The notes under the pieces: model-generated
Told to the model about the DNA's origin: nothing
The model's input: only the letters and a program-made list of their open reading frames with translations
The model's database searches: none
Shown here: in pieces, positions 1-64,000 of the stretch
How the letters are laid out: every line of letters begins with the position of its first letter
How positions within the stretch are numbered: the stretch's first letter is position 1
Made by a program: the position numbers and the translations under genes
Assembly (NCBI RefSeq): GCF_051903065.1
Contig: NZ_CP178438.1
DNA from: Escherichia coli
GTDB taxonomy: Bacteria > Pseudomonadota > Gammaproteobacteria > Enterobacterales > Enterobacteriaceae
Length of the DNA: 64,000 bases
Strand: one strand, 5' to 3'

Positions 1-9
1 GGAACAGCG

Positions 10-687
10 ATGCAGGAAAATAGTCCTTTGCTTCAGCTACAAAACGTAGGATATCTGGCGGGTGATGCGAAGATTCTTAATAACATCAATTTTTCGCTGC
101 GTGCTGGCGAATTTAAGTTAATTACCGGTCCTTCTGGTTGTGGCAAAAGTACGCTGCTAAAAATAGTTGCTTCATTGATCAGCCCAACCAGCGGAACGTT
201 ACTGTTTGAAGGTGAGGATGTCAGCACACTAAAGCCAGAAATCTACCGCCAACAAGTCTCTTACTGCGCCCAGACACCGACGCTGTTTGGCGATACGGTA
301 TACGATAATCTGATCTTTCCCTGGCAGATCCGTAACCGGCAGCCTGACCCGGCCATTTTTCTCGATTTTCTTGAACGCTTCGCCTTGCCGGACAGCATTT
401 TGACGAAGAATATCGCCGAGCTATCTGGTGGTGAAAAACAACGCATCTCATTGATTCGTAACCTGCAATTTATGCCGAAGGTTTTATTGCTGGATGAAAT
501 CACCAGTGCGCTGGATGAAAGTAATAAACATAACGTTAATGAGATGATCCATCGTTATGTGCGCGAGCAAAATATTGCCGTGCTGTGGGTGACACACGAT
601 AAAGACGAAATTAATCATGCGGATAAAGTGATTACACTGCAACCGCATGCCGGAGAAATGCAGGAAGCACGCTATGAACTCGCATAA
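10..687 (+). CDS. fetA: ABC transporter ATP-binding protein (iron export FetA/YbbL)
   Basis: 225-aa ORF; Walker A GPSGCGKST and ABC signature LSGGEKQR; synteny upstream of fetB. Confidence 0.9.
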   Translation: MQENSPLLQLQNVGYLAGDAKILNNINFSLRAGEFKLITGPSGCGKSTLLKIVASLISPTSGTLLFEGEDVSTLKPEIYRQQVSYCAQTPTLFGDTVYDNLIFPWQIRNRQPDPAIFLDFLERFALPDSILTKNIAELSGGEKQRISLIRNLQFMPKVLLLDEITSALDESNKHNVNEMIHRYVREQNIAVLWVTHDKDEINHADKVITLQPHAGEMQEARYELA

Positions 688-1453
688 TATTACTAACGAA
701 TCATTAGCACTGGCATTAATGCTGGTGGTGGTGGCAATCTTAATTAGCCATAAAGAAAAACTGGCGCTGGAGAAAGATATTCTCTGGAGCGTTGGGCGCG
801 CGATAATTCAGCTGATTATTGTCGGCTATGTGCTGAAGTATATTTTCAGCGTGGATGATGCCAGCCTGACATTATTGATGGTGTTATTTATCTGCTTTAA
901 TGCGGCGTGGAACGCGCAAAAACGCAGTAAATATATTGCTAAAGCTTTTATCTCATCGTTTATTGCCATTACGGTCGGGGCGGGAATTACCCTGGCGGTG
1001 CTGATTCTCTCAGGGTCGATTGAATTTATCCCGATGCAGGTGATCCCTATCGCCGGGATGATTGCCGGTAACGCCATGGTAGCGGTGGGGTTGTGTTACA
1101 ACAATTTAGGGCAACGGGTCATTAGCGAACAGCAACAGATTCAGGAGAAACTGAGTCTTGGCGCGACGCCGAAGCAGGCTTCAGCGATATTGATTCGCGA
1201 CAGTATTCGCGCGGCTTTAATTCCGACGGTCGATTCAGCAAAAACGGTTGGCTTAGTGAGTTTACCAGGAATGATGTCCGGGCTGATATTTGCCGGGATT
1301 GATCCGGTGAAGGCGATTAAATATCAGATTATGGTGACCTTTATGCTGCTCTCAACCGCCAGCTTGTCGACCATTATTGCCTGCTATTTAACCTATCGTA
1401 AGTTTTATAATTCGCGCCACCAGTTGGTGGTGACGCAATTGAAGAAGAAATGA
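674..1453 (+). CDS. fetB: Iron export permease FetB/YbbM (UPF0014 membrane protein)
   Basis: Hydrophobic multi-TM ORF; track ORF starts 647 but the internal ATG at 674 (MNSHNITNESL) gives the 259-aa K-12 length and overlaps the fetA stop. Confidence 0.85.
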   Translation: MNSHNITNESLALALMLVVVAILISHKEKLALEKDILWSVGRAIIQLIIVGYVLKYIFSVDDASLTLLMVLFICFNAAWNAQKRSKYIAKAFISSFIAITVGAGITLAVLILSGSIEFIPMQVIPIAGMIAGNAMVAVGLCYNNLGQRVISEQQQIQEKLSLGATPKQASAILIRDSIRAALIPTVDSAKTVGLVSLPGMMSGLIFAGIDPVKAIKYQIMVTFMLLSTASLSTIIACYLTYRKFYNSRHQLVVTQLKKK

Positions 1454-1515
1454 TGCGATGCCGGATGCGCAGCATCGCATCCGGCGTTGTGGTTCATGTG
1501 CCGATCAACGGAATA

Positions 1516-2412
<897 letters not shown>

Positions 2413-2430
2413 TTAAGCGCGCGCTTCAAC

Positions 2431-3240
2431 TCACCCCTGCAATATTTTGTCCATCACGCGCCCCGGCAGCAGGCGCTTAAGCACCATTACTGCCCAGGTC
2501 ACCAGCGTTACCGGATAGCGCATCTTCGGCTTCTCGCTAATAAAAGCATGGCGTACTTTGTCCACCACCGCTTCCGGTCCCAACGTAAAGCGGGCGGCGA
2601 TGCCGGGATTTTCGACTGGTTTATCACTTTGCGTCTGGTTGACGTTGTCGGTGAAGCGAGTACGAATGGGACCGGGTTCGATCAGGCTGACTTTAATTCC
2701 GCTGTGGCGTAGCTCCATGCGCAGCGCGTCTGACCACGCCTCCAGCGCATATTTACTGGCCGCGTAAGCGCCACGACCCGGCGTGGAGATTAATCCCATC
2801 ACCGATGATGTCATCACAATACGCCCTTCACCGTGCGGTAACATCGCGGGTAACAGGCGCATGGTGAGCTGGTGTGCGCCGAAAAAGTTGGCGGAAAACT
2901 GCTGTTCCATCTGCGCACGGCTGATGGTGGAAAGGGGGCCATACATGCCGAATCCGGCATTGTTAAAGATCCCATACAGACAATTATCGGTCAGGGCGAT
3001 CACCTCGTCGGCTGCGCGATCAACACTTTCTGGTGAATCCAGATCGATCAACACGCCGGTAAATCCCATGCTGTTCATGCGCTCAACATCATCCGGTTTC
3101 CGGCAACCTGCCAGCACATGAAAACCCTGGCGTTTTAATTCGAGCGCGCTTTCCAGGCCAATTCCACTGGAACATCCGGTAATTAAGACCGATTTTTGCA
3201 TAACTTTACCTGTCAGGATCTCCGTTGCTTTATGAGTCAT
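2431..3240 (-). CDS. ybbO: Short-chain dehydrogenase/reductase YbbO
   Basis: 269-aa ORF with Rossmann motif TGCSSGIG and SDR catalytic YxxxK (YAASK). Confidence 0.9.
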   Translation of the reverse strand: MTHKATEILTGKVMQKSVLITGCSSGIGLESALELKRQGFHVLAGCRKPDDVERMNSMGFTGVLIDLDSPESVDRAADEVIALTDNCLYGIFNNAGFGMYGPLSTISRAQMEQQFSANFFGAHQLTMRLLPAMLPHGEGRIVMTSSVMGLISTPGRGAYAASKYALEAWSDALRMELRHSGIKVSLIEPGPIRTRFTDNVNQTQSDKPVENPGIAARFTLGPEAVVDKVRHAFISEKPKMRYPVTLVTWAVMVLKRLLPGRVMDKILQG

Positions 3241-3856
3241 GATTTACTAAAGGCTGCAACTGCTTCGCCATCCAGTCGGCAATAAACGGCTGGGCGTCGC
3301 GGTTGGGATGAATACCGTCATCCTGCATCCATTGTGGCTTGAGGTAGACCTCTTCCATAAAAAAGGGCAGCAGCGGAACATCAAACTCTTTGGCGAGTTT
3401 GGGGTAAATGGCGCTAAAGGCTTCATTATAACGGCGACCATAGTTTGCAGGCAGACGTATTTGCATTAACAATGGTTCAGCGTTGGCGGCTTTGACATCC
3501 TGCAAAATCTGGCGCAGCGTTTGCTCGGTTTGCTGTGGCTGAAAACCACGCAAACCGTCATTGCCGCCCAGTTCAACCAGCACCCAGCGCGGCTGATGCT
3601 GTTTCAGCAGAGCCGGAAGGCGCGCCAGCCCTTGTTGCGAGGTGTCGCCGCTGATGCTGGCATTAACTACCGACGTTTTACTCTGCCACTTATCATTCAA
3701 CAAGGCAGGCCAGGCCGCGCTGGCAGACATTCGATACCCGGCGCTCAGGCTATCACCCAGAATCAATAACGTGTCCGCTGCGGCGGCACGGAAGGTTAAC
3801 AGGACCAGGAACAGGAAGGGCAAATGCCAGCGGAAAACATTGTTGAAGTTCATCAT
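3230..3856 (-). CDS. tesA: Acyl-CoA thioesterase I / lysophospholipase L1 (SGNH hydrolase)
   Basis: GDSLSAG SGNH motif after a signal peptide; start taken at MMNFNN (208 aa) rather than the track start at 3886. Confidence 0.9.
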   Translation of the reverse strand: MMNFNNVFRWHLPFLFLVLLTFRAAAADTLLILGDSLSAGYRMSASAAWPALLNDKWQSKTSVVNASISGDTSQQGLARLPALLKQHQPRWVLVELGGNDGLRGFQPQQTEQTLRQILQDVKAANAEPLLMQIRLPANYGRRYNEAFSAIYPKLAKEFDVPLLPFFMEEVYLKPQWMQDDGIHPNRDAQPFIADWMAKQLQPLVNHDS

Positions 3857-4510
3857 CTTAAGAAGTCCGTCGGTCAGGGGGAGCATGAACTCTCCATCCT
3901 CACCGGAGTTGAGCTGGTTGTCAAACGTGGCGAGACCATCGCGCTGGTGGGCGAGTCGGGATCGGGTAAGTCAACCTTGCTGGCGATCCTCGCCGGGCTG
4001 GATGACGGCAGCAGTGGCGAAGTGAGTCTGGTGGGACAACCGCTACATAATATGGACGAAGAAGCGCGGGCAAAGTTGCGCGCGAAGCACGTCGGCTTTG
4101 TTTTTCAGTCATTTATGCTAATTCCTACCCTTAACGCGCTGGAAAACGTCGAGCTTCCGGCGCTGCTGCGCGGTGAGAGTAGCGCGGAAAGTCGTAACGG
4201 AGCGAAAGCGTTGCTCGAACAGTTAGGGCTGGGTAAACGTCTGGATCATCTTCCGGCACAGCTTTCCGGCGGTGAACAGCAACGAGTGGCGCTGGCACGA
4301 GCCTTTAACGGTCGACCTGATGTGCTGTTTGCCGACGAACCCACCGGCAACCTTGACCGCCAGACCGGCGATAAAATTGCCGACCTGCTGTTTTCCCTCA
4401 ACCGTGAGCATGGCACCACGTTGATTATGGTGACCCACGACCTGCAACTGGCGGCACGCTGCGACCGCTGCTTACGGCTGGTGAACGGGCAGTTGCAGGA
4501 GGAAGCATGA
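3824..4510 (+). CDS. ybbA: ABC transporter ATP-binding protein YbbA
   Basis: 228-aa ORF; Walker A GESGSGKST, signature LSGGEQQR; stop overlaps ybbP start. Confidence 0.9.
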   Translation: MPAENIVEVHHLKKSVGQGEHELSILTGVELVVKRGETIALVGESGSGKSTLLAILAGLDDGSSGEVSLVGQPLHNMDEEARAKLRAKHVGFVFQSFMLIPTLNALENVELPALLRGESSAESRNGAKALLEQLGLGKRLDHLPAQLSGGEQQRVALARAFNGRPDVLFADEPTGNLDRQTGDKIADLLFSLNREHGTTLIMVTHDLQLAARCDRCLRLVNGQLQEEA

Positions 4511-6921
4511 TTGCACGCTGGTTCTGGCGCGAATGGCGTTCGCCGTCGCTATTAATTGTCTGGCTGGCGCTAAGCCTGGCGGTGGCCTGCGTGCTGGCGC
4601 TGGGCAATATCAGCGATCGCATGGAGAAGGGCTTAAGCCAACAAAGCCGGGAGTTTATGGCGGGCGATCGGGCGTTGCGCAGTTCGCGCGAAGTGCCGCA
4701 AGCATGGCTGGAGGAAGCGCAAAAGCGCGGCCTGAAAGTCGGCAAGCAGCTGACTTTCGCCACCATGACATTTGCAGGCGACACACCGCAGCTGGCGAAC
4801 GTTAAAGCGGTGGATGATATCTACCCGATGTATGGCGATCTGCAAACCAATCCCCCTGGCCTGAAACCGCAGGCGGGCAGCGTATTGCTGGCCCCACGCC
4901 TGATGGCACTGCTTAACCTGAAAACGGGCGACACCATTGACGTGGGCGATGCCACTTTGCGGATTGCCGGAGAAGTGATTCAGGAACCGGATTCCGGTTT
5001 TAACCCCTTCCAGATGGCTCCGCGTCTGATGATGAATCTGGCGGATGTCGATAAAACCGGAGCCGTGCAGCCGGGGAGTCGGGTCACCTGGCGCTATAAA
5101 TTCGGCGGCAGCGAGAACCAGCTCGACAGCTATGAGAAATGGTTGTTACCTCAGCTTAAACCCGAACAACGCTGGTACGGTCTGGAACAGGACGAAGGCG
5201 CGCTGGGGCGATCGATGGAACGCTCGCAACAGTTCCTGCTGCTTTCGGCGCTTCTGACCTTGCTGCTGGCAGTGGCAGCAGTGGCGGTAGCGATGAATCA
5301 TTACTGTCGCAGTCGCTACGATCTGGTGGCGATCCTCAAAACGCTGGGGGCAGGGCGAGCGCAACTGCGTAAGCTAATCGTCGGTCAGTGGTTGATGGTG
5401 CTGACGCTTTCAGCCGTTACCGGTGGGGCGATAGGCCTGTTGTTCGAAAACGTGTTGATGGTGCTGCTCAAGCCCGTTCTGCCTGCTGCACTACCGCCAG
5501 CCAGCCTCTGGCCATGGCTATGGGCGCTGGGCACCATGACGGTCATCTCGCTGCTGGTGGGGCTACGACCATACCGCTTGTTGCTGGCAACGCAGCCTTT
5601 ACGCGTATTACGTAATGATGTGGTAGCGAACGTCTGGCCGCTGAAGTTTTATCTGCCGATTGTCAGTGTGGTGGTTGTGCTGCTGCTCGCCGGATTAATG
5701 GGTGGCAGTATGCTGCTCTGGGCGGTGCTGGCGGGCGCGGTAGTACTGGCTTTGCTGTGCGGTGTGCTGGGCTGGATGCTGCTGAATGTACTTCGCCGCA
5801 TGACGCTGAAATCGCTGCCTCTGCGCCTGGCGGTTAGCCGCCTGTTACGTCAGCCATGGTCAACGTTAAGCCAGCTTTCGGCATTTTCGCTCTCCTTTAT
5901 GCTGCTGGCACTGCTGCTGGTGTTGCGTGGCGATCTGCTCGACCGCTGGCAGCAGCAGCTACCTCCAGAAAGCCCGAACTACTTTTTAATTAACATCGCC
6001 ACAGAACAGGTAGCACCGCTAAAAGCGTTCCTCGCGGAACATCAGATAGTCCCGGAATCGTTTTATCCGGTGGTGCGGGCGAGACTGACGGCGATTAACG
6101 GCAAGCCGACAGAAGGCAATGAAGATGAGGCGCTCAATCGCGAACTCAATCTTACCTGGCAAAATACGCGGCCCGATCATAATCCGATTGTCGCCGGTAA
6201 CTGGCCGCCAAAAGCCGATGAAGTGTCGATGGAAGAGGGGCTGGCGAAACGCTTAAACGTTGCCCTCGGTGATACCGTGACTTTTATGGGCGATACCCAG
6301 GAGTTCCGCGCTAAAGTGACCAGCCTGCGCAAAGTGGACTGGGAAAGTCTGCGGCCTAATTTCTATTTTATTTTCCCTGAAGGGGCATTAGACGGGCAAC
6401 CGCAGAGCTGGCTTACCAGTTTCCGCTGGGAGAATGGCAACGGCATGTTGACGCAACTCAACCGCCAGTTCCCTACCATTAGCCTGTTAGACATTGGCGC
6501 GATTTTAAAACAGGTCGGTCAGGTGCTGGAGCAGGTAAGTCGGGCGCTGGAGGTGATGGTGGTGCTGGTCACCGCCTGCGGTATGTTGCTGTTGCTGGCA
6601 CAGGTGCAGGTGGGAATGCGTCAGCGTCATCAGGAGCTGGTGGTGTGGCGCACACTCGGTGCGGGGAAAAAACTGCTGCGTACCACGTTGTGGTGTGAGT
6701 TCGCCATGCTTGGGTTTGTTTCCGGCCTGGTGGCCGCAATTGGTGCGGAAACGGCACTGGCAGTGTTGCAGGCGAAAGTGTTTGATTTTCCGTGGGAGCC
6801 AGACTGGCGATTGTGGATTGTTCTGCCGTGCAGCGGTGCGCTGCTGCTGTCGCTTTTCGGCAGCTGGCTGGGTGCGCGACTGGTTAAGGGTAAGGCGCTG
6901 TTCAGGCAGTTTGCGGGGTGA
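4507..6921 (+). CDS. ybbP: ABC transporter permease YbbP (FtsX/MacB-like)
   Basis: 804-aa ORF with duplicated multi-TM permease halves; coupled to ybbA. Confidence 0.9.
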   Translation: MIARWFWREWRSPSLLIVWLALSLAVACVLALGNISDRMEKGLSQQSREFMAGDRALRSSREVPQAWLEEAQKRGLKVGKQLTFATMTFAGDTPQLANVKAVDDIYPMYGDLQTNPPGLKPQAGSVLLAPRLMALLNLKTGDTIDVGDATLRIAGEVIQEPDSGFNPFQMAPRLMMNLADVDKTGAVQPGSRVTWRYKFGGSENQLDSYEKWLLPQLKPEQRWYGLEQDEGALGRSMERSQQFLLLSALLTLLLAVAAVAVAMNHYCRSRYDLVAILKTLGAGRAQLRKLIVGQWLMVLTLSAVTGGAIGLLFENVLMVLLKPVLPAALPPASLWPWLWALGTMTVISLLVGLRPYRLLLATQPLRVLRNDVVANVWPLKFYLPIVSVVVVLLLAGLMGGSMLLWAVLAGAVVLALLCGVLGWMLLNVLRRMTLKSLPLRLAVSRLLRQPWSTLSQLSAFSLSFMLLALLLVLRGDLLDRWQQQLPPESPNYFLINIATEQVAPLKAFLAEHQIVPESFYPVVRARLTAINGKPTEGNEDEALNRELNLTWQNTRPDHNPIVAGNWPPKADEVSMEEGLAKRLNVALGDTVTFMGDTQEFRAKVTSLRKVDWESLRPNFYFIFPEGALDGQPQSWLTSFRWENGNGMLTQLNRQFPTISLLDIGAILKQVGQVLEQVSRALEVMVVLVTACGMLLLLAQVQVGMRQRHQELVVWRTLGAGKKLLRTTLWCEFAMLGFVSGLVAAIGAETALAVLQAKVFDFPWEPDWRLWIVLPCSGALLLSLFGSWLGARLVKGKALFRQFAG

Positions 6922-6929
6922 TGACAGGT

Positions 6930-7250
<321 letters not shown>

Positions 7251-7339
7251 TTTTGGCAATAAATATGAAACCAACTGTCATGTCGGTTTTTTTAAAGGCC
7301 GAAGGTGGTAAACCTTCGGCCTTAGCGACGTTTCCTCAG

Positions 7340-7423
7340 TTATTCAATAAACTGACGGATCAGTTCCAGCAGCGCGATTAGCGCCTTAAGAACGATGAGA
7401 ACTTTATCGAGAAAAGTTTTCAT
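7340..7423 (-). CDS. Candidate type I toxin: 27-aa hydrophobic peptide MKTFLDKVLIVLKALIALLELIRQFIE (DinQ/TisB-like)
   Basis: Not in the ORF track (too short); hand-translated. Strong SD AAGGGAG 6 nt upstream of ATG; single predicted TM helix; an in-frame upstream ATG at 7495 would give 51 aa but lacks an SD. Confidence 0.5.
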   Translation of the reverse strand: MKTFLDKVLIVLKALIALLELIRQFIE

Positions 7424-7648
7424 CCGTTGCTCCCTTAAGGGAGAAAGACAATCACAGCTTACCCTTACGTTGCCTGTAACTATGATTTTCTTCATGTGCT
7501 AGATGAGGACTGCCTCTCTCCAAATTAGAGCACCAGAATCAGCACCACCTGTATCCTGACCAGGACTTAAAAGTACTTTTCCGCACTGCGGTAATCCCTT
7601 GAGGCAGTATCACTACTAGCGTCGGGATTGTATCGCCAACATAGCTGT

Positions 7649-7677
7649 TTGAATATGTAGGCATCCTGACTTATAAT
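7649..7677 (+). promoter_or_regulatory. Near-consensus sigma70 promoter (TTGAAT - 17 bp - TATAAT) for the candidate antitoxin sRNA
   Basis: -35 TTGAAT 7649-7654, -10 TATAAT 7672-7677, predicted TSS about 7684. Confidence 0.5.
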
Positions 7678-7683
7678 TCACTT

Positions 7684-7772
7684 GCTAGATGAGGACTGTT
7701 TCATTTCTGCCCGGAACCACCAAGTCTTGGGCGGAAAAAATAAAAAAACCGACTGTCATGTCGGTTTTTTTA
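7684..7772 (+). ncRNA. Candidate trans-encoded antitoxin sRNA (about 90 nt)
   Basis: Runs from the promoter above to the hairpin plus T-run terminator at 7749-7771; its 5' end (7683-7698 TGCTAGATGAGGACTG) is the exact complement of the toxin transcript region at 7497-7512. Confidence 0.4.
7735..7771. terminator. Bidirectional Rho-independent terminator (A-run, CCGAC-TGTCAT-GTCGG hairpin, T-run)
   Basis: Would terminate selU on the minus strand and the candidate sRNA on the plus strand; a degenerate copy lies at 7267-7293. Confidence 0.6.
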
Positions 7773-7834
7773 TATCTGTATTCTGGTGCAACCATTCTGT
7801 TCTCACGACAATCGCCGTTTCAGAATACCGCCCA

Positions 7835-8944
<1,110 letters not shown>

Positions 8945-8997
8945 TCAAATCAGCTTGCGCGCTATTTTACGCGCCAACGCGCAAGGAAACTTGATTT

Positions 8998-9924
8998 TTA
9001 ACTGCGTGGGTTGCCGAAAATTTCTAAAAATCCGCTGATTTCCGGCCTGCGCTGGGTAAACAAGGTCACAATATCTTCTACCGCTTTGCCGCTGCCAAAT
9101 TTGCGCCATGCCAGACTCAATGGCGAAGGAGGGCGCATCGTTGGGATTACCCGGCTGACCAGTTGTTGATTATCGATCATTGACTGGCAAAGCGATTTTG
9201 GCAAAAAACCAATGCCAACGCCCGCCAGATGGGCGGCGATTTTCGTTTCCATATCAGGAACAATAATCTCTTTTTGCCCTGGCAATCGCCAGGCGACGCG
9301 TTTGGTTAAGGTGCGGGCGCTGTCTTCAATATTGACCGCCGGAAAGCGCCGCAACTGCGCTTCTGTTAGCGGCTCTTCAACGTTCGCCAGCGGATGATCC
9401 GCCGCCATGACAAATCGCCATTGCACCGATCCTAAGGGATCAAGACTAAAGGTATTTGCCAGCGCCTCAGTTCCCGTGACGCCGATAGCCAGCGAAAAAC
9501 CTTCGTACAATAGCGAGTCCCAGACGCCCATATAGATTTGTCGGGAGATGTGAAACTGGGTAAAGGGGTAACGCTCATTCAGCCACGCCAGCAACTGGGC
9601 GACGGCCTGGGGGGTGTAGAGCAGGTTGTTGATGACAATATTCACCTGGCGTTCCACGCCATCATTCACCTGTTGCAGCTCGCTTGGCATACTTTCCAGC
9701 CAGCTCAGCCAGTCTCTGGCCTGGGAAAGTAGATGCTCGCCAGCCGCTGTCAACGTCACGCTGCGAGTCGTGCGAAAAAACAGCGCCACTCCGGTATTCT
9801 CTTCCAGAAGTTTAATGCGATAACTGATCGTCGCCGTGGTTTTACATAATCGTTCTGCCGCTTTTGAAAAACTTCCTGTTTCAGCAACCGCAATGAAAGT
9901 CCGCAAGGTTTCTGGATCGAACAT
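8998..9924 (-). CDS. allS: LysR-family activator of allantoin genes
   Basis: 308-aa ORF with N-terminal LysR helix-turn-helix; divergent from allA. Confidence 0.9.
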
Positions 9925-10031
9925 CTTCAGGTATCCCCTTTTAAATCCGCAAGTTGCGTGATTTTCTTATCCTCTGATTTATCAGTATTTTTACATGATA
10001 ACCCTGTTCAATTTGTGGACTAAATCTAGTT

Positions 10032-10048
10032 TTGGAAAAATATTCCAA
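10032..10048. promoter_or_regulatory. Probable AllR operator (palindrome TTGGAA-AAATA-TTCCAA) in the allS-allA divergent region
   Basis: Perfect inverted repeat; near-identical copy upstream of gcl. Confidence 0.55.
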
Positions 10049-10153
10049 CTTTTGTGTTGATGTTGTTCTCTTAAGGTTTTAGATTGCCTGTTATTGAAAC
10101 CAAGCTGACCGGTCGGCGGTGGTTGAACGGAATTATGTTACAAGGACAAAAAG

Positions 10154-10636
10154 ATGAAACTTCAGGTATTACCGTTAAGTCAGGAAGCCTTTAGTGCTTA
10201 TGGCGACGTAATCGAAACGCAGCAACGGGATTTTTTCCATATTAACAATGGCCTGGTGGAGCGTTACCACGATTTGGCGCTGGTTGAGATTCTTGAGCAA
10301 GACCGTACGCTTATCAGCATTAACCGCGCGCAACCGGCGAATCTGCCGCTGACCATTCACGAACTCGAGCGTCATCCGCTGGGTACTCAGGCCTTTATCC
10401 CGATGAAAGGTGAGGTGTTTGTGGTGGTCGTGGCGTTAGGTGACGACAAACCAGACCTGTCAACCCTGCGGGCGTTTATTACCAACGGCGAACAGGGAGT
10501 GAATTACCATCGTAACGTCTGGCATCACCCACTTTTCGCCTGGCAGCGCGTCACCGATTTTCTGACCATCGATCGCGGCGGCAGTGACAACTGTGATGTT
10601 GAAAGTATTCCTGAACAGGAACTCTGTTTTGCGTGA
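10154..10636 (+). CDS. allA: Ureidoglycolate lyase
   Basis: 160-aa ORF at the conserved position in the allantoin cluster. Confidence 0.9.
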
Positions 10637-10713
10637 CGCCTGCAACCGACTTGCATAAGATAAACTAATTGTTCATTGTTTATGCTCACTTGTAGGTCGG
10701 AGTTAACGTAGGT

Positions 10714-11529
10714 ATGACGGAAGTTAGACGGCGCGGCAGGCCAGGACAGGCGGAGCCTGTGGCACAGAAGGGCGCACAGGCATTAGAGCGGGGAATTGCG
10801 ATTCTGCAATATCTGGAAAAAAGTGGGGGAAGTTCGTCGGTTAGCGATATTTCTCTCAATCTGGATTTGCCGCTCTCCACGACCTTTCGCTTGCTGAAGG
10901 TTTTACAGGCAGCGGATTTTGTCTATCAGGACAGTCAGTTAGGCTGGTGGCATATAGGATTAGGTGTCTTTAACGTCGGTGCAGCGTACATCCATAACCG
11001 CGATGTCCTCTCCGTCGCCGGGCCGTTTATGCGCCGCCTGATGTTACTTTCTGGCGAAACGGTCAATGTCGCGATCCGTAACGGCAATGAAGCGGTATTA
11101 ATTGGTCAGTTAGAGTGTAAATCGATGGTCAGGATGTGTGCGCCACTGGGCAGTCGTCTGCCACTGCATGCTTCCGGTGCGGGCAAAGCGCTGCTTTATC
11201 CGCTGGCGGAAGAGGAGTTGATGAGCATCATTCTGCAAACCGGTTTGCAGCAGTTTACGCCAACTACGCTTGTGGATATGCCCACCCTGCTGAAGGACCT
11301 GGAACAAGCGCGTGAACTGGGCTATACCGTAGATAAAGAAGAGCATGTTGTAGGTCTGAATTGCATAGCTTCAGCAATTTACGATGATGTGGGTAGTGTT
11401 GTTGCCGCTATCTCCATCTCCGGGCCTTCATCAAGACTGACAGAAGATCGTTTTGTCAGTCAGGGTGAGCTGGTCAGAGACACCGCCCGCGATATCAGCA
11501 CGGCGTTGGGACTGAAAGCACATCCATAA
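10714..11529 (+). CDS. allR: IclR-family repressor of the allantoin regulon
   Basis: 271-aa ORF with IclR-type helix-turn-helix and effector domain. Confidence 0.9.
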
Positions 11530-11540
11530 TGTCTATCGCA

Positions 11541-11566
11541 TCCCGCTCTGCGGAGCGGGTTTTTTT
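11541..11566 (+). terminator. Rho-independent terminator after allR
   Basis: CCCGCTC-TGCG-GAGCGGG hairpin followed by TTTTTTT. Confidence 0.7.
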
Positions 11567-11581
11567 GACAAAATTTGAAAG

Positions 11582-11598
11582 TTGGAAAATTTTTCCAA
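11582..11598. promoter_or_regulatory. Probable AllR operator in the gcl promoter (TTGGAAAATTTTTCCAA)
   Basis: Perfect palindrome just downstream of a TTGACA -35-like hexamer, upstream of the gcl SD. Confidence 0.55.
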
Positions 11599-11618
11599 TT
11601 AATGGAGGTAGGAATAAA

Positions 11619-13400
11619 ATGGCAAAAATGAGAGCCGTTGACGCGGCAATGTATGTGCTGGAGAAAGAAGGTATCACCACCGCCTTCGGTGTTCCGGGAG
11701 CTGCAATCAATCCGTTCTACTCAGCGATGCGTAAGCACGGCGGTATTCGTCACATTCTGGCGCGTCATGTGGAAGGTGCTTCGCACATGGCGGAAGGTTA
11801 TACCCGCGCAACGGCAGGGAATATCGGCGTATGTCTGGGGACTTCCGGTCCTGCGGGCACGGACATGATCACCGCGCTCTATTCTGCTTCTGCTGATTCC
11901 ATTCCTATTCTGTGCATTACCGGCCAGGCTCCGCGCGCCCGTCTGCATAAAGAAGATTTTCAGGCTGTTGATATTGAAGCAATTGCTAAACCGGTCAGCA
12001 AAATGGCGGTTACAGTACGTGAAGCGGCGCTGGTGCCTCGCGTGCTGCAACAGGCATTTCACCTGATGCGTTCTGGTCGTCCGGGTCCGGTACTGGTGGA
12101 TTTACCGTTCGACGTTCAGGTTGCGGAAATCGAGTTTGATCCTGACATGTACGAACCGCTGCCGGTCTACAAACCTGCTGCCAGCCGTATGCAGATCGAA
12201 AAAGCTGTAGAAATGTTAATCCAGGCCGAACGTCCGGTGATTGTTGCCGGGGGCGGGGTAATCAATGCTGACGCAGCTGCACTGTTACAACAGTTTGCTG
12301 AACTGACCAGCGTTCCGGTGATCCCAACGCTGATGGGCTGGGGCTGTATCCCGGACGATCATGAACTGATGGCCGGGATGGTCGGTCTGCAAACCGCGCA
12401 TCGTTACGGTAACGCAACGTTGCTGGCGTCCGACATGGTGTTTGGTATCGGTAACCGTTTTGCTAACCGTCATACCGGTTCGGTAGAGAAATACACCGAA
12501 GGGCGCAAAATCGTTCATATCGATATTGAGCCGACGCAAATTGGCCGCGTGCTGTGTCCGGATCTCGGCATTGTCTCTGATGCTAAAGCGGCGCTGACAC
12601 TGCTGGTTGAAGTGGCGCAGGAGATGCAAAAAGCGGGTCGTCTGCCGTGTCGTAAAGAATGGGTCGCCGACTGCCAGCAGCGCAAACGCACTTTGCTGCG
12701 CAAAACCCATTTCGACAACGTGCCGGTGAAACCGCAGCGCGTGTATGAAGAGATGAACAAAGCCTTTGGTCGCGATGTTTGTTATGTCACCACCATTGGC
12801 CTGTCACAAATCGCTGCGGCACAAATGCTGCATGTCTTTAAAGACCGCCACTGGATCAACTGTGGTCAGGCTGGTCCGTTAGGCTGGACGATTCCGGCGG
12901 CGCTGGGGGTTTGTGCCGCTGATCCGAAACGCAATGTGGTGGCGATTTCCGGTGACTTCGACTTCCAGTTCCTGATTGAAGAGTTAGCCGTTGGCGCGCA
13001 GTTCAACATTCCGTACATCCATGTGCTGGTGAATAACGCCTATCTCGGCCTGATTCGTCAGTCACAACGCGCCTTTGACATGGACTACTGCGTGCAACTC
13101 GCTTTCGAGAATATCAACTCCAGCGAAGTGAACGGTTACGGCGTCGACCACGTAAAAGTAGCGGAAGGTTTAGGTTGTAAAGCTATTCGCGTCTTCAAAC
13201 CGGAAGATATTGCACCGGCCTTTGAACAGGCGAAAGCCTTAATGGCGCAATATCGGGTACCGGTAGTCGTGGAAGTTATTCTCGAGCGTGTGACCAATAT
13301 TTCGATGGGCAGCGAACTGGATAACGTCATGGAATTTGAAGATATCGCCGATAACGCAGCGGATGCACCGACTGAAACCTGCTTCATGCACTATGAATAA
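11619..13400 (+). CDS. gcl: Glyoxylate carboligase (TPP enzyme)
   Basis: Track ORF starts 11529; start at MAKMRAVD with SD GGAGG gives 593 aa. Confidence 0.9.
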
Positions 13401-13412
13401 GGGAGATAAATA

Positions 13413-14189
13413 ATGTTACGTTTCTCTGCTAATTTATCGATGTTATTTGGTGAATATGATTTTCTCGCCCGTTTTGAGAAAGCTGCGCAGTGTGGTTTTC
13501 GCGGCGTTGAATTTATGTTTCCTTATGACTACGACATTGAAGAATTAAAACAGGTGCTGGCGAGTAATAAACTCGAACATACGCTGCACAATTTACCGGC
13601 GGGTGACTGGGCGGCGGGGGAGCGCGGTATTGCCTGTATTCCTGGCCGTGAAGAAGAGTTTCGGGATGGCGTAGCAGCAGCGATTCGTTATGCTCGTGCG
13701 CTGGGTAATAAAAAAATTAACTGTCTGGTCGGTAAAACGCCGACTGGTTTCAGCAGTGAACAGATTCACGCAACGCTTGTAGAAAACCTGCGTTATGCCG
13801 CGAATATGCTGATGAAAGAAGATATTTTATTACTGATTGAACCTATTAACCATTTTGATATTCCTGGTTTCCATCTCACCGGAACTCGGCAGGCGCTGAA
13901 ATTGATTGATGATGTTGGTTGCTGCAATTTGAAAATTCAGTATGACATTTATCACATGCAGCGGATGGAAGGTGAATTAACCAACACCATGACTCAGTGG
14001 GCCGATAAAATTGGTCACCTGCAAATTGCCGATAATCCGCATCGCGGCGAACCGGGGACCGGAGAAATTAATTATGATTATCTCTTTAAGGTAATCGAAA
14101 ATTCTGACTACAACGGTTGGGTTGGTTGTGAATATAAACCCCAAACCACCACGGAAGCCGGTTTACGCTGGATGGATCCGTACCGTTAA
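13413..14189 (+). CDS. hyi: Hydroxypyruvate isomerase
   Basis: 258-aa ORF immediately downstream of gcl. Confidence 0.9.
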   Translation: MLRFSANLSMLFGEYDFLARFEKAAQCGFRGVEFMFPYDYDIEELKQVLASNKLEHTLHNLPAGDWAAGERGIACIPGREEEFRDGVAAAIRYARALGNKKINCLVGKTPTGFSSEQIHATLVENLRYAANMLMKEDILLLIEPINHFDIPGFHLTGTRQALKLIDDVGCCNLKIQYDIYHMQRMEGELTNTMTQWADKIGHLQIADNPHRGEPGTGEINYDYLFKVIENSDYNGWVGCEYKPQTTTEAGLRWMDPYR

Positions 14190-14288
14190 AACGTAACGCT
14201 GTTCAGGCAATGCTTTTTTAGGCCGCTAAGTTGGCAGGGGATCGTGTTGTCTGAATCCAGGAAAAGCGAAATTTAAAAGAGGTTAATT

Positions 14289-15167
14289 ATGAAACTGGGA
14301 TTTATTGGCTTAGGCATTATGGGTACACCGATGGCCATTAATCTGGCGCGTGCCGGTCATCAACTGCATGTCACAACCATTGGTCCGGTTGCTGATGAAT
14401 TACTGTCACTGGGTGCCGTCAGTGTTGAAACTGCGCACCAGGTAACGGAAGCATCGGACATCATTTTTATTATGGTGCCGGATACACCACAGGTTGAAGA
14501 AGTTCTGTTCGGTGAAAATGGTTGTACCAAAGCCTCGCTGAAGGGCAAAACCATTGTTGATATGAGCTCCATTTCCCCGATTGAAACTAAACGTTTCGCT
14601 CGTCAGGTGAATGAACTGGGCGGTGATTATCTCGATGCGCCAGTCTCCGGCGGAGAAATCGGCGCGCGTGAAGGGACGTTGTCAATTATGGTTGGCGGTG
14701 ACGAAGCGGTATTTGAACGTGTTAAACCGCTGTTTGAACTGCTCGGTAAAAATATCACCCTTGTGGGCGGTAACGGCGACGGTCAAACCTGCAAAGTGGC
14801 AAATCAGATTATCGTAGCGCTCAATATTGAAGCGGTCTCTGAAGCTCTGCTGTTTGCTTCAAAAGCCGGTGCAGACCCGGTACGTGTGCGCCAGGCGCTG
14901 ATGGGCGGCTTTGCTTCCTCACGTATTCTGGAAGTTCACGGTGAGCGCATGATTAAACGCACCTTTAATCCAGGTTTCAAAATTGCGCTGCACCAGAAAG
15001 ATCTCAACCTGGCACTGCAAAGTGCGAAGACACTGGCGCTGAACCTGCCAAACACCGCGACCTGCCAGGAGTTATTTAATACCTGTGCGGCAAACGGTGG
15101 CAGCCAGTTGGATCACTCTGCGTTAGTGCAGGCGCTGGAATTAATGGCGAATCATAAACTGGCCTGA
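14289..15167 (+). CDS. glxR: Tartronate semialdehyde reductase
   Basis: 292-aa ORF; N-terminal NAD-binding GxGxxG (GLGIMG). Confidence 0.9.
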   Translation: MKLGFIGLGIMGTPMAINLARAGHQLHVTTIGPVADELLSLGAVSVETAHQVTEASDIIFIMVPDTPQVEEVLFGENGCTKASLKGKTIVDMSSISPIETKRFARQVNELGGDYLDAPVSGGEIGAREGTLSIMVGGDEAVFERVKPLFELLGKNITLVGGNGDGQTCKVANQIIVALNIEAVSEALLFASKAGADPVRVRQALMGGFASSRILEVHGERMIKRTFNPGFKIALHQKDLNLALQSAKTLALNLPNTATCQELFNTCAANGGSQLDHSALVQALELMANHKLA

Positions 15168-15335
15168 TACCCGCAATAAAAATGGCCGATATCAGAATAT
15201 GAATCGGCCAGCAATATTAAAAAAGAAAGCAGCCAAAGATGTTGCTTCAGTATTAAAAATAATATTTTTATTTTATTTGTTCCTCATAGCTAGATTAAAA
15301 CAACGTTATTCGATACGTGAAATTAAGAGGGATTT

Positions 15336-16790
15336 ATGGAACATCAGAGAAAACTATTCCAGCAACGCGGCTATAGCGAAGATCTATTGCCGAAAACGCA
15401 AAGCCAGCGGACCTGGAAAACATTTAACTATTTTACCTTATGGATGGGTTCGGTTCATAACGTTCCCAATTATGTGATGGTCGGCGGCTTTTTTATTCTC
15501 GGCTTGTCTACCTTTAGTATTATGCTGGCAATTATCCTCAGCGCCTTTTTCATTGCCGCGGTAATGGTATTAAACGGTGCTGCGGGCAGTAAATACGGCG
15601 TACCGTTTGCCATGATCCTGCGTGCTTCTTACGGCGTACGTGGCGCACTGTTTCCCGGATTATTAAGAGGCGGTATTGCTGCCATTATGTGGTTTGGCCT
15701 GCAATGTTACGCAGGGTCACAGGCCTGCTTGATTCTGATTGGCAAAATCTGGCCGGGATTTTTGACTCTCGGTGGTGATTTCACTCTGTTAGGCCTTTCT
15801 CTACCGGGCTTAATTACTTTCTTACTCTTCTGGCTGGTCAACGTTGGTATAGGTTTTGGCGGTGGCAAAGTTTTAAATAAATTCACTGCCATTCTTAACC
15901 CGTGCATCTATATCGTTTTCGGCGGTATGGCGATTTGGGCGATTTCGCTGGTCGGGCTCGGTCCAATCTTTGACTACATTCCGAGCGGTATTCAGAAAGC
16001 AGAAAACAGTGGATTCTTGTTCCTGGTGGTGATTAACGCGGTAGTTGCGGTCTGGGCGGCACCGGCGGTGAGCGCATCCGACTTTACGCAAAACGCCCAC
16101 TCGTTTCGTGAGCAAGCGCTGGGGCAAACGCTGGGTTTAGTTGTGGCCTATATTCTGTTTGCGGTCGCGGGGGTATGTATTATTGCCGGAGCCAGTATTC
16201 ATTACGGCGCTGATACCTGGAACGTGCTGGATATTGTTCAGCGTTGGGACAGCCTGTTTGCCTCGTTCTTTGCGGTACTGGTTATTCTGATGACGACCAT
16301 TTCCACTAACGCCACTGGTAATATTATTCCGGCTGGTTATCAGATTGCTGCCATTGCACCGACAAAACTGACCTATAAAAACGGCGTACTGATTGCCAGT
16401 ATTATCAGCCTGCTGATCTGCCCGTGGAAATTAATGGAAAATCAGGACAGTATTTATCTGTTCCTCGATATTATCGGCGGAATGCTTGGTCCGGTAATTG
16501 GTGTCATGATGGCGCATTATTTTGTGGTGATGCGTGGGCAAATTAATCTTGATGAACTGTACACCGCACCTGGCGATTATAAATATTACGATAACGGTTT
16601 TAACCTCACCGCGTTTTCAGTAACTCTGGTGGCCGTTATTTTATCTCTTGGCGGTAAGTTTATTCCCTTTATGGAACCGTTATCGCGTGTCTCATGGTTT
16701 GTCGGCGTCATCGTCGCCTTTGCGGCCTACGCCTTATTAAAGAAACGTACAACAGCAGAAAAAACAGGAGAGCAAAAAACCATAGGTTAA
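15336..16790 (+). CDS. ybbW: Allantoin permease (NCS1 family)
   Basis: 484-aa polytopic membrane ORF at the conserved position. Confidence 0.85.
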   Translation: MEHQRKLFQQRGYSEDLLPKTQSQRTWKTFNYFTLWMGSVHNVPNYVMVGGFFILGLSTFSIMLAIILSAFFIAAVMVLNGAAGSKYGVPFAMILRASYGVRGALFPGLLRGGIAAIMWFGLQCYAGSQACLILIGKIWPGFLTLGGDFTLLGLSLPGLITFLLFWLVNVGIGFGGGKVLNKFTAILNPCIYIVFGGMAIWAISLVGLGPIFDYIPSGIQKAENSGFLFLVVINAVVAVWAAPAVSASDFTQNAHSFREQALGQTLGLVVAYILFAVAGVCIIAGASIHYGADTWNVLDIVQRWDSLFASFFAVLVILMTTISTNATGNIIPAGYQIAAIAPTKLTYKNGVLIASIISLLICPWKLMENQDSIYLFLDIIGGMLGPVIGVMMAHYFVVMRGQINLDELYTAPGDYKYYDNGFNLTAFSVTLVAVILSLGGKFIPFMEPLSRVSWFVGVIVAFAAYALLKKRTTAEKTGEQKTIG

Positions 16791-16849
16791 TTAATCCCGA
16801 TATTGAACATTGAGTTAAAAAACAATCTGTATTTTACAAGGAGTTTGTT

Positions 16850-18211
16850 ATGTCTTTTGATTTAATCATTAAAAACGGCACCGTTATTTTAGAAAACGAA
16901 GCTCGCGTTGTAGATATCGCCGTTAAAGGCGGGAAAATTGCTGCTATCGGTCAGGATCTGGGCGATGCAAAAGAAGTGATGGATGCGTCTGGTCTGGTGG
17001 TTTCGCCGGGCATGGTTGATGCGCACACCCATATTTCTGAACCGGGTCGTAGCCACTGGGAAGGTTATGAAACCGGTACTCGCGCAGCGGCAAAAGGTGG
17101 TATCACCACCATGATCGAAATGCCGCTCAACCAGCTGCCTGCAACGGTTGACCGCGCTTCAATTGAACTGAAGTTCGATGCCGCTAAAGGCAAGCTGACT
17201 ATCGATGCGGCACAACTCGGTGGCCTGGTGTCTTACAACATCGACCGTCTACATGAGCTGGATGAAGTAGGCGTTGTCGGTTTCAAATGCTTCGTCGCAA
17301 CCTGTGGTGACCGTGGTATCGACAACGACTTCCGTGACGTCAATGACTGGCAGTTCTTCAAAGGCGCGCAGAAGCTGGGCGAACTGGGTCAGCCGGTGCT
17401 GGTGCACTGCGAAAACGCGCTGATCTGTGACGAACTGGGCGAAGAAGCGAAGCGTGAAGGTCGCGTAACTGCCCATGACTATGTGGCTTCGCGTCCGGTA
17501 TTTACCGAAGTGGAAGCGATTCGCCGCGTACTGTATCTGGCGAAAGTCGCTGGTTGCCGTCTGCACGTTTGCCACATCAGCAGCCCGGAAGGCGTTGAGG
17601 AAGTGACTCGTGCGCGTCAGGAAGGCCAGGACGTTACCTGTGAATCCTGCCCGCATTACTTTGTGCTGGATACCGATCAGTTCGAAGAAATCGGTACTCT
17701 GGCGAAGTGTTCACCGCCGATCCGCGATCTGGAAAACCAGAAAGGCATGTGGGAAAAACTGTTTAACGGTGAAATCGACTGCCTGGTTTCCGACCACTCT
17801 CCATGCCCGCCGGAAATGAAAGCGGGCAACATCATGAAAGCGTGGGGCGGTATCGCCGGTCTGCAAAGCTGCATGGACGTGATGTTCGATGAAGCGGTAC
17901 AGAAACGCGGTATGTCTCTGCCGATGTTCGGCAAATTAATGGCCACCAATGCGGCGGATATTTTTGGTCTGAAACAAAAAGGCCGTATCGCCCCAGGAAA
18001 AGATGCCGACTTTGTCTTCATTCAGCCGAATAGCAGCTATGTTCTTACCAATGACGATCTGGAATATCGCCACAAAGTCAGCCCGTATGTTGGCCGTACC
18101 ATTGGCGCGCGTATCACAAAAACCATCTTACGTGGTGATGTGATTTACGACATCGAACAGGGCTTCCCTGTTGCGCCAAAAGGTCAATTTATCCTTAAAC
18201 ATCAGCAGTAA
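16850..18211 (+). CDS. allB: Allantoinase (cyclic amidohydrolase)
   Basis: 453-aa ORF with metal-binding DAHTH motif. Confidence 0.9.
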
Positions 18212-18261
18212 TCTGGCCCCTGCAATGCCCGTCCTTGCGGCGGGCATTCTCCGGTTAAGGT

Positions 18262-19569
18262 GTGTTTATGTTCAATTTTGCAGTGAGCCGCGAAAGCCTG
18301 TTATCAGGATTTCAGTGGTTTTTCTTTATTTTTTGCAACACGGTTGTGGTTCCTCCTACGCTACTTTCTGCTTTTCAGTTGCCGCAAAGTAGCCTGCTTA
18401 CACTCACGCAATATGCTTTTCTTGCTACCGCGCTGGCCTGCTTCGCTCAGGCGTTCTGCGGTCATCGTCGCGCTATTATGGAAGGGCCGGGTGGCCTGTG
18501 GTGGGGAACCATCCTTACTATCACCCTTGGCGAAGCATCGCGCGGGACACCGATCAACGATATCGCCACCAGCCTGGCGGTGGGGATTGCGCTCTCTGGC
18601 GTGCTGACGATGTTGATTGGTTTTAGCGGATTAGGTCATCGCCTGGCACGGTTATTTACGCCGTCGGTGATGGTCTTGTTTATGTTGATGCTGGGCGCGC
18701 AGCTGACCACTATCTTTTTCAAAGGTATGCTCGGGCTGCCGTTTGGCATAGCCGACCCGAATTTTAAAATTCAGTTACCGCCGTTCGCGCTCTCGGTGGC
18801 GGTGATGTGCCTGGTACTGGCGATGATTATCTTCCTGCCGCAACGTTTTGCCCGTTACGGCCTGCTGGTCGGCACGATAACAGGCTGGTTGTTGTGGTAC
18901 TTTTGCTTTCCTTCTTCGCATTCGCTCTCCGGTGAGTTGCACTGGCAGTGGTTCCCGCTAGGCAGCAGCGGTACGTTGTCGCCCGGAATTATTCTGACGG
19001 CGGTGATTACCGGTCTGGTAAATATCAGCAATACCTACGGTGCGATTCGGGGCACGGATGTTTTTTATCCGCAGCAGGGCGCGGGGAATACGCGTTATCG
19101 TCGTAGCTTTGTGGCGACCGGATTTATGACACTGATAACCGTGCCGCTGGCAGTAATTCCATTTTCACCGTTTGTTTCATCCATTGGTTTATTAACCCAG
19201 ACTGGCGATTACACGCGGCGTTCGTTTATTTATGGCAGCGTTATTTGCCTGCTGGTGGCGCTGGTTCCGGCACTCACGCGACTGTTTTGCAGTATCCCTT
19301 TACCCGTGAGTAGTGCGGTCATGCTGGTTTCTTATCTGCCTTTACTCTTTTCCGCGCTGGTGTTTAGCCAGCAAATAACGTTTACCGCTCGCAATATTTA
19401 TCGACTCGCATTGCCGTTATTTGTCGGCATATTTTTAATGGCATTACCGCCTGTGTATCTGCAAGACCTTCCATTAACGCTTCGTCCTCTGCTCAGTAAC
19501 GGCTTATTGGTCGGGATTTTACTGGCTGTTCTTATGGATAACCTTATTCCGTGGGAACGCATCGAATAA
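18262..19569 (+). CDS. ybbY: Putative purine/uracil-type permease YbbY
   Basis: 435-aa polytopic membrane ORF; true start may be a few codons in. Confidence 0.8.
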   Translation: MFMFNFAVSRESLLSGFQWFFFIFCNTVVVPPTLLSAFQLPQSSLLTLTQYAFLATALACFAQAFCGHRRAIMEGPGGLWWGTILTITLGEASRGTPINDIATSLAVGIALSGVLTMLIGFSGLGHRLARLFTPSVMVLFMLMLGAQLTTIFFKGMLGLPFGIADPNFKIQLPPFALSVAVMCLVLAMIIFLPQRFARYGLLVGTITGWLLWYFCFPSSHSLSGELHWQWFPLGSSGTLSPGIILTAVITGLVNISNTYGAIRGTDVFYPQQGAGNTRYRRSFVATGFMTLITVPLAVIPFSPFVSSIGLLTQTGDYTRRSFIYGSVICLLVALVPALTRLFCSIPLPVSSAVMLVSYLPLLFSALVFSQQITFTARNIYRLALPLFVGIFLMALPPVYLQDLPLTLRPLLSNGLLVGILLAVLMDNLIPWERIE

Positions 19570-19590
19570 TTTGTTGAAAAAGGATTGATA

Positions 19591-20736
19591 ATGAAGATTG
19601 TCATTGCGCCAGACTCTTTTAAAGAGAGCTTAAGTGCAGAAAAATGTTGTCAGGCAATTAAAGCCGGGTTTTCGACCCTCTTTCCCGATGCGAACTATAT
19701 CTGTTTGCCGATAGCGGATGGCGGCGAAGGGACGGTGGATGCGATGGTCGCCGCGACGGGCGGCAACATCGTGACGCTTGAAGTCTGCGGGCCGATGGGC
19801 GAAAAAGTGAATGCTTTTTATGGCCTTACCGGCGACGGGAAAACGGCGGTGATTGAGATGGCGGCAGCAAGTGGCCTGATGCTGGTCGCGCCTGAAAAGC
19901 GTAATCCGTTGCTGGCCTCCAGTTTTGGTACGGGGGAGTTAATTCGTCATGCGCTGGATAACGGCATTCGCCATATTATTCTCGGCATTGGCGGCAGTGC
20001 GACGGTCGACGGCGGTATGGGCATGGCGCAGGCGCTCGGTGTGCGTTTCCTTGATGCCGACGGTCAGGTGCTGGTGGCTAACGGCGGCAATTTAGCGCGC
20101 GTGGCAAGCATTGAGATGGATGAATGCGATCCGCGTCTGGCGAACTGCCATATTGAAGTAGCATGTGACGTTGATAACCCGCTGGTAGGGGCACGCGGCG
20201 CGGCGGCGGTGTTTGGCCCGCAAAAAGGGGCAACGCCGGAAATGGTCGAAGAGCTGGAACAGGGGCTGCAAAATTACGCCCGTGTTTTACAACAGCAAAC
20301 TGAAATCAACGTCTGCCAGATGGCGGGCGGCGGCGCTGCAGGCGGTATGGGTATTGCGGCGGCGGTATTTCTCAATGCGGATATTAAACCGGGTATTGAG
20401 ATTGTGTTGAATGCGGTCAATCTTGCGCAGGCAGTGCAGGGCGCAGCACTGGTGATCACCGGGGAAGGGCGCATCGACTCGCAAACGGCAGGCGGTAAAG
20501 CGCCGTTGGGCGTTGCGTCGGTGGCGAAGCAGTTTAATGTACCGGTGATTGGGATTGCTGGCGTATTGGGTGATGGCGTGGAAGTGGTGCACCAGTACGG
20601 CATTGACGCGGTATTCAGCATTTTGCCACGTCTGGCACCTTTAGCCGAAGTGCTCGCCAGCGGTGAAACCAATCTCTTCAACAGCGCGCGAAATATTGCT
20701 TGCGCCATTAAAATAGGTCAGGGAATTAAAAACTGA
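19591..20736 (+). CDS. glxK: Glycerate kinase II
   Basis: Start at [11 protein letters not shown] gives 381 aa; glycerate kinase fold. Confidence 0.9.
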
Positions 20737-20904
20737 CTCTTGCCTTTAAAGCGGATGCTATTTATTTCGTATAAGTGCGCAGTGCTCATGCCGGATGCTG
20801 CATGAGCACTATATCCTTCCTGAAAATCGCGCAAATTCTATATATTGCAGAGATCATGTAGGCCTGATAAGCGAAGCGCATCAGGCAATGTTACAAAAAA
20901 AGCC

Positions 20905-20935
20905 ACGGTATAAACCGTGGCAAAATCCAACATAG
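20905..20935 (-). terminator. Rho-independent terminator downstream of allE
   Basis: On the minus strand GCCACGG-TTTATA-CCGTGGC followed by TTTTTTT. Confidence 0.6.
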
Positions 20936-21408
20936 CTAAAAATAATCAGGCGAGTGGTATGACTTAAATCTCTACGTCGCGGTTGCAATCTTTCGAGTAA
21001 ATATAGCTGAACGCTTCACCACGCCCTACGCCATAACCAGCCTGTAAAGAATAAGCGCCCATAAAGATGTAATCGCCTTTTTTCACCGGGATCCAGTTAT
21101 TGTCGAGGTTATAAACCCCCTGACCGGAAAGAATATAGGCACCGTGTTCCTGAACGTGTGTTTCGATATAACCATGGCTGGCACCTGGTGCAAAAGAGAG
21201 GATATGCATGTTCATATCAAAACCTAACTCTTTGGGCAGAAAATCCAGCAGGATCACATCATCCATACCTTCATAGTGAATGCGTTCCAGTTCGCTGGCA
21301 TTGCCAGAAACCAGCCACGGTGCATGGCCTTCTACCAGAACATAGCGGCGCTTGGTGATGCTGCCAACTTACTGATTTAGTGTATGATGGTGTTTTTGAG
21401 GTGCTCCA

Positions 21409-21684
21409 GTGGCTTCTGTTTCTATCAGCTGTCCCTCCTGTTCAGCTACTGACGGGGTGGTGCGTAACGGCAAAAGCACCGCCGGACATCAGCGCTATCT
21501 CTGCTCTCACTGCCGTAAAACATGGCAACTGCAGTTCACTTACACCGCTTCTCAACCCGGTACGCACCAGAAAATCATTGATATGGCCATGAATGGCGTT
21601 GGATGCCGGGCAACAGCCCGCATTATGGGCGTTGGCCTCAACACGATTTTACGTCACTTAAAAAACTCAGGCCGCAGTCGGTAA
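21409..21684 (+). CDS. insA: IS1 InsA
   Basis: 91-aa ORF with zinc-finger [14 protein letters not shown]...CSHC. Confidence 0.95.
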
Positions 21685-22106
21685 CCTCGCGCATACAGCC
21701 GGGCAGTGACGTCATCGTCTGCGCGGAAATGGACGAACAGTGGGGCTATGTCGGGGCTAAATCGCGCCAGCGCTGGCTGTTTTACGCGTATGACAGGCTC
21801 CGGAAGACGGTTGTTGCGCACGTATTCGGTGAACGCACTATGGCGACGCTGGGGCGTCTTATGAGCCTGCTGTCACCCTTTGACGTGGTGATATGGATGA
21901 CGGATGGCTGGCCGCTGTATGAATCCCGCCTGAAGGGAAAGCTGCACGTAATCAGCAAGCGATATACGCAGCGAATTGAGCGGCATAACCTGAATCTGAG
22001 GCAGCACCTGGCACGGCTGGGACGGAAGTCGCTGTCGTTCTCAAAATCGGTGGAGCTGCATGACAAAGTCATCGGGCATTATCTGAACATAAAACACTAT
22101 CAATAA
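21603..22106 (+). CDS. insB: IS1 InsB' (transposase made as InsAB' by -1 frameshift)
   Basis: 167-aa ORF overlapping insA in the -1 frame. Confidence 0.9.
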
Positions 22107-22536
22107 GTTGGAGTCATTACCGCGGCGCTTATATAAAAAGATTTGGCTGTCTTCGGCCTGGGCGTTAACAAACGTCATTAAGGAGCCTGGCGGGCAATAA
22201 AGATAGCCACCTTCGCTTAAGGCAAATGTTTTGCCTTCGGCTTTGGCAGTGATATTTCCAGAGATCACATACAGGAACGTTTCAATGCCTTCGCCACCGA
22301 AGCCCTGTTGGTTGCCACCGTTTTGATGCAGTGTGACCAGATAATCAACAAAAGAGGCACCCAGCTTTGGCGTGGAGAGGATTGTCGCGTCACAATTTTC
22401 AAAGCCCGGAATAATATTTTTTACCAGACCGTCTGGTGTTAACAGTGCGAAATTACCGTGTTTCACAATCGCACGGTTAGCCAGTAAATCATCGCGGTAA
22501 CCGGTGACGTTATTTAAATATCCCATTTATGACTCC

Positions 22537-23772
22537 TTATTTCTGCCAGGCAAGTTGATAAAGCATGAGTGCCAACGTTTTGACCCCTTCGGCAAGGTCG
22601 GTAATATTGGTGCGTTCCGCCGGGTTATGGCTGATCCCGTTGATGCTGGGGATAAAAATCATGCAGGTTGGTACGCGAGGCGCGAAAATTTGCGCGTCGT
22701 GCCCGGCACCACTGTGCATCACCCGGTAATTCAGTTTTTCACTTTCACACAATTCTGTCAGGGTGGCGACCAGGTCCTTATTCATCGGCACGGGTTCTTC
22801 GTCCATCCATAAATCGATATCAATACCAATGTCCATTTCATCGCAAATCGCCCGCATGTCGTTTTCTAACTGTTGGGTGAAATCACGCAGCACGGCGGCG
22901 TCGGTATGACGACAATCAATGGTGAATGTGGTTTTACCCGGCACCACATTCACCGTATTCGGGCGCGGCTCTACTTTCCCAAAGGTCAGAACCAGCGGAT
23001 CGCCCATCTTTTTCGCTTTTTCGATCGACTGATGGCAAATGCGACTGAAAGCGTAAACCGTATCACGACGATAACCCATCGGCGTGGTGCCTGCATGGTT
23101 TGATTCGCCGTTCAGCGTCACCGTATAGCGACGTTGCCCGACAATTGCATTCACCACGCCAATTGATTGCCCATTACTTTCCAGCACACAGCCCTGTTCG
23201 ATATGCAGTTCGACAAAGGCTTTAATATCCTGACGCGGAGTTAGCGGGGCGTCCGGCAGAGTAAATCCGCAAGCCTTCATCGCATCGACAAAACTATTTC
23301 CTTTGGCATCACAGATATTCCGCACGTCGTCAGGATTCGCCAGCCCAAAGATATTTTTGCTGCCCCAGAAAACATACGGGAAGCGGCTGCCTTCTTCTTC
23401 CGCCATCGCCACCACTTCAACCGTACGTAACGGCGCGCCGTATTGCGTTTTCAACCAGTCAATTGCCAGCCACGCCGCCAGCGCGCCGAATTGCCCGTCG
23501 AGGTTACCGCCGTTAACCACGGTATCGATATGCGAACCGCTCAGAACCACTTCCTGTGGATATTCGGTGCCACTCAGGCGACCGTATAAATTCCCCACTT
23601 CATCGAAACGTGTTTCCAGCCCACTTGCGGCCATTCTTTTTTTAAATTGCTGCTGGGTTTCCAGCCATTCCGGCGAATAAAGTAAACGGGTCATCCCACC
23701 CGTTGGGTCTGCGCCAAAAGAGGAAAGCCAGGGCAGCGTTTCTTCTATGGCTTGACGAAAATGTGTAATCAT
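22537..23772 (-). CDS. allC: Allantoate amidohydrolase (M20 peptidase family)
   Basis: Track ORF to 23790; start at MITHFRQ gives 411 aa. Confidence 0.9.
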   Translation of the reverse strand: MITHFRQAIEETLPWLSSFGADPTGGMTRLLYSPEWLETQQQFKKRMAASGLETRFDEVGNLYGRLSGTEYPQEVVLSGSHIDTVVNGGNLDGQFGALAAWLAIDWLKTQYGAPLRTVEVVAMAEEEGSRFPYVFWGSKNIFGLANPDDVRNICDAKGNSFVDAMKACGFTLPDAPLTPRQDIKAFVELHIEQGCVLESNGQSIGVVNAIVGQRRYTVTLNGESNHAGTTPMGYRRDTVYAFSRICHQSIEKAKKMGDPLVLTFGKVEPRPNTVNVVPGKTTFTIDCRHTDAAVLRDFTQQLENDMRAICDEMDIGIDIDLWMDEEPVPMNKDLVATLTELCESEKLNYRVMHSGAGHDAQIFAPRVPTCMIFIPSINGISHNPAERTNITDLAEGVKTLALMLYQLAWQK

Positions 23773-23793
23773 AAGAAAGTCCTGTCTCAATAA

Positions 23794-24843
23794 TTATTGC
23801 GCAAAGGGATTTTTCGTTTCGTATGACGTGTTATAAAGCGCGTCGGAAATTAAATACTGGTAAATATCATCAACAATTTCGATGCCTTCGACGGCGGCTT
23901 TGCGTTGTTTAATATCCTGATCCTGTCCGGGATAATAAACCTGATTAAAACCGGGCGCGGGGGTAATGGCATTTAATTCGCGCATGGTCTGGCTAAGATG
24001 TTGACGGAATAATTCGCTGGAGGAGAAAAAGTTCGGGTTAATAACTACATGTAATTGCCCCAAATTACGCCCGGCGTGTAAATCGTCATACATCGAACTC
24101 ACCTGTCGCCCGAACGGTAAGCCGAGTAAGACGCCTGAGAGAACGTCAATCATCATCATCAGGCCATACCCTTTCGGCCCGGCTGCGGGGAGCAGAGCAT
24201 GTACCGCGAACGGATCGGTTGTTGGTGCACCGTTTTTATCGACCGCCCAGGTATCCGGGATAGACATATTACGCGAGCGGGCGTCGAGCACTTTTCCCCA
24301 TGCCTGTACGGTAGTCGCCATATCAAAGGTAAGGATCTCGTCGCCTTCTCCCGGCGCGGCAAAGGCCAGTGGGTTAGTACCGTAGTAAATTTCCGCGCCG
24401 CCAAACGGCACCACCATTGGATCGGACTGGCACATCGAAATGCCAATTAATCCGGCGCGGGCTGCCCGCTGCACAAAATAAGAGATTGCGCCGCTGTGAC
24501 CCATCCGGCTGATACCGACCACCGCAACGCCATTTTGCTGGGCGGTTTTGATGGCATGTTCCATACCCATTTTCGCCGCGACCTGTCCGGCGGCATTGTC
24601 GGCATGTAAAATTGCCGAGCACGGCCCGGTTTCCTCAAGACGAAACTCCGGTTCGCGGTTGGTGCCGCCTTTTGAAATGCGTTCCGCGTAGTATTCCACG
24701 CGCACCGCGCCATGAGAGTGGATCCCTCTGGCATCGGCGTAAACCAATACTTCAGCCACGGTTGCAGCGTGCTCACGTTTTAACCCAGCCTGGCAGAGTT
24801 TATTCTCAATTAGCTGGTGGAGTGTTTCCCGACTGATTTTCAT
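23794..24843 (-). CDS. allD: Ureidoglycolate dehydrogenase
   Basis: 349-aa ORF of the malate/L-lactate dehydrogenase-2 family. Confidence 0.9.
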   Translation of the reverse strand: MKISRETLHQLIENKLCQAGLKREHAATVAEVLVYADARGIHSHGAVRVEYYAERISKGGTNREPEFRLEETGPCSAILHADNAAGQVAAKMGMEHAIKTAQQNGVAVVGISRMGHSGAISYFVQRAARAGLIGISMCQSDPMVVPFGGAEIYYGTNPLAFAAPGEGDEILTFDMATTVQAWGKVLDARSRNMSIPDTWAVDKNGAPTTDPFAVHALLPAAGPKGYGLMMMIDVLSGVLLGLPFGRQVSSMYDDLHAGRNLGQLHVVINPNFFSSSELFRQHLSQTMRELNAITPAPGFNQVYYPGQDQDIKQRKAAVEGIEIVDDIYQYLISDALYNTSYETKNPFAQ

Positions 24844-25298
24844 CTGTCTTCCTTTTTAACGACGGTGTGAAGCATGACTGCAATTAACATACAGGGAAAA
24901 TATCTGGATTATGTGATCCAGACAGGCAAAAAAATATAGTTAGAATTTATTTGATAATCCGCTCGCTTTTAACCTGGTTTTTAAAACAACCACGCTTATT
25001 AAAAAATAACACGTAATAGCATGGCGGTTATTTGAATTCTTTTGTTAATAATCCCTGTGTGATATTCATCACCTTATTTACCCGTTGTCATCGATACCGT
25101 AATCGCCACATTAACACTGCTCGTGCAATTGCCATGGGTGCAATTTTTAAGGAGTTGTTATGATCCACGCCTTTATTAAAAAAGGGTGTTTTCAGGATTC
25201 GGTCAGTTTAATGATTATTTCACGAAAACTCAGCGAATCAGAAAATGTTGATGATGTTTCCGTAATGATGGGTACGCCCGCCAGGTAATGACTCCAAC

Positions 25299-25802
25299 TT
25301 ATTGATAGTGTTTTATGTTCAGATAATGCCCGATGACTTTGTCATGCAGCTCCACCGATTTTGAGAACGACAGCGACTTCCGTCCCAGCCGTGCCAGGTG
25401 CTGCCTCAGATTCAGGTTATGCCGCTCAATTCGCTGCGTATATCGCTTGCTGATTACGTGCAGCTTTCCCTTCAGGCGGGATTCATACAGCGGCCAGCCA
25501 TCCGTCATCCATATCACCACGTCAAAGGGTGACAGCAGGCTCATAAGACGCCCCAGCGTCGCCATAGTGCGTTCACCGAATACGTGCGCAACAACCGTCT
25601 TCCGGAGCCTGTCATACGCGTAAAACAGCCAGCGCTGGCGCGATTTAGCCCCGACATAGCCCCACTGTTCGTCCATTTCCGCGCAGACGATGACGTCACT
25701 GCCCGGCTGTATGCGCGAGGTTACCGACTGCGGCCTGAGTTTTTTAAGTGACGTAAAATCGTGTTGAGGCCAACGCCCATAATGCGGGCTGTTGCCCGGC
25801 AT
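25299..25802 (-). CDS. insB: IS1 InsB'
   Basis: Identical 167-aa protein to copy 1. Confidence 0.9.
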
Positions 25803-25996
25803 CCAACGCCATTCATGGCCATATCAATGATTTTCTGGTGCGTACCGGGTTGAGAAGCGGTGTAAGTGAACTGCAGTTGCCATGTTTTACGGCAGTGAGA
25901 GCAGAGATAGCGCTGATGTCCGGCGGTGCTTTTGCCGTTACGCACCACCCCGTCAGTAGCTGAACAGGAGGGACAGCTGATAGAAACAGAAGCCAC
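25721..25996 (-). CDS. insA: IS1 InsA
   Basis: Identical 91-aa protein to copy 1. Confidence 0.95.
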
Positions 25997-27613
25997 TGGA
26001 GCACCTCAAAAACACCATCATACACTAAATCAGTAAGTTGGCAGCATCACCCGCCCGCCAATAAAGCGTTATTAGATACCACAGGTTTCTGGCATGACGA
26101 TTTTAATAACGCCACGCCGAACGATATTTGCGTGGCAATTCGTAGCGAAGCGGCGGATGCGGGGATCGCGCAGGCGATTATGCAGCAGCTTGAAGAGGCG
26201 CTAAAACAACTGGCGCAGGGGTCAGGCAGCAGCCAGGCGTTGACGCAGGTGCGTCGCTGGGACAGTGCCTGTCAGAAATTACCCGATGTCAATCTGGCGC
26301 TGATTTCAGTGGCTGGCGAGTATGCGGCGGAGCTGGCGAATCAGGCGCTGGATCGCAACCTCAACGTGATGATGTTCTCCGATAACGTCACGCTGGAAGA
26401 TGAAATCCAACTTAAAACCCGCGCGCGGGAAAAAGGCTTGCTGGTGATGGGGCCGGACTGCGGTACGTCGATGATTGCCGGCACGCCGCTGGCTTTTGCT
26501 AACGTGATGCCGGAAGGCAACATTGGCGTCATTGGCGCTTCCGGTACCGGGATTCAGGAGCTGTGTTCGCAGATTGCGCTGGCAGGGGAGGGAATTACTC
26601 ACGCGATTGGCCTTGGCGGCCGCGACCTCAGCCGTGAAGTGGGCGGCATCAGTGCGCTGACGGCGCTGGAGATGCTCAGTGCAGACGAGAAAAGCGAAGT
26701 GCTGGCATTTGTTTCAAAACCACCTGCCGAAGCGGTGCTTCTGAAAATTGTTAATGCCATGAAAGCAACCGGCAAACCGACGGTGGCGCTGTTTTTAGGT
26801 TATACCCCGGCGGTGGCCCGCGACGAGAATGTCTGGTTTGCCTCCTCGCTGGATGAGGCCGCACGCCTGGCTTGCCTGCTTTCACGCGTTACGGCGCGAC
26901 GTAACGCGATAACGCCTGCCAGCAGCGGATTTATTTGCGGTTTGTATACCGGCGGTACGCTGGCTGCCGAAGCGGCGGGATTACTTGCCGGACACCTTGG
27001 CGTGGAAGCCGATGATGCCCATCATCACGGCATGATGCTCGACGCCGATGGTCACCAGATTATTGACCTCGGCGATGATTTCTACACCGTCGGGCGTCCC
27101 CATCCGATGATCGACCCAACCTTACGCAACCAGTTAATTGCCGATCTCGGCGCTAAACCGTCAGTGCGCGTATTGCTACTTGATGTCGTGATTGGCTTCG
27201 GCGCGACCGCCGATCCTGCCGCCTCGCTGGTAAGCGCCTGGCAAAAAGCCTGTGCTGCGCGTTCAGACAATCAACCACTGTATGCCATTGCCACGGTGAC
27301 AGGCACTGAACGTGACCCGCAATGCCGCTCGCAGCAAATCGCCACGCTGGAAGATGCGGGGATTGCGGTCGTGAGTTCGCTACCGGAAGCCACCTTGCTG
27401 GCGGCAGCGTTAATTCATCCGCTCTCGCCTGCCGCACAGCAACACACACCGTCATTACTGGAAAACGTCGCCGTGATTAACATCGGATTACGCAGTTTTG
27501 CGCTGGAGCTACAAAGCGCCAGCAAACCGGTTGTGCATTACCAATGGTCGCCAGTCGCCGGCGGCAATAAAAAACTGGCTCGTTTATTAGAACGTTTGCA
27601 ATAAGGGGTTCCC

Positions 27614-28873
27614 ATGTTTACATCAGTGGCGCAAGCCAATGCTGCGGTTATCGAACAAATTCGTCGCGCTCGTCCACACTGGCTGGATGTGCAACCGGCT
27701 TCTTCACTTATCAGCGAACTACACCCGGGCAAAACATTGCTTCACGCCGGGCCGCCAATGCGCTGGCAGGAGATGACCGGACCCATGAAAGGGGCGTGCG
27801 TGGGCGCATGTCTGTTGGAAGGTTGGGCGAAAGATGAAGCGCAGGCGCTGGCAATACTGGAGCAGGGGGAAGTGAACTTCATTCCTTGTCACCATGTGAA
27901 TGCCGTCGGGCCAATGGGCGGTATTACTTCTGCCAGTATGCCGATGCTGGTGGTCGAGAACGTGACCGACGGCAACCGGGCGTACTGCAACCTCAACGAA
28001 GGTATCGGCAAAGTGATGCGTTTTGGCGCTTACGGCGAAGATGTCCTGACTCGCCATCGCTGGATGCGCGATGTGTTAATGCCAGTATTAAGCGCGGCGC
28101 TGGGGCGCATGGAGCGCGGTATCGATCTTACCGCGATGATGGCGCAGGGCATTACGATGGGCGATGAGTTCCATCAACGCAATATTGCTTCCTCAGCACT
28201 GTTAATGCGTGCGTTGGCCCCACAAATTGCTCGCCTCGATCATGATAAACAGCACATCGCGGAAGTGATGGATTTCCTCAGCGTGACCGATCAGTTCTTC
28301 CTCAACCTTGCGATGGCTTACTGCAAGGCGGCGATGGATGCTGGCGCGATGATCCGCGCAGGCAGCATCGTCACGGCAATGACCCGCAACGGCAATATGT
28401 TCGGGATTCGGGTAAGCGGGCTGGGCGAACGCTGGTTTACTGCGCCTGTAAACACTCCGCAAGGTCTGTTTTTCACCGGCTTTTCGCAGGAGCAGGCGAA
28501 CCCGGATATGGGCGATAGCGCGATTACCGAAACCTTTGGTATCGGAGGTGCGGCAATGATCGCAGCGCCTGGCGTAACGCGCTTTGTCGGTGCGGGTGGC
28601 ATGGAAGCGGCAAGAGCGGTATCTGAAGAGATGGCGGAAATTTACCTTGAACGCAATATGCAGTTGCAGATCCCAAGCTGGGATTTTCAGGGCGCGTGCC
28701 TGGGGCTGGACATTCGTCGCGTGGTAGAAACCGGCATTACGCCACTCATCAATACCGGTATCGCCCATAAAGAGGCGGGGATCGGGCAGATTGGCGCAGG
28801 CACCGTGCGGGCACCGCTGGCGTGCTTTGAACAGGCGCTGGAAGCACTGGCTGAAAGCATGGGTATTGGTTGA
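27614..28873 (+). CDS. ylbE: DUF1116 protein YlbE (oxamate carbamoyltransferase component)
   Basis: Intact 419-aa ORF downstream of fdrA. Confidence 0.8.
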
Positions 28874-28883
28874 GGAACGCGCA

Positions 28884-29699
28884 ATGACGATCATCCATCC
28901 TCTGCTTGCCAGTAGTAGCGCACCGAATTATCGCCAGTCCTGGCGGTTAGCGGGAGTGTGGCGGCGGGCGATTAACCTGATGACGGAAAGCGGCGAACTG
29001 TTAACGCTGCATCGTCAGGGTAGTGGTTTCGGCCCCGGAGGATGGGTGCTTCGCCGTGCGCAATTCGATGCGTTATGCGGTGGATTATGCGGCAATGAAC
29101 GACCACAGGTTGTGGCTCAAGGGATTCGCCTCGGGCGTTTCACGGTTAAACAGCCACAGCGTTATTGTTTGCTGCGTATTACGCCGCCTGCGCATCCTCA
29201 ACCACTTGCAGCTGCATGGATGCAACGCGCGGAGGAAACCGGGCTTTTCGGGCCACTGGCGTTGGCGGCAAGCGATCCGCTGCCTGCTGAGTTACGCCAG
29301 TTTCGTCACTGTTTTCAGGCCGCGCTCAATGGCGTTAAGACCGACTGGCGGCACTGGCTGGGTAAAGGCCCCGGATTAACGCCGAGTCATGATGACACGC
29401 TGAGCGGAATGCTGCTGGCGGCCTGGTATTATGGCGCTTTAGATGCGCGCTCCGGTCGTCCGTTTTTTGCCTGTTCCGACAATCTGCAACTCGTTACCAC
29501 AGCGGTGAGCGTCAGTTATTTACGTTATGCCGCGCAAGGATATTTCGCCTCGCCACTCCTGCACTTTGTTCATGCTCTGAGTTGCCCGAAACGTACCGCT
29601 GTTGCGATTGATTCGCTGCTGGCGCTGGGGCATACGTCAGGGGCAGATACACTGCTGGGGTTCTGGCTTGGTCAACAATTATTACAAGGAAAACCATGA
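28884..29699 (+). CDS. ylbF: YlbF (DUF2877; oxamate carbamoyltransferase component)
   Basis: Track ORF starts 28791; start at [11 protein letters not shown] gives 271 aa. Confidence 0.8.
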
Positions 29700-30589
29700 A
29701 AACACTGGTTGTAGCTCTTGGGGGCAATGCCTTGCTTCAGCGCGGTGAGGCGCTGACGGCAGAAAATCAATATCGCAATATCGCCAGTGCTGTACCCGCG
29801 CTGGTACGCCTGGCCCGTTCTTATCGGCTGGCGATTGTTCACGGCAACGGGCCGCAGGTGGGGCTGCTGGCGTTACAGAATCTGGCGTGGAAAGAGGTAG
29901 AACCGTATCCGCTGGATGCGCTGGTGGCGGAAAGCCAGGGGATGATTGGCTATATGCTGGCGCAGAGTTTGAGCGCACAGCCGCAGATGCCGCCTGTCAC
30001 GACGGTGCTGACGCGCATTGAGGTTTCGCCTGATGATCCGGCGTTTTTGCAGCCAGAGAAATTTATTGGTCCGGTTTATCAGCCAGAAGAACAAGAGGCA
30101 CTGGAAGCGGCTTACGGCTGGCAGATGAAACGTGATGGTAAATATTTACGCCGGGTGGTGGCGTCTCCGCAACCGCGTAAAATTCTCGACAGCGAAGCCA
30201 TCGAGTTGTTGCTCAAAGAGGGGCATGTGGTGATTTGCAGTGGCGGCGGCGGTGTGCCTGTGACGGGTGACGGAGCAGGGAGTGAAGCAGTGATTGATAA
30301 AGATCTCGCCGCTGCGTTGCTCGCCGAGCAGATTAATGCAGATGGACTGGTGATCCTCACCGATGCTGATGCGGTATATGAAAACTGGGGAACGCCGCAG
30401 CAACGTGCCATTCGCCATGCCACACCGGATGAGTTAGCGCCATTTGCCAAAGCCGATGGTTCGATGGGGCCGAAGGTAACGGCGGTGAGTGGTTATGTCA
30501 GAAGCCGTGGTAAACCCGCGTGGATTGGGGCGTTATCGCGGATTGAAGAGACGCTGGCGGGCGAAGCGGGGACCTGTATTTCGCTGTAG
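29696..30589 (+). CDS. ybcF: Carbamate kinase-like protein
   Basis: 297-aa ORF; amino-acid kinase fold with N-terminal GGNAL motif; overlaps ylbF stop. Confidence 0.85.
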
Positions 30590-30599
30590 TGATGAGAGC

Positions 30600-30720
30600 A
30601 TCCAGCAATCGGTGCACCATGCCTGATGCGACGCTTGACGCGTCTTATCAGGCCTACAATGGGTACCGGAGCGGTGTAGGCCGGATAAGGCGTTCACGCC
30701 GCATCCGGCAATCAAATGAG
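30600..30720. repeat. REP/BIME element
   Basis: GCCTGATGCGACGCTTGACGCGTCTTATCAGGCCTAC ... GTAGGCCGGATAAGGCGTTCACGCCGCATCCGGCA. Confidence 0.85.
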
Positions 30721-30727
30721 CACCAGG

Positions 30728-31795
30728 TTAACTGAACTTACTCTGTGCCCACATCACGCCGCTGGCATACTCCGGCGGCAGCAGCGGGATTAAGGCTTCC
30801 AGCGTCGCGGACAGACGCGATGTGTCGCTGTCGGTCAAATTCAGATGCCCCACTTTACGGCCCGGACGGACTTCTTTGTCGTACCAGTGCAGATGCACCA
30901 GCGGCAGTTTCAGCCAGTCATAATTCACATCGCTACCAATCAGATTGATCATCACCGACGGATTATTCACCACTGGTTGCGGTAACGGCAGATCGGTAAT
31001 CGCCCGCAGATGCAGCTCAAACTGGCTGATGCTGGCACCGTTTTGTGTCCAGTGACCGCTGTTATGCACACGCGGAGCCAGTTCGTTGATCAGCAGACCT
31101 TGCGGGGTGACAAAACACTCCATCGCCATCACGCCCACATAGCCCAGCTCCTGCATAATCGCCGAAAGCATCTCTTCGGCTTGCGCTTGCTGCTGTGCAT
31201 TGGCCTGCGGGAAAGCGACGCTGGTGCGCAAAATACCGTCCTGATGCAGGTTATGCGTCAGCGGATAAAACACGGTGCTGCCATCAAAGCCGCGCGCGCC
31301 AACCAGCGACACTTCACCAGAGAAGTTTATGCCCTGCTCGACAATACATTCGCCGTAGCATTCAGCCGGTAACTGCTCGGTTTCATCGGCGCGTAAACGC
31401 CATTGACCGCGTCCGTCATAGCCACCAGTGCGACGCTTAACAATCGCCAGCTCACCTAAACGATCAAACACCGCAGGCCACTCGCTGCGATCGGCAAGTA
31501 ACTGCCACGGTGCGGTCGGCAGGTGGAGCTTATCGAAAAGCTGCTTCTGAGTCAGACGGTCAGCAATAATCGGGAACACATCGCGGTTCACAAAGGCAGG
31601 ATGGCGCGCCAGCTCGCGGGTTAATGCGGTTTCCGGCCAGCGTTCGATCTCAGCGGTAATCACGCTTTGTTGAAAAGGCACCGCCGCCGGTTCAGCGTCC
31701 AGCCCGACTGGCCAGACAGCAATGCCTAACGGTTCGCCTGCCTGACGCAGCATACGGCCTAACTGCCCGTTCCCGAGGACGCAAACCTGTTTCAT
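30728..31795 (-). CDS. purK: N5-carboxyaminoimidazole ribonucleotide synthase
   Basis: 355-aa ATP-grasp ORF overlapping purE stop. Confidence 0.9.
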
Positions 31796-32301
31796 GCCGC
31801 ACCTCGCGGGTCCGGGTTTTCCAGCACTTCGTCGGTCTGGGCTTTGCGCCAGTCATTCAGACGCTGGTGCAGTTCTTTATCATGAGTCGCAAGAATTTGT
31901 GCTGCCAGTAACGCCGCGTTTGCCGCGCCAGCTTTACCAATCGCCAGCGTACCCACCGGAATGCCGCGCGGCATTTGTACGATGGAGTAGAGGCTATCGA
32001 CACCGCTCAGTGCGGCGCTCTGTACTGGCACGCCCAGCACTGGCACCAGCGTTTTGGCGGCAATCATGCCTGGCAGGTGCGCTGCGCCGCCTGCGCCCGC
32101 AATAATCACCTGATAACCGTTCTCTTCGGCACTTTCGGCGAAGCTGAATAGTTTATCGGGGGTGCGGTGAGCAGAAACCACTTCAACGTGGTGCGGGACA
32201 TTCAGGATTTCGAAGATTTCGGCGGCGAACTGCATGGTAGCCCAGTCGCTTTTGGACCCCATCACGATGGCGACACGCGCCGGATTATTGCGGGAAGACA
32301 T
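31792..32301 (-). CDS. purE: N5-CAIR mutase
   Basis: Track ORF to 32328; start at [16 protein letters not shown] gives 169 aa. Confidence 0.9.
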
Positions 32302-32418
32302 GCGTCTTAAAACTCCTGTGGTGCACAACTCTCGGCTTTAGAGGGCACAGAGAATAGCACGGAAAGAGAGCAAGGAAAACGGTTGCGTGGCTGTGAAATC
32401 AGCAAAGTTGCGGGTTTT

Positions 32419-33141
32419 TTAAAACGGAAAATGAATTAGCTCAACGTCATCCGCCGTGACTTTCACCATCGAACCTTCCGTATGCCAGGCACCCAGTACC
32501 ACGCGAAAAGCAGGCTGCTGATTGGCGATAAGTTCATGTACCGCCGGGCGATGGGTATGCCCGTGGATCAGCCATTGCACCTGATGTTTTTCCATCGCAC
32601 TGACCACCGCGTTTTGGTTAACGTCCATGATCGCCAGCGATTTACTGCTGTTGGCTTCTTTACTGTTCGCGCGCATTCGCGCGGCAATGCGTTTGCGCAC
32701 AAACAACGGCAGGGCGAGGAATAGCGTTTGCAGCCAGGGTTTGTGGACTTTGGCGCGAAAAGCCTGATAACCCGCGTCATCGGTGCACAGCGTGTCGCCA
32801 TGCATAATCAACACCCGACGACCATAAAGTTCGAGCACCTTTTCTTCCGGCAATAACGTCATGCCACTTTCACGGGCAAAGCGTTTGCCGAGCAGAAAAT
32901 CACGGTTGCCATGAATGAAATAACAGGGAACGCCGGAATCGGACACCGCTTTGATCGCTGCCGCCATCTGGCGATGGAGTGGATTGGGATCGTCGTCGCC
33001 AATCCACGCTTCAAACAGATCGCCAAGAATATACAGCGCGTCGGCCTTGCGAGCTTCCCCCGCTAAAAAACGCAGAAAACCGGCGGTGATCGCCGGTTCT
33101 TCCACGCAGAGATGAAGATCTGCAATAAAGAGTGTCGCCAC
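32419..33141 (-). CDS. lpxH: UDP-2,3-diacylglucosamine hydrolase
   Basis: 240-aa ORF with calcineurin-like metallophosphoesterase motifs (DLHL, GNRD). Confidence 0.9.
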
Positions 33142-33143
33142 GA

Positions 33144-33638
33144 TTACTCGCTAACGGTCACGCTTTCAATGATAACGTCTTCTTTTGGCACGTCCTGGTG
33201 CATACCGCTACGACCGGTTGCAACACCTTTGATTTTGTCTACCACGTCCATGCCTTCAACCACTTCAGCAAACACGCAGTAGCCCCAACCTTGCAGGCTT
33301 TCGCCAGAGAAGTTCAGGAAGTCGTTATCAACCACGTTGATGAAGAACTGTGCAGTTGCAGAGTGCGGAGCCTGAGTACGGGCCATTGCCAGCGTACCAC
33401 GGGTATTTTTCAGGCCGTTGTTGGCTTCGTTTTTGATCGGTTCTTTGGTGGCTTTTTGTTTCATGCCCGGTTCAAAACCACCGCCCTGAATCATAAAGCC
33501 GTTGATAACACGGTGGAAAATGGTGTTGTTGTAAAAACCTTCGCGGCAGTAGTCCAGGAAGTTTTTAACTGTTTCAGGTGCTTTATCGTCAAAAGTTTTG
33601 ATGACAATATCGCCGTGATTGGTGTGGAAAGTAACCAT
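33144..33638 (-). CDS. ppiB: Peptidyl-prolyl cis-trans isomerase B (cyclophilin)
   Basis: 164-aa cyclophilin-type ORF. Confidence 0.9.
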
Positions 33639-33811
33639 TTTTGCATCCTGTTCCGTTTGATTGGTGCTTCAACCCAGTTCGGGTCATATATAGGGTGGTG
33701 TTATAGCATAACCGCACGATCGGATCATCACGCAATGTATGCTGATTCGCGCGGGAAATATGGGTATTATACGCAACTCAATTACCCACACATGTCTAAA
33801 CGGAATCTTCG

Positions 33812-35197
33812 ATGCTAAAAATCTTCAATACTCTGACACGCCAAAAAGAGGAATTTAAGCCTATTCACGCCGGGGAAGTCGGCATGTACGTGTGTGGAAT
33901 CACCGTTTACGATCTCTGTCATATCGGTCACGGGCGTACCTTTGTTGCTTTTGACGTGGTTGCACGCTATTTGCGTTTCCTCGGCTATAAGCTGAAGTAT
34001 GTGCGCAACATTACCGATATCGACGACAAAATCATCAAACGCGCCAATGAAAATGGCGAAAGCTTTGTAGCGCTGGTGGATCGCATGATCGCCGAAATGC
34101 ACAAAGATTTTGATGCTTTGAACATTCTGCGCCCGGATATGGAGCCGCGCGCGACGCACCATATCGCAGAAATTATTGAACTCACTGAACAACTGATCGC
34201 CAAAGGTCACGCTTATGTGGCGGACAACGGCGACGTGATGTTCGACGTCCCGACCGATCCGACTTATGGCGTGCTGTCGCGTCAGGATCTCGACCAGTTG
34301 CAGGCTGGCGCGCGCGTTGACGTGGTTGATGACAAACGCAACCCGATGGACTTCGTTCTGTGGAAGATGTCGAAAGAGGGCGAACCGAGCTGGCCGTCTC
34401 CGTGGGGCGCGGGTCGTCCTGGCTGGCACATTGAATGTTCGGCAATGAACTGCAAGCAGCTGGGTAACCACTTTGATATCCACGGCGGCGGTTCAGACCT
34501 GATGTTCCCGCACCACGAAAACGAAATCGCGCAGTCCACCTGTGCCCATGATGGTCAGTATGTTAACTACTGGATGCACTCCGGAATGGTGATGGTTGAC
34601 CGCGAGAAGATGTCCAAATCGCTGGGTAACTTCTTTACCGTGCGCGATGTGCTGAAATACTACGACGCGGAAACCGTGCGTTACTTCCTGATGTCGGGCC
34701 ACTATCGCAGCCAGCTGAACTATAGCGAAGAGAACCTGAAGCAGGCGCGTGCGGCGCTGGAGCGTCTCTACACTGCGCTGCGCGGCACAGATAAAACCGT
34801 TGCGCCTGCCGGTGGCGAAGCGTTTGAAGCGCGCTTTATTGAAGCGATGGACGACGATTTCAACACCCCGGAAGCCTATTCCGTGCTGTTTGATATGGCG
34901 CGTGAAGTGAACCGTCTGAAAGCAGAAGATATGGCAGCGGCGAATGCAATGGCATCTCACCTGCGTAAACTTTCCGCTGTATTGGGCCTGCTGGAGCAAG
35001 AACCGGAAGCGTTCCTGCAAAGCGGCGCGCAGGCAGATGACAGCGAAGTGGCTGAGATTGAAGCGTTAATTCAACAGCGTCTGGATGCCCGTAAAGCGAA
35101 AGACTGGGCGGCGGCAGATGCGGCGCGTGACCGTCTTAACGAGATGGGGATCGTGCTGGAAGATGGCCCGCAAGGGACCACCTGGCGTCGTAAGTAA
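33812..35197 (+). CDS. cysS: Cysteine--tRNA ligase
   Basis: 461-aa class I aaRS with HIGH (CHIGHG) and KMSKS motifs. Confidence 0.95.
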
Positions 35198-35232
35198 TTG
35201 CGCTATTGCCGGATGCGAGTTTTCGCATCCGG

Positions 35233-35754
35233 TTATCGTCTGCGCCACCACAATATTCCCATCAGTAGCATCCCCGGCAACCACACCCACATCAATTCAG
35301 AAATAATCACCTGATGCCCGTACGCTGTGGTGTAACGAGACAATGCAAACGGCGCGACTTTAATCACCTGCCAGGGAGCGAAAAAGCGTTCATCTGACCA
35401 CGGCCACAGCCAGCCAACACCCTTACCGCCAGTGGTTACCGAATCCAGCATGCTGTGCGATAGCAACGAGACGGTTAAAAACAGCCAGCAGCGAATCAGC
35501 CCAGCCCTGAACCATCGGCGTCCAATCAGCACACATAACAGCGGGACAACAAACGCAAACACCAGCGAATGGGTAAACCCGCGATGACCAAAAACATTGC
35601 CGTAAGCAAGGCCAAATTTAAACGACAATACGTCTGCGTCGGGCAGCATCGCCAGGATGATTCCGGCAAATAACAGACGCGGAGGGATGACTTTCGAACC
35701 CAACCCTAAACCAATGCATAGGGGAACGGCGGCGTGCGTAATAACGGTTGGCAT
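35233..35754 (-). CDS. ybcI: Inner-membrane protein YbcI (DUF457)
   Basis: 173-aa hydrophobic ORF. Confidence 0.8.
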   Translation of the reverse strand: MPTVITHAAVPLCIGLGLGSKVIPPRLLFAGIILAMLPDADVLSFKFGLAYGNVFGHRGFTHSLVFAFVVPLLCVLIGRRWFRAGLIRCWLFLTVSLLSHSMLDSVTTGGKGVGWLWPWSDERFFAPWQVIKVAPFALSRYTTAYGHQVIISELMWVWLPGMLLMGILWWRRR

Positions 35755-35861
35755 GATGGTCGCTTCGGCAAAATGTCGATGCTATCAGCATGGATGAACG
35801 GGGCGTAGAGGGCAAAAGTCTGAAAAGAGAACCGGCCTGTTGATACAGGCCGGGAAAGGGA

Positions 35862-36074
35862 TCAGGCAACAACCTGTACGCTGTGACCTGCAAAACTCAC
35901 TGTCTGCCCGGCGACGATTTTGCAGCGTTTGCGCGTTTCAACCGCACCGTCGACTTTCACCTGGCCTTCGGCAATCGCGATTTTCGCCTGCGCGCCGCTT
36001 TCGCTCCAGCCTTCCAGTTTCAGCAAGTCGCACAGCTCAACGTGCGGATGTTTACCTAAAGAAAATGTCGCCAT
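35862..36074 (-). CDS. ybcJ: S4-domain RNA-binding protein YbcJ
   Basis: Track ORF to 36128; start at MATFSLGKHPHVEL gives 70 aa; 2 nt from folD stop. Confidence 0.8.
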   Translation of the reverse strand: MATFSLGKHPHVELCDLLKLEGWSESGAQAKIAIAEGQVKVDGAVETRKRCKIVAGQTVSFAGHSVQVVA

Positions 36075-36075
36075 G

Positions 36076-36942
36076 TTACTCACCCTGTGGATCATGATAT
36101 TCAACGCACGCCTGTAGCGTGTTTTCAATCAGCGTGGCAACCGTCATCGGGCCAACGCCGCCGGGAACAGGCGTAATGTATGAGGCGCGTTTAGCCGCGT
36201 CTTCAAACACGACGTCGCCCACAACTTTGCCATTTTCCAGACGGTTGATGCCGACATCAATCACAATTGCGCCTTCTTTGATCCAGTCACCAGGAATAAA
36301 ACCTGGTTTACCGACGGCAACGATCAGTAGATCGGCATTTTCTACGTGGTGACGCAGATTTTTAGTGAAACGGTGAGTCACGGTGGTGGTGCAACCTGCG
36401 AGCAACAGTTCCATGCTCATCGGGCGGCCAACGATATTCGATGCGCCAATCACCACGGCGTTGAGGCCGAAGGTATCAATGTTGTAACGCTCAAGCAGCG
36501 TGACAATACCGCGCGGGGTGCAGGGACGCAGACGCGGCGCGCGCTGGCACAGACGACCGACGTTATAAGGATGGAAACCGTCTACGTCTTTGTCCGGGTG
36601 TATACGTTCCAGCACTTTGACGTTATCAATACCCGCCGGTAACGGCAGTTGAACCAGAATGCCATCGATGGTGTTATCGGCATTCAGCGTATCGATAAGC
36701 TCCAGCAGCTCCGCTTCGCTGGTGGTTTCCGGGAGGTCGTAAGAGCGGGAGACGAACCCGACTTCTTCACAAGCCTTGCGTTTGCTTGCGACATAAATTT
36801 GCGATGCAGGGTTACTACCCACCAGCACAACGGCCAGTCCTGGTGCCCGCAGTCCGGCTGCAATACGCGCCTGAACTTTTTGAGCAACTTCAGAGCGCAC
36901 CTGCTGCGCAATCGTTTTACCGTCAATAATCTTTGCTGCCAT
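36076..36942 (-). CDS. folD: Bifunctional methylenetetrahydrofolate dehydrogenase/cyclohydrolase
   Basis: 288-aa ORF. Confidence 0.95.
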
Positions 36943-37412
36943 CAGAGAGAGGATTCCATCTGTTACGTAGGTCGAAGGGGATGCGCCTATTTTGTCAGAA
37001 GCGGGGCGCGCTGTCAGGTTTCGTTTCAGATTTATCGCGTGAAGCGACCTCTTGCGAAGGTGAGGCGCACTGTCGCTGAGATTGAAAGCTTCATTTTTCG
37101 TCCATGATGGCGTTGTAAATCTGGAACTGACTTATTTCCTTGTCAAAGGATTAAGATAATTTAAGAAATACCTGACAATATAAAAAGAATTTTCAGCCTG
37201 GTAATTTACCGCTTCAGGTCTATATTTGTGTTGAATATATTTTGCGCGGAAGTATTCATCTAACGGGGCTCTCTATTTTTTAGAATAGAGTGCATATTTT
37301 CAATTAAGACATTCTTAGAGGATAAAAAGGAATTTACTACTATCAGTGTCTTAAATAAAGTAATCGGTTATATACGGATATGGAGTCGATAAATGAGATT
37401 GAAGGAATATAT

Positions 37413-37955
37413 ATGAAATTAAGATTTATTTCGTCTGCGCTGGCTGCCGCACTATTCGCCGCTACGGGTAGTTATGCTGCCGTTGTAGATGGCGGTACAA
37501 TTCACTTTGAAGGCGAACTGGTGAATGCTGCCTGTTCAGTGAATACTGACTCGGCAGACCAGGTTGTCACACTCGGTCAATATCGTACCGATATTTTCAA
37601 TGCTGTTGGTAATACCTCTGCATTAATTCCATTCACCATTCAGTTGAACGACTGCGATCCTGTTGTTGCCGCTAATGCTGCCGTTGCATTTTCTGGTCAG
37701 GCTGATGCAATCAATGATAATTTATTGGCCATTGCATCCAGTACCAATACAACAACAGCAACGGGTGTCGGTATTGAAATACTTGATAATACATCCGCAA
37801 TTCTCAAACCTGATGGGAATAGCTTCTCAACCAACCAGAACTTGATCCCCGGGACCAACGTTCTTCATTTTTCTGCACGTTATAAAGGCACCGGTACAAG
37901 TGCATCAGCAGGGCAAGCAAATGCTGACGCGACTTTTATTATGAGATACGAATAA
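37413..37955 (+). CDS. sfmA: Type 1-like fimbrial major subunit
   Basis: Start at [14 protein letters not shown] (signal peptide) gives 180 aa; AT-rich upstream region. Confidence 0.85.
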
Positions 37956-38174
37956 TCAAAACCACGTTGTTTTGAATTATATATCACGTCTTATAACAAA
38001 GTAATGTACCGGTTGTCTGAAGCGGTATGGTGGCAATGTAAATCGAAATCATGTTCACTTTGTATCATGCCGCTTTATTAAATGAAAAGGGAATGATGTG
38101 TTGTAAGAAACCAAAGCAATTATTTCTTTATATTTCTTATTTTTGCCGTCAGGAATACACAAGGCGTATTAACT

Positions 38175-38867
38175 ATGATGACTAAAATAAAGTTATTGAT
38201 GCTCATTATATTTTATTTAATCATTTCGGCCAGCGTCCATGCTGCCGGAGGGATCGCATTAGGTGCCACGCGTATTATTTATCCCGCTGATGCTAAACAG
38301 ACTGCGGTATGGATTAGAAATAGCCATACCAATGAGCGTTTTCTGGTCAATTCGTGGATTGAAAACAGCAGCGGTGTAAAAGAAAAGTCATTCATCATTA
38401 CACCGCCACTATTTGTTAGTGAACCCAAAAGCGAAAATACTTTGCGTATTATTTACACCGGTCCACCGCTGGCGGCAGATCGTGAGTCTCTGTTCTGGAT
38501 GAATGTTAAGACGATCCCTTCGGTAGATAAAAATGCATTGAACGGCAGGAATGTTTTGCAACTGGCGATTTTATCGCGCATGAAATTATTTCTCCGTCCA
38601 ATTCAATTACAAGAATTACCCGCAGAAGCGCCGGACACACTCAAGTTTTCGCGATCCGGTAACTATATCAATGTTCATAATCCATCACCTTTTTATGTCA
38701 CCCTGGTTAACTTACAAGTGGGCAGCCAAAAGTTGGGGAATGCTATGGCTGCACCCAGAGTTAATTCACAAATTCCCTTACCCTCAGGAGTGCAGGGAAA
38801 GCTGAAATTTCAGACCGTTAATGATTATGGTTCAGTAACCCCGGTCAGAGAAGTGAACTTAAACTAA
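38175..38867 (+). CDS. sfmC: Periplasmic pilus chaperone (PapD-like)
   Basis: 230-aa ORF with signal peptide. Confidence 0.9.
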
Positions 38868-38897
38868 CCGAATCATCTGACAATATCAGAGCTAATT

Positions 38898-41507
38898 ATG
38901 AAAATACCCACTACTACGGATATTCCGCAGAGGTATACCTGGTGTCTGGCCGGAATTTGTTATTCATCTCTTGCCATTTTACCCTCCTTTTTAAGCTATG
39001 CGGAAAGTTATTTCAACTCGGCATTTTTATTAGAGAATGGCACATCCGTTGCTGATTTATCGCGCTTTGAGAGAGGTAATCATCAACCTGCGGGCGTGTA
39101 TCGGGTAGATCTCTGGCGTAATGATGAGTTCATTGGTTCACAGGATATCGTATTTGAATCGACAACAGAAAATACAGGTGATAAATCAGGTGGGTTAATG
39201 CCCTGTTTTAACCAGGTACTCCTTGAACGAATTGGCCTTAATAGCAGTGCATTTCCCGAGTTAGCCCAGCAGCAAAACAATAAATGCATCAATTTACTGA
39301 AAGCTGTACCTGATGCCACAATTAACTTTGATTTTGCAGCGATGCGCCTGAACATCACTATTCCTCAGATAGCGTTGTTGAGTAGCGCTCACGGTTACAT
39401 TCCGCCTGAAGAGTGGGATGAAGGTATTCCTGCTTTACTCCTGAATTATAATTTCACCGGTAACAGAGGTAATGGTAACGATAGCTATTTTTTTAGTGAG
39501 CTCAGCGGGATTAATATTGGCCCGTGGCGTTTACGCAACAATGGTTCCTGGAACTATTTTCGCGGAAATGGATATCATTCAGAACAGTGGAATAATATTG
39601 GCACCTGGGTACAGCGCGCCATTATTCCGCTGAAAAGTGAACTGATAATGGGAGACGGCAATACAGGAAGTGATATTTTCGATGGTGTTGGATTTCGTGG
39701 TGTACGGCTTTATTCTTCCGATAATATGTATCCAGATAGCCAGCAAGGGTTTGCCCCAACGGTACGTGGGATTGCCCGTACGGCGGCCCAGCTAACGATT
39801 CGGCAAAATGGTTTTATTATCTATCAAAGCTATGTTTCCCCCGGTGCTTTTGAAATTACTGATTTGCACCCGACATCTTCAAATGGCGATCTGGATGTCA
39901 CCATCGACGAGCGCGATGGCAATCAGCAGAATTACACAATTCCGTATTCAACAGTGCCGATTTTACAACGCGAAGGGCGTTTCAAATTTGACCTGACGGC
40001 GGGCGATTTTCGTAGCGGTAATAGTCAGCAATCATCGCCTTTCTTTTTTCAGGGCACGGCACTCGGCGGTTTACCACAGGAATTTACTGCCTACGGCGGG
40101 ACGCAATTATCTGCCAATTACACCGCCTTTTTATTAGGGCTGGGGCGCAACCTCGGGAACTGGGGCGCAGTGTCGCTGGATGTGACCCATGCGCGCAGCC
40201 AGTTAGCCGACGACAGTCGTCATGAGGGGGATTCTATTCGCTTCCTCTATGCGAAATCGATGAACACCTTCGGCACCAATTTTCAGTTAATGGGTTACCG
40301 CTATTCGACACAAGGTTTTTATACCCTTGATGATGTTGCGTATCGTCGAATGGAGGGGTACGAATATGATTACGATTATGACGGTGAGCATCGCGATGAA
40401 CCGATAATCGTGAATTACCACAATTTACGCTTTAGCCGTAAAGACCGTTTGCAGTTAAATATTTCACAATCACTTAATGACTTTGGCTCGCTTTATATTT
40501 CTGGTACCCATCAAAAATACTGGAATACTTCGGATTCAGATACGTGGTATCAGGTGGGGTATACCAGCAGCTGGGTTGGCATCAGTTATTCGCTCTCATT
40601 TTCGTGGAATGAATCTGTAGGGATCCCCGATAACGAACGTATTGTCGGACTTAATGTTTCAGTGCCTTTCAATGTTTTGACCAAACGTCGCTACACCCGG
40701 GAAAATGCGCTCGACCGCGCTTATGCCTCCTTTAACGCCAACCGTAACAGCAACGGGCAAAATAGCTGGCTGGCAGGTGTAGGTGGGACCTTACTGGAAG
40801 GCCACAACCTGAGTTATCACGTAAGCCAGGGTGATACCTCGAATAATGGGTATACGGGCAGCGCCACGGCAAACTGGCAGGCCGCTTACGGTACGCTGGG
40901 GGTCGGGTATAACTACGACCGCGATCAACATGACGTTAACTGGCAGCTGTCTGGCGGTGTGGTCGGACATGAAAATGGCATAACGCTGAGCCAGCCTTTA
41001 GGGGATACCAATGTTTTGATTAAAGCGCCTGGCGCAGGCGGTGTACGCATTGAAAATCAAACTGGCATTTTAACCGACTGGCGCGGCTATGCGGTGATGC
41101 CGTATGCCACGGTTTATCGGTATAACCGTATCGCGCTTGATACCAATACGATGGGGAATTCCATCGATGTTGAAAAAAATATTAGCAGCGTTGTGCCGAC
41201 GCAAGGCGCGTTGGTTCGTGCCAATTTTGATACCCGCATAGGCGTGCGGGCGCTCATTACCGTTACCCAGGGCGGAAAACCGGTGCTGTTTGGATCACTG
41301 GTACGGGAAAACAGTACCGGAATAACCAGTATGGTGGGTGATGACGGGCAAGTTTATTTAAGTGGTGCGCCATTGTCTGGTGAATTACTGGTTCAGTGGG
41401 GAGACGGCGCGAACTCACGCTGCATTGCGCACTATGTATTGCCGAAGCAAAGCTTACAGCAAGCCGTCACTGTTATTTCGGCAGTTTGCACACATTCTGG
41501 CTCATAA
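38898..41507 (+). CDS. sfmD: Fimbrial outer-membrane usher
   Basis: 869-aa usher-type ORF. Confidence 0.9.
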
Positions 41508-41519
41508 AGGAAATTATCA

Positions 41520-42527
41520 ATGAAGATAATCTGCAGATTATTATTGGCGATGGCATGTTTGTGTCTGGCAAACATATCCTGGGCTACTGTTTGTGCAAAT
41601 AGTACTGGCGTAGCAGAAGATGAACACTATGATCTCTCAAATGTCTTTAATAGCACCAATAACCAGCCAGGGCAGATTGTTGTTTTACCGGAAAAATCCG
41701 GCTGGGTAGGTGTGTCAGCAATTTGCCCACCCGGCACGCTGGTGAATTATACATACCGTAGTTATGTCACCAACTTTATTGTTCAGGAAACTATCGATAA
41801 TTATAAATATATGCAATTAAATGATTATCTATTAGGTGCGATGAGTCTGGTTGATAGCGTGATGGATATTCAATTTCCCCCGCAAAATTATATTCGTATG
41901 GGAACAGATCCTAACGTTTCGCAAAACCTTCCGTTCGGGGTGATGGATTCTCGTTTGATATTTCGTTTAAAGGTTATTCGGCCCTTTATTAACATGGTGG
42001 AGATCCCCAGACAGGTGATGTTTACCGTGTATGTGACATCAACGCCTTACGATCCGTTGGTTACACCTGTTTATACCATTAGTTTTGGTGGCCGGGTTGA
42101 AGTACCGCAAAACTGCGAATTAAATGCCGGGCAGATTGTTGAATTTGATTTTGGTGATATCGGCGCATCGTTATTTAGTGCGGCAGGGCCGGGTAATCGA
42201 CCTGCTGGTGTCATGCCGCAAACCAAGAGCATTGCGGTCAAATGTACGAATGTTGCTGCGCAGGCTTATTTAACAATGCGTCTGGAAGCCAGTGCCGTTT
42301 CTGGTCAGGCGATGGTGTCGTACAATCAGGATTTAGGTTTTATTGTCGCCGATCAGAACGATACGCCGATCACGCCTAACGATCTCAATAGCGTTATTCC
42401 TTTCCGTCTGGATGCAACTGCGGCAGCCAATGTCACACTTCGCGCCTGGCCTATCAGTATTACCGGTCAAAAACCGACCGAGGGGCCGTTTAGCGCGCTG
42501 GGGTATTTACGCGTCGATTATCAATGA
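41520..42527 (+). CDS. sfmH: FimH-like fimbrial tip adhesin
   Basis: 335-aa ORF with signal peptide. Confidence 0.85.
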   Translation: MKIICRLLLAMACLCLANISWATVCANSTGVAEDEHYDLSNVFNSTNNQPGQIVVLPEKSGWVGVSAICPPGTLVNYTYRSYVTNFIVQETIDNYKYMQLNDYLLGAMSLVDSVMDIQFPPQNYIRMGTDPNVSQNLPFGVMDSRLIFRLKVIRPFINMVEIPRQVMFTVYVTSTPYDPLVTPVYTISFGGRVEVPQNCELNAGQIVEFDFGDIGASLFSAAGPGNRPAGVMPQTKSIAVKCTNVAAQAYLTMRLEASAVSGQAMVSYNQDLGFIVADQNDTPITPNDLNSVIPFRLDATAAANVTLRAWPISITGQKPTEGPFSALGYLRVDYQ

Positions 42528-42537
42528 GGTACGGAGA

Positions 42538-43053
42538 ATGAGAAGAGTACTCTTTAGCTGTTTCTGCGGGCTACTGTGGAGTTCCAGTGGATGGGCAGTT
42601 GACCCTTTAGGAACGATTAATATCAATTTGCACGGTAACGTTGTTGATTTCTCCTGTACCGTAAACACAGCGGATATTGATAAGACGGTAGATTTAGGCA
42701 GATGGCCTACGACACAACTACTGAACGCTGGCGATACCACGGCACTCGTCCCTTTTAGCCTGCGGCTGGAGGGATGTCCTCCGGGTTCAGTTGCGATTTT
42801 ATTTACGGGAACACCGGCATCTGATGTCAACCTGCTGGCTCTGGATGATCCCGCAATGGCACAAACCGTCGCCATCGAATTACGTAATAGCGATCGCTCC
42901 CGGCTCGCACTGGGGGAGGCGAGCCCGACTGAGGAAGTAGATGCAAATGGCAATGTCACACTAAACTTTTTTGCCAATTATCGAGCGTTAGCCAGCGGTG
43001 TTCGGCCAGGTGTGGCGAAAGCGGATGCGATATTTATGATCAATTATAATTAA
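42538..43053 (+). CDS. sfmF: Fimbrial minor subunit
   Basis: Track ORF starts 42343; start at MRRVLFSCF with SD GGAG gives 171 aa. Confidence 0.85.
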   Translation: MRRVLFSCFCGLLWSSSGWAVDPLGTININLHGNVVDFSCTVNTADIDKTVDLGRWPTTQLLNAGDTTALVPFSLRLEGCPPGSVAILFTGTPASDVNLLALDDPAMAQTVAIELRNSDRSRLALGEASPTEEVDANGNVTLNFFANYRALASGVRPGVAKADAIFMINYN

Positions 43054-43055
43054 TA

Positions 43056-43688
43056 TTATATTAATTCGTATAATTTGGCGTAGTCGATAAGCTCTACAAT
43101 TGAATGCAAACCTAGCTTGCCATAAATATTAGATTTATGCGCACTAACTGTTTTATTGCTAAGTAATAACTTATCGGCAATTTCTTTATTAGATAATCCG
43201 CTGACCAGATAACGTAATATCGTCACTTCACGATTAGATAGCACAGTGATCGTTGAACTATTCGTACTACATTTATTGCTTTTTATATAGTTGAGCGTTT
43301 CGCTGGGAAAAAAAGTGTATCCGGAGAGGATCATCTGAACGGCATGAAAAATATCATTCTGATCATTGCATTTACTGACAAAACCGTTAGCACCAGCTTG
43401 TATCGCTCTGCCAGCATAAAAGCATTCTGATTTCGATGATAAAAATAACACTTTCACTGTGCTCTGGATTTGTTTGATCCTTTTCAGGAAGGTAAAACCG
43501 TCTGTTCCGGGCAAGTCTATATCCATAATGATTAAATCAACAGGACGGGTTCGGAGATAATCGATGGTTATGCGGTAATCATCCGTTTTCAGGACAATCT
43601 GCAATTCACTGTTTTTTTGCAACAGAACTTCAATAGACATTCTGATGATAGGATGAGTATCCATAATGATCACCGACGTTGGTTTCAT
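43056..43688 (-). CDS. fimZ: LuxR/FixJ-family response regulator FimZ
   Basis: Receiver domain plus C-terminal LuxR helix-turn-helix; start at MKPTSVIIMD gives 210 aa. Confidence 0.9.
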   Translation of the reverse strand: MKPTSVIIMDTHPIIRMSIEVLLQKNSELQIVLKTDDYRITIDYLRTRPVDLIIMDIDLPGTDGFTFLKRIKQIQSTVKVLFLSSKSECFYAGRAIQAGANGFVSKCNDQNDIFHAVQMILSGYTFFPSETLNYIKSNKCSTNSSTITVLSNREVTILRYLVSGLSNKEIADKLLLSNKTVSAHKSNIYGKLGLHSIVELIDYAKLYELI

Positions 43689-43930
43689 AGTTACCAGTCT
43701 CATAGGAGCGGACAATTTTCCGTTAGGGCGGTAAATTGTACTTTGATACATGAAAATACGGGTTTTCTTGATTCAGACGCGCAGCGGTGTGCGTTTGTTT
43801 GCCGCTATAGCGAAATAAATCAGAAAATCAGACGCGGTCGTTCACTTGTTCAGCAACCAGATCAAAAGCCATTGACTCAGCAAGGGTTGACCGTATAATT
43901 CACGCGATTACACCGCATTGCGGTATCAAC

Positions 43931-44007
43931 GCGCCCTTAGCTCAGTTGGATAGAGCAACGACCTTCTAAGTCGTGGGCCGCAGGTTCGAATCCTGCAGGG
44001 CGCGCCA
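43931..44007 (+). tRNA. argU: tRNA-Arg (anticodon UCU, reads AGA)
   Basis: GCGCCCTTAGCTCAGTTGGATAGAGCAACGACCTTCTAAGTCGTGGGCCGCAGGTTCGAATCCTGCAGGGCGCGCCA; cloverleaf with TCT anticodon and 3' CCA. Confidence 0.95.
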
Positions 44008-44052
44008 TTTCTTCTTCATTTATGCCCGTCTTATCCGTTTCCGCTTTGCCCT

Positions 44053-44814
44053 TCACCACATCACTTTTTGTCGCTGTTTGGCGAGATAATTCAACGGTGT
44101 CAGGCCGTAAAACGCCTTAAAAACAGAGATAAAGTACGACGTGCTGCTATAGCCACATAATTGCGCCACCTGAGTGATATTTTTGTTATCCATCAATAAC
44201 ATCTGTACGGCGTAACGCATACGACACTCTGTGACAATCTGGCTATAGCTGGTATTTTCGTTTTTTAATTTCTTTTTGAGCAGGCTGGGGCTTAAACATA
44301 GCGAACTGGCGACAATTCGCAGATTCCAGTAATGCTGAATATCGCTTTGAATAATGCGGCAGACGCTGTCGCGGACGCTGCTGCGTAAGATATACATCAG
44401 TAGGGCAATAAACCGCGATTGCTCAAGAAAGTTAGACAATACGGTAAAAAGCAATGCGCGTGTCAACTCCGCTTCGCAGGGTTTGCTGGGTTGCTGCTTG
44501 CTGTGGTTGGCGGCTAGCCGGAACACTTCCGGTGTACGGCTATGACAAGCGATAACCGGGGTAGCCAGCCGCGACCAGGGCTTTACACAGGTTAAGTTCT
44601 TATTTAAAAACAACAGATAATCGTTGATGATGTTACGGTTGATGTGGGTGATTAATACGTGATTTAACGTTGAGAGTTCAATGACGTTATTGTTGCACGC
44701 GAAGGCGGCCAGGTAGTTTTTCGGAAGGGTAAACGTAGCATGGTTATTGACGCTTACCTCTACCTCTTTTTCGGTCAGGATCACCACGCAAGGTTCACTG
44801 CTGCTCAATTGCAT
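44053..44814 (-). CDS. envY: AraC-family transcriptional regulator EnvY
   Basis: 253-aa ORF with C-terminal AraC helix-turn-helix. Confidence 0.85.
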   Translation of the reverse strand: MQLSSSEPCVVILTEKEVEVSVNNHATFTLPKNYLAAFACNNNVIELSTLNHVLITHINRNIINDYLLFLNKNLTCVKPWSRLATPVIACHSRTPEVFRLAANHSKQQPSKPCEAELTRALLFTVLSNFLEQSRFIALLMYILRSSVRDSVCRIIQSDIQHYWNLRIVASSLCLSPSLLKKKLKNENTSYSQIVTECRMRYAVQMLLMDNKNITQVAQLCGYSSTSYFISVFKAFYGLTPLNYLAKQRQKVMW

Positions 44815-44996
44815 TTCGCACTCCTCAGATATCAGAAACTCCGCTCAAAGGATCTATGCTTCCTGCATGAGTGATCGGCCCGTTCGCCGATAACGATCTT
44901 CTTTCTTTAGCACGCTTTTTAGCAATTAATCTTGATGGAATTCTGACGAGAGCGAAAGAGGTAAGCCAGGTCGTACCCGACTTACCTGGAGGAGAT

Positions 44997-45887
44997 TTAA
45001 TACTCGAGAATGCCGTGCGCGACGGGCAAATAGCGCAGAGAGAAATAGAGAGTGTCTTTACCGCAAGAGGAACGTTTCGCTAACAGCGAGGCAATTTCTG
45101 CGTCCGGTTTCGGTTTCGCTGTAAAGGTTTTGCCTTTGCCGGCGACAAACAGTTCATAAACAATGCCGCTTGCTGGGGCGGAGCTTTGGCAATCGGCGCT
45201 GGCCTGTAGATAACGTTCACGCTGTTCAGCGGTAAGTTTATCCACGCCGCTGCCATCCTGTACCCAGACATTAACGCCGGTTGCTTTAACGTGTTCCAGC
45301 AGTTGGCGATAGCCATCTGGCGACATGTTTCCGGCGAAAAAACTACTGATATAAACCGGTTTTGCTGAAACATCGCTAATCAGCCGCTGCGCGTTGTTTA
45401 ACCATGTTAGCAAAGGCTGACGGGCGGCTTCGCTGCGCCAGTTCAGGTCGTCAATTTCCGCGCTGATGTACCAGCCATCCGGCGTTACGCCAGGTACGGC
45501 ACTCCATAATCTGGCTTGCTGGAGATCGGCAGCCAGCAGGCGGTTAAGATAGCTTTCCAGCGCTGCGGACGACTGTTTCTGGTGCATAAAAAATTCCGGA
45601 TCGGCGTTCAACCCGACAATCAGCTTCAGGCCAGCCTGTTGCGCAGCTGCGGCGCGCTTAAACAATAACGTGCGCTGTTCTGGCTGGGTAAATGCATCGC
45701 CGTAACGAGTCCATTGCAAAACCAGGGTATCGAAGCCTTGCAAACGTAACTGACTCATCAGCCCCTGCCACTGGGTATCGGTAACCTGACTATCGCGGTT
45801 TTGTGGTTGCCAGATAATACCTTTCATCGCAAAGGAAAAAGGGCTGACCAAAAGCAGTGTCAGCAATACGAAAATGAACTTACGCAT
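44997..45887 (-). CDS. ybcH: Periplasmic protein YbcH (DUF4434)
   Basis: 296-aa ORF with signal peptide immediately downstream of nfrA. Confidence 0.85.
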   Translation of the reverse strand: MRKFIFVLLTLLLVSPFSFAMKGIIWQPQNRDSQVTDTQWQGLMSQLRLQGFDTLVLQWTRYGDAFTQPEQRTLLFKRAAAAQQAGLKLIVGLNADPEFFMHQKQSSAALESYLNRLLAADLQQARLWSAVPGVTPDGWYISAEIDDLNWRSEAARQPLLTWLNNAQRLISDVSAKPVYISSFFAGNMSPDGYRQLLEHVKATGVNVWVQDGSGVDKLTAEQRERYLQASADCQSSAPASGIVYELFVAGKGKTFTAKPKPDAEIASLLAKRSSCGKDTLYFSLRYLPVAHGILEY

Positions 45888-48860
45888 TTACCAGTGCACT
45901 CCAATGGTGAGAAACGCGTTGTTGCGCTCTCCGTTACGTTGATTAATCGCCTTAAAGGTATGTTGATACTCGACGCCGAGACTGACTTTGTGCGGCCAGG
46001 CGTCGTAGTGCGTCTCGCCGGTCCAAATATTCCAGCGGACCCCGACACCGCCAAGCTGCGCGCCCTGAGTGCCTTTATCACGATAGCCGTTGTCCTGAAC
46101 GTGAGCGTAAGGCTCAATAGTCTGTCCGTTAGCTACCTTCTGATGCCAGCTGACGCGATAATCTGCCGTCCACGCCTGAATATCCTGGCGGATATATTGC
46201 GCCGCATCGAGGTACAGGTTTTGGGCAAACCAGCCTGAACCGTTCGGGTGCCATTCGTCGCTGTATTTGCCGCCATTAAAGAATGAGGCGCTGGCGCGCA
46301 GCATGGTATCGGATGCGCCATTTTGCCCGTTCAGCGGCAACTGCTGTTCGACGGCGAGGAAAAAGATCTGATCGCGCAGCGGCTTCCAGCGTAGACCGGT
46401 GCCGGACATCGGATTTTTCACCGGCATCATCACCCCGTTTTCTCCGGTATCGGCAAAGACGCGGCTATAAACTGAGAGCAGGTCGCCTTCCAGCAGCATA
46501 TTGCGTCCGATGCGGTATTCGGCTTCCAGTTGCCCGTAGCTACGATAGCTTTTCCCTGGCGCTGCGCCGCCGACATTATTGTTAGCGGTACTCATTGCGC
46601 CGGAACGCAAGCCGATAGAAGAATCGAAACTGAACGTCCAGCGGCGACCGACCTCCTCATGCAAACGGCGGAAATTGAAGCGTTGTTGATTTTGCTCTGG
46701 CGTCAATGGGGTTATCAGCGCCTGATTATCAATGTCATCAATCACCAGCCGGGTGTAGTGCTGCGTCGCAGGCATGTCATCCAGACGCTGGTTCACATAG
46801 GCCAGTTGTCGGATCAGTGCCGGATCGTCCGGAAGCCCTTTATGCGCCTGTTCGAGCATTTCCCGCGACTGTGCGATATCACCGCTATCCCACAAGGCGT
46901 AACCAAGCGCTGCCTGGGTGTTGCTATTATTCGGTTCCAGTTCCAGCGCGGCGCGCAAATCACTCACCGCGGCCGGGACATTATGACGTTGGCGATAAAT
47001 TGTCGCCCGCGCAACGTAAGCGTTGGCAGAAGGCGCAATATTGATTGAGCGCGTGAGATCGTTCAGTGCGAGTTCCGGCTGACCAGGAATGTAACGTTGC
47101 GCATGCAGCCACCAGTAGAGGGCATTGCTTCCCAGTCCACGTTGTTCTGCCTGTTGTAGCCAGCGATCGCGAGCCGCACCATTTCCTGCCGCCTGGGCGG
47201 TATTGGCAGCAGCAAGCAGATCCTCATTGCTCATGTCGTGAAGACTGATTTTCTGCCAGGCCGCCAGTGCGGTGGCGTAGTCCTCAACCTGATACGCCTG
47301 ATAGGCTACCGCACGATGTTGCCAGGCGTTCGGTTGTCGTTGTTCGGCCTGAAGCCATGCATACAACGCCACACCGGGTAGCGTGTCCCGATAACACTTT
47401 GCCAGACGGTTCCAGGCGGCGGCATCGTAGGAAGGCGACATATCGCCCAGCAAGCGAACTATTGCCGGGCAATTATCTGCAATACCCGGCAACTGACTTT
47501 GCCACTGACGTTGCTCCGCCAGCGGTAAGGGTTTCGATAAAATCGCCACCTTCGCCGGCGTTGCCAGGTAAGGATGACTTTCCAGCAGAGACGCCAGTCG
47601 CGCCATTAAAGTCTGGCTGATACGCGCATCGCCCTGGAAAGGATAGCGTTGCAGCAATAAATCGGCAGCTTCCCGTGACTGCTCGTTCTGCATCAGTTGC
47701 CAGGTTAGTTGATCCAGGCGGGTAAGATTTGCCGGTTCTTGCTGATACAGCAAGCGTGCCAGACGCAGAGCTTCAGCCTTGTTACGGGTCGCCACGCTGA
47801 CAGCATAACGCTCCTCAAGCATTTCATTGGCGGGGAGGGTGGCGAGCAGTTTTTGCGCTGCGTCGTACTGACCTTCTTTTAACAGCACCGGTAGCGTCGC
47901 GCCAACAACATACTGGCGGTTATCGGCAAACTGCACCGTATAATTCGCCAATGCCTGAACGGGGTTGGCGCTGTATTTAGATAACAGATAGAGCCAACTT
48001 TTCTCTTGTGCGTCCGTGGTAAACAGCGGCTTATTTTCAATGAGATAATGCTGGAGGCGTGCTTTTTCGCCACGATAAGCCAGCGCGGTCGCGTAAGTAA
48101 TATATGACTGAGGATCGGTGAAGATCCCCTGTGATTGCAGTGCCAGGATCCGATCGTCCAGCTGCCCGGCAAGAAGCACGTCAAACCACTGACGGCGTTC
48201 TGCCGCGCTTAATGTGTTCTGCTGGCGTGCTTCATTGTATAGCGTATCTGCCTGGGACCATTGTTTCAGGTAGATTGCCCGTTGCAGCAGATCGGTTCGC
48301 AGCGTTTTTCCTTCCGGCGATGCAGCAAACGTCGCATCGTTCAGTTGCGCTCTGGCGACAGGTAACTGTGCCAGCCGCAGGGCATTCTGCCCGACTTCAC
48401 TGCGACAACGCAGGGTCGGCGCAGCATCGCACGCTTTTTGCTGGGCAAGCAGTTCTTCAACTGTCGTAACGCTTTTCACTTCAACTGGAATAGCCGCCAG
48501 ACTGCGCTCAAGTCGGGCATCTCCTGGGTGACGTTTCAGTTGATCCTCAAGCAACAGCCGCGCCCGGTCATCATGACCAAAATGGCGATAGGCTTCCGCA
48601 AGGTATAAAGTCAGCGGAATATTATCCGGCACCTGCTGGTGTATATATTCAAATTCGCGGATGGCGGTTGCTTCGTCGTTATTTTTCTGTGCCTTCAGCG
48701 CCTTATCGAGACGGGGATAAATAACAAAATGGCGATAATCGCTCAGCCCCAGCTCTTCTGCGCTGGTGCCGATATTGTCTGCGAGTGCGCTGGTACTCAA
48801 TAAAGACGTCAGCAGTAAACCAGACCATCCGATGACGCGATTAAGGTTATTCTCCTTCAT
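45888..48860 (-). CDS. nfrA: Phage N4 adsorption protein A (outer-membrane TPR/beta-barrel)
   Basis: Start at MKENNLNRVIGW gives 990 aa; overlaps nfrB stop. Confidence 0.9.
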   Translation of the reverse strand: MKENNLNRVIGWSGLLLTSLLSTSALADNIGTSAEELGLSDYRHFVIYPRLDKALKAQKNNDEATAIREFEYIHQQVPDNIPLTLYLAEAYRHFGHDDRARLLLEDQLKRHPGDARLERSLAAIPVEVKSVTTVEELLAQQKACDAAPTLRCRSEVGQNALRLAQLPVARAQLNDATFAASPEGKTLRTDLLQRAIYLKQWSQADTLYNEARQQNTLSAAERRQWFDVLLAGQLDDRILALQSQGIFTDPQSYITYATALAYRGEKARLQHYLIENKPLFTTDAQEKSWLYLLSKYSANPVQALANYTVQFADNRQYVVGATLPVLLKEGQYDAAQKLLATLPANEMLEERYAVSVATRNKAEALRLARLLYQQEPANLTRLDQLTWQLMQNEQSREAADLLLQRYPFQGDARISQTLMARLASLLESHPYLATPAKVAILSKPLPLAEQRQWQSQLPGIADNCPAIVRLLGDMSPSYDAAAWNRLAKCYRDTLPGVALYAWLQAEQRQPNAWQHRAVAYQAYQVEDYATALAAWQKISLHDMSNEDLLAAANTAQAAGNGAARDRWLQQAEQRGLGSNALYWWLHAQRYIPGQPELALNDLTRSINIAPSANAYVARATIYRQRHNVPAAVSDLRAALELEPNNSNTQAALGYALWDSGDIAQSREMLEQAHKGLPDDPALIRQLAYVNQRLDDMPATQHYTRLVIDDIDNQALITPLTPEQNQQRFNFRRLHEEVGRRWTFSFDSSIGLRSGAMSTANNNVGGAAPGKSYRSYGQLEAEYRIGRNMLLEGDLLSVYSRVFADTGENGVMMPVKNPMSGTGLRWKPLRDQIFFLAVEQQLPLNGQNGASDTMLRASASFFNGGKYSDEWHPNGSGWFAQNLYLDAAQYIRQDIQAWTADYRVSWHQKVANGQTIEPYAHVQDNGYRDKGTQGAQLGGVGVRWNIWTGETHYDAWPHKVSLGVEYQHTFKAINQRNGERNNAFLTIGVHW

Positions 48861-51084
48861 TTTCGGACTCCAGTTGCGCAACCTGTTCTGTGTTTAAACC
48901 TGCTTTGAGTAATAGTGATTGCATCGAAACTTGTAATTCGCGTTGAATTGTCAGGACGCGATCCAACGTTTCCTGGCTGATAACGCCTTCGGTGACCAAA
49001 AACTTGCCGAGCGGCAGAGAACTGCGTTCATGGCGCAATAACAACACGTTAATTGCTGAACGATTAATATGACCGAGCGTGGTCAGTATTTCGGCGAACA
49101 GGAACTGATGCGGCACATATTGCCGCCAGATTTCACCGGCCTGCTGTTCCGTGAGCCACTGATGCTGAACCGCATTGTACAACATTGCCCGCGGATCGTG
49201 ACCGCGTCGGCGCGCATACCAGTGGCGTAACCCCGTGACAATTTGTCCCCGCAGAACAATGACGTAACGCACTTTGCGTCCGACTTTACGCGTCAGGGCC
49301 GCCAGCGAAACCGGGTCAATACCATCTTCACTGCCGACAATTAACACATCATTTTCCAGACGCAGCGGCAGCACTGCATAATGCAGCGCCACGGAGGCTG
49401 GCATTTCGGCAATCAGCGAGGACGGGATCTGCCAGGCATCGATGGATTCCCACGCCACGCCGTTTTGCTCTGCCAGCGCCTGTGCCAGCTGCTCGGCGCT
49501 AATCAGCCCCTGCATCAGCATTGAACCGCCCAGGCGTAGACCTTCGACGCGATTACGCAGTGCTGTATCGAGTTGTTCTTCAGTGATGACCTGATTTTCC
49601 AGCAGAATTTGACCTAACGGGCGCAACGAGCGGGTATCGCCAGTCACGCTGGGGAAGTCATGCGTTGTTTTATCCCACGCGACGCGACGTGGATCGCCGT
49701 GTTGAAGTACCTGTTTTAACGCGCGCCAGTTGGCCATGAAGTTAATCAGGTTGCCCCAGAAAAGACGCAGGACGGAAAGCAGCCCCTGCGTCAGGCCGTA
49801 GTAGCCAGTAACGAAAATCACCCGCTGCACGATGCGGTTAACCATCAAACCAAAGTTTAGCCACAGCAGGGTCATTAACCATGCGCTGCCGCTGAAAATA
49901 GAAAGGAAATGCCAGGCATCGGGCCACAAACTTTCATACGCCAGCAACAGCAAAAGCTGGATCATCACCAGCATCGCGAGGAAGCTGACAAAGTTACTGA
50001 TTGCCCCTTTGCGGTCGCGCCAGAGAAAGTAGTTCAGCGTCAGGCTGGAGGTCCATTTATGGGTTTTAAAGCCCTGGAAAACAATGCCGATGATCCAGCG
50101 GGATTTTTGTCGAACCGCAGTCGAAAAGGTATCGGGGAAATATTCGCGCACGCAGATCATGTTTGACGTCCGTGCGTGCTGTAAAAATTTACGCTGCTCG
50201 CGTTCTTTGGCTTCGTCCACCACCGGAAAACGGACAAAAATTTCCGTCATACCTTTTTCTTTCAGGCGGAAGCCAATGTCGTAATCTTCAGTCAGACTCT
50301 GCACGTCGAAAGCAATACCGTCACCGTCAGCTAACAGAGCGGTCACGGCGCGGCGGCTGAAACAGGTGCCGACGCCTGCGCTGGGCACTTGTCCGGCGAG
50401 GGCTTCACGCACCGGAACATCTTTGCCATGCAGCTCTGAAAACTCATCAATGTAAGTCATGCTGGTGAAGTGCGTCCATTCGCGTTCAAACGGATACACC
50501 GGGATCTGAATCAGATCTTTACGCTCGACCAGATAGTTGAACAGACGCAATTCCATCGGTGAAATCACATCTTCGGCGTCATGCAGAATAAAACCAGCAA
50601 AAGCGAAATTGGCGCTACGCTCAAACTGGGTGATGGCGTCCAGCACGTTGTTCAGACAGTCGGCTTTGCTGGTGGGGCCAGGACGCGCGCAGACTACCTT
50701 ATGCACATTCGGGAAGCGAGCGCACACTTCGTCAACATCACGCTGAGTATCGGGGTCGTTGGGATAGGTGCCAACAAAGATATGATAGTTTTCGTAGTCG
50801 AGCGTGGTCGCCGCCAGCTCGGCCATATTGCCGATGACGCCCGTTTCATTCCACGCCGGAACCATAATCGCTAACGGTTTTTCATCTGGTTTATACAGTT
50901 CGCGGTAACTCATTCGCGGGTAGCGGCGATAAACACTCAACTTGCGTTTAATGCGGCGTACCCAGTAGACGACATCAATAAAAAAATCGTCCAGCCCGCT
51001 GATGAACATGATGACCGCTAACGTTATCGCGATTACTTTTAAGCCGTAGAGCCAGGTAGCAAAAACATCAAGAAGCCAGTCCAC
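48847..51084 (-). CDS. nfrB: Phage N4 adsorption protein B (family-2 glycosyltransferase with C-terminal c-di-GMP-binding domain)
   Basis: 745-aa ORF: N-terminal TM region, GT2 core (DAED), C-terminal MshEN-like region. Confidence 0.9.
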   Translation of the reverse strand: MDWLLDVFATWLYGLKVIAITLAVIMFISGLDDFFIDVVYWVRRIKRKLSVYRRYPRMSYRELYKPDEKPLAIMVPAWNETGVIGNMAELAATTLDYENYHIFVGTYPNDPDTQRDVDEVCARFPNVHKVVCARPGPTSKADCLNNVLDAITQFERSANFAFAGFILHDAEDVISPMELRLFNYLVERKDLIQIPVYPFEREWTHFTSMTYIDEFSELHGKDVPVREALAGQVPSAGVGTCFSRRAVTALLADGDGIAFDVQSLTEDYDIGFRLKEKGMTEIFVRFPVVDEAKEREQRKFLQHARTSNMICVREYFPDTFSTAVRQKSRWIIGIVFQGFKTHKWTSSLTLNYFLWRDRKGAISNFVSFLAMLVMIQLLLLLAYESLWPDAWHFLSIFSGSAWLMTLLWLNFGLMVNRIVQRVIFVTGYYGLTQGLLSVLRLFWGNLINFMANWRALKQVLQHGDPRRVAWDKTTHDFPSVTGDTRSLRPLGQILLENQVITEEQLDTALRNRVEGLRLGGSMLMQGLISAEQLAQALAEQNGVAWESIDAWQIPSSLIAEMPASVALHYAVLPLRLENDVLIVGSEDGIDPVSLAALTRKVGRKVRYVIVLRGQIVTGLRHWYARRRGHDPRAMLYNAVQHQWLTEQQAGEIWRQYVPHQFLFAEILTTLGHINRSAINVLLLRHERSSLPLGKFLVTEGVISQETLDRVLTIQRELQVSMQSLLLKAGLNTEQVAQLESENEGE

Positions 51085-51233
51085 ACAAAAACCTTACATT
51101 AACGCTGGTTATGTTTAGGGTGGCGTATATTAAGGTTTTTTATGAATTGTGACAGCTTTTTACCATTAATAGGTATGACTATTGCGGCACGTTATTTTTA
51201 CACTGGTTATAAAAGTTGCCGTTTGCTGAAGGA

Positions 51234-52676
51234 TTAAGCGGGTAATGTGATAACAAACCTTGTCCCCCGCGCATCTGACGTTACTGCAACCGTGCCTTTA
51301 TGTGCGACAACAATCGATTTCACTATCGCCAGCCCAATGCCGCTACCTTCGCCTTTTCGCTGGCGGGAAGGGTCAACGCGGTAGAAACGGTCAAACAATC
51401 GCGGTAAGTGCTCGGGCGCAATGGGAGTACCGGGGTTTTCGACGATAACTTGCACCTGGTGATCGACCGTCTGGCAGCGCACTACAATAGCCTCACTGGG
51501 TGGCGTATAACGCAGGGCATTAGAAAGCAGGTTGCTTAACGCCCGACGCAGCATCAGCGGATCGCCCGCAACCTGACATTTGTCGCCAACAAACCGCAAC
51601 TCCACGCCGCGATCTTCCGCTAACGCCTCGAAAAAATCGAACACTTTGCCGATTTCATCCGCCAGGTTGAGCATTTTCTTTTCGGGGATTAGCTGGTTGT
51701 TATCGGCCTGAGCGAGAAACAGCATATCGCTGACCATTTTCGCCATTCGCGTCAGCTCTTCGAGATTAGAGTAGAGCACATCTTCCAGCTCCTTCTGGCT
51801 GCGAGACTGGCTGAGGGCGATTTCCGTTTGCGTGATGAGATTGGTAATCGGCGTACGAATTTCGTGAGCGATATCCGCTGAGAAATTGGACTGGCGGGTA
51901 AAGACATCCTCAATACGCTCGATCATATGGTTGAACGACAGTACCAGCTGTTCCAGCTCAATCGGCACGGTCTGCGGGTCGAGGCGAACGTCGAGATCTT
52001 TCGAGGTAATATTCTGGATTTGACGGCTGACGCTGCGGATCGGCGCGTGACCTTTATGTACCGCCAACAGCACGATAAAGACGATCAGGATGCTGATTAC
52101 CGATGCGGTCATAATAAGTTTATTCATCAAATCATTTATGTAATGAAGATGAAAATCGATCGAAAGCGCGATGTAGAGCGTATAAATCGGTTTTCCGTCC
52201 ACCAACGGGCCAACCGGCAAGTTAATCATCCGCCAGTTGCTGTGTTCCATATGCCCGTGACCGTGGCCTGGCATCATCATCGTCGGGCCGGAAAGGAGAT
52301 ACACCTCGCCACCCTGAGCGTCTTTATCGGGTATGGCGTCACGCGTAAACTCGCGGATATCCGGCGCACCGGGGGAGTGATACACCGTTTTACCCAGGCT
52401 ATCTGCCAGGGAAATCAACACATTGGAATAACCACTGACGATATCTTCCAGCGTCATTAAGCGTCGGGCTTGCGTTTCGTCAGGATGATTTAGTACCCGT
52501 TCAAGGGTGGCGCTAATCTCTTTTAAATCATTAATATCCTGCTCGGCAAAATGAACTTTTACTGAGTGGATCATGATCCATGCAAAGGCGAAAAACGCCG
52601 CGATGGTGGCCAGGCTGATAAAAAAGGTCAGGCGGGTTGCCAGCGAAAACGGGCGCTGAAATGGCTTACTGACCAT
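51234..52676 (-). CDS. cusS: Copper/silver sensor histidine kinase
   Basis: Periplasmic sensor, HAMP, H-box [10 protein letters not shown] and ATPase domain; start at MVSKPF gives 480 aa. Confidence 0.9.
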
Positions 52677-53349
52677 CCGGCACCTCAAGCATGTAACCCA
52701 CGCCGCGCACGGTCTGAATTAGCTTCGGCTCAAAGTCGTTGTCGATTTTGCCGCGCAGCCGCTTCACCGCCACATCAATAGCATTGGTATCGCTGTCAAA
52801 ATTCATGTCCCATACCTGCGAGGCGATAAGCGAGCGGGGCAGCACTTCGCCCTGATGGCGGAGAAAAAACTCCAGCAGAGTAAACTCTTTACTGGTCAAA
52901 GTGATGCGCGTGCCGCTGCGGGTGACTTTGCGGCTGACGAGATCGACCATCAAATCGGCAACCTGAAACTGACTTTCGATAATCACCGCCGCCCCGCGCC
53001 GCAGTAATGTGCGCACCCGCGCCAGTAGTTCAGCAAAAGCGAATGGTTTCACCAGGTAGTCATCTGCCCCCAACTCCAGCCCCTTGACGCGATGTTCAAT
53101 GGTGCCAAGCGCGGTAAGCAACAGAATCGGCATCCCTTTATTGGCGGAGCGTAACATGCGCACGATATCCCAGCCGTTCACGTCCGGCAGCATAATATCG
53201 AGGATTATCAGATCATAATCACCGGTCATCGCCAGATGGTAGCCATTCAGCCCGTTGTCGGCCAAATCGACCACAAAACCGGCTTCGATTAACCCTTTGG
53301 TCAAGTATTCTCCGGTTTTCTTTTCATCTTCGACAATCAACAGTTTCAT
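52666..53349 (-). CDS. cusR: OmpR-family response regulator
   Basis: 227-aa ORF with receiver domain (MKLLIVEDE) and winged helix. Confidence 0.95.
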
Positions 53350-53414
53350 ATTTCCTCCGCATGTTGCCCGGGCAATTCTAGAGTAGCGGGATCAGATGGC
53401 AATCGCTTATTGGC

Positions 53415-53436
53415 AAAATGACAATTTTGTCATTTT
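53415..53436. promoter_or_regulatory. CusR box (AAAATGACAA-TT-TTGTCATTTT) in the cusR/cusC divergent promoter
   Basis: Perfect 10-2-10 inverted repeat between the divergent operons. Confidence 0.7.
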
Positions 53437-53505
53437 CCTGTCACCGGAAAATCAGAGCCTGGCGAGTAAAGTTGGCGGTATAAAATCACCAGAAATTATG
53501 AGCCT

Positions 53506-54888
53506 ATGTCTCCTTGTAAACTTCTGCCATTTTGTGTGGCCCTTGCGCTAACCGGTTGTTCACTGGCACCGGATTATCAGCGCCCGGCAATGCCCGTACC
53601 GCAGCAGTTCTCACTCAGCCAGAACGGCCTCGTTAACGCAGCAGATAACTATCAGAACGCGGGCTGGCGCACCTTTTTTGTTGATAATCAGGTGAAGACG
53701 CTGATTAGCGAGGCGCTGGTGAATAACCGGGATTTGCGCATGGCGACGCTGAAAGTGCAGGAGGCACGGGCGCAATATCGTCTGACTGGTGCCGACCGCT
53801 ACCCACAGCTCAATGGTGAGGGCAGCGGCAGCTGGAGCGGCAATCTTAAAGGCGATTCAGCCACGACGCGGGAGTTTTCTACTGGCCTTAACGCCAGCTT
53901 TGACCTCGATTTTTTCGGGCGCTTAAAGAACATGAGCGAAGCCGGGCGACAAAATTATTTAGCCACTGAGGAAGCTCAGCGCGCGGTGCATATTCTGCTG
54001 GTTTCTAATGTCGCGCAAAGCTATTTCAATCAGCAGCTGGCGTATGCGCAATTGCAAATAGCCGAAGAAACGCTGCGTAATTATCAGCAGTCATATGCGT
54101 TTGTCGAAAAACAACTGTTGACAGGTAGCAGTAATGTTCTGGCGCTGGAACAGGCTCGCGGGATGATTGAAAGTACCCGCAGCGACATCGCTAAACGTCA
54201 GGGGGAACTGGCGCAGGCGAATAATGCATTGCAACTGTTATTGGGAAGCTACGGCAAGCTGCCGCAAGCGCAGACAGCAAACGGCGGCAGTCTGCAAAGC
54301 GTTAAATTACCGGCGGGCTTGTCGTCGCAAATCTTATTGCAGCGCCCGGATATTATGGAAGCTGAACATGCGTTAATGGCGGCTAATGCCAATATTGGTG
54401 CTGCACGCGCGGCATTTTTCCCGTCTATCAGCCTGACCAGCGGAATATCAACCGCCAGCAGCGATCTGTCGTCATTATTTAACGCCAGCAGCGGGATGTG
54501 GAATTTTATACCCAAAATTGAGATCCCCATTTTTAATGCCGGACGCAACCAGGCCAATCTGGATATCGCCGAAATTCGCCAGCAGCAGTCGGTAGTGAAT
54601 TATGAACAGAAAATCCAGAACGCCTTTAAAGAAGTGGCAGATGCGCTGGCATTACGTCAAAGCCTGAACGATCAAATCAGCGCCCAGCAGCGTTATCTGG
54701 CGTCGCTGCAAATTACTTTGCAACGGGCGCGGGCATTATATCAGCACGGCGCGGTAAGTTATCTGGAAGTGCTGGATGCCGAGCGTTCTTTATTTGCAAC
54801 CCGACAAACCTTACTTGACCTGAATTATGCCCGTCAGGTCAACGAAATTTCTTTATATACCGCACTTGGTGGCGGTTGGCAGCAATAA
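53506..54888 (+). CDS. cusC: Outer-membrane efflux factor (lipoprotein)
   Basis: 460-aa ORF with lipobox LTGC. Confidence 0.9.
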   Translation: MSPCKLLPFCVALALTGCSLAPDYQRPAMPVPQQFSLSQNGLVNAADNYQNAGWRTFFVDNQVKTLISEALVNNRDLRMATLKVQEARAQYRLTGADRYPQLNGEGSGSWSGNLKGDSATTREFSTGLNASFDLDFFGRLKNMSEAGRQNYLATEEAQRAVHILLVSNVAQSYFNQQLAYAQLQIAEETLRNYQQSYAFVEKQLLTGSSNVLALEQARGMIESTRSDIAKRQGELAQANNALQLLLGSYGKLPQAQTANGGSLQSVKLPAGLSSQILLQRPDIMEAEHALMAANANIGAARAAFFPSISLTSGISTASSDLSSLFNASSGMWNFIPKIEIPIFNAGRNQANLDIAEIRQQQSVVNYEQKIQNAFKEVADALALRQSLNDQISAQQRYLASLQITLQRARALYQHGAVSYLEVLDAERSLFATRQTLLDLNYARQVNEISLYTALGGGWQQ

Positions 54889-54911
54889 TTTTTAACTCCA
54901 GGAGAGAATAA

Positions 54912-55244
54912 ATGAAAAAAGCACTGCAAGTCGCAATGTTCAGTCTGTTTACCGTTATTGGCTTTAATGCCCAGGCTAACGAACATCATCATGAAACCAT
55001 GAGCGAAGCACAACCACAGGTCATTAGTGCCACCGGCGTGGTAAAAGGTGTTGATCTGGAAAGCAAAAAAATCACCATCCATCACGATCCGATTGCTGCC
55101 GTGAACTGGCCGGAGATGACTATGCGCTTTACCATCACTCCGCAGACGAAAATGAGTGAAATTAAAACTGGCGACAAAGTGGCGTTTAATTTTGTCCAGC
55201 AGGGCAACCTTTCTTTATTACAGGATATTAAAGTCAGCCAGTAA
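54912..55244 (+). CDS. cusF: Periplasmic copper/silver chaperone
   Basis: 110-aa ORF with signal peptide. Confidence 0.9.
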   Translation: MKKALQVAMFSLFTVIGFNAQANEHHHETMSEAQPQVISATGVVKGVDLESKKITIHHDPIAAVNWPEMTMRFTITPQTKMSEIKTGDKVAFNFVQQGNLSLLQDIKVSQ

Positions 55245-55259
55245 CCCAGGTTTAATGAG

Positions 55260-56483
55260 ATGAAAAAAATCGCGCTTATTATCGGCAGCATGATCGCGGG
55301 CGGTATTATTTCTGCGGCAGGTTTTACCTGGTTTGACCGGGCTGAACCGCCCGCAGAAAAAACGTCGACCGCAGAACGTAAAATCTTATTCTGGTACGAC
55401 CCGATGTATCCCAATACGCGGTTCGATAAACCAGGTAAATCGCCGTTTATGGATATGGATCTGGTGCCGAAATATGCCGATGAAGAGAGTTCTGCGTCTG
55501 GTGTGCGCATTGACCCGACTCAGACGCAGAATCTGGGGGTGAAAACGGCTACCGTCACGCGCGGGCCGCTGACTTTTGCCCAGAGTTTCCCGGCGAATGT
55601 CAGTTACAACGAGTATCAGTATGCCATTGTGCAGGCTCGCGCTGCCGGGTTTATCGACAAGGTGTATCCGCTTACCGTGGGCGATAAAGTGCAAAAGGGC
55701 ACACCGCTTCTCGACCTGACCATTCCCGACTGGGTGGAAGCGCAGAGTGAGTATTTACTGCTGCGCGAAACCGGCGGTACGGCGACCCAGACTGAAGGCA
55801 TTCTTGAGCGGCTGCGACTGGCGGGAATGCCGGAGGCGGATATTCGCCGCCTGATCGCCACGCAAAAAATCCAGACTCGCTTTACGCTCAAAGCACCCAT
55901 TGATGGCGTGATCACCGCGTTTGATCTGCGCGCGGGAATGAATATCGCCAAAGATAACGTGGTAGCGAAAATTCAGGGTATGGACCCGGTGTGGGTCACT
56001 GCTGCGATCCCGGAGTCCATCGCCTGGCTGGTGAAAGATGCCTCGCAGTTTACGCTCACCGTTCCGGCGCGACCTGATAAAACACTCACCATCCGCAAAT
56101 GGACGCTACTACCTGGCGTGGATGCCGCGACCCGCACGCTGCAGCTGCGTCTGGAAGTCGACAACGCCAACGAGGCGCTAAAACCGGGAATGAACGCCTG
56201 GTTGCAACTCAATACCGCCAGCGAACCGATGCTGCTCATTCCGTCACAAGCGCTGATTGATACCGGCAGCGAACAGCGGGTGATTACCGTTGATGCCGAC
56301 GGGCGCTTTGTACCAAAACGCGTTGCCGTTTTCCAGGCATCGCAAGGTGTCACCGCATTACGCTCTGGTCTGGCGGAAGGTGAAAAGGTGGTTTCCAGCG
56401 GCCTGTTCCTGATTGATTCCGAAGCCAATATTTCTGGCGCACTGGAGCGGATGCGCTCTGAAAGTGCTACCCATGCGCATTGA
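55260..56483 (+). CDS. cusB: Membrane fusion protein of the Cus efflux system
   Basis: 407-aa ORF. Confidence 0.9.
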   Translation: MKKIALIIGSMIAGGIISAAGFTWFDRAEPPAEKTSTAERKILFWYDPMYPNTRFDKPGKSPFMDMDLVPKYADEESSASGVRIDPTQTQNLGVKTATVTRGPLTFAQSFPANVSYNEYQYAIVQARAAGFIDKVYPLTVGDKVQKGTPLLDLTIPDWVEAQSEYLLLRETGGTATQTEGILERLRLAGMPEADIRRLIATQKIQTRFTLKAPIDGVITAFDLRAGMNIAKDNVVAKIQGMDPVWVTAAIPESIAWLVKDASQFTLTVPARPDKTLTIRKWTLLPGVDAATRTLQLRLEVDNANEALKPGMNAWLQLNTASEPMLLIPSQALIDTGSEQRVITVDADGRFVPKRVAVFQASQGVTALRSGLAEGEKVVSSGLFLIDSEANISGALERMRSESATHAH

Positions 56484-56494
56484 GGGAATAACCA

Positions 56495-59400
56495 ATGATT
56501 GAATGGATTATTCGTCGCTCGGTGGCGAACCGTTTTCTGGTGCTGATGGGCGCGTTATTTCTGAGTATCTGGGGCACCTGGACCATCATTAACACGCCAG
56601 TGGATGCGTTGCCGGATCTCTCCGATGTGCAGGTGATTATTAAAACCAGCTATCCCGGTCAGGCACCGCAAATCGTTGAAAATCAGGTGACTTATCCGCT
56701 AACTACCACCATGTTGTCGGTGCCTGGCGCGAAGACTGTGCGTGGTTTCTCGCAGTTTGGCGACTCTTATGTGTATGTCATTTTCGAAGATGGCACCGAT
56801 CCGTACTGGGCGCGCTCGCGGGTGCTGGAGTACCTCAACCAGGTACAGGGTAAGCTGCCTGCGGGAGTCAGCGCCGAGCTGGGACCAGATGCCACGGGTG
56901 TTGGCTGGATCTATGAATATGCACTGGTGGATCGCAGCGGTAAGCACGATCTGGCCGATTTACGCTCATTGCAGGACTGGTTTCTCAAATATGAGCTAAA
57001 AACCATCCCTGACGTTGCGGAAGTGGCGTCGGTGGGCGGCGTGGTGAAAGAGTATCAGGTGGTTATCGATCCCCAGCGCCTGGCGCAATATGGTATCAGT
57101 CTCGCCGAAGTAAAAAGCGCGCTGGATGCTTCAAACCAGGAAGCGGGCGGTTCGTCGATTGAACTGGCGGAAGCGGAATATATGGTGCGCGCCAGCGGCT
57201 ATCTGCAAACGCTCGACGACTTTAATCACATCGTTTTAAAAGCCAGTGAAAATGGCGTGCCCGTTTATCTGCGCGATGTTGCGAAGGTCCAGATTGGCCC
57301 GGAGATGCGCCGGGGCATTGCCGAACTAAACGGCGAAGGCGAAGTGGCGGGCGGGGTGGTGATCCTGCGCTCCGGCAAAAACGCCCGAGAAGTGATCGCC
57401 GCCGTGAAGGACAAACTGGAAACGCTGAAAAGTAGTCTGCCGGAAGGCGTGGAGATAGTTACAACATACGATCGCAGCCAGCTCATTGACCGCGCCATCG
57501 ACAACCTCAGCGGCAAGTTGCTGGAAGAGTTTATTGTGGTGGCGGTAGTCTGTGCGCTGTTTCTCTGGCATGTGCGCTCGGCGCTGGTGGCGATTATTTC
57601 GTTGCCGCTGGGGTTGTGTATTGCTTTTATTGTCATGCACTTCCAGGGGCTGAATGCCAATATTATGTCGCTGGGTGGCATTGCGATTGCCGTCGGGGCG
57701 ATGGTCGATGCCGCTATCGTCATGATCGAGAATGCACATAAACGGCTGGAAGAGTGGCAGCACCAGCATCCTGACGCCACGCTGGATAATAAAACGCGCT
57801 GGCAGGTGATCACCGATGCATCTGTTGAAGTGGGGCCGGCACTGTTTATCAGTCTGCTGATTATCACGTTGTCATTTATCCCGATCTTCACCCTGGAAGG
57901 GCAGGAAGGGCGTCTGTTTGGCCCGCTGGCGTTCACTAAAACCTATGCGATGGCGGGTGCGGCGCTGCTGGCGATCGTAGTGATCCCTATCCTGATGGGT
58001 TACTGGATCCGTGGCAAAATTCCGCCAGAAAGCAGTAACCCGCTCAATCGCTTTTTGATTCGTGTTTATCATCCGCTGTTGCTGAAAGTACTGCACTGGC
58101 CGAAAACCACGCTGCTGGTGGCGGCGCTTTCGGTGCTGACGGTTCTCTGGCCGCTCAATAAAGTTGGCGGGGAATTTTTACCACAGATCAATGAAGGCGA
58201 CTTGTTGTATATGCCATCGACGTTGCCGGGGATTTCCGCAGCGGAGGCGGCGAGTATGCTGCAAAAAACCGACAAGCTGATTATGAGCGTACCTGAAGTG
58301 GCGCGGGTATTTGGCAAAACCGGAAAAGCGGAAACCGCCACCGACTCTGCTCCGCTGGAGATGGTGGAAACGACCATCCAGCTTAAGCCACAGGATCAGT
58401 GGCGGCCAGGCATGACGATGGACAAAATCATTGAGGAACTGGATAACACCGTGCGTCTGCCGGGGCTGGCGAATCTGTGGGTGCCGCCAATTCGTAACCG
58501 TATCGATATGCTCTCAACCGGCATTAAAAGCCCCATCGGCATTAAAGTTTCCGGCACTGTGCTGGCGGATATCGACGCGATGGCGGAGCAAATTGAAGAA
58601 GTGGCGCGAACGGTGCCAGGCGTAGCTTCTGCGCTTGCCGAGCGTCTGGAAGGTGGGCGCTATATCAACGTTGAGATTAACCGTGAAAAAGCCGCGCGTT
58701 ACGGTATGACGGTGGCGGATGTGCAGTTGTTTGTGACTTCTGCGGTGGGCGGGGCGATGGTTGGCGAAACGGTGGAAGGGATTGCCCGTTATCCAATTAA
58801 TCTGCGTTATCCGCAAAGCTGGCGCGATAGTCCGCAGGCACTGCGCCAGTTGCCGATCCTGACGCCGATGAAGCAGCAAATCACCCTGGCAGACGTGGCC
58901 GACGTTAAAGTCTCTACCGGACCGTCGATGCTGAAAACCGAGAATGCGCGCCCGACGAGCTGGATTTATATCGATGCCCGCGATCGTGACATGGTGTCGG
59001 TGGTTCACGATTTGCAAAAAGCGATAGCTGAAAAAGTGCAGTTAAAACCGGGCACCAGCGTGGCATTCTCCGGGCAGTTCGAGCTACTGGAGCGCGCCAA
59101 CCATAAGCTGAAACTCATGGTGCCGATGACGTTGATGATTATCTTCGTGCTGTTGTATCTGGCGTTCCGTCGGGTGGGCGAAGCGTTGCTGATTATCAGC
59201 AGCGTACCGTTTGCGCTGGTGGGCGGCATCTGGTTGCTGTGGTGGATGGGCTTTCATCTTTCCGTGGCGACGGGTACCGGGTTTATCGCTCTCGCCGGAG
59301 TCGCTGCCGAATTTGGCGTGGTGATGCTGATGTATTTACGTCACGCCATAGAGGCAGATCCGTCGCTAGATAATCCACAAACATTCAGTGAGCAGAAGCT

Positions 59401-59638
59401 GGATGAGGCGTTGTATCACGGTGCGGTACTGCGCGTGCGCCCGAAAGCGATGACGGTGGCGGTGATTATCGCCGGTCTGTTGCCGATTCTGTGGGGAACA
59501 GGAGCAGGGTCAGAGGTGATGAGCCGGATTGCCGCGCCGATGATTGGCGGCATGATCACCGCGCCTTTGCTGTCGCTGTTTATTATCCCGGCGGCGTATA
59601 AGCTGATGTGGCTGCACCGACATCGGGTACGGAAATAA
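56495..59638 (+). CDS. cusA: RND heavy-metal efflux pump
   Basis: 1047-aa 12-TM RND ORF. Confidence 0.95.
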
Positions 59639-59739
59639 AAGCAGGATACCCCGTTTAACCGTGTGGATTGTGTCTTGCGACGATGGGCACTAAATGTTAA
59701 AAGGTGCCCCTCAACAAAAAAGACACACAGGGGAAAGGC

Positions 59740-61116
59740 GTGAAAAACGCGTCAACCGTATCGGAAGATACTGCGTCGAATCAAGAGCCGACGCTTCATC
59801 GCGGATTACATAACCGTCATATTCAACTGATTGCGCTGGGTGGCGCAATTGGTACTGGTCTGTTTCTTGGCATTGGCCCGGCGATTCAGATGGCGGGTCC
59901 GGCTGTATTGCTGGGCTACGGCGTCGCCGGGATCATCGCTTTCCTGATTATGCGCCAGCTTGGCGAAATGGTGGTTGAGGAGCCGGTATCCGGTTCATTT
60001 GCCCACTTTGCCTATAAATACTGGGGACCGTTCGCCGGGTTCCTCTCCGGCTGGAACTACTGGGTGATGTTCGTGCTGGTGGGAATGGCAGAGCTGACCG
60101 CTGCGGGCATCTATATGCAGTACTGGTTCCCGGATGTTCCAACGTGGATTTGGGCTGCCGCCTTCTTTATTATCATCAACGCCGTTAACCTGGTGAACGT
60201 GCGCTTATATGGCGAAACCGAGTTCTGGTTTGCGCTGATTAAAGTGCTGGCAATCATCGGTATGATCGGCTTTGGCCTGTGGCTGCTATTTTCTGGTCAC
60301 GGCGGCGAGAAAGCCAGTATCGACAACCTCTGGCGCTACGGTGGTTTCTTCGCCACCGGCTGGAATGGGCTGATTTTGTCGCTGGCGGTAATTATGTTCT
60401 CCTTCGGCGGTCTGGAGCTGATTGGGATTACTGCCGCTGAAGCGCGCGATCCGGAAAAAAGCATTCCAAAAGCGGTAAATCAGGTGGTGTATCGCATCCT
60501 GCTGTTTTACATCGGTTCACTGGTGGTTTTACTGGCACTCTATCCGTGGGTGGAAGTGAAATCTAACAGTAGCCCGTTTGTGATGATTTTCCATAATCTC
60601 GACAGCAACGTGGTAGCTTCTGCGCTGAACTTCGTCATTCTGGTAGCATCGCTGTCAGTGTATAACAGCGGGGTTTACTCTAACAGCCGCATGCTGTTTG
60701 GCCTTTCTGTGCAGGGTAATGCGCCGAAGTTTTTGACTCGCGTCAGCCGTCGCGGCGTGCCGATTAACTCGCTGATGCTTTCCGGAGCGATCACTTCGCT
60801 GGTGGTGTTAATCAACTATCTGCTGCCGCAAAAAGCGTTTGGTCTGCTGATGGCGCTGGTGGTAGCAACGCTGCTGTTGAACTGGATTATGATCTGCCTG
60901 GCGCATCTGCGTTTTCGTGCTGCGATGCGACGTCAGGGGCGTGAAACACAGTTTAAGGCGCTGCTCTATCCGTTCGGAAACTATCTCTGCATTGCCTTCC
61001 TCGGCATGATTTTGCTGCTGATGTGCACGATAGATGATATGCGCTTGTCAGCGATCCTGCTGCCGGTGTGGATTGTATTCCTGTTTGTGGCATTTAAAAC
61101 GCTGCGTCGGAAATAA
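59740..61116 (+). CDS. pheP: Phenylalanine-specific permease (APC family)
   Basis: Track ORF starts 59704; GTG start at VKNASTVSED gives 458 aa. Confidence 0.85.
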   Translation: MKNASTVSEDTASNQEPTLHRGLHNRHIQLIALGGAIGTGLFLGIGPAIQMAGPAVLLGYGVAGIIAFLIMRQLGEMVVEEPVSGSFAHFAYKYWGPFAGFLSGWNYWVMFVLVGMAELTAAGIYMQYWFPDVPTWIWAAAFFIIINAVNLVNVRLYGETEFWFALIKVLAIIGMIGFGLWLLFSGHGGEKASIDNLWRYGGFFATGWNGLILSLAVIMFSFGGLELIGITAAEARDPEKSIPKAVNQVVYRILLFYIGSLVVLLALYPWVEVKSNSSPFVMIFHNLDSNVVASALNFVILVASLSVYNSGVYSNSRMLFGLSVQGNAPKFLTRVSRRGVPINSLMLSGAITSLVVLINYLLPQKAFGLLMALVVATLLLNWIMICLAHLRFRAAMRRQGRETQFKALLYPFGNYLCIAFLGMILLLMCTIDDMRLSAILLPVWIVFLFVAFKTLRRK

Positions 61117-61147
61117 GGCATTCACGCTACATCCGACAAAACGATGT

Positions 61148-61181
61148 CCGCTCTCATCCATTCGATGAGAGCGGTTTTTTT
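61148..61181. terminator. Bidirectional terminator between convergent pheP and ybdG
   Basis: CCGCTCTCATC-CATTC-GATGAGAGCGG hairpin followed by TTTTTTT. Confidence 0.75.
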
Positions 61182-61183
61182 AA

Positions 61184-62479
<1,296 letters not shown>

Positions 62480-62519
62480 TTATGCAAATCAGGAGAATCT
62501 GAGGGGGGATTTCCTGCGA

Positions 62520-62640
62520 GGGCTGATGGCAAATACAAAATTGCCTGATGCGCTACGCTTATCATGCCTACCTGAATGAATTGGCACGAACTTGTAGGCA
62601 GGATAAGGCGGTCACGCCGCATCCGGCATAAACAAAGCGC
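62520..62640. repeat. REP/BIME element
   Basis: TGCCTGATGCGCTACGCTTATCATGCCTAC ... GTAGGCAGGATAAGGCGGTCACGCCGCATCCGGCA. Confidence 0.85.
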
Positions 62641-62688
62641 ACTTTGTCAGCAATCTGAGCCGGGATGGGGTCCCGGCTGTCAGGAGAA

Positions 62689-63342
62689 TTACACTTCGGT
62701 TAAGGTGATGTTTTGCGGCAGACGAGATTTCGGCAGCGTAGCGTTAAAATCTTCAACGCTGTGATGACCTACCGGAACAACCACCAGACTGGTGTAGCCT
62801 TTCTCTTTCAGACCAAATTCTGCATCGAGGATGGCGGCGTCAAAACCTTCGATAGGTACCGCGTCCAGACCCAGAGCCGCCACGCCGAGCAGGAAGTTAC
62901 CGACGTTGAGATAAACCTGTTTTGCCATCCACTCTGCATCATCATGCAGATCTTTACGGTGCATATCGGCGAAGAACTTGCGACCTTTATCGTTCGCGGC
63001 TTTCGCTTCCGGCGTGGCAAAGCGGCCATCAGCATCTTCCTGGTCAACAACCAGCTTCAGCCAGGCATCGTCCATCGCGGTTTTTGCACAGAACACTACG
63101 ACGTGCGAGGCATCAAGTATTTTACGTTCGTTGAACACATAATTACCGGCAGCGGATTTGGCAACACGCGCTTTACCTTCTTCCGTGCTGGCAACAATAA
63201 AATGCCACGGCTGGGAGTTGGTGCTGGATGGGCTGTATTGCAGTAGCGTTTTGATCTGCTCGGCCTGTTCCGGGGTAAGTTTTTTGCTGGCATCAAATGC
63301 CTTAGTGGAATGACGCTTTAAGGCGACAGAAATGATATCCAT
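62689..63342 (-). CDS. nfsB: Oxygen-insensitive NAD(P)H nitroreductase
   Basis: Start at [17 protein letters not shown] gives 217 aa. Confidence 0.9.
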
Positions 63343-63435
63343 AAAGACTCCATGTGAAAGTAATTTTGCGTGCCAGCAGATTACAAGGTTCAACGAGAAA
63401 TGGTAAGCGAGAAAAATGCGCTATAGATTTCCGCT

Positions 63436-63804
63436 TTAGCCTGGACGCACTCTTTTTTGATCGCGTTTAACCAGACCATCAACCACCAGATTCCACGAAT
63501 CGTTGATCAGATCGCGAAGTAACGCTTCGGAGATTTCCTCGCCGGGATACACCGAAATCCAGTGCTTTTTATTCATGTGATACCCTGGCTTAATGCTTGG
63601 GTATATTTGCTGATTTAACAGGGATTTTTGTGGATCGGACTTCAGATTGATAAAGGGGACGCCGCGTAGCTCCGACGACAGCATAAAAATCTTGCCGCCA
63701 ATTTTAAAAACATCGAACTCCGGGCCAAAAGGCCAGCAAAGCTCGACAAAGGGTAACTCAAGGGCCAGGCGTTTCGCCGTTTCGTGCAGTGATTGCTTAT
63801 CCAT
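63436..63804 (-). CDS. ybdF: DUF419 protein YbdF
   Basis: Track ORF to 63924; start at [13 protein letters not shown] gives 122 aa. Confidence 0.8.
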
Positions 63805-63868
63805 AAACGTTCCTTTAGGCGAAGGAGAATAAGCAAAGTATGCCGCGAAGTACGGCGATAATCGACGT

Positions 63869-64000
63869 TTAATCCGCCAGCGAGAACCAGCGTCGCCAGA
63901 TAAAGCGCAGAACAAAATACTCAATAGCGCCCAGCACTAAAAACCACAGACAAAACAATAAAGTGTAAAGCTGACTAAGATCCATCAGATGGAACGTGGT
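63869..64000 (-). CDS. ybdJ: YbdJ (DUF1158 membrane protein), 3' part only
   Basis: Hand-translated minus-strand frame ending ...[21 protein letters not shown]; runs off the window. Confidence 0.6.

Follow-up and report, generated by a model that had tools for sequence, protein, structure and literature searches.

An IS1 copy in codon 42 of fdrA (allF), at the head of the allFGHK operon in an Escherichia coli allantoin cluster

What becomes of the oxamate branch of anaerobic allantoin catabolism in an E. coli strain whose fdrA gene is split, close to its start, by an insertion sequence? The products of fdrA, ylbE and ylbF (allFGH) form oxamic transcarbamylase, which converts oxalurate into oxamate and carbamoyl phosphate, and ybcF (allK) encodes the carbamate kinase, giving ATP and NH3 (PMC11326118; PMC9843812). 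The four genes fdrA-ylbE-ylbF-ybcF share one transcript and one promoter, which is located upstream of fdrA (PMC9843812; PMC12535856), and this allF promoter requires both AllS and ArcA and is induced ~38-fold by allantoin under anaerobic conditions (PMC12535856). A first-pass annotation of the 64,000-nucleotide stretch analysed here (the window, from contig NZ_CP178438.1) described the branch as leading from oxamate to carbamoyl phosphate, whereas the reaction starts from oxalurate and yields oxamate together with carbamoyl phosphate.

Proteins of E. coli K-12 MG1655 were mapped onto the window by tblastn. The gene order of the region is native: selU, allS, allA, allR, gcl, hyi, glxR, allW, allB, ybbY, glxK, allE, allC, allD and fdrA are followed, as in K-12, by ylbE, ylbF, ybcF and then purK onward, and the synteny of allD, the divergent fdrA-ylbE-ylbF-ybcF unit and purK is present. 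The genes of the allantoin region are full length and 97-100% identical to those of K-12, the only exceptions being fdrA, which is split at residue 41/42, and allE, which is split at residues 133-135. The region between allD and fdrA is intact; it measures 316 bp, as in K-12, and has 10 substitutions relative to MG1655. The features on the fdrA side of the locus are as follows.

24844..25159, no strand: allD-fdrA divergent intergenic region, which holds the AllS/ArcA-dependent allF promoter
25160..25288, + strand: truncated 5' ORF of fdrA (allF), 41 native codons followed by an Arg codon and a TAA that the IS1 end provides
26060..27604, + strand: 3' fragment of fdrA (allF), codons 42-555 and the stop, open, first start GTG 26132
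27614..28873, + strand: ylbE (allG), intact, 419 aa, 99.3% identity to K-12 over the full length
28884..29699, + strand: ylbF (allH), intact, 271 aa, 100% identity to K-12
29696..30589, + strand: ybcF (allK), carbamate kinase, intact, 297 aa, NF006926 614.7 bits

The fdrA ATG is located at 25160, with the Shine-Dalgarno (SD) sequence AAGGAG six bases upstream (25149-25154), and residues 1-41 of K-12 FdrA are 100% identical to the translation of window positions 25160-25282 (tblastn). The gene is then cut where the first-pass annotation had cut it, after codon 41 of a frame with its own SD, and the 41 native residues are followed by an arginine and a stop. An uninterrupted full-length FdrA ORF was looked for and is lacking; because the ORF from the native ATG stops after 42 codons, full-length AllF cannot be made, and fdrA in the window is a pseudogene allele.

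The frame is broken at window 25284-26051 by an IS1 that is complete, 768 bp long and reversed relative to fdrA, as established by inspection of the sequence. It is flanked by a 9-bp duplication, CGCCCGCCA, and consists of the following parts.

25275..25283, no strand: left 9-bp target-site duplication CGCCCGCCA, exact copy
25284..26051, - strand: IS1 (IS1A-type), complete, with IRR at 25284-25306 and IRL at 26029-26051
25299..25802, - strand: insB frame, 167 aa, NF033558 profile positions 75-199
25721..25996, - strand: insA, 91 aa, GTG start, NF033558 profile positions 1-81
26052..26060, no strand: right 9-bp target-site duplication CGCCCGCCA, exact copy

Read along the + strand, the element starts with GGTAATGACTCC, the IRR end, and finishes with GGCAGCATCACC, the IRL end; at full length, GGTAATGACTCCAACTTATTGAT opens the + strand at IRR and the reverse complement of GGTGATGCTGCCAACTTACTGAT closes it at IRL. 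These terminal inverted repeats (GGTGATGCTGCCAACTTACTGAT / GGTAATGACTCCAACTTATTGAT) are imperfect and about 23 bp long, matching at 18 of 23 positions. Against the IS1 transposase model NF033558 (NCBIfam; cut-off 100 bits) the InsB part scores 145.6 bits and the InsA part 91.3 bits, and the two jointly cover positions 1-199. The A6C programmed-frameshift motif TTAAAAAAC is intact at IS1 position 305 (window ~25739-25747). Length, terminal repeats, insA and insB with A6C, profile match and 9-bp duplication are all those of the IS1 family, and the element in fdrA looks functional. Every coordinate that had been given for it in the first-pass annotation, together with its reversed orientation and its flanking duplication, proved exact.

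An exact match of a 9-mer at a fixed position has a chance probability of ~4e-6. IS1 prefers to insert at a GC-rich 9-mer lying within AT-richer surroundings, and CGCCCGCCA, which is 89% GC in a neighbourhood of 37-43% GC, fits this target preference. Compared with simple insertions of IS1 (IS1A type) in E. coli, the element is alike in its 768 bp, its ~23-bp repeats, its insA and insB, its A6C motif and its 9-bp duplication, and no difference in kind can be discerned.

If IS1 entered an otherwise normal gene, the two halves of fdrA should rejoin once it is taken out, and the first-pass annotation had named the collinearity of the N- and C-terminal fragments in one frame as its own check. We ran this check: excision in silico of IS1 and one copy of CGCCCGCCA leaves a single frame of 555 aa, FdrA/AllF, which ends at 27604. 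The restored protein matches the FdrA family model NF004760 (cut-off 433 bits) over positions 1-555 of 555 with 1037.9 bits, and it matches PDB entry 3DMY, 'Protein fdrA', with E=1e-302. We favour, with a probability of about 0.88, a simple transposition of IS1 into fdrA codon 42 that would have knocked out allF, with polarity on allGHK and loss of the oxamate branch.

Might the IS1 in fdrA instead be a product of genome assembly, a repeat that was collapsed or misplaced? The element is multicopy, with ~10 places in the median genome and 36-39 in related ones, which is the circumstance that speaks for such an error; against it, the target duplication is perfect, and both junctions recur in two independently assembled complete genomes, and we regard an assembly artefact as vanishingly improbable. 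The recurrence came from a search of complete E. coli genomes, 5,426 in all, with the empty site, rebuilt over 120 bp, as one of the queries. In 5,345 of them the site is uninterrupted and contains CGCCCGCCA once. Both 100-bp junction-spanning queries matched in a single piece only in 23CRST027 and 23CRST031 (NZ_AP045789.1 and NZ_AP045800.1), which are from human faeces in Ecuador. These two genomes are identical to the window in both junctions, in the orientation of IS1 and in the allE::IS1 insertion, and their flanks agree with it at 100% over 21 kb and 99.997% over 37 kb; unlike the window, they carry an extra IS903B near window 22554-22563, with allC on one side and the 5' fragment of allE on the other. 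In both of them RefSeq/PGAP annotates fdrA as a pseudogene, 'incomplete; missing N-terminus', and the name that PGAP gives to the matching element in 23CRST031 is 'IS1-like element IS1A family transposase'. With the empty site in 5,345 genomes and the junctions in two near-identical ones, the fdrA::IS1 allele is derived, rare and clonal, and it is already in public records.

The insertion in fdrA is accompanied by another, in allE, and the first-pass annotation had accordingly described the fdrA element as a second, inverted IS1. The description holds: the other copy is identical to it at 768/768 positions and lies in the other orientation. The following features define the arrangement.

21354..22121, + strand: first IS1, in the opposite orientation, splitting allE at residues 133-135
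22122..25283, no strand: segment between both IS1 copies, 3,162 bp, with inverted IS1s at its ends
22526..22122; 23772..22537; 24843..23794: contents of that segment, the allE 5' part, allC and allD, followed by the promoter region and the first 41 codons of fdrA

Two inverted copies around a block of genes raise the question of whether the pair, together with the 3.16 kb that it encloses, arrived or moves as one unit. IS1 composite transposons of the Tn1681 type have such an inverted-IS1 architecture, and the copies that bracket allE'-allC-allD-'fdrA here are 100% identical. However, the first IS1 is flanked by a 9-bp duplication of its own, GCGGCGCTT (21345-21353 and 22122-22130), and the fdrA copy likewise by its matched pair, and the outer 9-mers GCGGCGCTT and CGCCCGCCA differ. 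The K-12 gene order, moreover, runs on undisturbed through the interior and on the two outer sides. As an origin, a composite transposon of the Tn9 or Tn1681 type was rejected: the two bracketing IS1 copies are present, whereas a single outer duplication and a foreign passenger are absent; arrival or movement as a unit is accordingly very unlikely. An inversion between the two copies was likewise considered and rejected, each copy retaining its matched duplication. Given these matched duplications, the differing outer 9-mers and the collinear interior, both IS1 copies are separate in-place insertions, with no inversion between them.

How would a simple insertion at codon 42 affect the operon? 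In the mechanism that we propose, IS1 transposed into fdrA (allF), with which the allFGHK operon begins, and the usual 9-bp duplication resulted. Ribosomes that start at the native SD and ATG stop after 42 residues, and the other 514 codons are separated from the promoter-proximal start. Transcripts from the AllS/ArcA promoter that proceed past the stop at 25288 would then run through 768 nt of antisense IS1 RNA that is not translated, where Rho-dependent termination would be expected. Whichever way it lies, IS1 exerts polarity by Rho-dependent termination, as known from gal and lac, although the polarity is rarely absolute. The genes allG, allH and allK, themselves intact, would thus be predicted to drop sharply in expression, because their transcripts would have to traverse an untranslated antisense copy of a polar element; we infer this polarity on ylbE, ylbF and ybcF from the arrangement of the operon.

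The oxamic transcarbamylase would lack AllF, and the oxamate branch would be lost along with its carbamate-kinase ATP and NH3. The loss is expected because oxamic transcarbamylase needs AllF: in the K-12 experiments from which this activity is known, a ΔallF strain made 0 mM oxamate, compared with 17.7 mM in the wild type, and its flux was shifted to oxalate (PMC11326118). That strain, LMB076 (ΔallF, or ΔfdrA; Kim & Kim 2024, PMC11326118), has in common with the window the loss of full-length AllF, and by analogy a similar phenotype would be expected here, no oxamate and flux directed to the glyoxylate/oxalate branch. Unlike the LMB076 deletion, the allele in the window is a natural insertion for which polarity on allGHK is expected, and it is accompanied by a broken allE.

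The first-pass annotation had proposed that the insertion would abolish or deregulate the operon. The first of these terms is the better supported; the second finds no support on the fdrA side of the element, where a consensus scan, which is a crude match, detected no outward + strand promoter at the IS1/fdrA junction. The scan returned 3 sites in total, compared with 2.7 ± 1.5 in shuffles; the sole site at the junction is the insA promoter already known, which points inward on the minus strand (26044 to 26017). An outward promoter at this junction thus finds no support, to the resolution of such a crude scan, there being no + strand site and a total at shuffle level. A start or fusion ORF borne by IS1 and leading into the fdrA 3' part was also considered and rejected: the frame is open back to the IS1-internal TGA at 25961, but between this TGA and GTG 26132 it contains no ATG, GTG or TTG. 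On the other side of the element, insAB is transcribed from the same strand as allD-allC. Read-through from IRR that adds weak constitutive allDC transcription is a speculative idea; a terminator-like minus-strand hairpin (24924-24901) lies between IRR and allD.

Could the allele nevertheless be leaky? The ORF that begins at GTG 26132 and ends at 27604 does exist, as the first-pass annotation had noted; it encodes 490 aa, and its first residue corresponds to FdrA residue 66. A second candidate start, ATG 26180, is FdrA Met82 and has a weak AGG 5 nt upstream. Translation from either of these, on read-through or cryptic transcripts, might supply a truncated FdrA with some activity alongside AllG and AllH, whose genes, like allK, are intact. 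The Pfam domains CoA_binding (193-287) and Ligase_CoA (336-491) both lie downstream of the break. PDB 3DMY comprises FdrA residues 82-555 and starts at precisely the methionine encoded at window 26180, and this fragment has been described as a homodimer (PMC11326118). Since residues 82-555 crystallise alone as a stable protein, a truncated product remains conceivable, and the earlier statement that the GTG ORF probably gives no functional protein is likely to be right but falls short of proof. Residual activity when AllF is missing altogether is also conceivable under overexpression: in a ΔallFGH strain, plasmid-borne allGH alone gave ~16% of wild-type oxamate (PMC11326118).

Several features of the locus run counter to a leaky allele. 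The family model NF004760 extends over the whole of FdrA, 555 positions with the N-terminus among them, and this speaks for conservation of residues 1-81. GTG 26132 is not preceded by an SD, the scan detected no outward promoter at the junction, and IS1, as textbook knowledge has it, is polar in either orientation; allE, moreover, is broken as well. We consider activity from a truncated FdrA improbable, and we retain insertional inactivation of allF, with polarity on the genes behind it, as the preferred reading.

The consequences for the strain have to be seen together with the broken allE, which impairs the pathway one to two steps upstream of the fdrA step. With allE already broken by the first IS1, a connection that the first-pass annotation had not drawn, the extra phenotypic effect of fdrA::IS1 may be small. 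In the proposed mechanism, the identical IS1 copy in allE would mark the allantoin cluster of this clone as one that is decaying by IS activity.

Is there anything more than neutral decay in this? IS1 has been inserted independently in this neighbourhood in genomes of other lineages. In DLI.6n an IS1 in the same orientation lies 11 bp upstream of the window's fdrA site, and rhsD abuts it, indicating a deletion or rearrangement. In WP7-S17-ESBL-04 an IS1 is located in the allD-fdrA intergenic region and fdrA is intact; six further genomes share the match pattern of this genome, as far as match pattern alone is concerned. In LR-29-1 a 96.9%-identical IS1 occupies exactly the same allE nucleotide as in the window, with flanks that are ~2% divergent, a deletion reaching hyi, and an intact fdrA. 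LR-29-1, with allE::IS1 and an intact fdrA, was considered as a clue to the order of the two insertions in the window and was rejected: its IS1 identity of 96.9% and its ~2% divergent flanks mark a separate event.

IS1 occurs within this 0.8-kb stretch in ~20-29 genomes, which are not phylogenetically independent. The number to be expected is ~9, if each of the 5,426 genomes measures 5 Mb and has the median of ~10 IS1 places, and the target is 0.8 kb long. An IS1 hot spot in fdrA is not established by this count, which is rough, was made over related genomes and corresponds to an enrichment of at most ~3-fold. The hits at fdrA codon 42, in DLI.6n, in WP7-S17-ESBL-04 and in allE of LR-29-1 are those behind the idea that repeated independent insertions in unrelated E. 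coli lineages reflect selection to lose the oxamate branch in some gut niches, or an IS1 hot spot, in place of neutral decay. This idea is tentative and, in our view, unlikely; the rough IS1 count over 0.8 kb does not demand it.

In kind, fdrA::IS1 is a textbook case of insertional inactivation, and it is already known in the sense that the allele has been deposited and annotated in RefSeq. The work that settled the function of fdrA/allF dates from 2024; the insertion opens no new mechanism. Its use lies in metabolic modelling or phenotype prediction for this lineage, with little reach outside the annotation of the strain. For the clone, the prediction is that it lacks the oxamate branch when it degrades allantoin anaerobically, and it would thereby lose the extra NH3 and ATP that are obtained from oxalurate; it could be viewed as a small case of IS-driven decay in an accessory nitrogen-scavenging pathway.

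The first IS1 of the window breaks allE at residues 133-135. In LR-29-1 an IS1 with the same orientation interrupts allE at the identical nucleotide. The elements at issue in the allantoin cluster, and one tRNA gene with its neighbour, are as follows.

Window 21354-22121, plus strand: first IS1, with duplications at 21345-21353 and 22122-22130.
L007 (extracted genome locus) 6283-7050: IS1 at the allE site, given for the LR-29-1 comparison.
Window equivalent about 22554-22563; L001 (extracted genome locus) 8655-9622: position of IS903B.
Window about 43900-44800, located through the corresponding stretch L006 16591-17474: tRNA-Arg, with envY next to it.

Despite this coincidence of position, the LR-29-1 element is only 96.9% identical to the first IS1 of the window, the sequence flanking it is approximately 2% divergent, and its far side is joined to hyi, i.e., glxR to allE' has been deleted. 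The LR-29-1 insertion looks like a separate event at the same target site.

Other IS1 insertions are found near the fdrA site of the window. DLI.6n carries an independent IS1 (L003, its extracted locus, 1783-2550) 11 bp upstream of that site and in the same orientation, the opposite end of which adjoins rhsD. In WP7-S17-ESBL-04, an independent IS1 (L004, its extracted locus, about 1280-2050) is located in the allD-fdrA intergenic (promoter) region, and fdrA is intact; at the level of search matches, six further genomes share this pattern. As to the protein itself, the sole solved FdrA structure, PDB 3DMY, begins at Met82 (window 26180) and therefore lacks the 81 N-terminal residues, which are covered by the 555-position family model NF004760.

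Two further observations concern other parts of the window. The ybbP-selU spacer (window 7002-7237) contains a direct repeat of approximately 136 bp with a 100-bp offset and 92.6% identity, adjoining a gene that PGAP annotates in the sister genome as a dinQ-type type I toxin; at this position K-12 instead has rhsD, ybbC, ylbH and related genes. In a near-identical sister genome, envY directly follows tRNA-Arg (argU), where K-12 carries the DLP12 prophage segment, which appears to be missing from the lineage of the window.

The sister genomes 23CRST027 and 23CRST031, the public genomes nearest to the window, possess an additional, frameshifted IS903B that the window does not have, in the gap separating the start of allE from the end of allC. 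Apart from this element, their sequences match the window at 100% and 99.997% identity. Insertion sequences are still building up in the allantoin cluster of this clone.

Follow-up and report, generated by a model that had tools for sequence, protein, structure and literature searches.

In Escherichia coli K-12, the lambdoid prophage DLP12 separates the tRNA gene argU from the regulatory gene envY, whereas in the stretch of E. coli DNA analyzed here (64,000 nucleotides, referred to as the window) the two genes are direct neighbors. This arrangement raises the questions (i) whether the junction is an intact, vacant attachment site (attB) or the scar of an imperfectly removed prophage; (ii) whether the site was vacated or was never occupied; (iii) whether the arrangement points to an E. 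coli B background; and (iv) whether the strain is devoid of the protease OmpT, the gene for which lies between argU and envY in K-12.

In the MG1655 annotation, the 'cryptic prophage DLP12' spans 564755..586056, starting inside argU, with intD at its left end. The original prediction had described appY and ompT as following the prophage, but the annotation places both genes (583681-584430 and 584680-585633, respectively) within the right end of DLP12, with envY just outside. They have likewise been counted as DLP12 genes in the literature (PMC2408971). Since appY and ompT lie inside DLP12, their absence from the window is the same event as the absence of the prophage and does not constitute an additional observation.

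The features of the locus are collected in Table 1. The tRNA-Arg(UCU) gene is the only tRNA that ARAGORN detected in the 64 kb, and the Rfam tRNA model RF00005 recognizes it with 72.1 bits (gathering score, 29). Nothing beyond the tRNA exceeded the Rfam thresholds; an antisense match to 'Plastid-ycf2' (34.7 versus 65.7 bits) was dismissed as a sub-threshold, tRNA-shaped chance match. Judging from its match to the consensus and its spacing, the promoter-like element upstream of the tRNA would act as the argU promoter. Exactly 45 nt separate the tRNA, which ends at 44007, from the envY stop codon (44053-44055), and within this spacer we found no terminator-like hairpin and no notable fold (z = 0.43). 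The envY reading frame is 99.6% identical to K-12 EnvY across all 253 amino acids. The gene order around the site is sfmA-C-D-H-F (+), fimZ (-), argU (+), envY (-), ybcH (-), nfrA (-), and nfrB (-), and the same order is annotated in NZ_AP045789.1 (strain 23CRST027, from human faeces, Ecuador), which is 100% identical to the window here.

Table 1. Features of the window discussed in the text; positions are those of the whole stretch.
Feature	Position	Strand	Description	Basis
IS1, first copy	21354-22121		768 nt; identical to, and in inverted orientation relative to, the second copy
IS1, second copy	25284-26051		768 nt; identical to, and in inverted orientation relative to, the first copy
fimZ	43056-43688	-	Left neighbor of argU	ORF; NZ_AP045789.1 annotation, locus 5657-6289
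Putative argU promoter	43872-43899	+	Sigma-70-type, TTGACT - 16 nt - TATAAT	11/12 consensus; ~30 nt upstream of the tRNA
argU	43931-44007	+	tRNA-Arg(UCU), intact, with encoded CCA end	ARAGORN; Rfam RF00005
att core	43963-44009		47 bp, CTTCTAAGTCGTGGGCCGCAGGTTCGAATCCTGCAGGGCGCGCCATT	Sequence common to K-12 attL and attR
argU-envY spacer	44008-44052		45 nt, native chromosomal sequence	Identical to E. coli B right of attR
envY	44053-44814	-	AraC-family regulator, 253 aa, convergent with argU	ORF; RefSeq annotation
ybcH	44997-45887	-	Intact	ORF; RefSeq annotation
nfrA	45888-48860	-	Intact	ORF; NZ_AP045789.1, locus 8489-11461
nfrB	48847-51084	-	Intact, 745-aa ORF	ORF list

A four-way alignment of the window with attL and attR of K-12 and attR of E. 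coli B determined that exactly 47 bp are common to all four sequences, and this att core extends from the argU anticodon loop to 2 nt beyond the end of the tRNA. To the left of the core, the window corresponds to the attL flank (the 5' half of the tRNA); to its right, it corresponds to the attR-distal flank, being identical to B and having one mismatch to K-12. The left and right flanks of the lysogens are thus contiguous in the window, and BLAST alignments to lysogens break at 43963 and 44009. A single copy of the core exists in the window, as in 23CRST027, while K-12 (564755-564801 and 586057-586103, flanking the annotated DLP12), strain Z1323CEC0019, and strain NCTC9022 have two copies each. 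When both strands of the window were searched for a second copy, allowing up to 6-7 substitutions and including sub-fragments of 15-30 nt, none was found, and a repeat search across 43800-44200 returned only chance repeats of 8-19 nt.

Searches for prophage-derived sequences gave corresponding results. The 64-kb window contains no match to DLP12 interior DNA (blastn, word size 11, E <= 1e-3). In tblastn searches of the window with IntD, YbcK, QuuD, RrrD, NohD, AppY, and OmpT (E <= 10), matches to IntD and OmpT were noise, and, apart from EnvY itself, the only match obtained with any of these proteins was the AraC-type helix-turn-helix (HTH) domain of AppY aligned against EnvY. No IS element or int fragment was found at the argU-envY junction. 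The original prediction that argU lacks DLP12, that appY and ompT are absent, and that envY adjoins the tRNA agrees with the ARAGORN result, the open reading frames, the blastn and tblastn searches, and the number of core copies. Its statement that no integrase, attachment-site repeat, or ompT lies between the tRNA and envY was likewise upheld, and neither an int fragment nor a duplicated tRNA 3' end, which would have indicated a prophage remnant, is present in 44008-44052.

Because the right flank is the sequence found to the right of attR in both K-12 and B, the junction represents a clean attB, and the presence of a single core in its native context (fimZ - argU - 45 nt - envY) indicates a strain without the prophage and its cargo. 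We therefore have very little doubt that 43931-44060 constitutes an unoccupied attB of the kind used by DLP12-type lambdoid prophages that integrate into argU; no observation speaks against this interpretation. K-12 has the same locus, the same 47-bp core, and the same flanks, fimZ-argU on the left and envY-ybcH-nfrA-nfrB on the right; it differs in that 21.3 kb (intD ... appY, ompT) lie between two cores, whereas the window has one core with nothing inserted. The vacant site would presumably still be able to accept integration, and argU would be a free landing site for argU-targeting phages.

In phages with tRNA-targeting tyrosine integrases, the attachment site attP holds a copy of the 3' segment of the tRNA. 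In lysogens such as K-12, the tyrosine integrase IntD would have recombined attP across the 47-bp core, which covers the 3' part of argU. The prophage would thereby supply a replacement, phage-derived tRNA 3' end at attL, leaving argU functional, and the original 3' end would be displaced by ~21 kb to attR; in K-12, the attR core is indeed located between ompT and envY. Both appY and ompT are cargo genes at the right end of the prophage, a position that accounts for their ending up beside envY. Hha has been reported to induce DLP12 excision (PMC4632033).

AppY, encoded on the prophage, and the chromosomally encoded EnvY are paralogues of the AraC family, sharing 44% identity over 96 amino acids of the HTH domain. 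The EnvY stretch matched by AppY corresponds to window positions 44077-44364, i.e., the C-terminal domain of envY. In K-12, appY and envY are situated on opposite sides of attR with only ompT between them.

That E. coli strains differ in whether they have DLP12 at argU is textbook knowledge, and we determined the distribution of this polymorphism among the 5,426 complete RefSeq genomes of E. coli. The empty junction was detected in 2,537 of these (47%), scored as coverage of at least 80% of a 171-nt junction-centered probe, a threshold that also admits a few junctions with small insertions (in one example, the probe matched in two pieces over 527 bp). A 1.5-kb probe comprising fimZ-argU-envY was covered in 2,502 genomes. 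Full-length intD beside argU was found in 1,646 genomes (30%), and ~1,000 further genomes contain only the proximal half of intD, at ~92% identity. By megablast, ompT is present in 3,095 genomes, while 43% are without it. As the genomes with an empty junction and those with ompT together exceed the total of 5,426, at least about 200 genomes must combine an empty argU site with an ompT gene elsewhere.

When a 5.5-kb query from the window was used, the best 40 matching chromosomes all (40/40) had the empty junction. O157:H7, O157:H16 Santai, ETEC O169:H41, and 23CRST027 have the identical empty architecture, with 99.4-100% identity over the 5.5 kb, and belong to one allele class with the window. 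The nearest genomes, 23CRST027 and 23CRST031, are human faecal isolates from Ecuador that are 100% identical to the window over 25 kb. With nearly half of the complete E. coli genomes having the same junction, the finding is an ordinary one: the empty argU site is one state of a known presence/absence polymorphism and occurs in about half of E. coli.

A scan of species-representative genomes for the junction of core and right flank yielded one match, contig JAIJJM010000316.1 (3,563 nt) in a 'Collinsella sp.' metagenome-assembled genome. Over 155 nt, this contig matches the junction of the envY end and attR of E. coli with 99.4% identity, while the rest, which presumably is DLP12-side sequence, is absent from the window. 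The contig is likely mis-binned E. coli DNA that carries an occupied attR junction.

Whether the site was vacated or was never occupied cannot be read from the junction, since the product of a precise excision is identical in sequence to a site that was never used, and the site sequence consequently carries no information on its history. An unoccupied site, Int/Xis excision, a RecA crossover, and an imported empty allele all result in the same sequence. As all of the closest relatives (the best 40 matches) are empty, the empty state is not the result of a recent event in this strain.

We lean slightly toward the interpretation that an ompT-bearing DLP12-like element has a long history in E. 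coli and that the empty state of this clade is due to its precise loss in an ancestor. Candidate routes for the loss are excision by Int/Xis, RecA-mediated recombination of the two 47-bp direct repeats with each other, and the import of an allele with an empty site. In support of an old element, ompT has diverged at the level of the core genome (95-99% identity to K-12 in 2,347 genomes), and remnants consisting of a truncated integrase and ompT are found at argU in divergent strains, including NCTC9022, where the attR core itself has decayed. Furthermore, ompT adjoins envY in O55:H7, while O157:H7, which descends from an O55:H7-like ancestor, has a clean attB; the comparison suggests that clean reversion happens in nature. 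The alternative, also raised in the original prediction, is that the site is in its pre-integration state, no phage having ever been at argU in the ancestors of this strain and ompT and appY having never been acquired. The scar-free attB is compatible with this alternative, as is the fact that the empty site is the commonest single state (47%) and is common to all of the closest relatives. The DLP12 content differs between K-12 and B, which speaks against secondary loss insofar as it is also compatible with repeated independent integrations. However, a site that was never occupied is harder to reconcile with the ompT remnants at the same site in divergent backgrounds, one of them a strain that lacks sfm/fimZ and envY, as well as with the core-genome-level divergence of ompT and with the O55:H7 and O157:H7 states. 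On balance, we consider an original vacancy a serious possibility, with a likelihood somewhat short of even.

To the more general form of the loss interpretation, in which an ompT-bearing DLP12-like element entered argU early and was cleanly removed many times, making the empty state a derived one and the window one such loss, we would give an even chance. If true, the lack of ompT in ~43% of E. coli would reflect recurrent precise prophage loss, possibly selected, and not a lack of acquisition.

Decayed states of the locus in other strains illustrate what scars at this site look like. In Z1323CEC0019, argU, a truncated integrase, IS1203, appY, ompT, a second core, and envY all lie within 4.8 kb. 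In NCTC9022 (NZ_LR134237.1), argU is followed by a frameshifted integrase fragment, a tail-fibre-assembly fragment, a methyltransferase, ompT, the core, and ybcH; folD is located directly upstream of argU, while the sfm operon, fimZ, and envY are missing, and ompT adjoins ybcH through an attR core with four substitutions. In about 1,100 genomes, identity to the argU region is just ~94%, and these genomes probably share the NCTC9022 architecture.

Both strains exhibit scars at the same site, but they have retained a truncated integrase, a second core, and ompT, none of which is present in the window. Such states (an int fragment with IS1203 and appY-ompT, or an int fragment with ompT and no envY), together with that of BL21(DE3), demonstrate that resident prophages do decay, and the window could in principle be the outcome of an IS-mediated or illegitimate deletion running from int through ompT. 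However, a deletion of this kind would fail to regenerate attB exactly, whereas the junction in the window is base-perfect, with a full tRNA, one core, and the native right flank. The site contains no IS element and no int fragment, and 44008-44052 contains no non-native bases, being 100% identical to other genomes with an empty site. We thus regard an imprecise deletion as exceedingly improbable. Hardly any probability attaches, either, to an assembly artefact in which a prophage was collapsed out between the 47-bp repeats: nothing specific points to one, the same junction is found in 2,537 independently finished genomes, two of them 100% identical over 25 kb, and repeats of just 47 bp would not suffice for 5-21 kb of unique sequence to be collapsed.

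The original prediction had further taken the missing ompT, together with an abundance of IS1, as fitting a B-lineage background; in that case, ompT would have been lost in the way known from B-derived laboratory strains. The states of B and BL21 were read directly from the RefSeq records of REL606, ATCC 11303, and BL21(DE3); a search of the open-access literature on the ompT deletion of BL21/REL606 returned no match. REL606 and ATCC 11303 were found to carry DLP12 with appY, ompT, and envY at argU. BL21(DE3) is missing appY and ompT, as is the window, but there the loss of ompT is due to an imprecise deletion between a prophage tail-fibre gene and a point immediately upstream of cusS, a deletion that also removed appY, envY, ybcH, nfrA, and nfrB, while intD and most of DLP12 were kept. 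The window shows the reverse, an empty attB with envY through nfrB intact. In addition, nfrB is a pseudogene with an internal stop in the B strains ATCC 11303 and REL606, whereas it is an open frame of 745 amino acids in the window. Thus, the B-type features DLP12/intD at argU, the envY-nfrB deletion, and the nfrB stop are all absent.

As for IS1, which is widespread across E. coli, the 64 kb contain just two copies, hardly an abundance. All that would favor a B background is a lack of ompT in common and the occurrence of IS1 in the window; with the nearest genomes being human faecal isolates from Ecuador and not B, the probability of such a background is negligible. The strain is not B-like, and the lineage assignment is corrected accordingly.

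The absence of DLP12 would leave the strain without the AppY regulator, without DLP12 genes such as emrE, rusA, nmpC, and borD, and without the OmpT protease. As this protease cleaves antimicrobial peptides and also breaks down recombinant proteins, the locus is useful for phenotype prediction; beyond the description of the strain, the vacancy has little significance.

Whether ompT resides elsewhere was addressed using window positions 43400-48900 (5.5 kb) and K-12 ompT as one query, counting the places matched in each record; ompT was placed in reverse orientation, which keeps the two query parts from joining at one place. The two 100% matches, 23CRST027 and 23CRST031, which are not exactly the window genome in that both have an additional IS903B, gave one place each; hence, these chromosomes are without ompT, a result that applies to chromosome records, plasmids being separate, and to omptins above the ~85% identity below which megablast misses them. 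O157:H7 chromosomes with the empty junction, which gave two places, served as the positive control. There, ompT is 100% identical to K-12 and is located beside minCDE, among a tail-fibre-assembly fragment, IS66/ISEc8, and IS1203 (for example in TR01, NZ_CP033605.1 1591692-1606645). No att core was found near ompT of TR01, and the gene was evidently relocated together with prophage debris.

The predicted OmpT-negative phenotype is therefore plausible, given the two 100%-identical chromosomes without ompT, but it does not follow automatically from the empty site, as O157:H7 combines this empty site with an ompT gene at another locus, whereas the nearest relatives of the window have no chromosomal ompT.

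The two IS1 copies are located in the allantoin cluster, with one copy inserted in allE (ylbA) and the second within the 5' end of fdrA. Between them lies a 3.16-kb segment, allE'-allC-allD, so that the whole resembles a composite transposon. In 23CRST027 and 23CRST031, the additional IS903B, which is frameshifted (~1.06 kb), is inserted between the allE fragment and allC (NZ_AP045789.1 897214-898181, corresponding to window position ~22530); the window does not contain it and thus stems from a very close relative rather than from one of these two records. An inversion between the inverted IS1 copies was considered and rejected: each copy has its own 9-bp target duplication (GCGGCGCTT and CGCCCGCCA) and the halves of the disrupted genes are collinear, which indicates independent simple insertions. 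These insertions probably inactivate part of the allantoin-utilization cluster.

Follow-up and report, generated by a model that had tools for sequence, protein, structure and literature searches.

The closest described relative of the locus analysed here is the NfrB-NfrA-YbcH system of E. coli K-12 (Junkermeier & Hengge 2021, PMC8669469; Sellner et al. 2021, PMC8669472), which occupies the same position between cusS and envY. Sensitivity to phage N4 needs c-di-GMP from the co-localised cyclase DgcJ rather than from the global pool, and additionally WecB (PMC8669469, PMC8669472); the prediction of an earlier note on this DNA, that the strain is N4-sensitive when c-di-GMP is available, is therefore too simple.

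The Bcs cellulose synthase system resembles Nfr in its general design. Both have a processive GT2 enzyme with the D, D, D, QxxRW signature, allosteric release by c-di-GMP from a cyclase that is dedicated to the synthase and co-localised with it (DgcC for BcsA, DgcJ for NfrB), an exporter that combines TPRs with a porin, and a hydrolase in the periplasm, putative in the case of YbcH. The two systems differ in their c-di-GMP receptor: BcsA uses PilZ, NfrB uses MshEN. The hydrolases differ as well: BcsZ is a GH8 (α/α)6 enzyme, in contrast to the (β/α)8 barrel predicted for YbcH. Bcs is dispensable for N4 infection. In the poly-β-1,6-GlcNAc system PgaABCD, the c-di-GMP sensor is the interface between PgaC and PgaD, while NfrB uses MshEN; PgaB has a deacetylase domain which YbcH lacks, and the substrate is UDP-GlcNAc, as opposed to the inferred UDP-ManNAc for Nfr.

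The MshEN domain links NfrB to the secretion ATPases MshE, PilB, and PilF, which have the same tandem 24-residue motifs. NfrB residues 487-623 aligned to solved MshEN domains with E values of 1e-5 to 1e-16, and a search of solved structures with the NfrB sequence gave matches to this part only. However, NfrB has MshEN at its C-terminus, joined to a glycosyltransferase, while it is N-terminal to the ATPase in MshE, PilB, and PilF, and NfrB has an extra motif pair (residues 665-714) beyond the arrangement found in these ATPases.

Gene content and conservation of the nfrBA-ybcH locus

The window, i.e. the whole stretch of 64,000 nt that was analysed, carries envY, ybcH, nfrA, and nfrB on its minus strand (Table 1). 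The interval from 44053 to 51084 extends exactly from the stop of envY to the start of nfrB, and all 7,032 nt match two E. coli chromosomes with 100% identity; at this length and identity, chance is no concern. All four genes are full length and show no internal stops or frameshifts. The identities that the earlier note had assigned to the genes were confirmed by the open reading frames, by RefSeq annotation, and by NCBIfam equivalogs for NfrB, NfrA, and YbcH. Its claim that all of them are intact holds for four out of four reading frames, but nfrB carries a rare E580V substitution. The domain search that it had suggested placed GT2, MshEN, and TPR all above curated cut-offs, and neither frameshifts nor lost catalytic residues were seen: every residue experimentally implicated in NfrB is kept (D169, D267, W330, L490, G491, G519, L537).

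Table 1. Positions of the genes, domains, and further features of the nfrBA-ybcH region in the window.
Feature	Position	Strand	Details
envY	44053-44814	minus	253 aa; ORF list and RefSeq annotation of identical chromosome segment
13-bp hairpin	44959-44987	minus	right after ybcH stop; without clear U-run; RNAfold -19.1 kcal/mol
ybcH	44997-45887	minus	296 aa; ORF list and RefSeq annotation of identical segment
nfrA	45888-48860	minus	990 aa, ATG start; ORF list and RefSeq annotation
NfrA_C domain	45930-46436	minus	residues 809-977; PF13283 E = 9.7e-68; presumed outer-membrane pore
NfrA signal peptide	48780-48860	minus	residues 1-27, ...STSALA|DN; read from sequence
nfrB	48847-51084	minus	745 aa, GTG start; ORF list and RefSeq annotation
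NfrB second MshE-type c-di-GMP motif pair	48943-49092	minus	residues ~665-714; first half degenerate, second half well-formed; PLGKFLVTEGVISQETLDRVLTIQ
NfrB MshEN domain	49201-49626	minus	residues ~487-628; PF05157 and NF053729
nfrB codon 580	49345-49347	minus	encodes Val; K-12, UTI89, and six sampled E. coli strains have Glu
NfrB GT2 domain	49939-50877	minus	residues 70-382; PF13632 E = 2e-40, PF13641 E = 3e-35
nfrB upstream intergenic (promoter) region	51085-51233	minus	149/149 nt identical to MG1655

The gene order and the 149 nt upstream of nfrB are the same as in K-12. The proteins share 99.4-99.9% identity with their K-12 counterparts (with 1, 6, 4, and 1 amino acid differences from MG1655 in NfrB, NfrA, YbcH, and EnvY, respectively), and all mutationally defined residues are kept. 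The surroundings of envY differ: in K-12, the 21-kb prophage DLP12, which carries appY and ompT, is inserted at argU beside envY, whereas the argU-envY junction is uninterrupted in the window. The locus is carried by ~93% of 5,426 complete E. coli genomes (nfrB by 5,092). It is an already known, ordinary core-genome locus of E. coli, and the description of it as a known rather than novel system was correct, this being the published NfrBA-YbcH system. The segment 44997-51084 (minus strand) is almost certainly an intact nfrB-nfrA-ybcH operon encoding a synthase-dependent pathway for an exopolysaccharide, the N4 glycan receptor (NGR).

An intact nfrBA-ybcH operon is one necessary determinant of susceptibility to NGR-targeting N4-like, Vequintavirinae, and phi92-like phages (PMC8669472), and its state is relevant to the prediction of phage host range. 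The dgcJ and wecB genes are located outside the window and are annotated as intact in the near-identical genome NZ_AP045789.1, which serves as a proxy and differs from the window in one SNP and in carrying an IS903B copy. Also outside the window are pdeL and the loci for O-antigen and capsule.

The genes of the operon are tightly packed. The last 14 nt of nfrB already belong to nfrA and begin with its ATG (ATGAAGGAGAATAA), an overlap identical to that reported for K-12 (PMC8669469), and the TAA of nfrA directly abuts the ATG of ybcH (TAAATG), in agreement with the coupling geometry that had been proposed. The order nfrB-nfrA-ybcH is the one by which the operon was defined (PMC8669469), and the tight coupling fits co-translation of NfrB, NfrA, and YbcH from one mRNA. 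Upstream of nfrB, a generic scan of the 149-nt region found no convincing sigma-70 consensus, and the best match to a sigma-28 promoter (TAAAGTTT-N10-12-GCCGATAA) in the same region reached 10/16, a score that was equalled by 322 out of 500 shuffles. As there is no recognisable sigma-28 promoter upstream of nfrB, the FliA dependence reported for the nfrBA-ybcH operon may be indirect.

Synthase, exporter, and proposed mechanism

NfrB matched NF008411, the NCBIfam equivalog for the cyclic di-GMP-activated glycosyltransferase NfrB, with 1332.6 bits (cut-off 1170) over model positions 1-722 of 723. The GT2 signatures D169 (DxD region), TED265-267, and QKSRW326-330 are present and nearly invariant in 35 homologs; the motif residues concerned (D169, TED265-267, and QxxRW326-330) were defined by mutagenesis (PMC8669469). 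The MshEN domain scored 52.3 bits against PF05157 (cut-off 23.1) and 66.4 bits against NF053729 (cut-off 38), and contains two tandem 24-residue c-di-GMP motifs at residues 489-512 and 517-540, within which L490, G491, G519, and L537 are present. The domain matches (PF13632/PF13641 and PF05157) corroborate the view that nfrB encodes a membrane GT2 glycosyltransferase with a C-terminal nucleotide-binding domain. In addition, the isolated C-terminal 126 aa of NfrB, scored on their own, reached 45.8 bits against NF053729 (cut-off 38), and the key positions of the second motif pair in this region are conserved in homologs. This pair is not discussed in the two founding papers (PMC8669469, PMC8669472).

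NfrA, the N4 adsorption protein and outer-membrane exporter, matched the equivalog NF007302 with 1892 bits (cut-off 1223) and showed the Pfam domains TPR_19, TPR_14, and NfrA_C (PF13283), in line with its earlier description as a TPR outer-membrane protein. A classical signal sequence was reported for NfrA (PMC8669469), and the pore role of its C-terminal domain is taken from the same literature (PMC8669469, PMC8669472). The protein ends in ...IGVHW, and the terminal residue is thus aromatic (W). Searching solved structures with the NfrA sequence gave generic TPR matches only.

The mechanism outlined here draws for c-di-GMP binding, for the dependence on DgcJ and WecB, and for the N4 phenotype on the K-12 and UTI89 literature only. 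NfrB, established in K-12 as an inner-membrane processive GT2 synthase, would have the same function in this strain and would be switched on by binding of c-di-GMP to its C-terminal MshEN domain. The c-di-GMP would be supplied locally by DgcJ, a cyclase physically associated with NfrB, and to a minor extent by DgcQ as a backup, and NfrB would polymerise UDP-ManNAc provided by WecB, the epimerase of the ECA pathway. NfrA, with its signal peptide, TPR repeats, and C-terminal outer-membrane pore domain, would then export the polymer, while YbcH, as a putative clan GH-A-type hydrolase, may trim or process it in the periplasm in a role like that of BcsZ or the C-terminal domain of PgaB. Phage N4 would bind to the glycan first and to NfrA second.

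The putative hydrolase YbcH

YbcH matched NF007404 with 521.6 bits (cut-off 344) and PF14488 (DUF4434) with an E value of 2.9e-69. Its export features are a hydrophobic N-terminus, an invariant A20, and a small residue at -3 in 51 out of 53 homologs. The structural model of YbcH is confident and shows a (β/α)8 barrel of the glycoside-hydrolase type, in which the glutamates on β4 (E144) and β7 (E245) are invariant; a barrel of this type with conserved carboxylates on β4 and β7 is a clan GH-A-like trait, which YbcH shares according to the model. Foldseek returned a mix of glycoside hydrolases and generic TIM barrels, a sequence search of solved structures gave no match, and nothing related was found in the literature on DUF4434. 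The earlier label of YbcH as a periplasmic partner is right in that this is an exported DUF4434 protein, but it undersells a protein with a glycoside-hydrolase fold in the model: going by this fold, YbcH probably processes the polymer as an enzyme and is more than a passive partner.

The alternative is that YbcH is a non-catalytic periplasmic scaffold and that its glycoside hydrolase-like fold is vestigial. YbcH has indeed been called a putative scaffold; N4 can infect without it, and the motility phenotype depends on it only in part (PMC8669469). A hydrolase role would fit this dispensable and auxiliary phenotype as well. The scaffold reading also draws on the lack of a sequence match to any solved enzyme and on the absence of the clan GH-A N-E-P motif around E144, where the sequence reads SAEIDD. 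I consider a non-catalytic scaffold unlikely, although this reading retains appreciable weight.

A more specific and joint proposal is that YbcH is an active clan GH-A-type hydrolase, with E144 as acid/base and E245 as nucleophile, which is probably freed from the membrane by signal peptidase cleavage after the invariant A20 and processes the ManNAc-based NGR polymer, and that the motif pair at NfrB residues 665-714 aids c-di-GMP sensing or DgcJ docking. I put this forward tentatively, as its parts taken together fall somewhat short of an even chance. If true, the YbcH hydrolase and the second NfrB motif pair would be traits of the whole Nfr family and not of one strain. The YbcH fold, the likely signal-peptidase site, and the second motif pair would be modest refinements of the published Nfr system.

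The adjoining envY gene and the valine-580 allele of nfrB

The earlier note had counted envY as part of the module, which was not supported by its distribution. EnvY has the Pfam domains HTH_AraC and HTH_18 of an AraC-family regulator, and its gene is present in 4,170 out of 5,426 genomes, as compared to 5,092 for nfrB; at least 922 genomes with nfrB lack envY. EnvY is known as a thermoregulator of porins, and nfrB has been reported to be expressed about 2-fold more strongly at 37 °C than at 28 °C. This could suggest that envY belongs functionally to the module as its fourth member, for example as a temperature-responsive regulator dedicated to nfrBA-ybcH that is co-transcribed with it or controls it. 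The envY gene has the same orientation and starts only 182 nt downstream of ybcH, and a terminator scan called no canonical intrinsic terminator in this gap, the 13-bp hairpin included, so that read-through is possible.

Nevertheless, this hairpin is strong and directly follows the ybcH stop, and the genomes that carry nfrB without envY include UTI89, from which envY is wholly absent and which is N4-sensitive in an Nfr- and WecB-dependent manner (PMC8669472). The founding paper defined the operon as nfrBA-ybcH and mentions envY zero times (PMC8669469), and a published neighbourhood analysis of NfrB homologs found WecB-like, GGDEF, and acetyltransferase genes and no AraC regulator. No link between envY and nfr was found in the literature, where the only study, made in the context of ompT, treats envY as an insertion that varies among strains and has an effect on ompT expression. 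A functional role of envY in the system is accordingly very unlikely, and envY is an independently variable AraC-type regulator gene that adjoins the operon and stands outside the machine.

The single difference between this NfrB and that of K-12 is E580V, and the exact 41-mer with V580 is present in 43 out of 5,426 genomes. Since column 580 is hypervariable among the 35 NfrB homologs (T11, R6, V3, S3, A3, E1), the substitution is probably neutral. The V580 allele would thus behave like K-12 NfrB, although DgcJ-mediated activation and the binding of c-di-GMP, with a Kd of about 1 µM, were described only for the K-12 protein with E580 (PMC8669469). That a substitution in MshEN alters the module through c-di-GMP affinity or DgcJ docking, resulting in a phage-escape or attenuated allele, would be in line with the rarity of V580, with the loss of a charge within the Pfam MshEN envelope (residues 542-628), and with the natural occurrence of loss-of-function nfrB alleles (W11* in strain FCI5, and those of B strains reported in PMC8669472), but it is highly improbable, as position 580 lies outside both 24-residue binding motifs (489-540), V occurs there in two homologs other than the query and E in a single one, and its counterpart in the solved MshEN domains of PilB and PilF is T, R, or G. 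The 43 carriers of V580 were moreover isolated from many hosts, among them human, cattle, deer, otter, mink, and frog, which shows that this allele persists in natural strains.

The nfr locus and its integrity

Two sources, a mechanical ORF list and the RefSeq gene calls for a chromosome segment of identical sequence in E. coli 23CRST027, placed envY-ybcH-nfrA-nfrB in exactly the interval that the earlier note had given, 44053-51084. The start codon of nfrA lies within the final bases of nfrB (ATGAAGGAGAATAA), producing an overlap of 14 nt that is identical to the one reported for K-12 (PMC8669469), while the nfrA stop codon directly abuts the ybcH start (TAAATG) and a gap of 182 nt separates ybcH from envY. 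The locus is flanked by argU/fimZ/sfm on one side and cusSR on the other, as in K-12. The 7,032-nt segment was found at 100% identity in two complete E. coli genomes, and as a query it had matches in 5,319 of 5,426 complete genomes, with at least 80% of its length at one place in 5,052.

Features of the nfr region and its surroundings (window positions; the four protein-coding genes of the nfr region as in the ORF list and the RefSeq annotation of the identical segment)
Feature	Position	Strand	Product	Domains or remarks
envY	44053-44814	minus	253 aa	AraC-type HTH
ybcH	44997-45887	minus	296 aa	DUF4434; equivalog NF007404
nfrA	45888-48860	minus	990 aa, ATG start	TPR, NfrA_C; equivalog NF007302, 1892 bits (cut-off 1223)
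nfrB	48847-51084	minus	745 aa, GTG start	GT2 (PF13632, PF13641), MshEN (PF05157); equivalog NF008411, 1332.6 bits (cut-off 1170)
predicted second MshE-type c-di-GMP motif pair	48943-49092		NfrB residues ~665-714	
YbcH N-terminus	45828-45887		YbcH residues 1-20	
argU	43931-44007		tRNA-Arg(UCU)	
unoccupied att site	43931-44052			
IS1, two copies	21354-22121, 25284-26051			inverted orientation
naRNA4, twice	7005-7183			Rfam
ES036	6959-7001, 20823-20865			Rfam
AgrB	7685-7773			Rfam; near dinQ
STnc480	20891-20957			Rfam
sfm operon	37400-43700			fimbrial

All four proteins had the length of their K-12 MG1655 counterparts and zero internal stops, and differed from them by one (NfrB, E580V), six (NfrA), four (YbcH) and one (EnvY) amino acids. 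The domains predicted from the sequence were borne out by Pfam and NCBIfam above their curated cut-offs. Mutagenesis has identified NfrB residues that are needed for infection by phage N4, namely D169, D267 and W330 in the glycosyltransferase and L490, G491 and L537 in the c-di-GMP-binding MshEN domain (PMC8669469), and likewise G519 (PMC8669472). NfrB of the window carries the complete set, and the claim that the module is intact stood up to a check for frameshifts and missing catalytic residues because every one of these residues is present. The locus is the published, already known NfrBA-YbcH system, just as had been recognised.

Regulation, N4 sensitivity and the place of envY

In K-12, NfrB(414-745) has an affinity for c-di-GMP of ~1 µM (Kd; PMC8669469), and the cyclase DgcJ, on which N4 infection specifically depends, physically contacts NfrB (PMC8669469, PMC8669472). 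Infection calls on a single component of the ECA pathway, the UDP-GlcNAc 2-epimerase WecB, and this implies that the polymer is based on ManNAc; the TPR protein NfrA serves as the exporter in the outer membrane and makes the secondary contact with the phage, and infection proceeds without YbcH (PMC8669469, PMC8669472). The prediction of N4 sensitivity "when c-di-GMP is available" was imprecisely worded, as the published data describe local, DgcJ-derived signalling and not a global pool (PMC8669472). dgcJ, dgcQ, wecB, pdeL and the surface-polysaccharide loci all lie outside the window. dgcJ (496 aa) and wecB (376 aa) are annotated as intact in NZ_AP045789.1, a near-identical genome used as a proxy and not the window's own, which differs from the window between 38 and 57 kb by one SNP and by an IS903B copy that the window lacks.

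The operon has been reported as a FliA-dependent class 3 unit with post-exponential expression (PMC8669469). The 149 nt upstream of nfrB (51085-51233) are identical to K-12, and the same regulation is therefore expected. I found no convincing sigma-28 consensus in these 149 nt, where the best match (10/16) was equalled in 322 of 500 shuffles, nor was a strong sigma-70 consensus recognised there. Judging from the sequence, FliA may act indirectly, or the operon may have an atypical promoter.

envY had been counted as part of the module, which is contradicted by its distribution, by strain UTI89 and by the literature: envY is no part of the Nfr module. It was detectable in 4,170 of the 5,426 genomes and nfrB in 5,092, so that at least 922 nfrB-positive genomes do without envY. 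UTI89 has the order ompT-ybcH-nfrA-nfrB with the envY DNA wholly missing, and it is N4-sensitive in dependence on WecB and c-di-GMP (PMC8669472). The operon paper nowhere mentions envY, and its survey of NfrB-homolog neighbourhoods lists WecB-like, GGDEF and acetyltransferase genes, with AraC regulators not reported (PMC8669469). According to an independent study, the stretch between ybcH and ompT holds envY as a variable insertion, whose occurrence is correlated with the expression of ompT. Transcripts of ybcH may nevertheless read through into envY, since the strong 13-bp hairpin 3' of the ybcH stop has no U-run and the terminator scan called no intrinsic terminator between the two genes.

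Predicted refinements in NfrB and YbcH

Residue 580 of NfrB is E in K-12, in UTI89 and in six sampled, phylogenetically spread alleles, and the exact 41-mer centred on the window's Val580 codon occurred in only 43 of 5,426 genomes. Among 35 aligned homologs from a 1.8-billion-protein representative library, however rare V may be in the species, the column holds T (11), R (6), V, S and A (3 each) and others, with E just once. The position aligns to T, R or G in the solved MshEN domains of PilB and PilF, and lies there outside both 24-residue c-di-GMP binding motifs. With the site unconstrained and outside the motifs, E580V is probably neutral.

As a separate observation, nfrB of E. coli FCI5 (NZ_CM172810.1, 2327365-2329602) has a premature stop, W11*, for which RefSeq annotates a shortened ORF. 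This was one of six randomly sampled alleles, so natural loss of nfrB function is not rare, in agreement with a remark in PMC8669472.

The final 126 residues of NfrB alone scored 45.8 bits (cut-off 38) against the NCBIfam model of the MshE-type c-di-GMP motif, which points to a second motif pair. Within its 691-714 motif (PLGKFLVTEGVISQETLDRVLTIQ), G693, L696 and Q714 are conserved in 30, 33 and 26 of the 35 homologs. The pair is identical in K-12 and therefore a trait of the Nfr family rather than of this strain. Neither of the founding papers takes it up (PMC8669469, PMC8669472), one of them labelling part of the NfrB C-terminus a "domain of unknown function"; the predicted pair would be a modest, testable refinement.

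YbcH has been termed a scaffold or auxiliary protein (PMC8669469). Its AlphaFold2 model was confident (pLDDT 92.9, pTM 0.90), with eight β-strands alternating with helices, and Foldseek returned mixed TIM-barrel matches in the PDB. In an alignment of 53 sequences (lowest identity 42%), the residues invariant throughout included two glutamates, E144 in strand β4 and E245 where β7 ends, together with Q58, W59, D96, D146, D147, W150, R151, Q210, R285 and Y286, the majority of which sit at strand ends or just beyond. A Glu on β4 and another on β7 are the typical arrangement of clan GH-A ("4/7") enzymes. The fold and the conserved glutamates suggest that YbcH would act as a periplasmic polymer-processing hydrolase of the Nfr system, a role likened to that of BcsZ or of the PgaB C-terminal domain. 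[quoted passage not shown] The published description, by contrast, has YbcH uncleaved and anchored in the membrane, for lack of such a site (PMC8669469). These observations on YbcH are modest, testable refinements of a known system.

The argU junction and neighbouring loci

argU lies 45 nt from the envY stop, and the sequence that follows it matches the right-hand junction of the K-12 prophage DLP12, so the att site is unoccupied. The argU locus here lacks DLP12, appY and ompT, which take up 21 kb in K-12; of the 5,426 complete genomes, about 2,537 had an uninterrupted argU-envY junction. Elsewhere in the window, the two IS1 copies flank allC-allD in the allantoin cluster, and the annotation of a near-identical genome has allE and fdrA truncated at these insertions. 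The Rfam families naRNA4, ES036, AgrB and STnc480 scored above the gathering score (Table), and in or adjoining the nfr region no family did besides tRNA. PGAP names genes of the sfm operon (sfmA/C/D/H/F in K-12) fimA/fimC/fimH in the identical reference genome, which is an annotation inconsistency and not a biological difference.

Follow-up and report, generated by a model that had tools for sequence, protein, structure and literature searches.

The spacer between the divergently transcribed cusR and cusC genes raises two questions: which regulator reads the perfect palindrome at its center, and does this symmetric element serve the promoters on its two sides alike? We addressed both in a window of 64 kb, which is the whole stretch of Escherichia coli DNA that was analyzed. 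The genes that frame the spacer are as follows:

51234–52676, minus strand: cusS, Cu(I)/Ag(I) sensor kinase (NF007345, 981 bits; RefSeq start)
52666–53349, minus strand: cusR, response regulator of the OmpR/PhoB family (NF007346, 505 bits versus a cut-off of 420)
53506–59638, plus strand: cusCFBA operon (profile matches and RefSeq annotation of the closest strain)
53506–54888, plus strand: cusC
54912–55244, plus strand: cusF
55260–56483, plus strand: cusB
56495–59638, plus strand: cusA

All six genes, cusR, cusS, cusC, cusF, cusB, and cusA, score far above the NCBIfam cut-offs. With cusR on the minus strand, cusC on the plus strand, and the RefSeq annotation in agreement, the divergent cusRS/cusCFBA promoter described by the first-pass annotation is confirmed. 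The spacer measures 156 bp (53350–53505) and has its center at 53427.5; the center of the palindrome falls at 53425.5, only 2 bp away, which bears out the earlier description of the element as centered between the two operons. At the far end of cusR, the RefSeq start of cusS (52676) places the first 11 nt of cusS within cusR, an overlap also seen in K-12 and suggestive of coupled translation of the two genes; the longest cusS open reading frame begins at a TTG at position 52688.

Elsewhere in the window, a tRNA (43931–44004; tRNA-Arg in the closest strain) is followed directly by envY, ybcH, and nfrAB in the annotation of that strain, with no prophage in between; K-12 carries the DLP12 prophage at this tRNA. 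Rfam matches at gathering level (6959–7183, 7685–7773, and 20823–20957) belong to repeat-derived small RNA families, namely naRNA4 (two tandem copies), ES036 (two copies), AgrB, and STnc480, and are unrelated to the cus locus.

The 401 bp around the palindrome are 100% identical to strain 23CRST027 and are found, at ≥80% query coverage and with annotated cusR/cusC, in 5332 of 5426 complete E. coli genomes. The whole spacer is 95–100% identical across E. coli genomes, so conservation within the species is uninformative. Relative to K-12 MG1655, the spacer of the window carries two SNPs, both outside the palindrome: position 53437 is a C (T in K-12), and position 53479 is a T (C in K-12).

The palindrome itself reads AAAATGACAATTTTGTCATTTT in the window sequence and consists of the following parts:

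53415–53436, no strand assigned: CusR box (copper box), a perfect inverted repeat that matches the published AAAATGACAAnnTTGTCATTTT
53415–53424: left arm, AAAATGACAA
53425–53426: spacer, TT
53427–53436: right arm, TTGTCATTTT

The left arm is the exact reverse complement of the right arm, and the symmetry ends at 10 bp; the perfect 10-2-10 architecture reported at first reading is therefore correct to the base. The 22-mer occurs once in the 64-kb window, for which shuffled sequences predict 0.01 occurrences at ≤3 mismatches. Perfect inverted repeats with arms of at least 10 bp and a spacer of up to 4 nt are found twice in the 64 kb, against ~0.3 expected by a simple count (64000 × 5 / 4^10), and the cus palindrome is not a chance feature. 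When the core of the CusR box was scanned against the 64-kb window at ≤2 mismatches, three matches were obtained versus 2.5 expected, and the only perfect one was at 53415–53436. A search of the window for further boxes of CusR or HprR type gave chance-level matches only, besides this site, and no other chromosomal CusR sites are reported in the literature (PMC11195947; bioRxiv 10.1101/2020.08.17.251918). The second perfect inverted repeat in the window (35209–35232, CCGGATGCGA-GTTT-TCGCATCCGG) is G+C-rich and, to judge from collinearity with the closest strain, lies where the convergent genes cysS and ybcI meet; it is probably a bidirectional terminator.

A perfect inverted repeat could also be a hairpin in DNA or RNA, such as a terminator or cruciform, or a fortuitous repeat, with no protein-binding role in either case. 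Folded as single-stranded DNA, the 42 nt around the palindrome reach −7.3 kcal/mol with a z-score of −3.8, but this energy merely reflects the palindrome, since any perfect palindrome would fold in the same way. The stem is A+T-rich rather than G+C-rich with a T-run, a terminator scan of positions 53300–53560 found nothing, and an Rfam scan gave no match in the cusR–cusC spacer. The element also lies upstream of both predicted promoters and is thus probably not transcribed. On these grounds, namely the A+T-rich stem, the lack of terminator and Rfam matches, and the upstream position, a terminator or hairpin role was excluded. A chance origin conflicts with the 0.01 occurrences expected for the exact 22-mer and with a core that is conserved in paralogous and distant loci despite diverged flanks. 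Conservation and published binding data refute the hairpin and chance explanation for practical purposes, and we consider it vanishingly improbable.

The sequence at 53415–53436 agrees at 22/22 positions with the E. coli CusR box AAAATGACAAnnTTGTCATTTT, placed between the divergent cusRS and cusC(F)BA operons, as quoted in PMC11195947 (citing Munson 2000). This letter-for-letter agreement with the quoted site upholds the name given to the element in the first-pass annotation. The K-12 copper box (Munson et al. 2000; Yamamoto & Ishihama 2005, as quoted in PMC11195947 and PMC10920338) has the identical 22 bp and the same position in a 156-bp spacer, with the same gene order and the same regulator; only the flanking SNPs at 53437 and 53479 differ. 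The regulator of the window and that of K-12 are identical at 226 of 227 residues (99.6%), with a single change, T21I, in the receiver domain and an unchanged DNA-binding domain. In K-12, unphosphorylated CusR gives a single strong peak in gSELEX, located in the cusR–cusC spacer (PMC8249747); ChIP-chip at 2 mM copper likewise has its only CusR peak there (bioRxiv 10.1101/2020.08.17.251918), and Reg-Seq found copper-dependent expression from the cusC promoter (PMC12132413). The accepted model, as stated in PMC10920338 with reference to Franke 2003 and Yamamoto & Ishihama 2005, is that phosphorylated CusR on the box activates both operons. Unphosphorylated CusR has been described as repressing cusCFBA in the absence of inducer (PMC8249747), so the box may act in both directions, as a site of activation and of repression.

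We found no evidence contradicting the assignment, and we are highly confident that the palindrome serves as operator for the CusS/CusR copper/silver two-component system of E. coli; the cus box is an already known feature. Regulators of the OmpR/PhoB family usually bind direct rather than inverted repeats, and the reading of an inverted repeat by such a protein is a question for the whole CopR/CusR/PcoR group, not for the cus locus alone. A PDB sequence search returned no CusR–DNA complex, and the nearest entry was the DNA-binding domain of PcoR (2jzy). In the mechanism we favor, periplasmic Cu(I) or Ag(I) would activate CusS, and phosphorylated CusR would bind the two TGACAA/TTGTCA half-sites. 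The bound regulator would then activate the two flanking divergent sigma-70 promoters, with cusCFBA on the right and cusRS on the left, the latter amounting to positive autoregulation. The roles first attributed to the site, CusR autoregulation and activation of cusC, are thus supported by the K-12 literature (PMC10920338), but the attribution was incomplete: HprR and PhoB also target the site, and on the cusC side, conserved sequence continues past the 22 bp.

This additional sequence consists of two elements in phase with the right arm:

53438–53444, plus strand: third half-site, CTGTCAC, a direct repeat of the right-arm core located 11 bp downstream
53450–53455, plus strand: conserved block AAnCA(G), columns 47–52 of the ungapped alignment

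The third half-site is present on the cusC side only. Within the second element, an invariant CA (53453–53454) lies exactly 11 bp past the CA of the third half-site. One possible reading of the AAnCA(G) block is a fourth half-site, degenerate but in phase, at the −35 region; it may also be of another nature. The conservation was assessed in an ungapped alignment of eleven promoters, ten of which are distinct once K-12, nearly identical to the window, is set aside. The set comprised cusC from the window and from K-12, two plasmid silC promoters, silE, pcoE, and the cus-like loci of Lelliottia, Enterobacter, Denitrificimonas, Providencia, and Collimonas. TGACAA, TGTCAT, the in-phase GTCA, and then CA are invariant in 10/10 distinct promoters, each of which also has a TAnnnT hexamer exactly 22 nt past the third half-site (TATAAT in silE and pcoE). 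The palindrome core is kept in silR/silC, silE, pcoE, and the cus-like loci of all five genera, with the rest of the spacer diverged. The result is a fixed layout, found on the efflux-gene side only, in which the palindrome is followed by 4 nt, GTCA, the in-phase CA, and a TAnnnT −10 hexamer. The pcoA promoter does not conform cleanly to these fixed distances and was omitted from the alignment: the 22-nt interval before TAGATT, its candidate −10 hexamer, is counted from the right arm and not from a third half-site.

The plasmid copper boxes of the sil and pco systems (silR–silC spacer, silE, and pcoE) have the core TGACAA-NN-(T/A)TGTCAT in common with the cus box. Further common features are a GTCA in phase 11 bp downstream, the conserved aaaCAg block, and the −10 hexamer at 22 nt past the third half-site. 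They differ from the cus box in the outer A/T positions and in the 2-nt spacer, and the palindromes are imperfect in silE (ATGTCAT) and pcoE (GTGACAA...ATGTCATC). Their regulators are the paralogues SilR and PcoR, and pcoE is additionally under the control of chromosomal CusR (PMC11195947).

A wider survey was obtained by scanning species-representative genomes with AATGACAANNTTGTCATT, which matched at least 120 loci, six of them cus-like among the matches listed. All six cus-like loci among these matches have an in-phase GTCAC on the cusC side; among the unrelated 18-mer occurrences listed, an in-phase GTCA on either side was seen in 1/116. The remaining matches listed are mostly a Collinsella-specific palindrome, coding-looking sites, and chance matches. 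The one non-cus 18-mer with an in-phase GTCA among the matches listed comes from Moritella sp. JT01 (about position 8745), where the sequence reads AATGACAAAATTGTCATT-TTCT-AGTCAGC. No homologue of CusR turned up within 3 kb of it, and the site may be a diverged operator of copper type. In Collinsella, the same 18-mer is conserved in many genomes as AATGACAACGTTGTCATT, in eight loci and about 40 further ones among the matches listed; after it comes a second, imperfect copy, AATGACAACGTAAGACATT, and a hairpin-like CCTTCCTGCTTAAGGAAGG adjoins it. No cus genes lie near the Collinsella loci, and AATGACAACGTTGTCATT is presumably the operator of an unrelated regulator.

The position of these elements relative to the two transcription units was examined through the predicted promoters:

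53397–53402, minus strand: predicted cusR −35, TTGCCA (promoter scan, 10/12 matches, 16-nt spacer)
53375–53380, minus strand: predicted cusR −10, TAGAAT (promoter scan)
53467–53472, plus strand: predicted cusC −10, TAAAGT, at a conserved distance from the third half-site

On the cusR side, ATTCTA, the plus-strand reading of the −10 hexamer, is invariant in cus and sil spacers, and the sil loci have TTGATA at the alignment position of the −35 hexamer. Judged from the conserved −10 hexamers, cusR transcription would start near 53368, with the center of the box near −57.5, and cusC transcription would start near 53479, with the box near −53.5. The cusC value agrees with what we take to be the database entry. 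At cusR, the box would occupy a class-I-like upstream position. At cusC no −35-like hexamer is present, in keeping with a promoter that depends on an activator. Owing to the T at 53479, the window also contains another −10-like hexamer, TATAAA (53479–53484; CATAAA in K-12), which is not conserved in sil. Given its absence from K-12 and from sil, TATAAA is less likely than TAAAGT to be the cusC −10 element; if it were used, transcription would start near 53491 and the box would lie near −65. E. coli O19:H7 strain 730V1 carries a copy of IS903B in the cusR–cusC spacer at the equivalent of window position ~53458, between the box with its third half-site and the predicted cusC −10 hexamer, and its cusC is split by ISKpn26. 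The Cus pump of this strain is presumably inactivated and uncoupled from CusR.

The layout on the cusC side has a precedent in AgrR, a CusR-like regulator from Cupriavidus metallidurans, whose inverted repeat ATKACANNNNTGTMAT is flanked by in-phase direct repeats (PMC7380067). Activation by AgrR dropped when mutations were placed in either the inverted repeat or the direct repeat nearer the promoter (PMC7380067). The cusC side has the same inverted-plus-direct arrangement, with a different half-site sequence in a different organism, and a palindrome with an in-phase direct half-site on the promoter-proximal side is present in 10/10 distinct promoters of our alignment. The contribution of the direct repeat has been demonstrated experimentally for AgrR; we found no such test for E. 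coli CusR.

The third half-site also coincides with a published PhoB target in K-12:

53428–53445, plus strand: Pho-box-like direct repeat, TGTCATTTTCCTGTCACC, the published K-12 PhoB ChIP-seq motif site

In K-12, the PhoB ChIP-seq site at cusR/cusC reads TGTCATTTTTCTGTCACC (PMC10294691 Table 1), from which the window differs by one spacer SNP, at 53437. PhoB at cusR/cusC is also backed by ChIP-chip, EMSA, and reporter data (PMC3465305), and cusC expression falls from 208 in the wild type to 50 in a phoB deletion (PMC10294691). For K-12, cusC is therefore a published gene of the pho regulon, controlled through PhoB. The target comprises two direct repeats with an 11-bp period, TTGTCAT (53427–53433) and CTGTCAC (53438–53444), separated by TTTC. 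Like a PhoB pho box, which has two 7-bp direct repeats with an 11-bp period, the cus site has both repeat cores; unlike it, the cus site has a first repeat that also serves as one arm of the CusR palindrome. A scan with the textbook pho box CTGTCATAWAWCTGTCAY gave no match at ≤3 mismatches, and the cus site departs from it at four positions, namely position 1 and three spacer positions.

The distance to the promoter differs as well. A canonical pho box lies 10–11 bp upstream of the −10 hexamer and replaces the −35 element. The direct-repeat pair at cusC is 21–22 bp from the conserved TAAAGT, one helical turn further from the −10 hexamer, and only the third half-site together with the degenerate AAATCA block would fit the canonical distance. 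A standard pho box was rejected on the four mismatches and the −10 distance, although PhoB binds the site according to the K-12 literature. The SNPs at 53479 and 53437 could alter basal or PhoB-dependent cusC expression in the lineage of the window.

HprR, the second regulator to share the site, recognizes the same sequence as CusR with a different affinity (PMC8249747; PMC9302797). In K-12 gSELEX, HprR gives a single high-level peak, which lies in the cusR–cusC spacer and not at the HprR promoter itself (PMC8249747). The box between hprR and hiuH, CATTACAAAATTGTAATG, is the same kind of palindrome with a 2-nt spacer, again lies between a regulator gene and its divergent target, and is bound by both HprR and CusR (PMC9302797). 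It too has an in-phase third half-site on the target-gene side (TTGTAAT-GCTG-CTGTAAG), and its half-site is TGTAAT versus TGTCAT at cus. Scored against ATTACANNNNTGTAAT, the cus site shares 14/16 core positions. That the cus element is an operator common to CusR, HprR, and PhoB is already documented.

These shared contacts raise the alternative that the element is mainly an operator of HprR, responding to peroxide and HOCl, or of PhoB, responding to phosphate starvation, with CusR in a secondary role. The single HprR peak in the spacer would fit such a view, as would the PhoB peaks, EMSA, and four-fold drop in cusC RNA in the phoB deletion, all of which map to TGTCATTTTTCTGTCACC, overlapping the right arm, where this arm and the third half-site make up a direct-repeat pair with a period of 11 bp. 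For PhoB, however, the textbook pho box is missed by four mismatches and the repeat pair is not at the canonical distance from the −10 hexamer. For either protein, the alternative is at odds with the cognate regulator gene, which adjoins the box and is co-inherited with it in every cus/sil locus examined. Copper induction of msrP is lost in a cusRS deletion but kept in an hprRS deletion (PMC9302797), and the cusC promoter shows no copper induction without CusRS (PMC8966772). With cusR next to the box in every locus examined and CusRS required for induction by copper, it is very unlikely that HprR or PhoB is the primary regulator. Induction of cusC by copper through CusR, rather than through HprR or PhoB, has largely been reported already.

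With CusR retained as the principal regulator, the second question, whether the box serves both sides alike, can be considered. At cusC, the in-phase half-sites at 53438–53444 and perhaps 53450–53455 could carry regulator protomers from the palindrome to the −35 region, and such an array of half-sites would bias the symmetric box towards cusC. We tentatively propose that the cusC operator is an asymmetric array, formed by the palindrome plus one or two in-phase direct half-sites reaching to −35 and possibly occupied by CusR and PhoB, although we hold this to be a possibility rather than the expected outcome. The third half-site is real, and it is at least partly explained by the published PhoB and AgrR results.

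The box is the control point of the main periplasmic copper/silver efflux pump of E. coli, and acquired silver resistance arises from mutations in the Cus circuit. Confirmation of the site adds nothing new but anchors the annotation of the window, and the only forward-looking point of the analysis is the asymmetric array on the cusC side. If this array is real, a symmetric box would drive two divergent promoters unequally, and CusR, HprR, and PhoB would share one promoter. Organisms ranging from E. coli to Collimonas share the half-site layout, as do the plasmid sil and pco promoters, and such a conserved array could explain the convergence of copper, oxidant, and phosphate signals on a single promoter.
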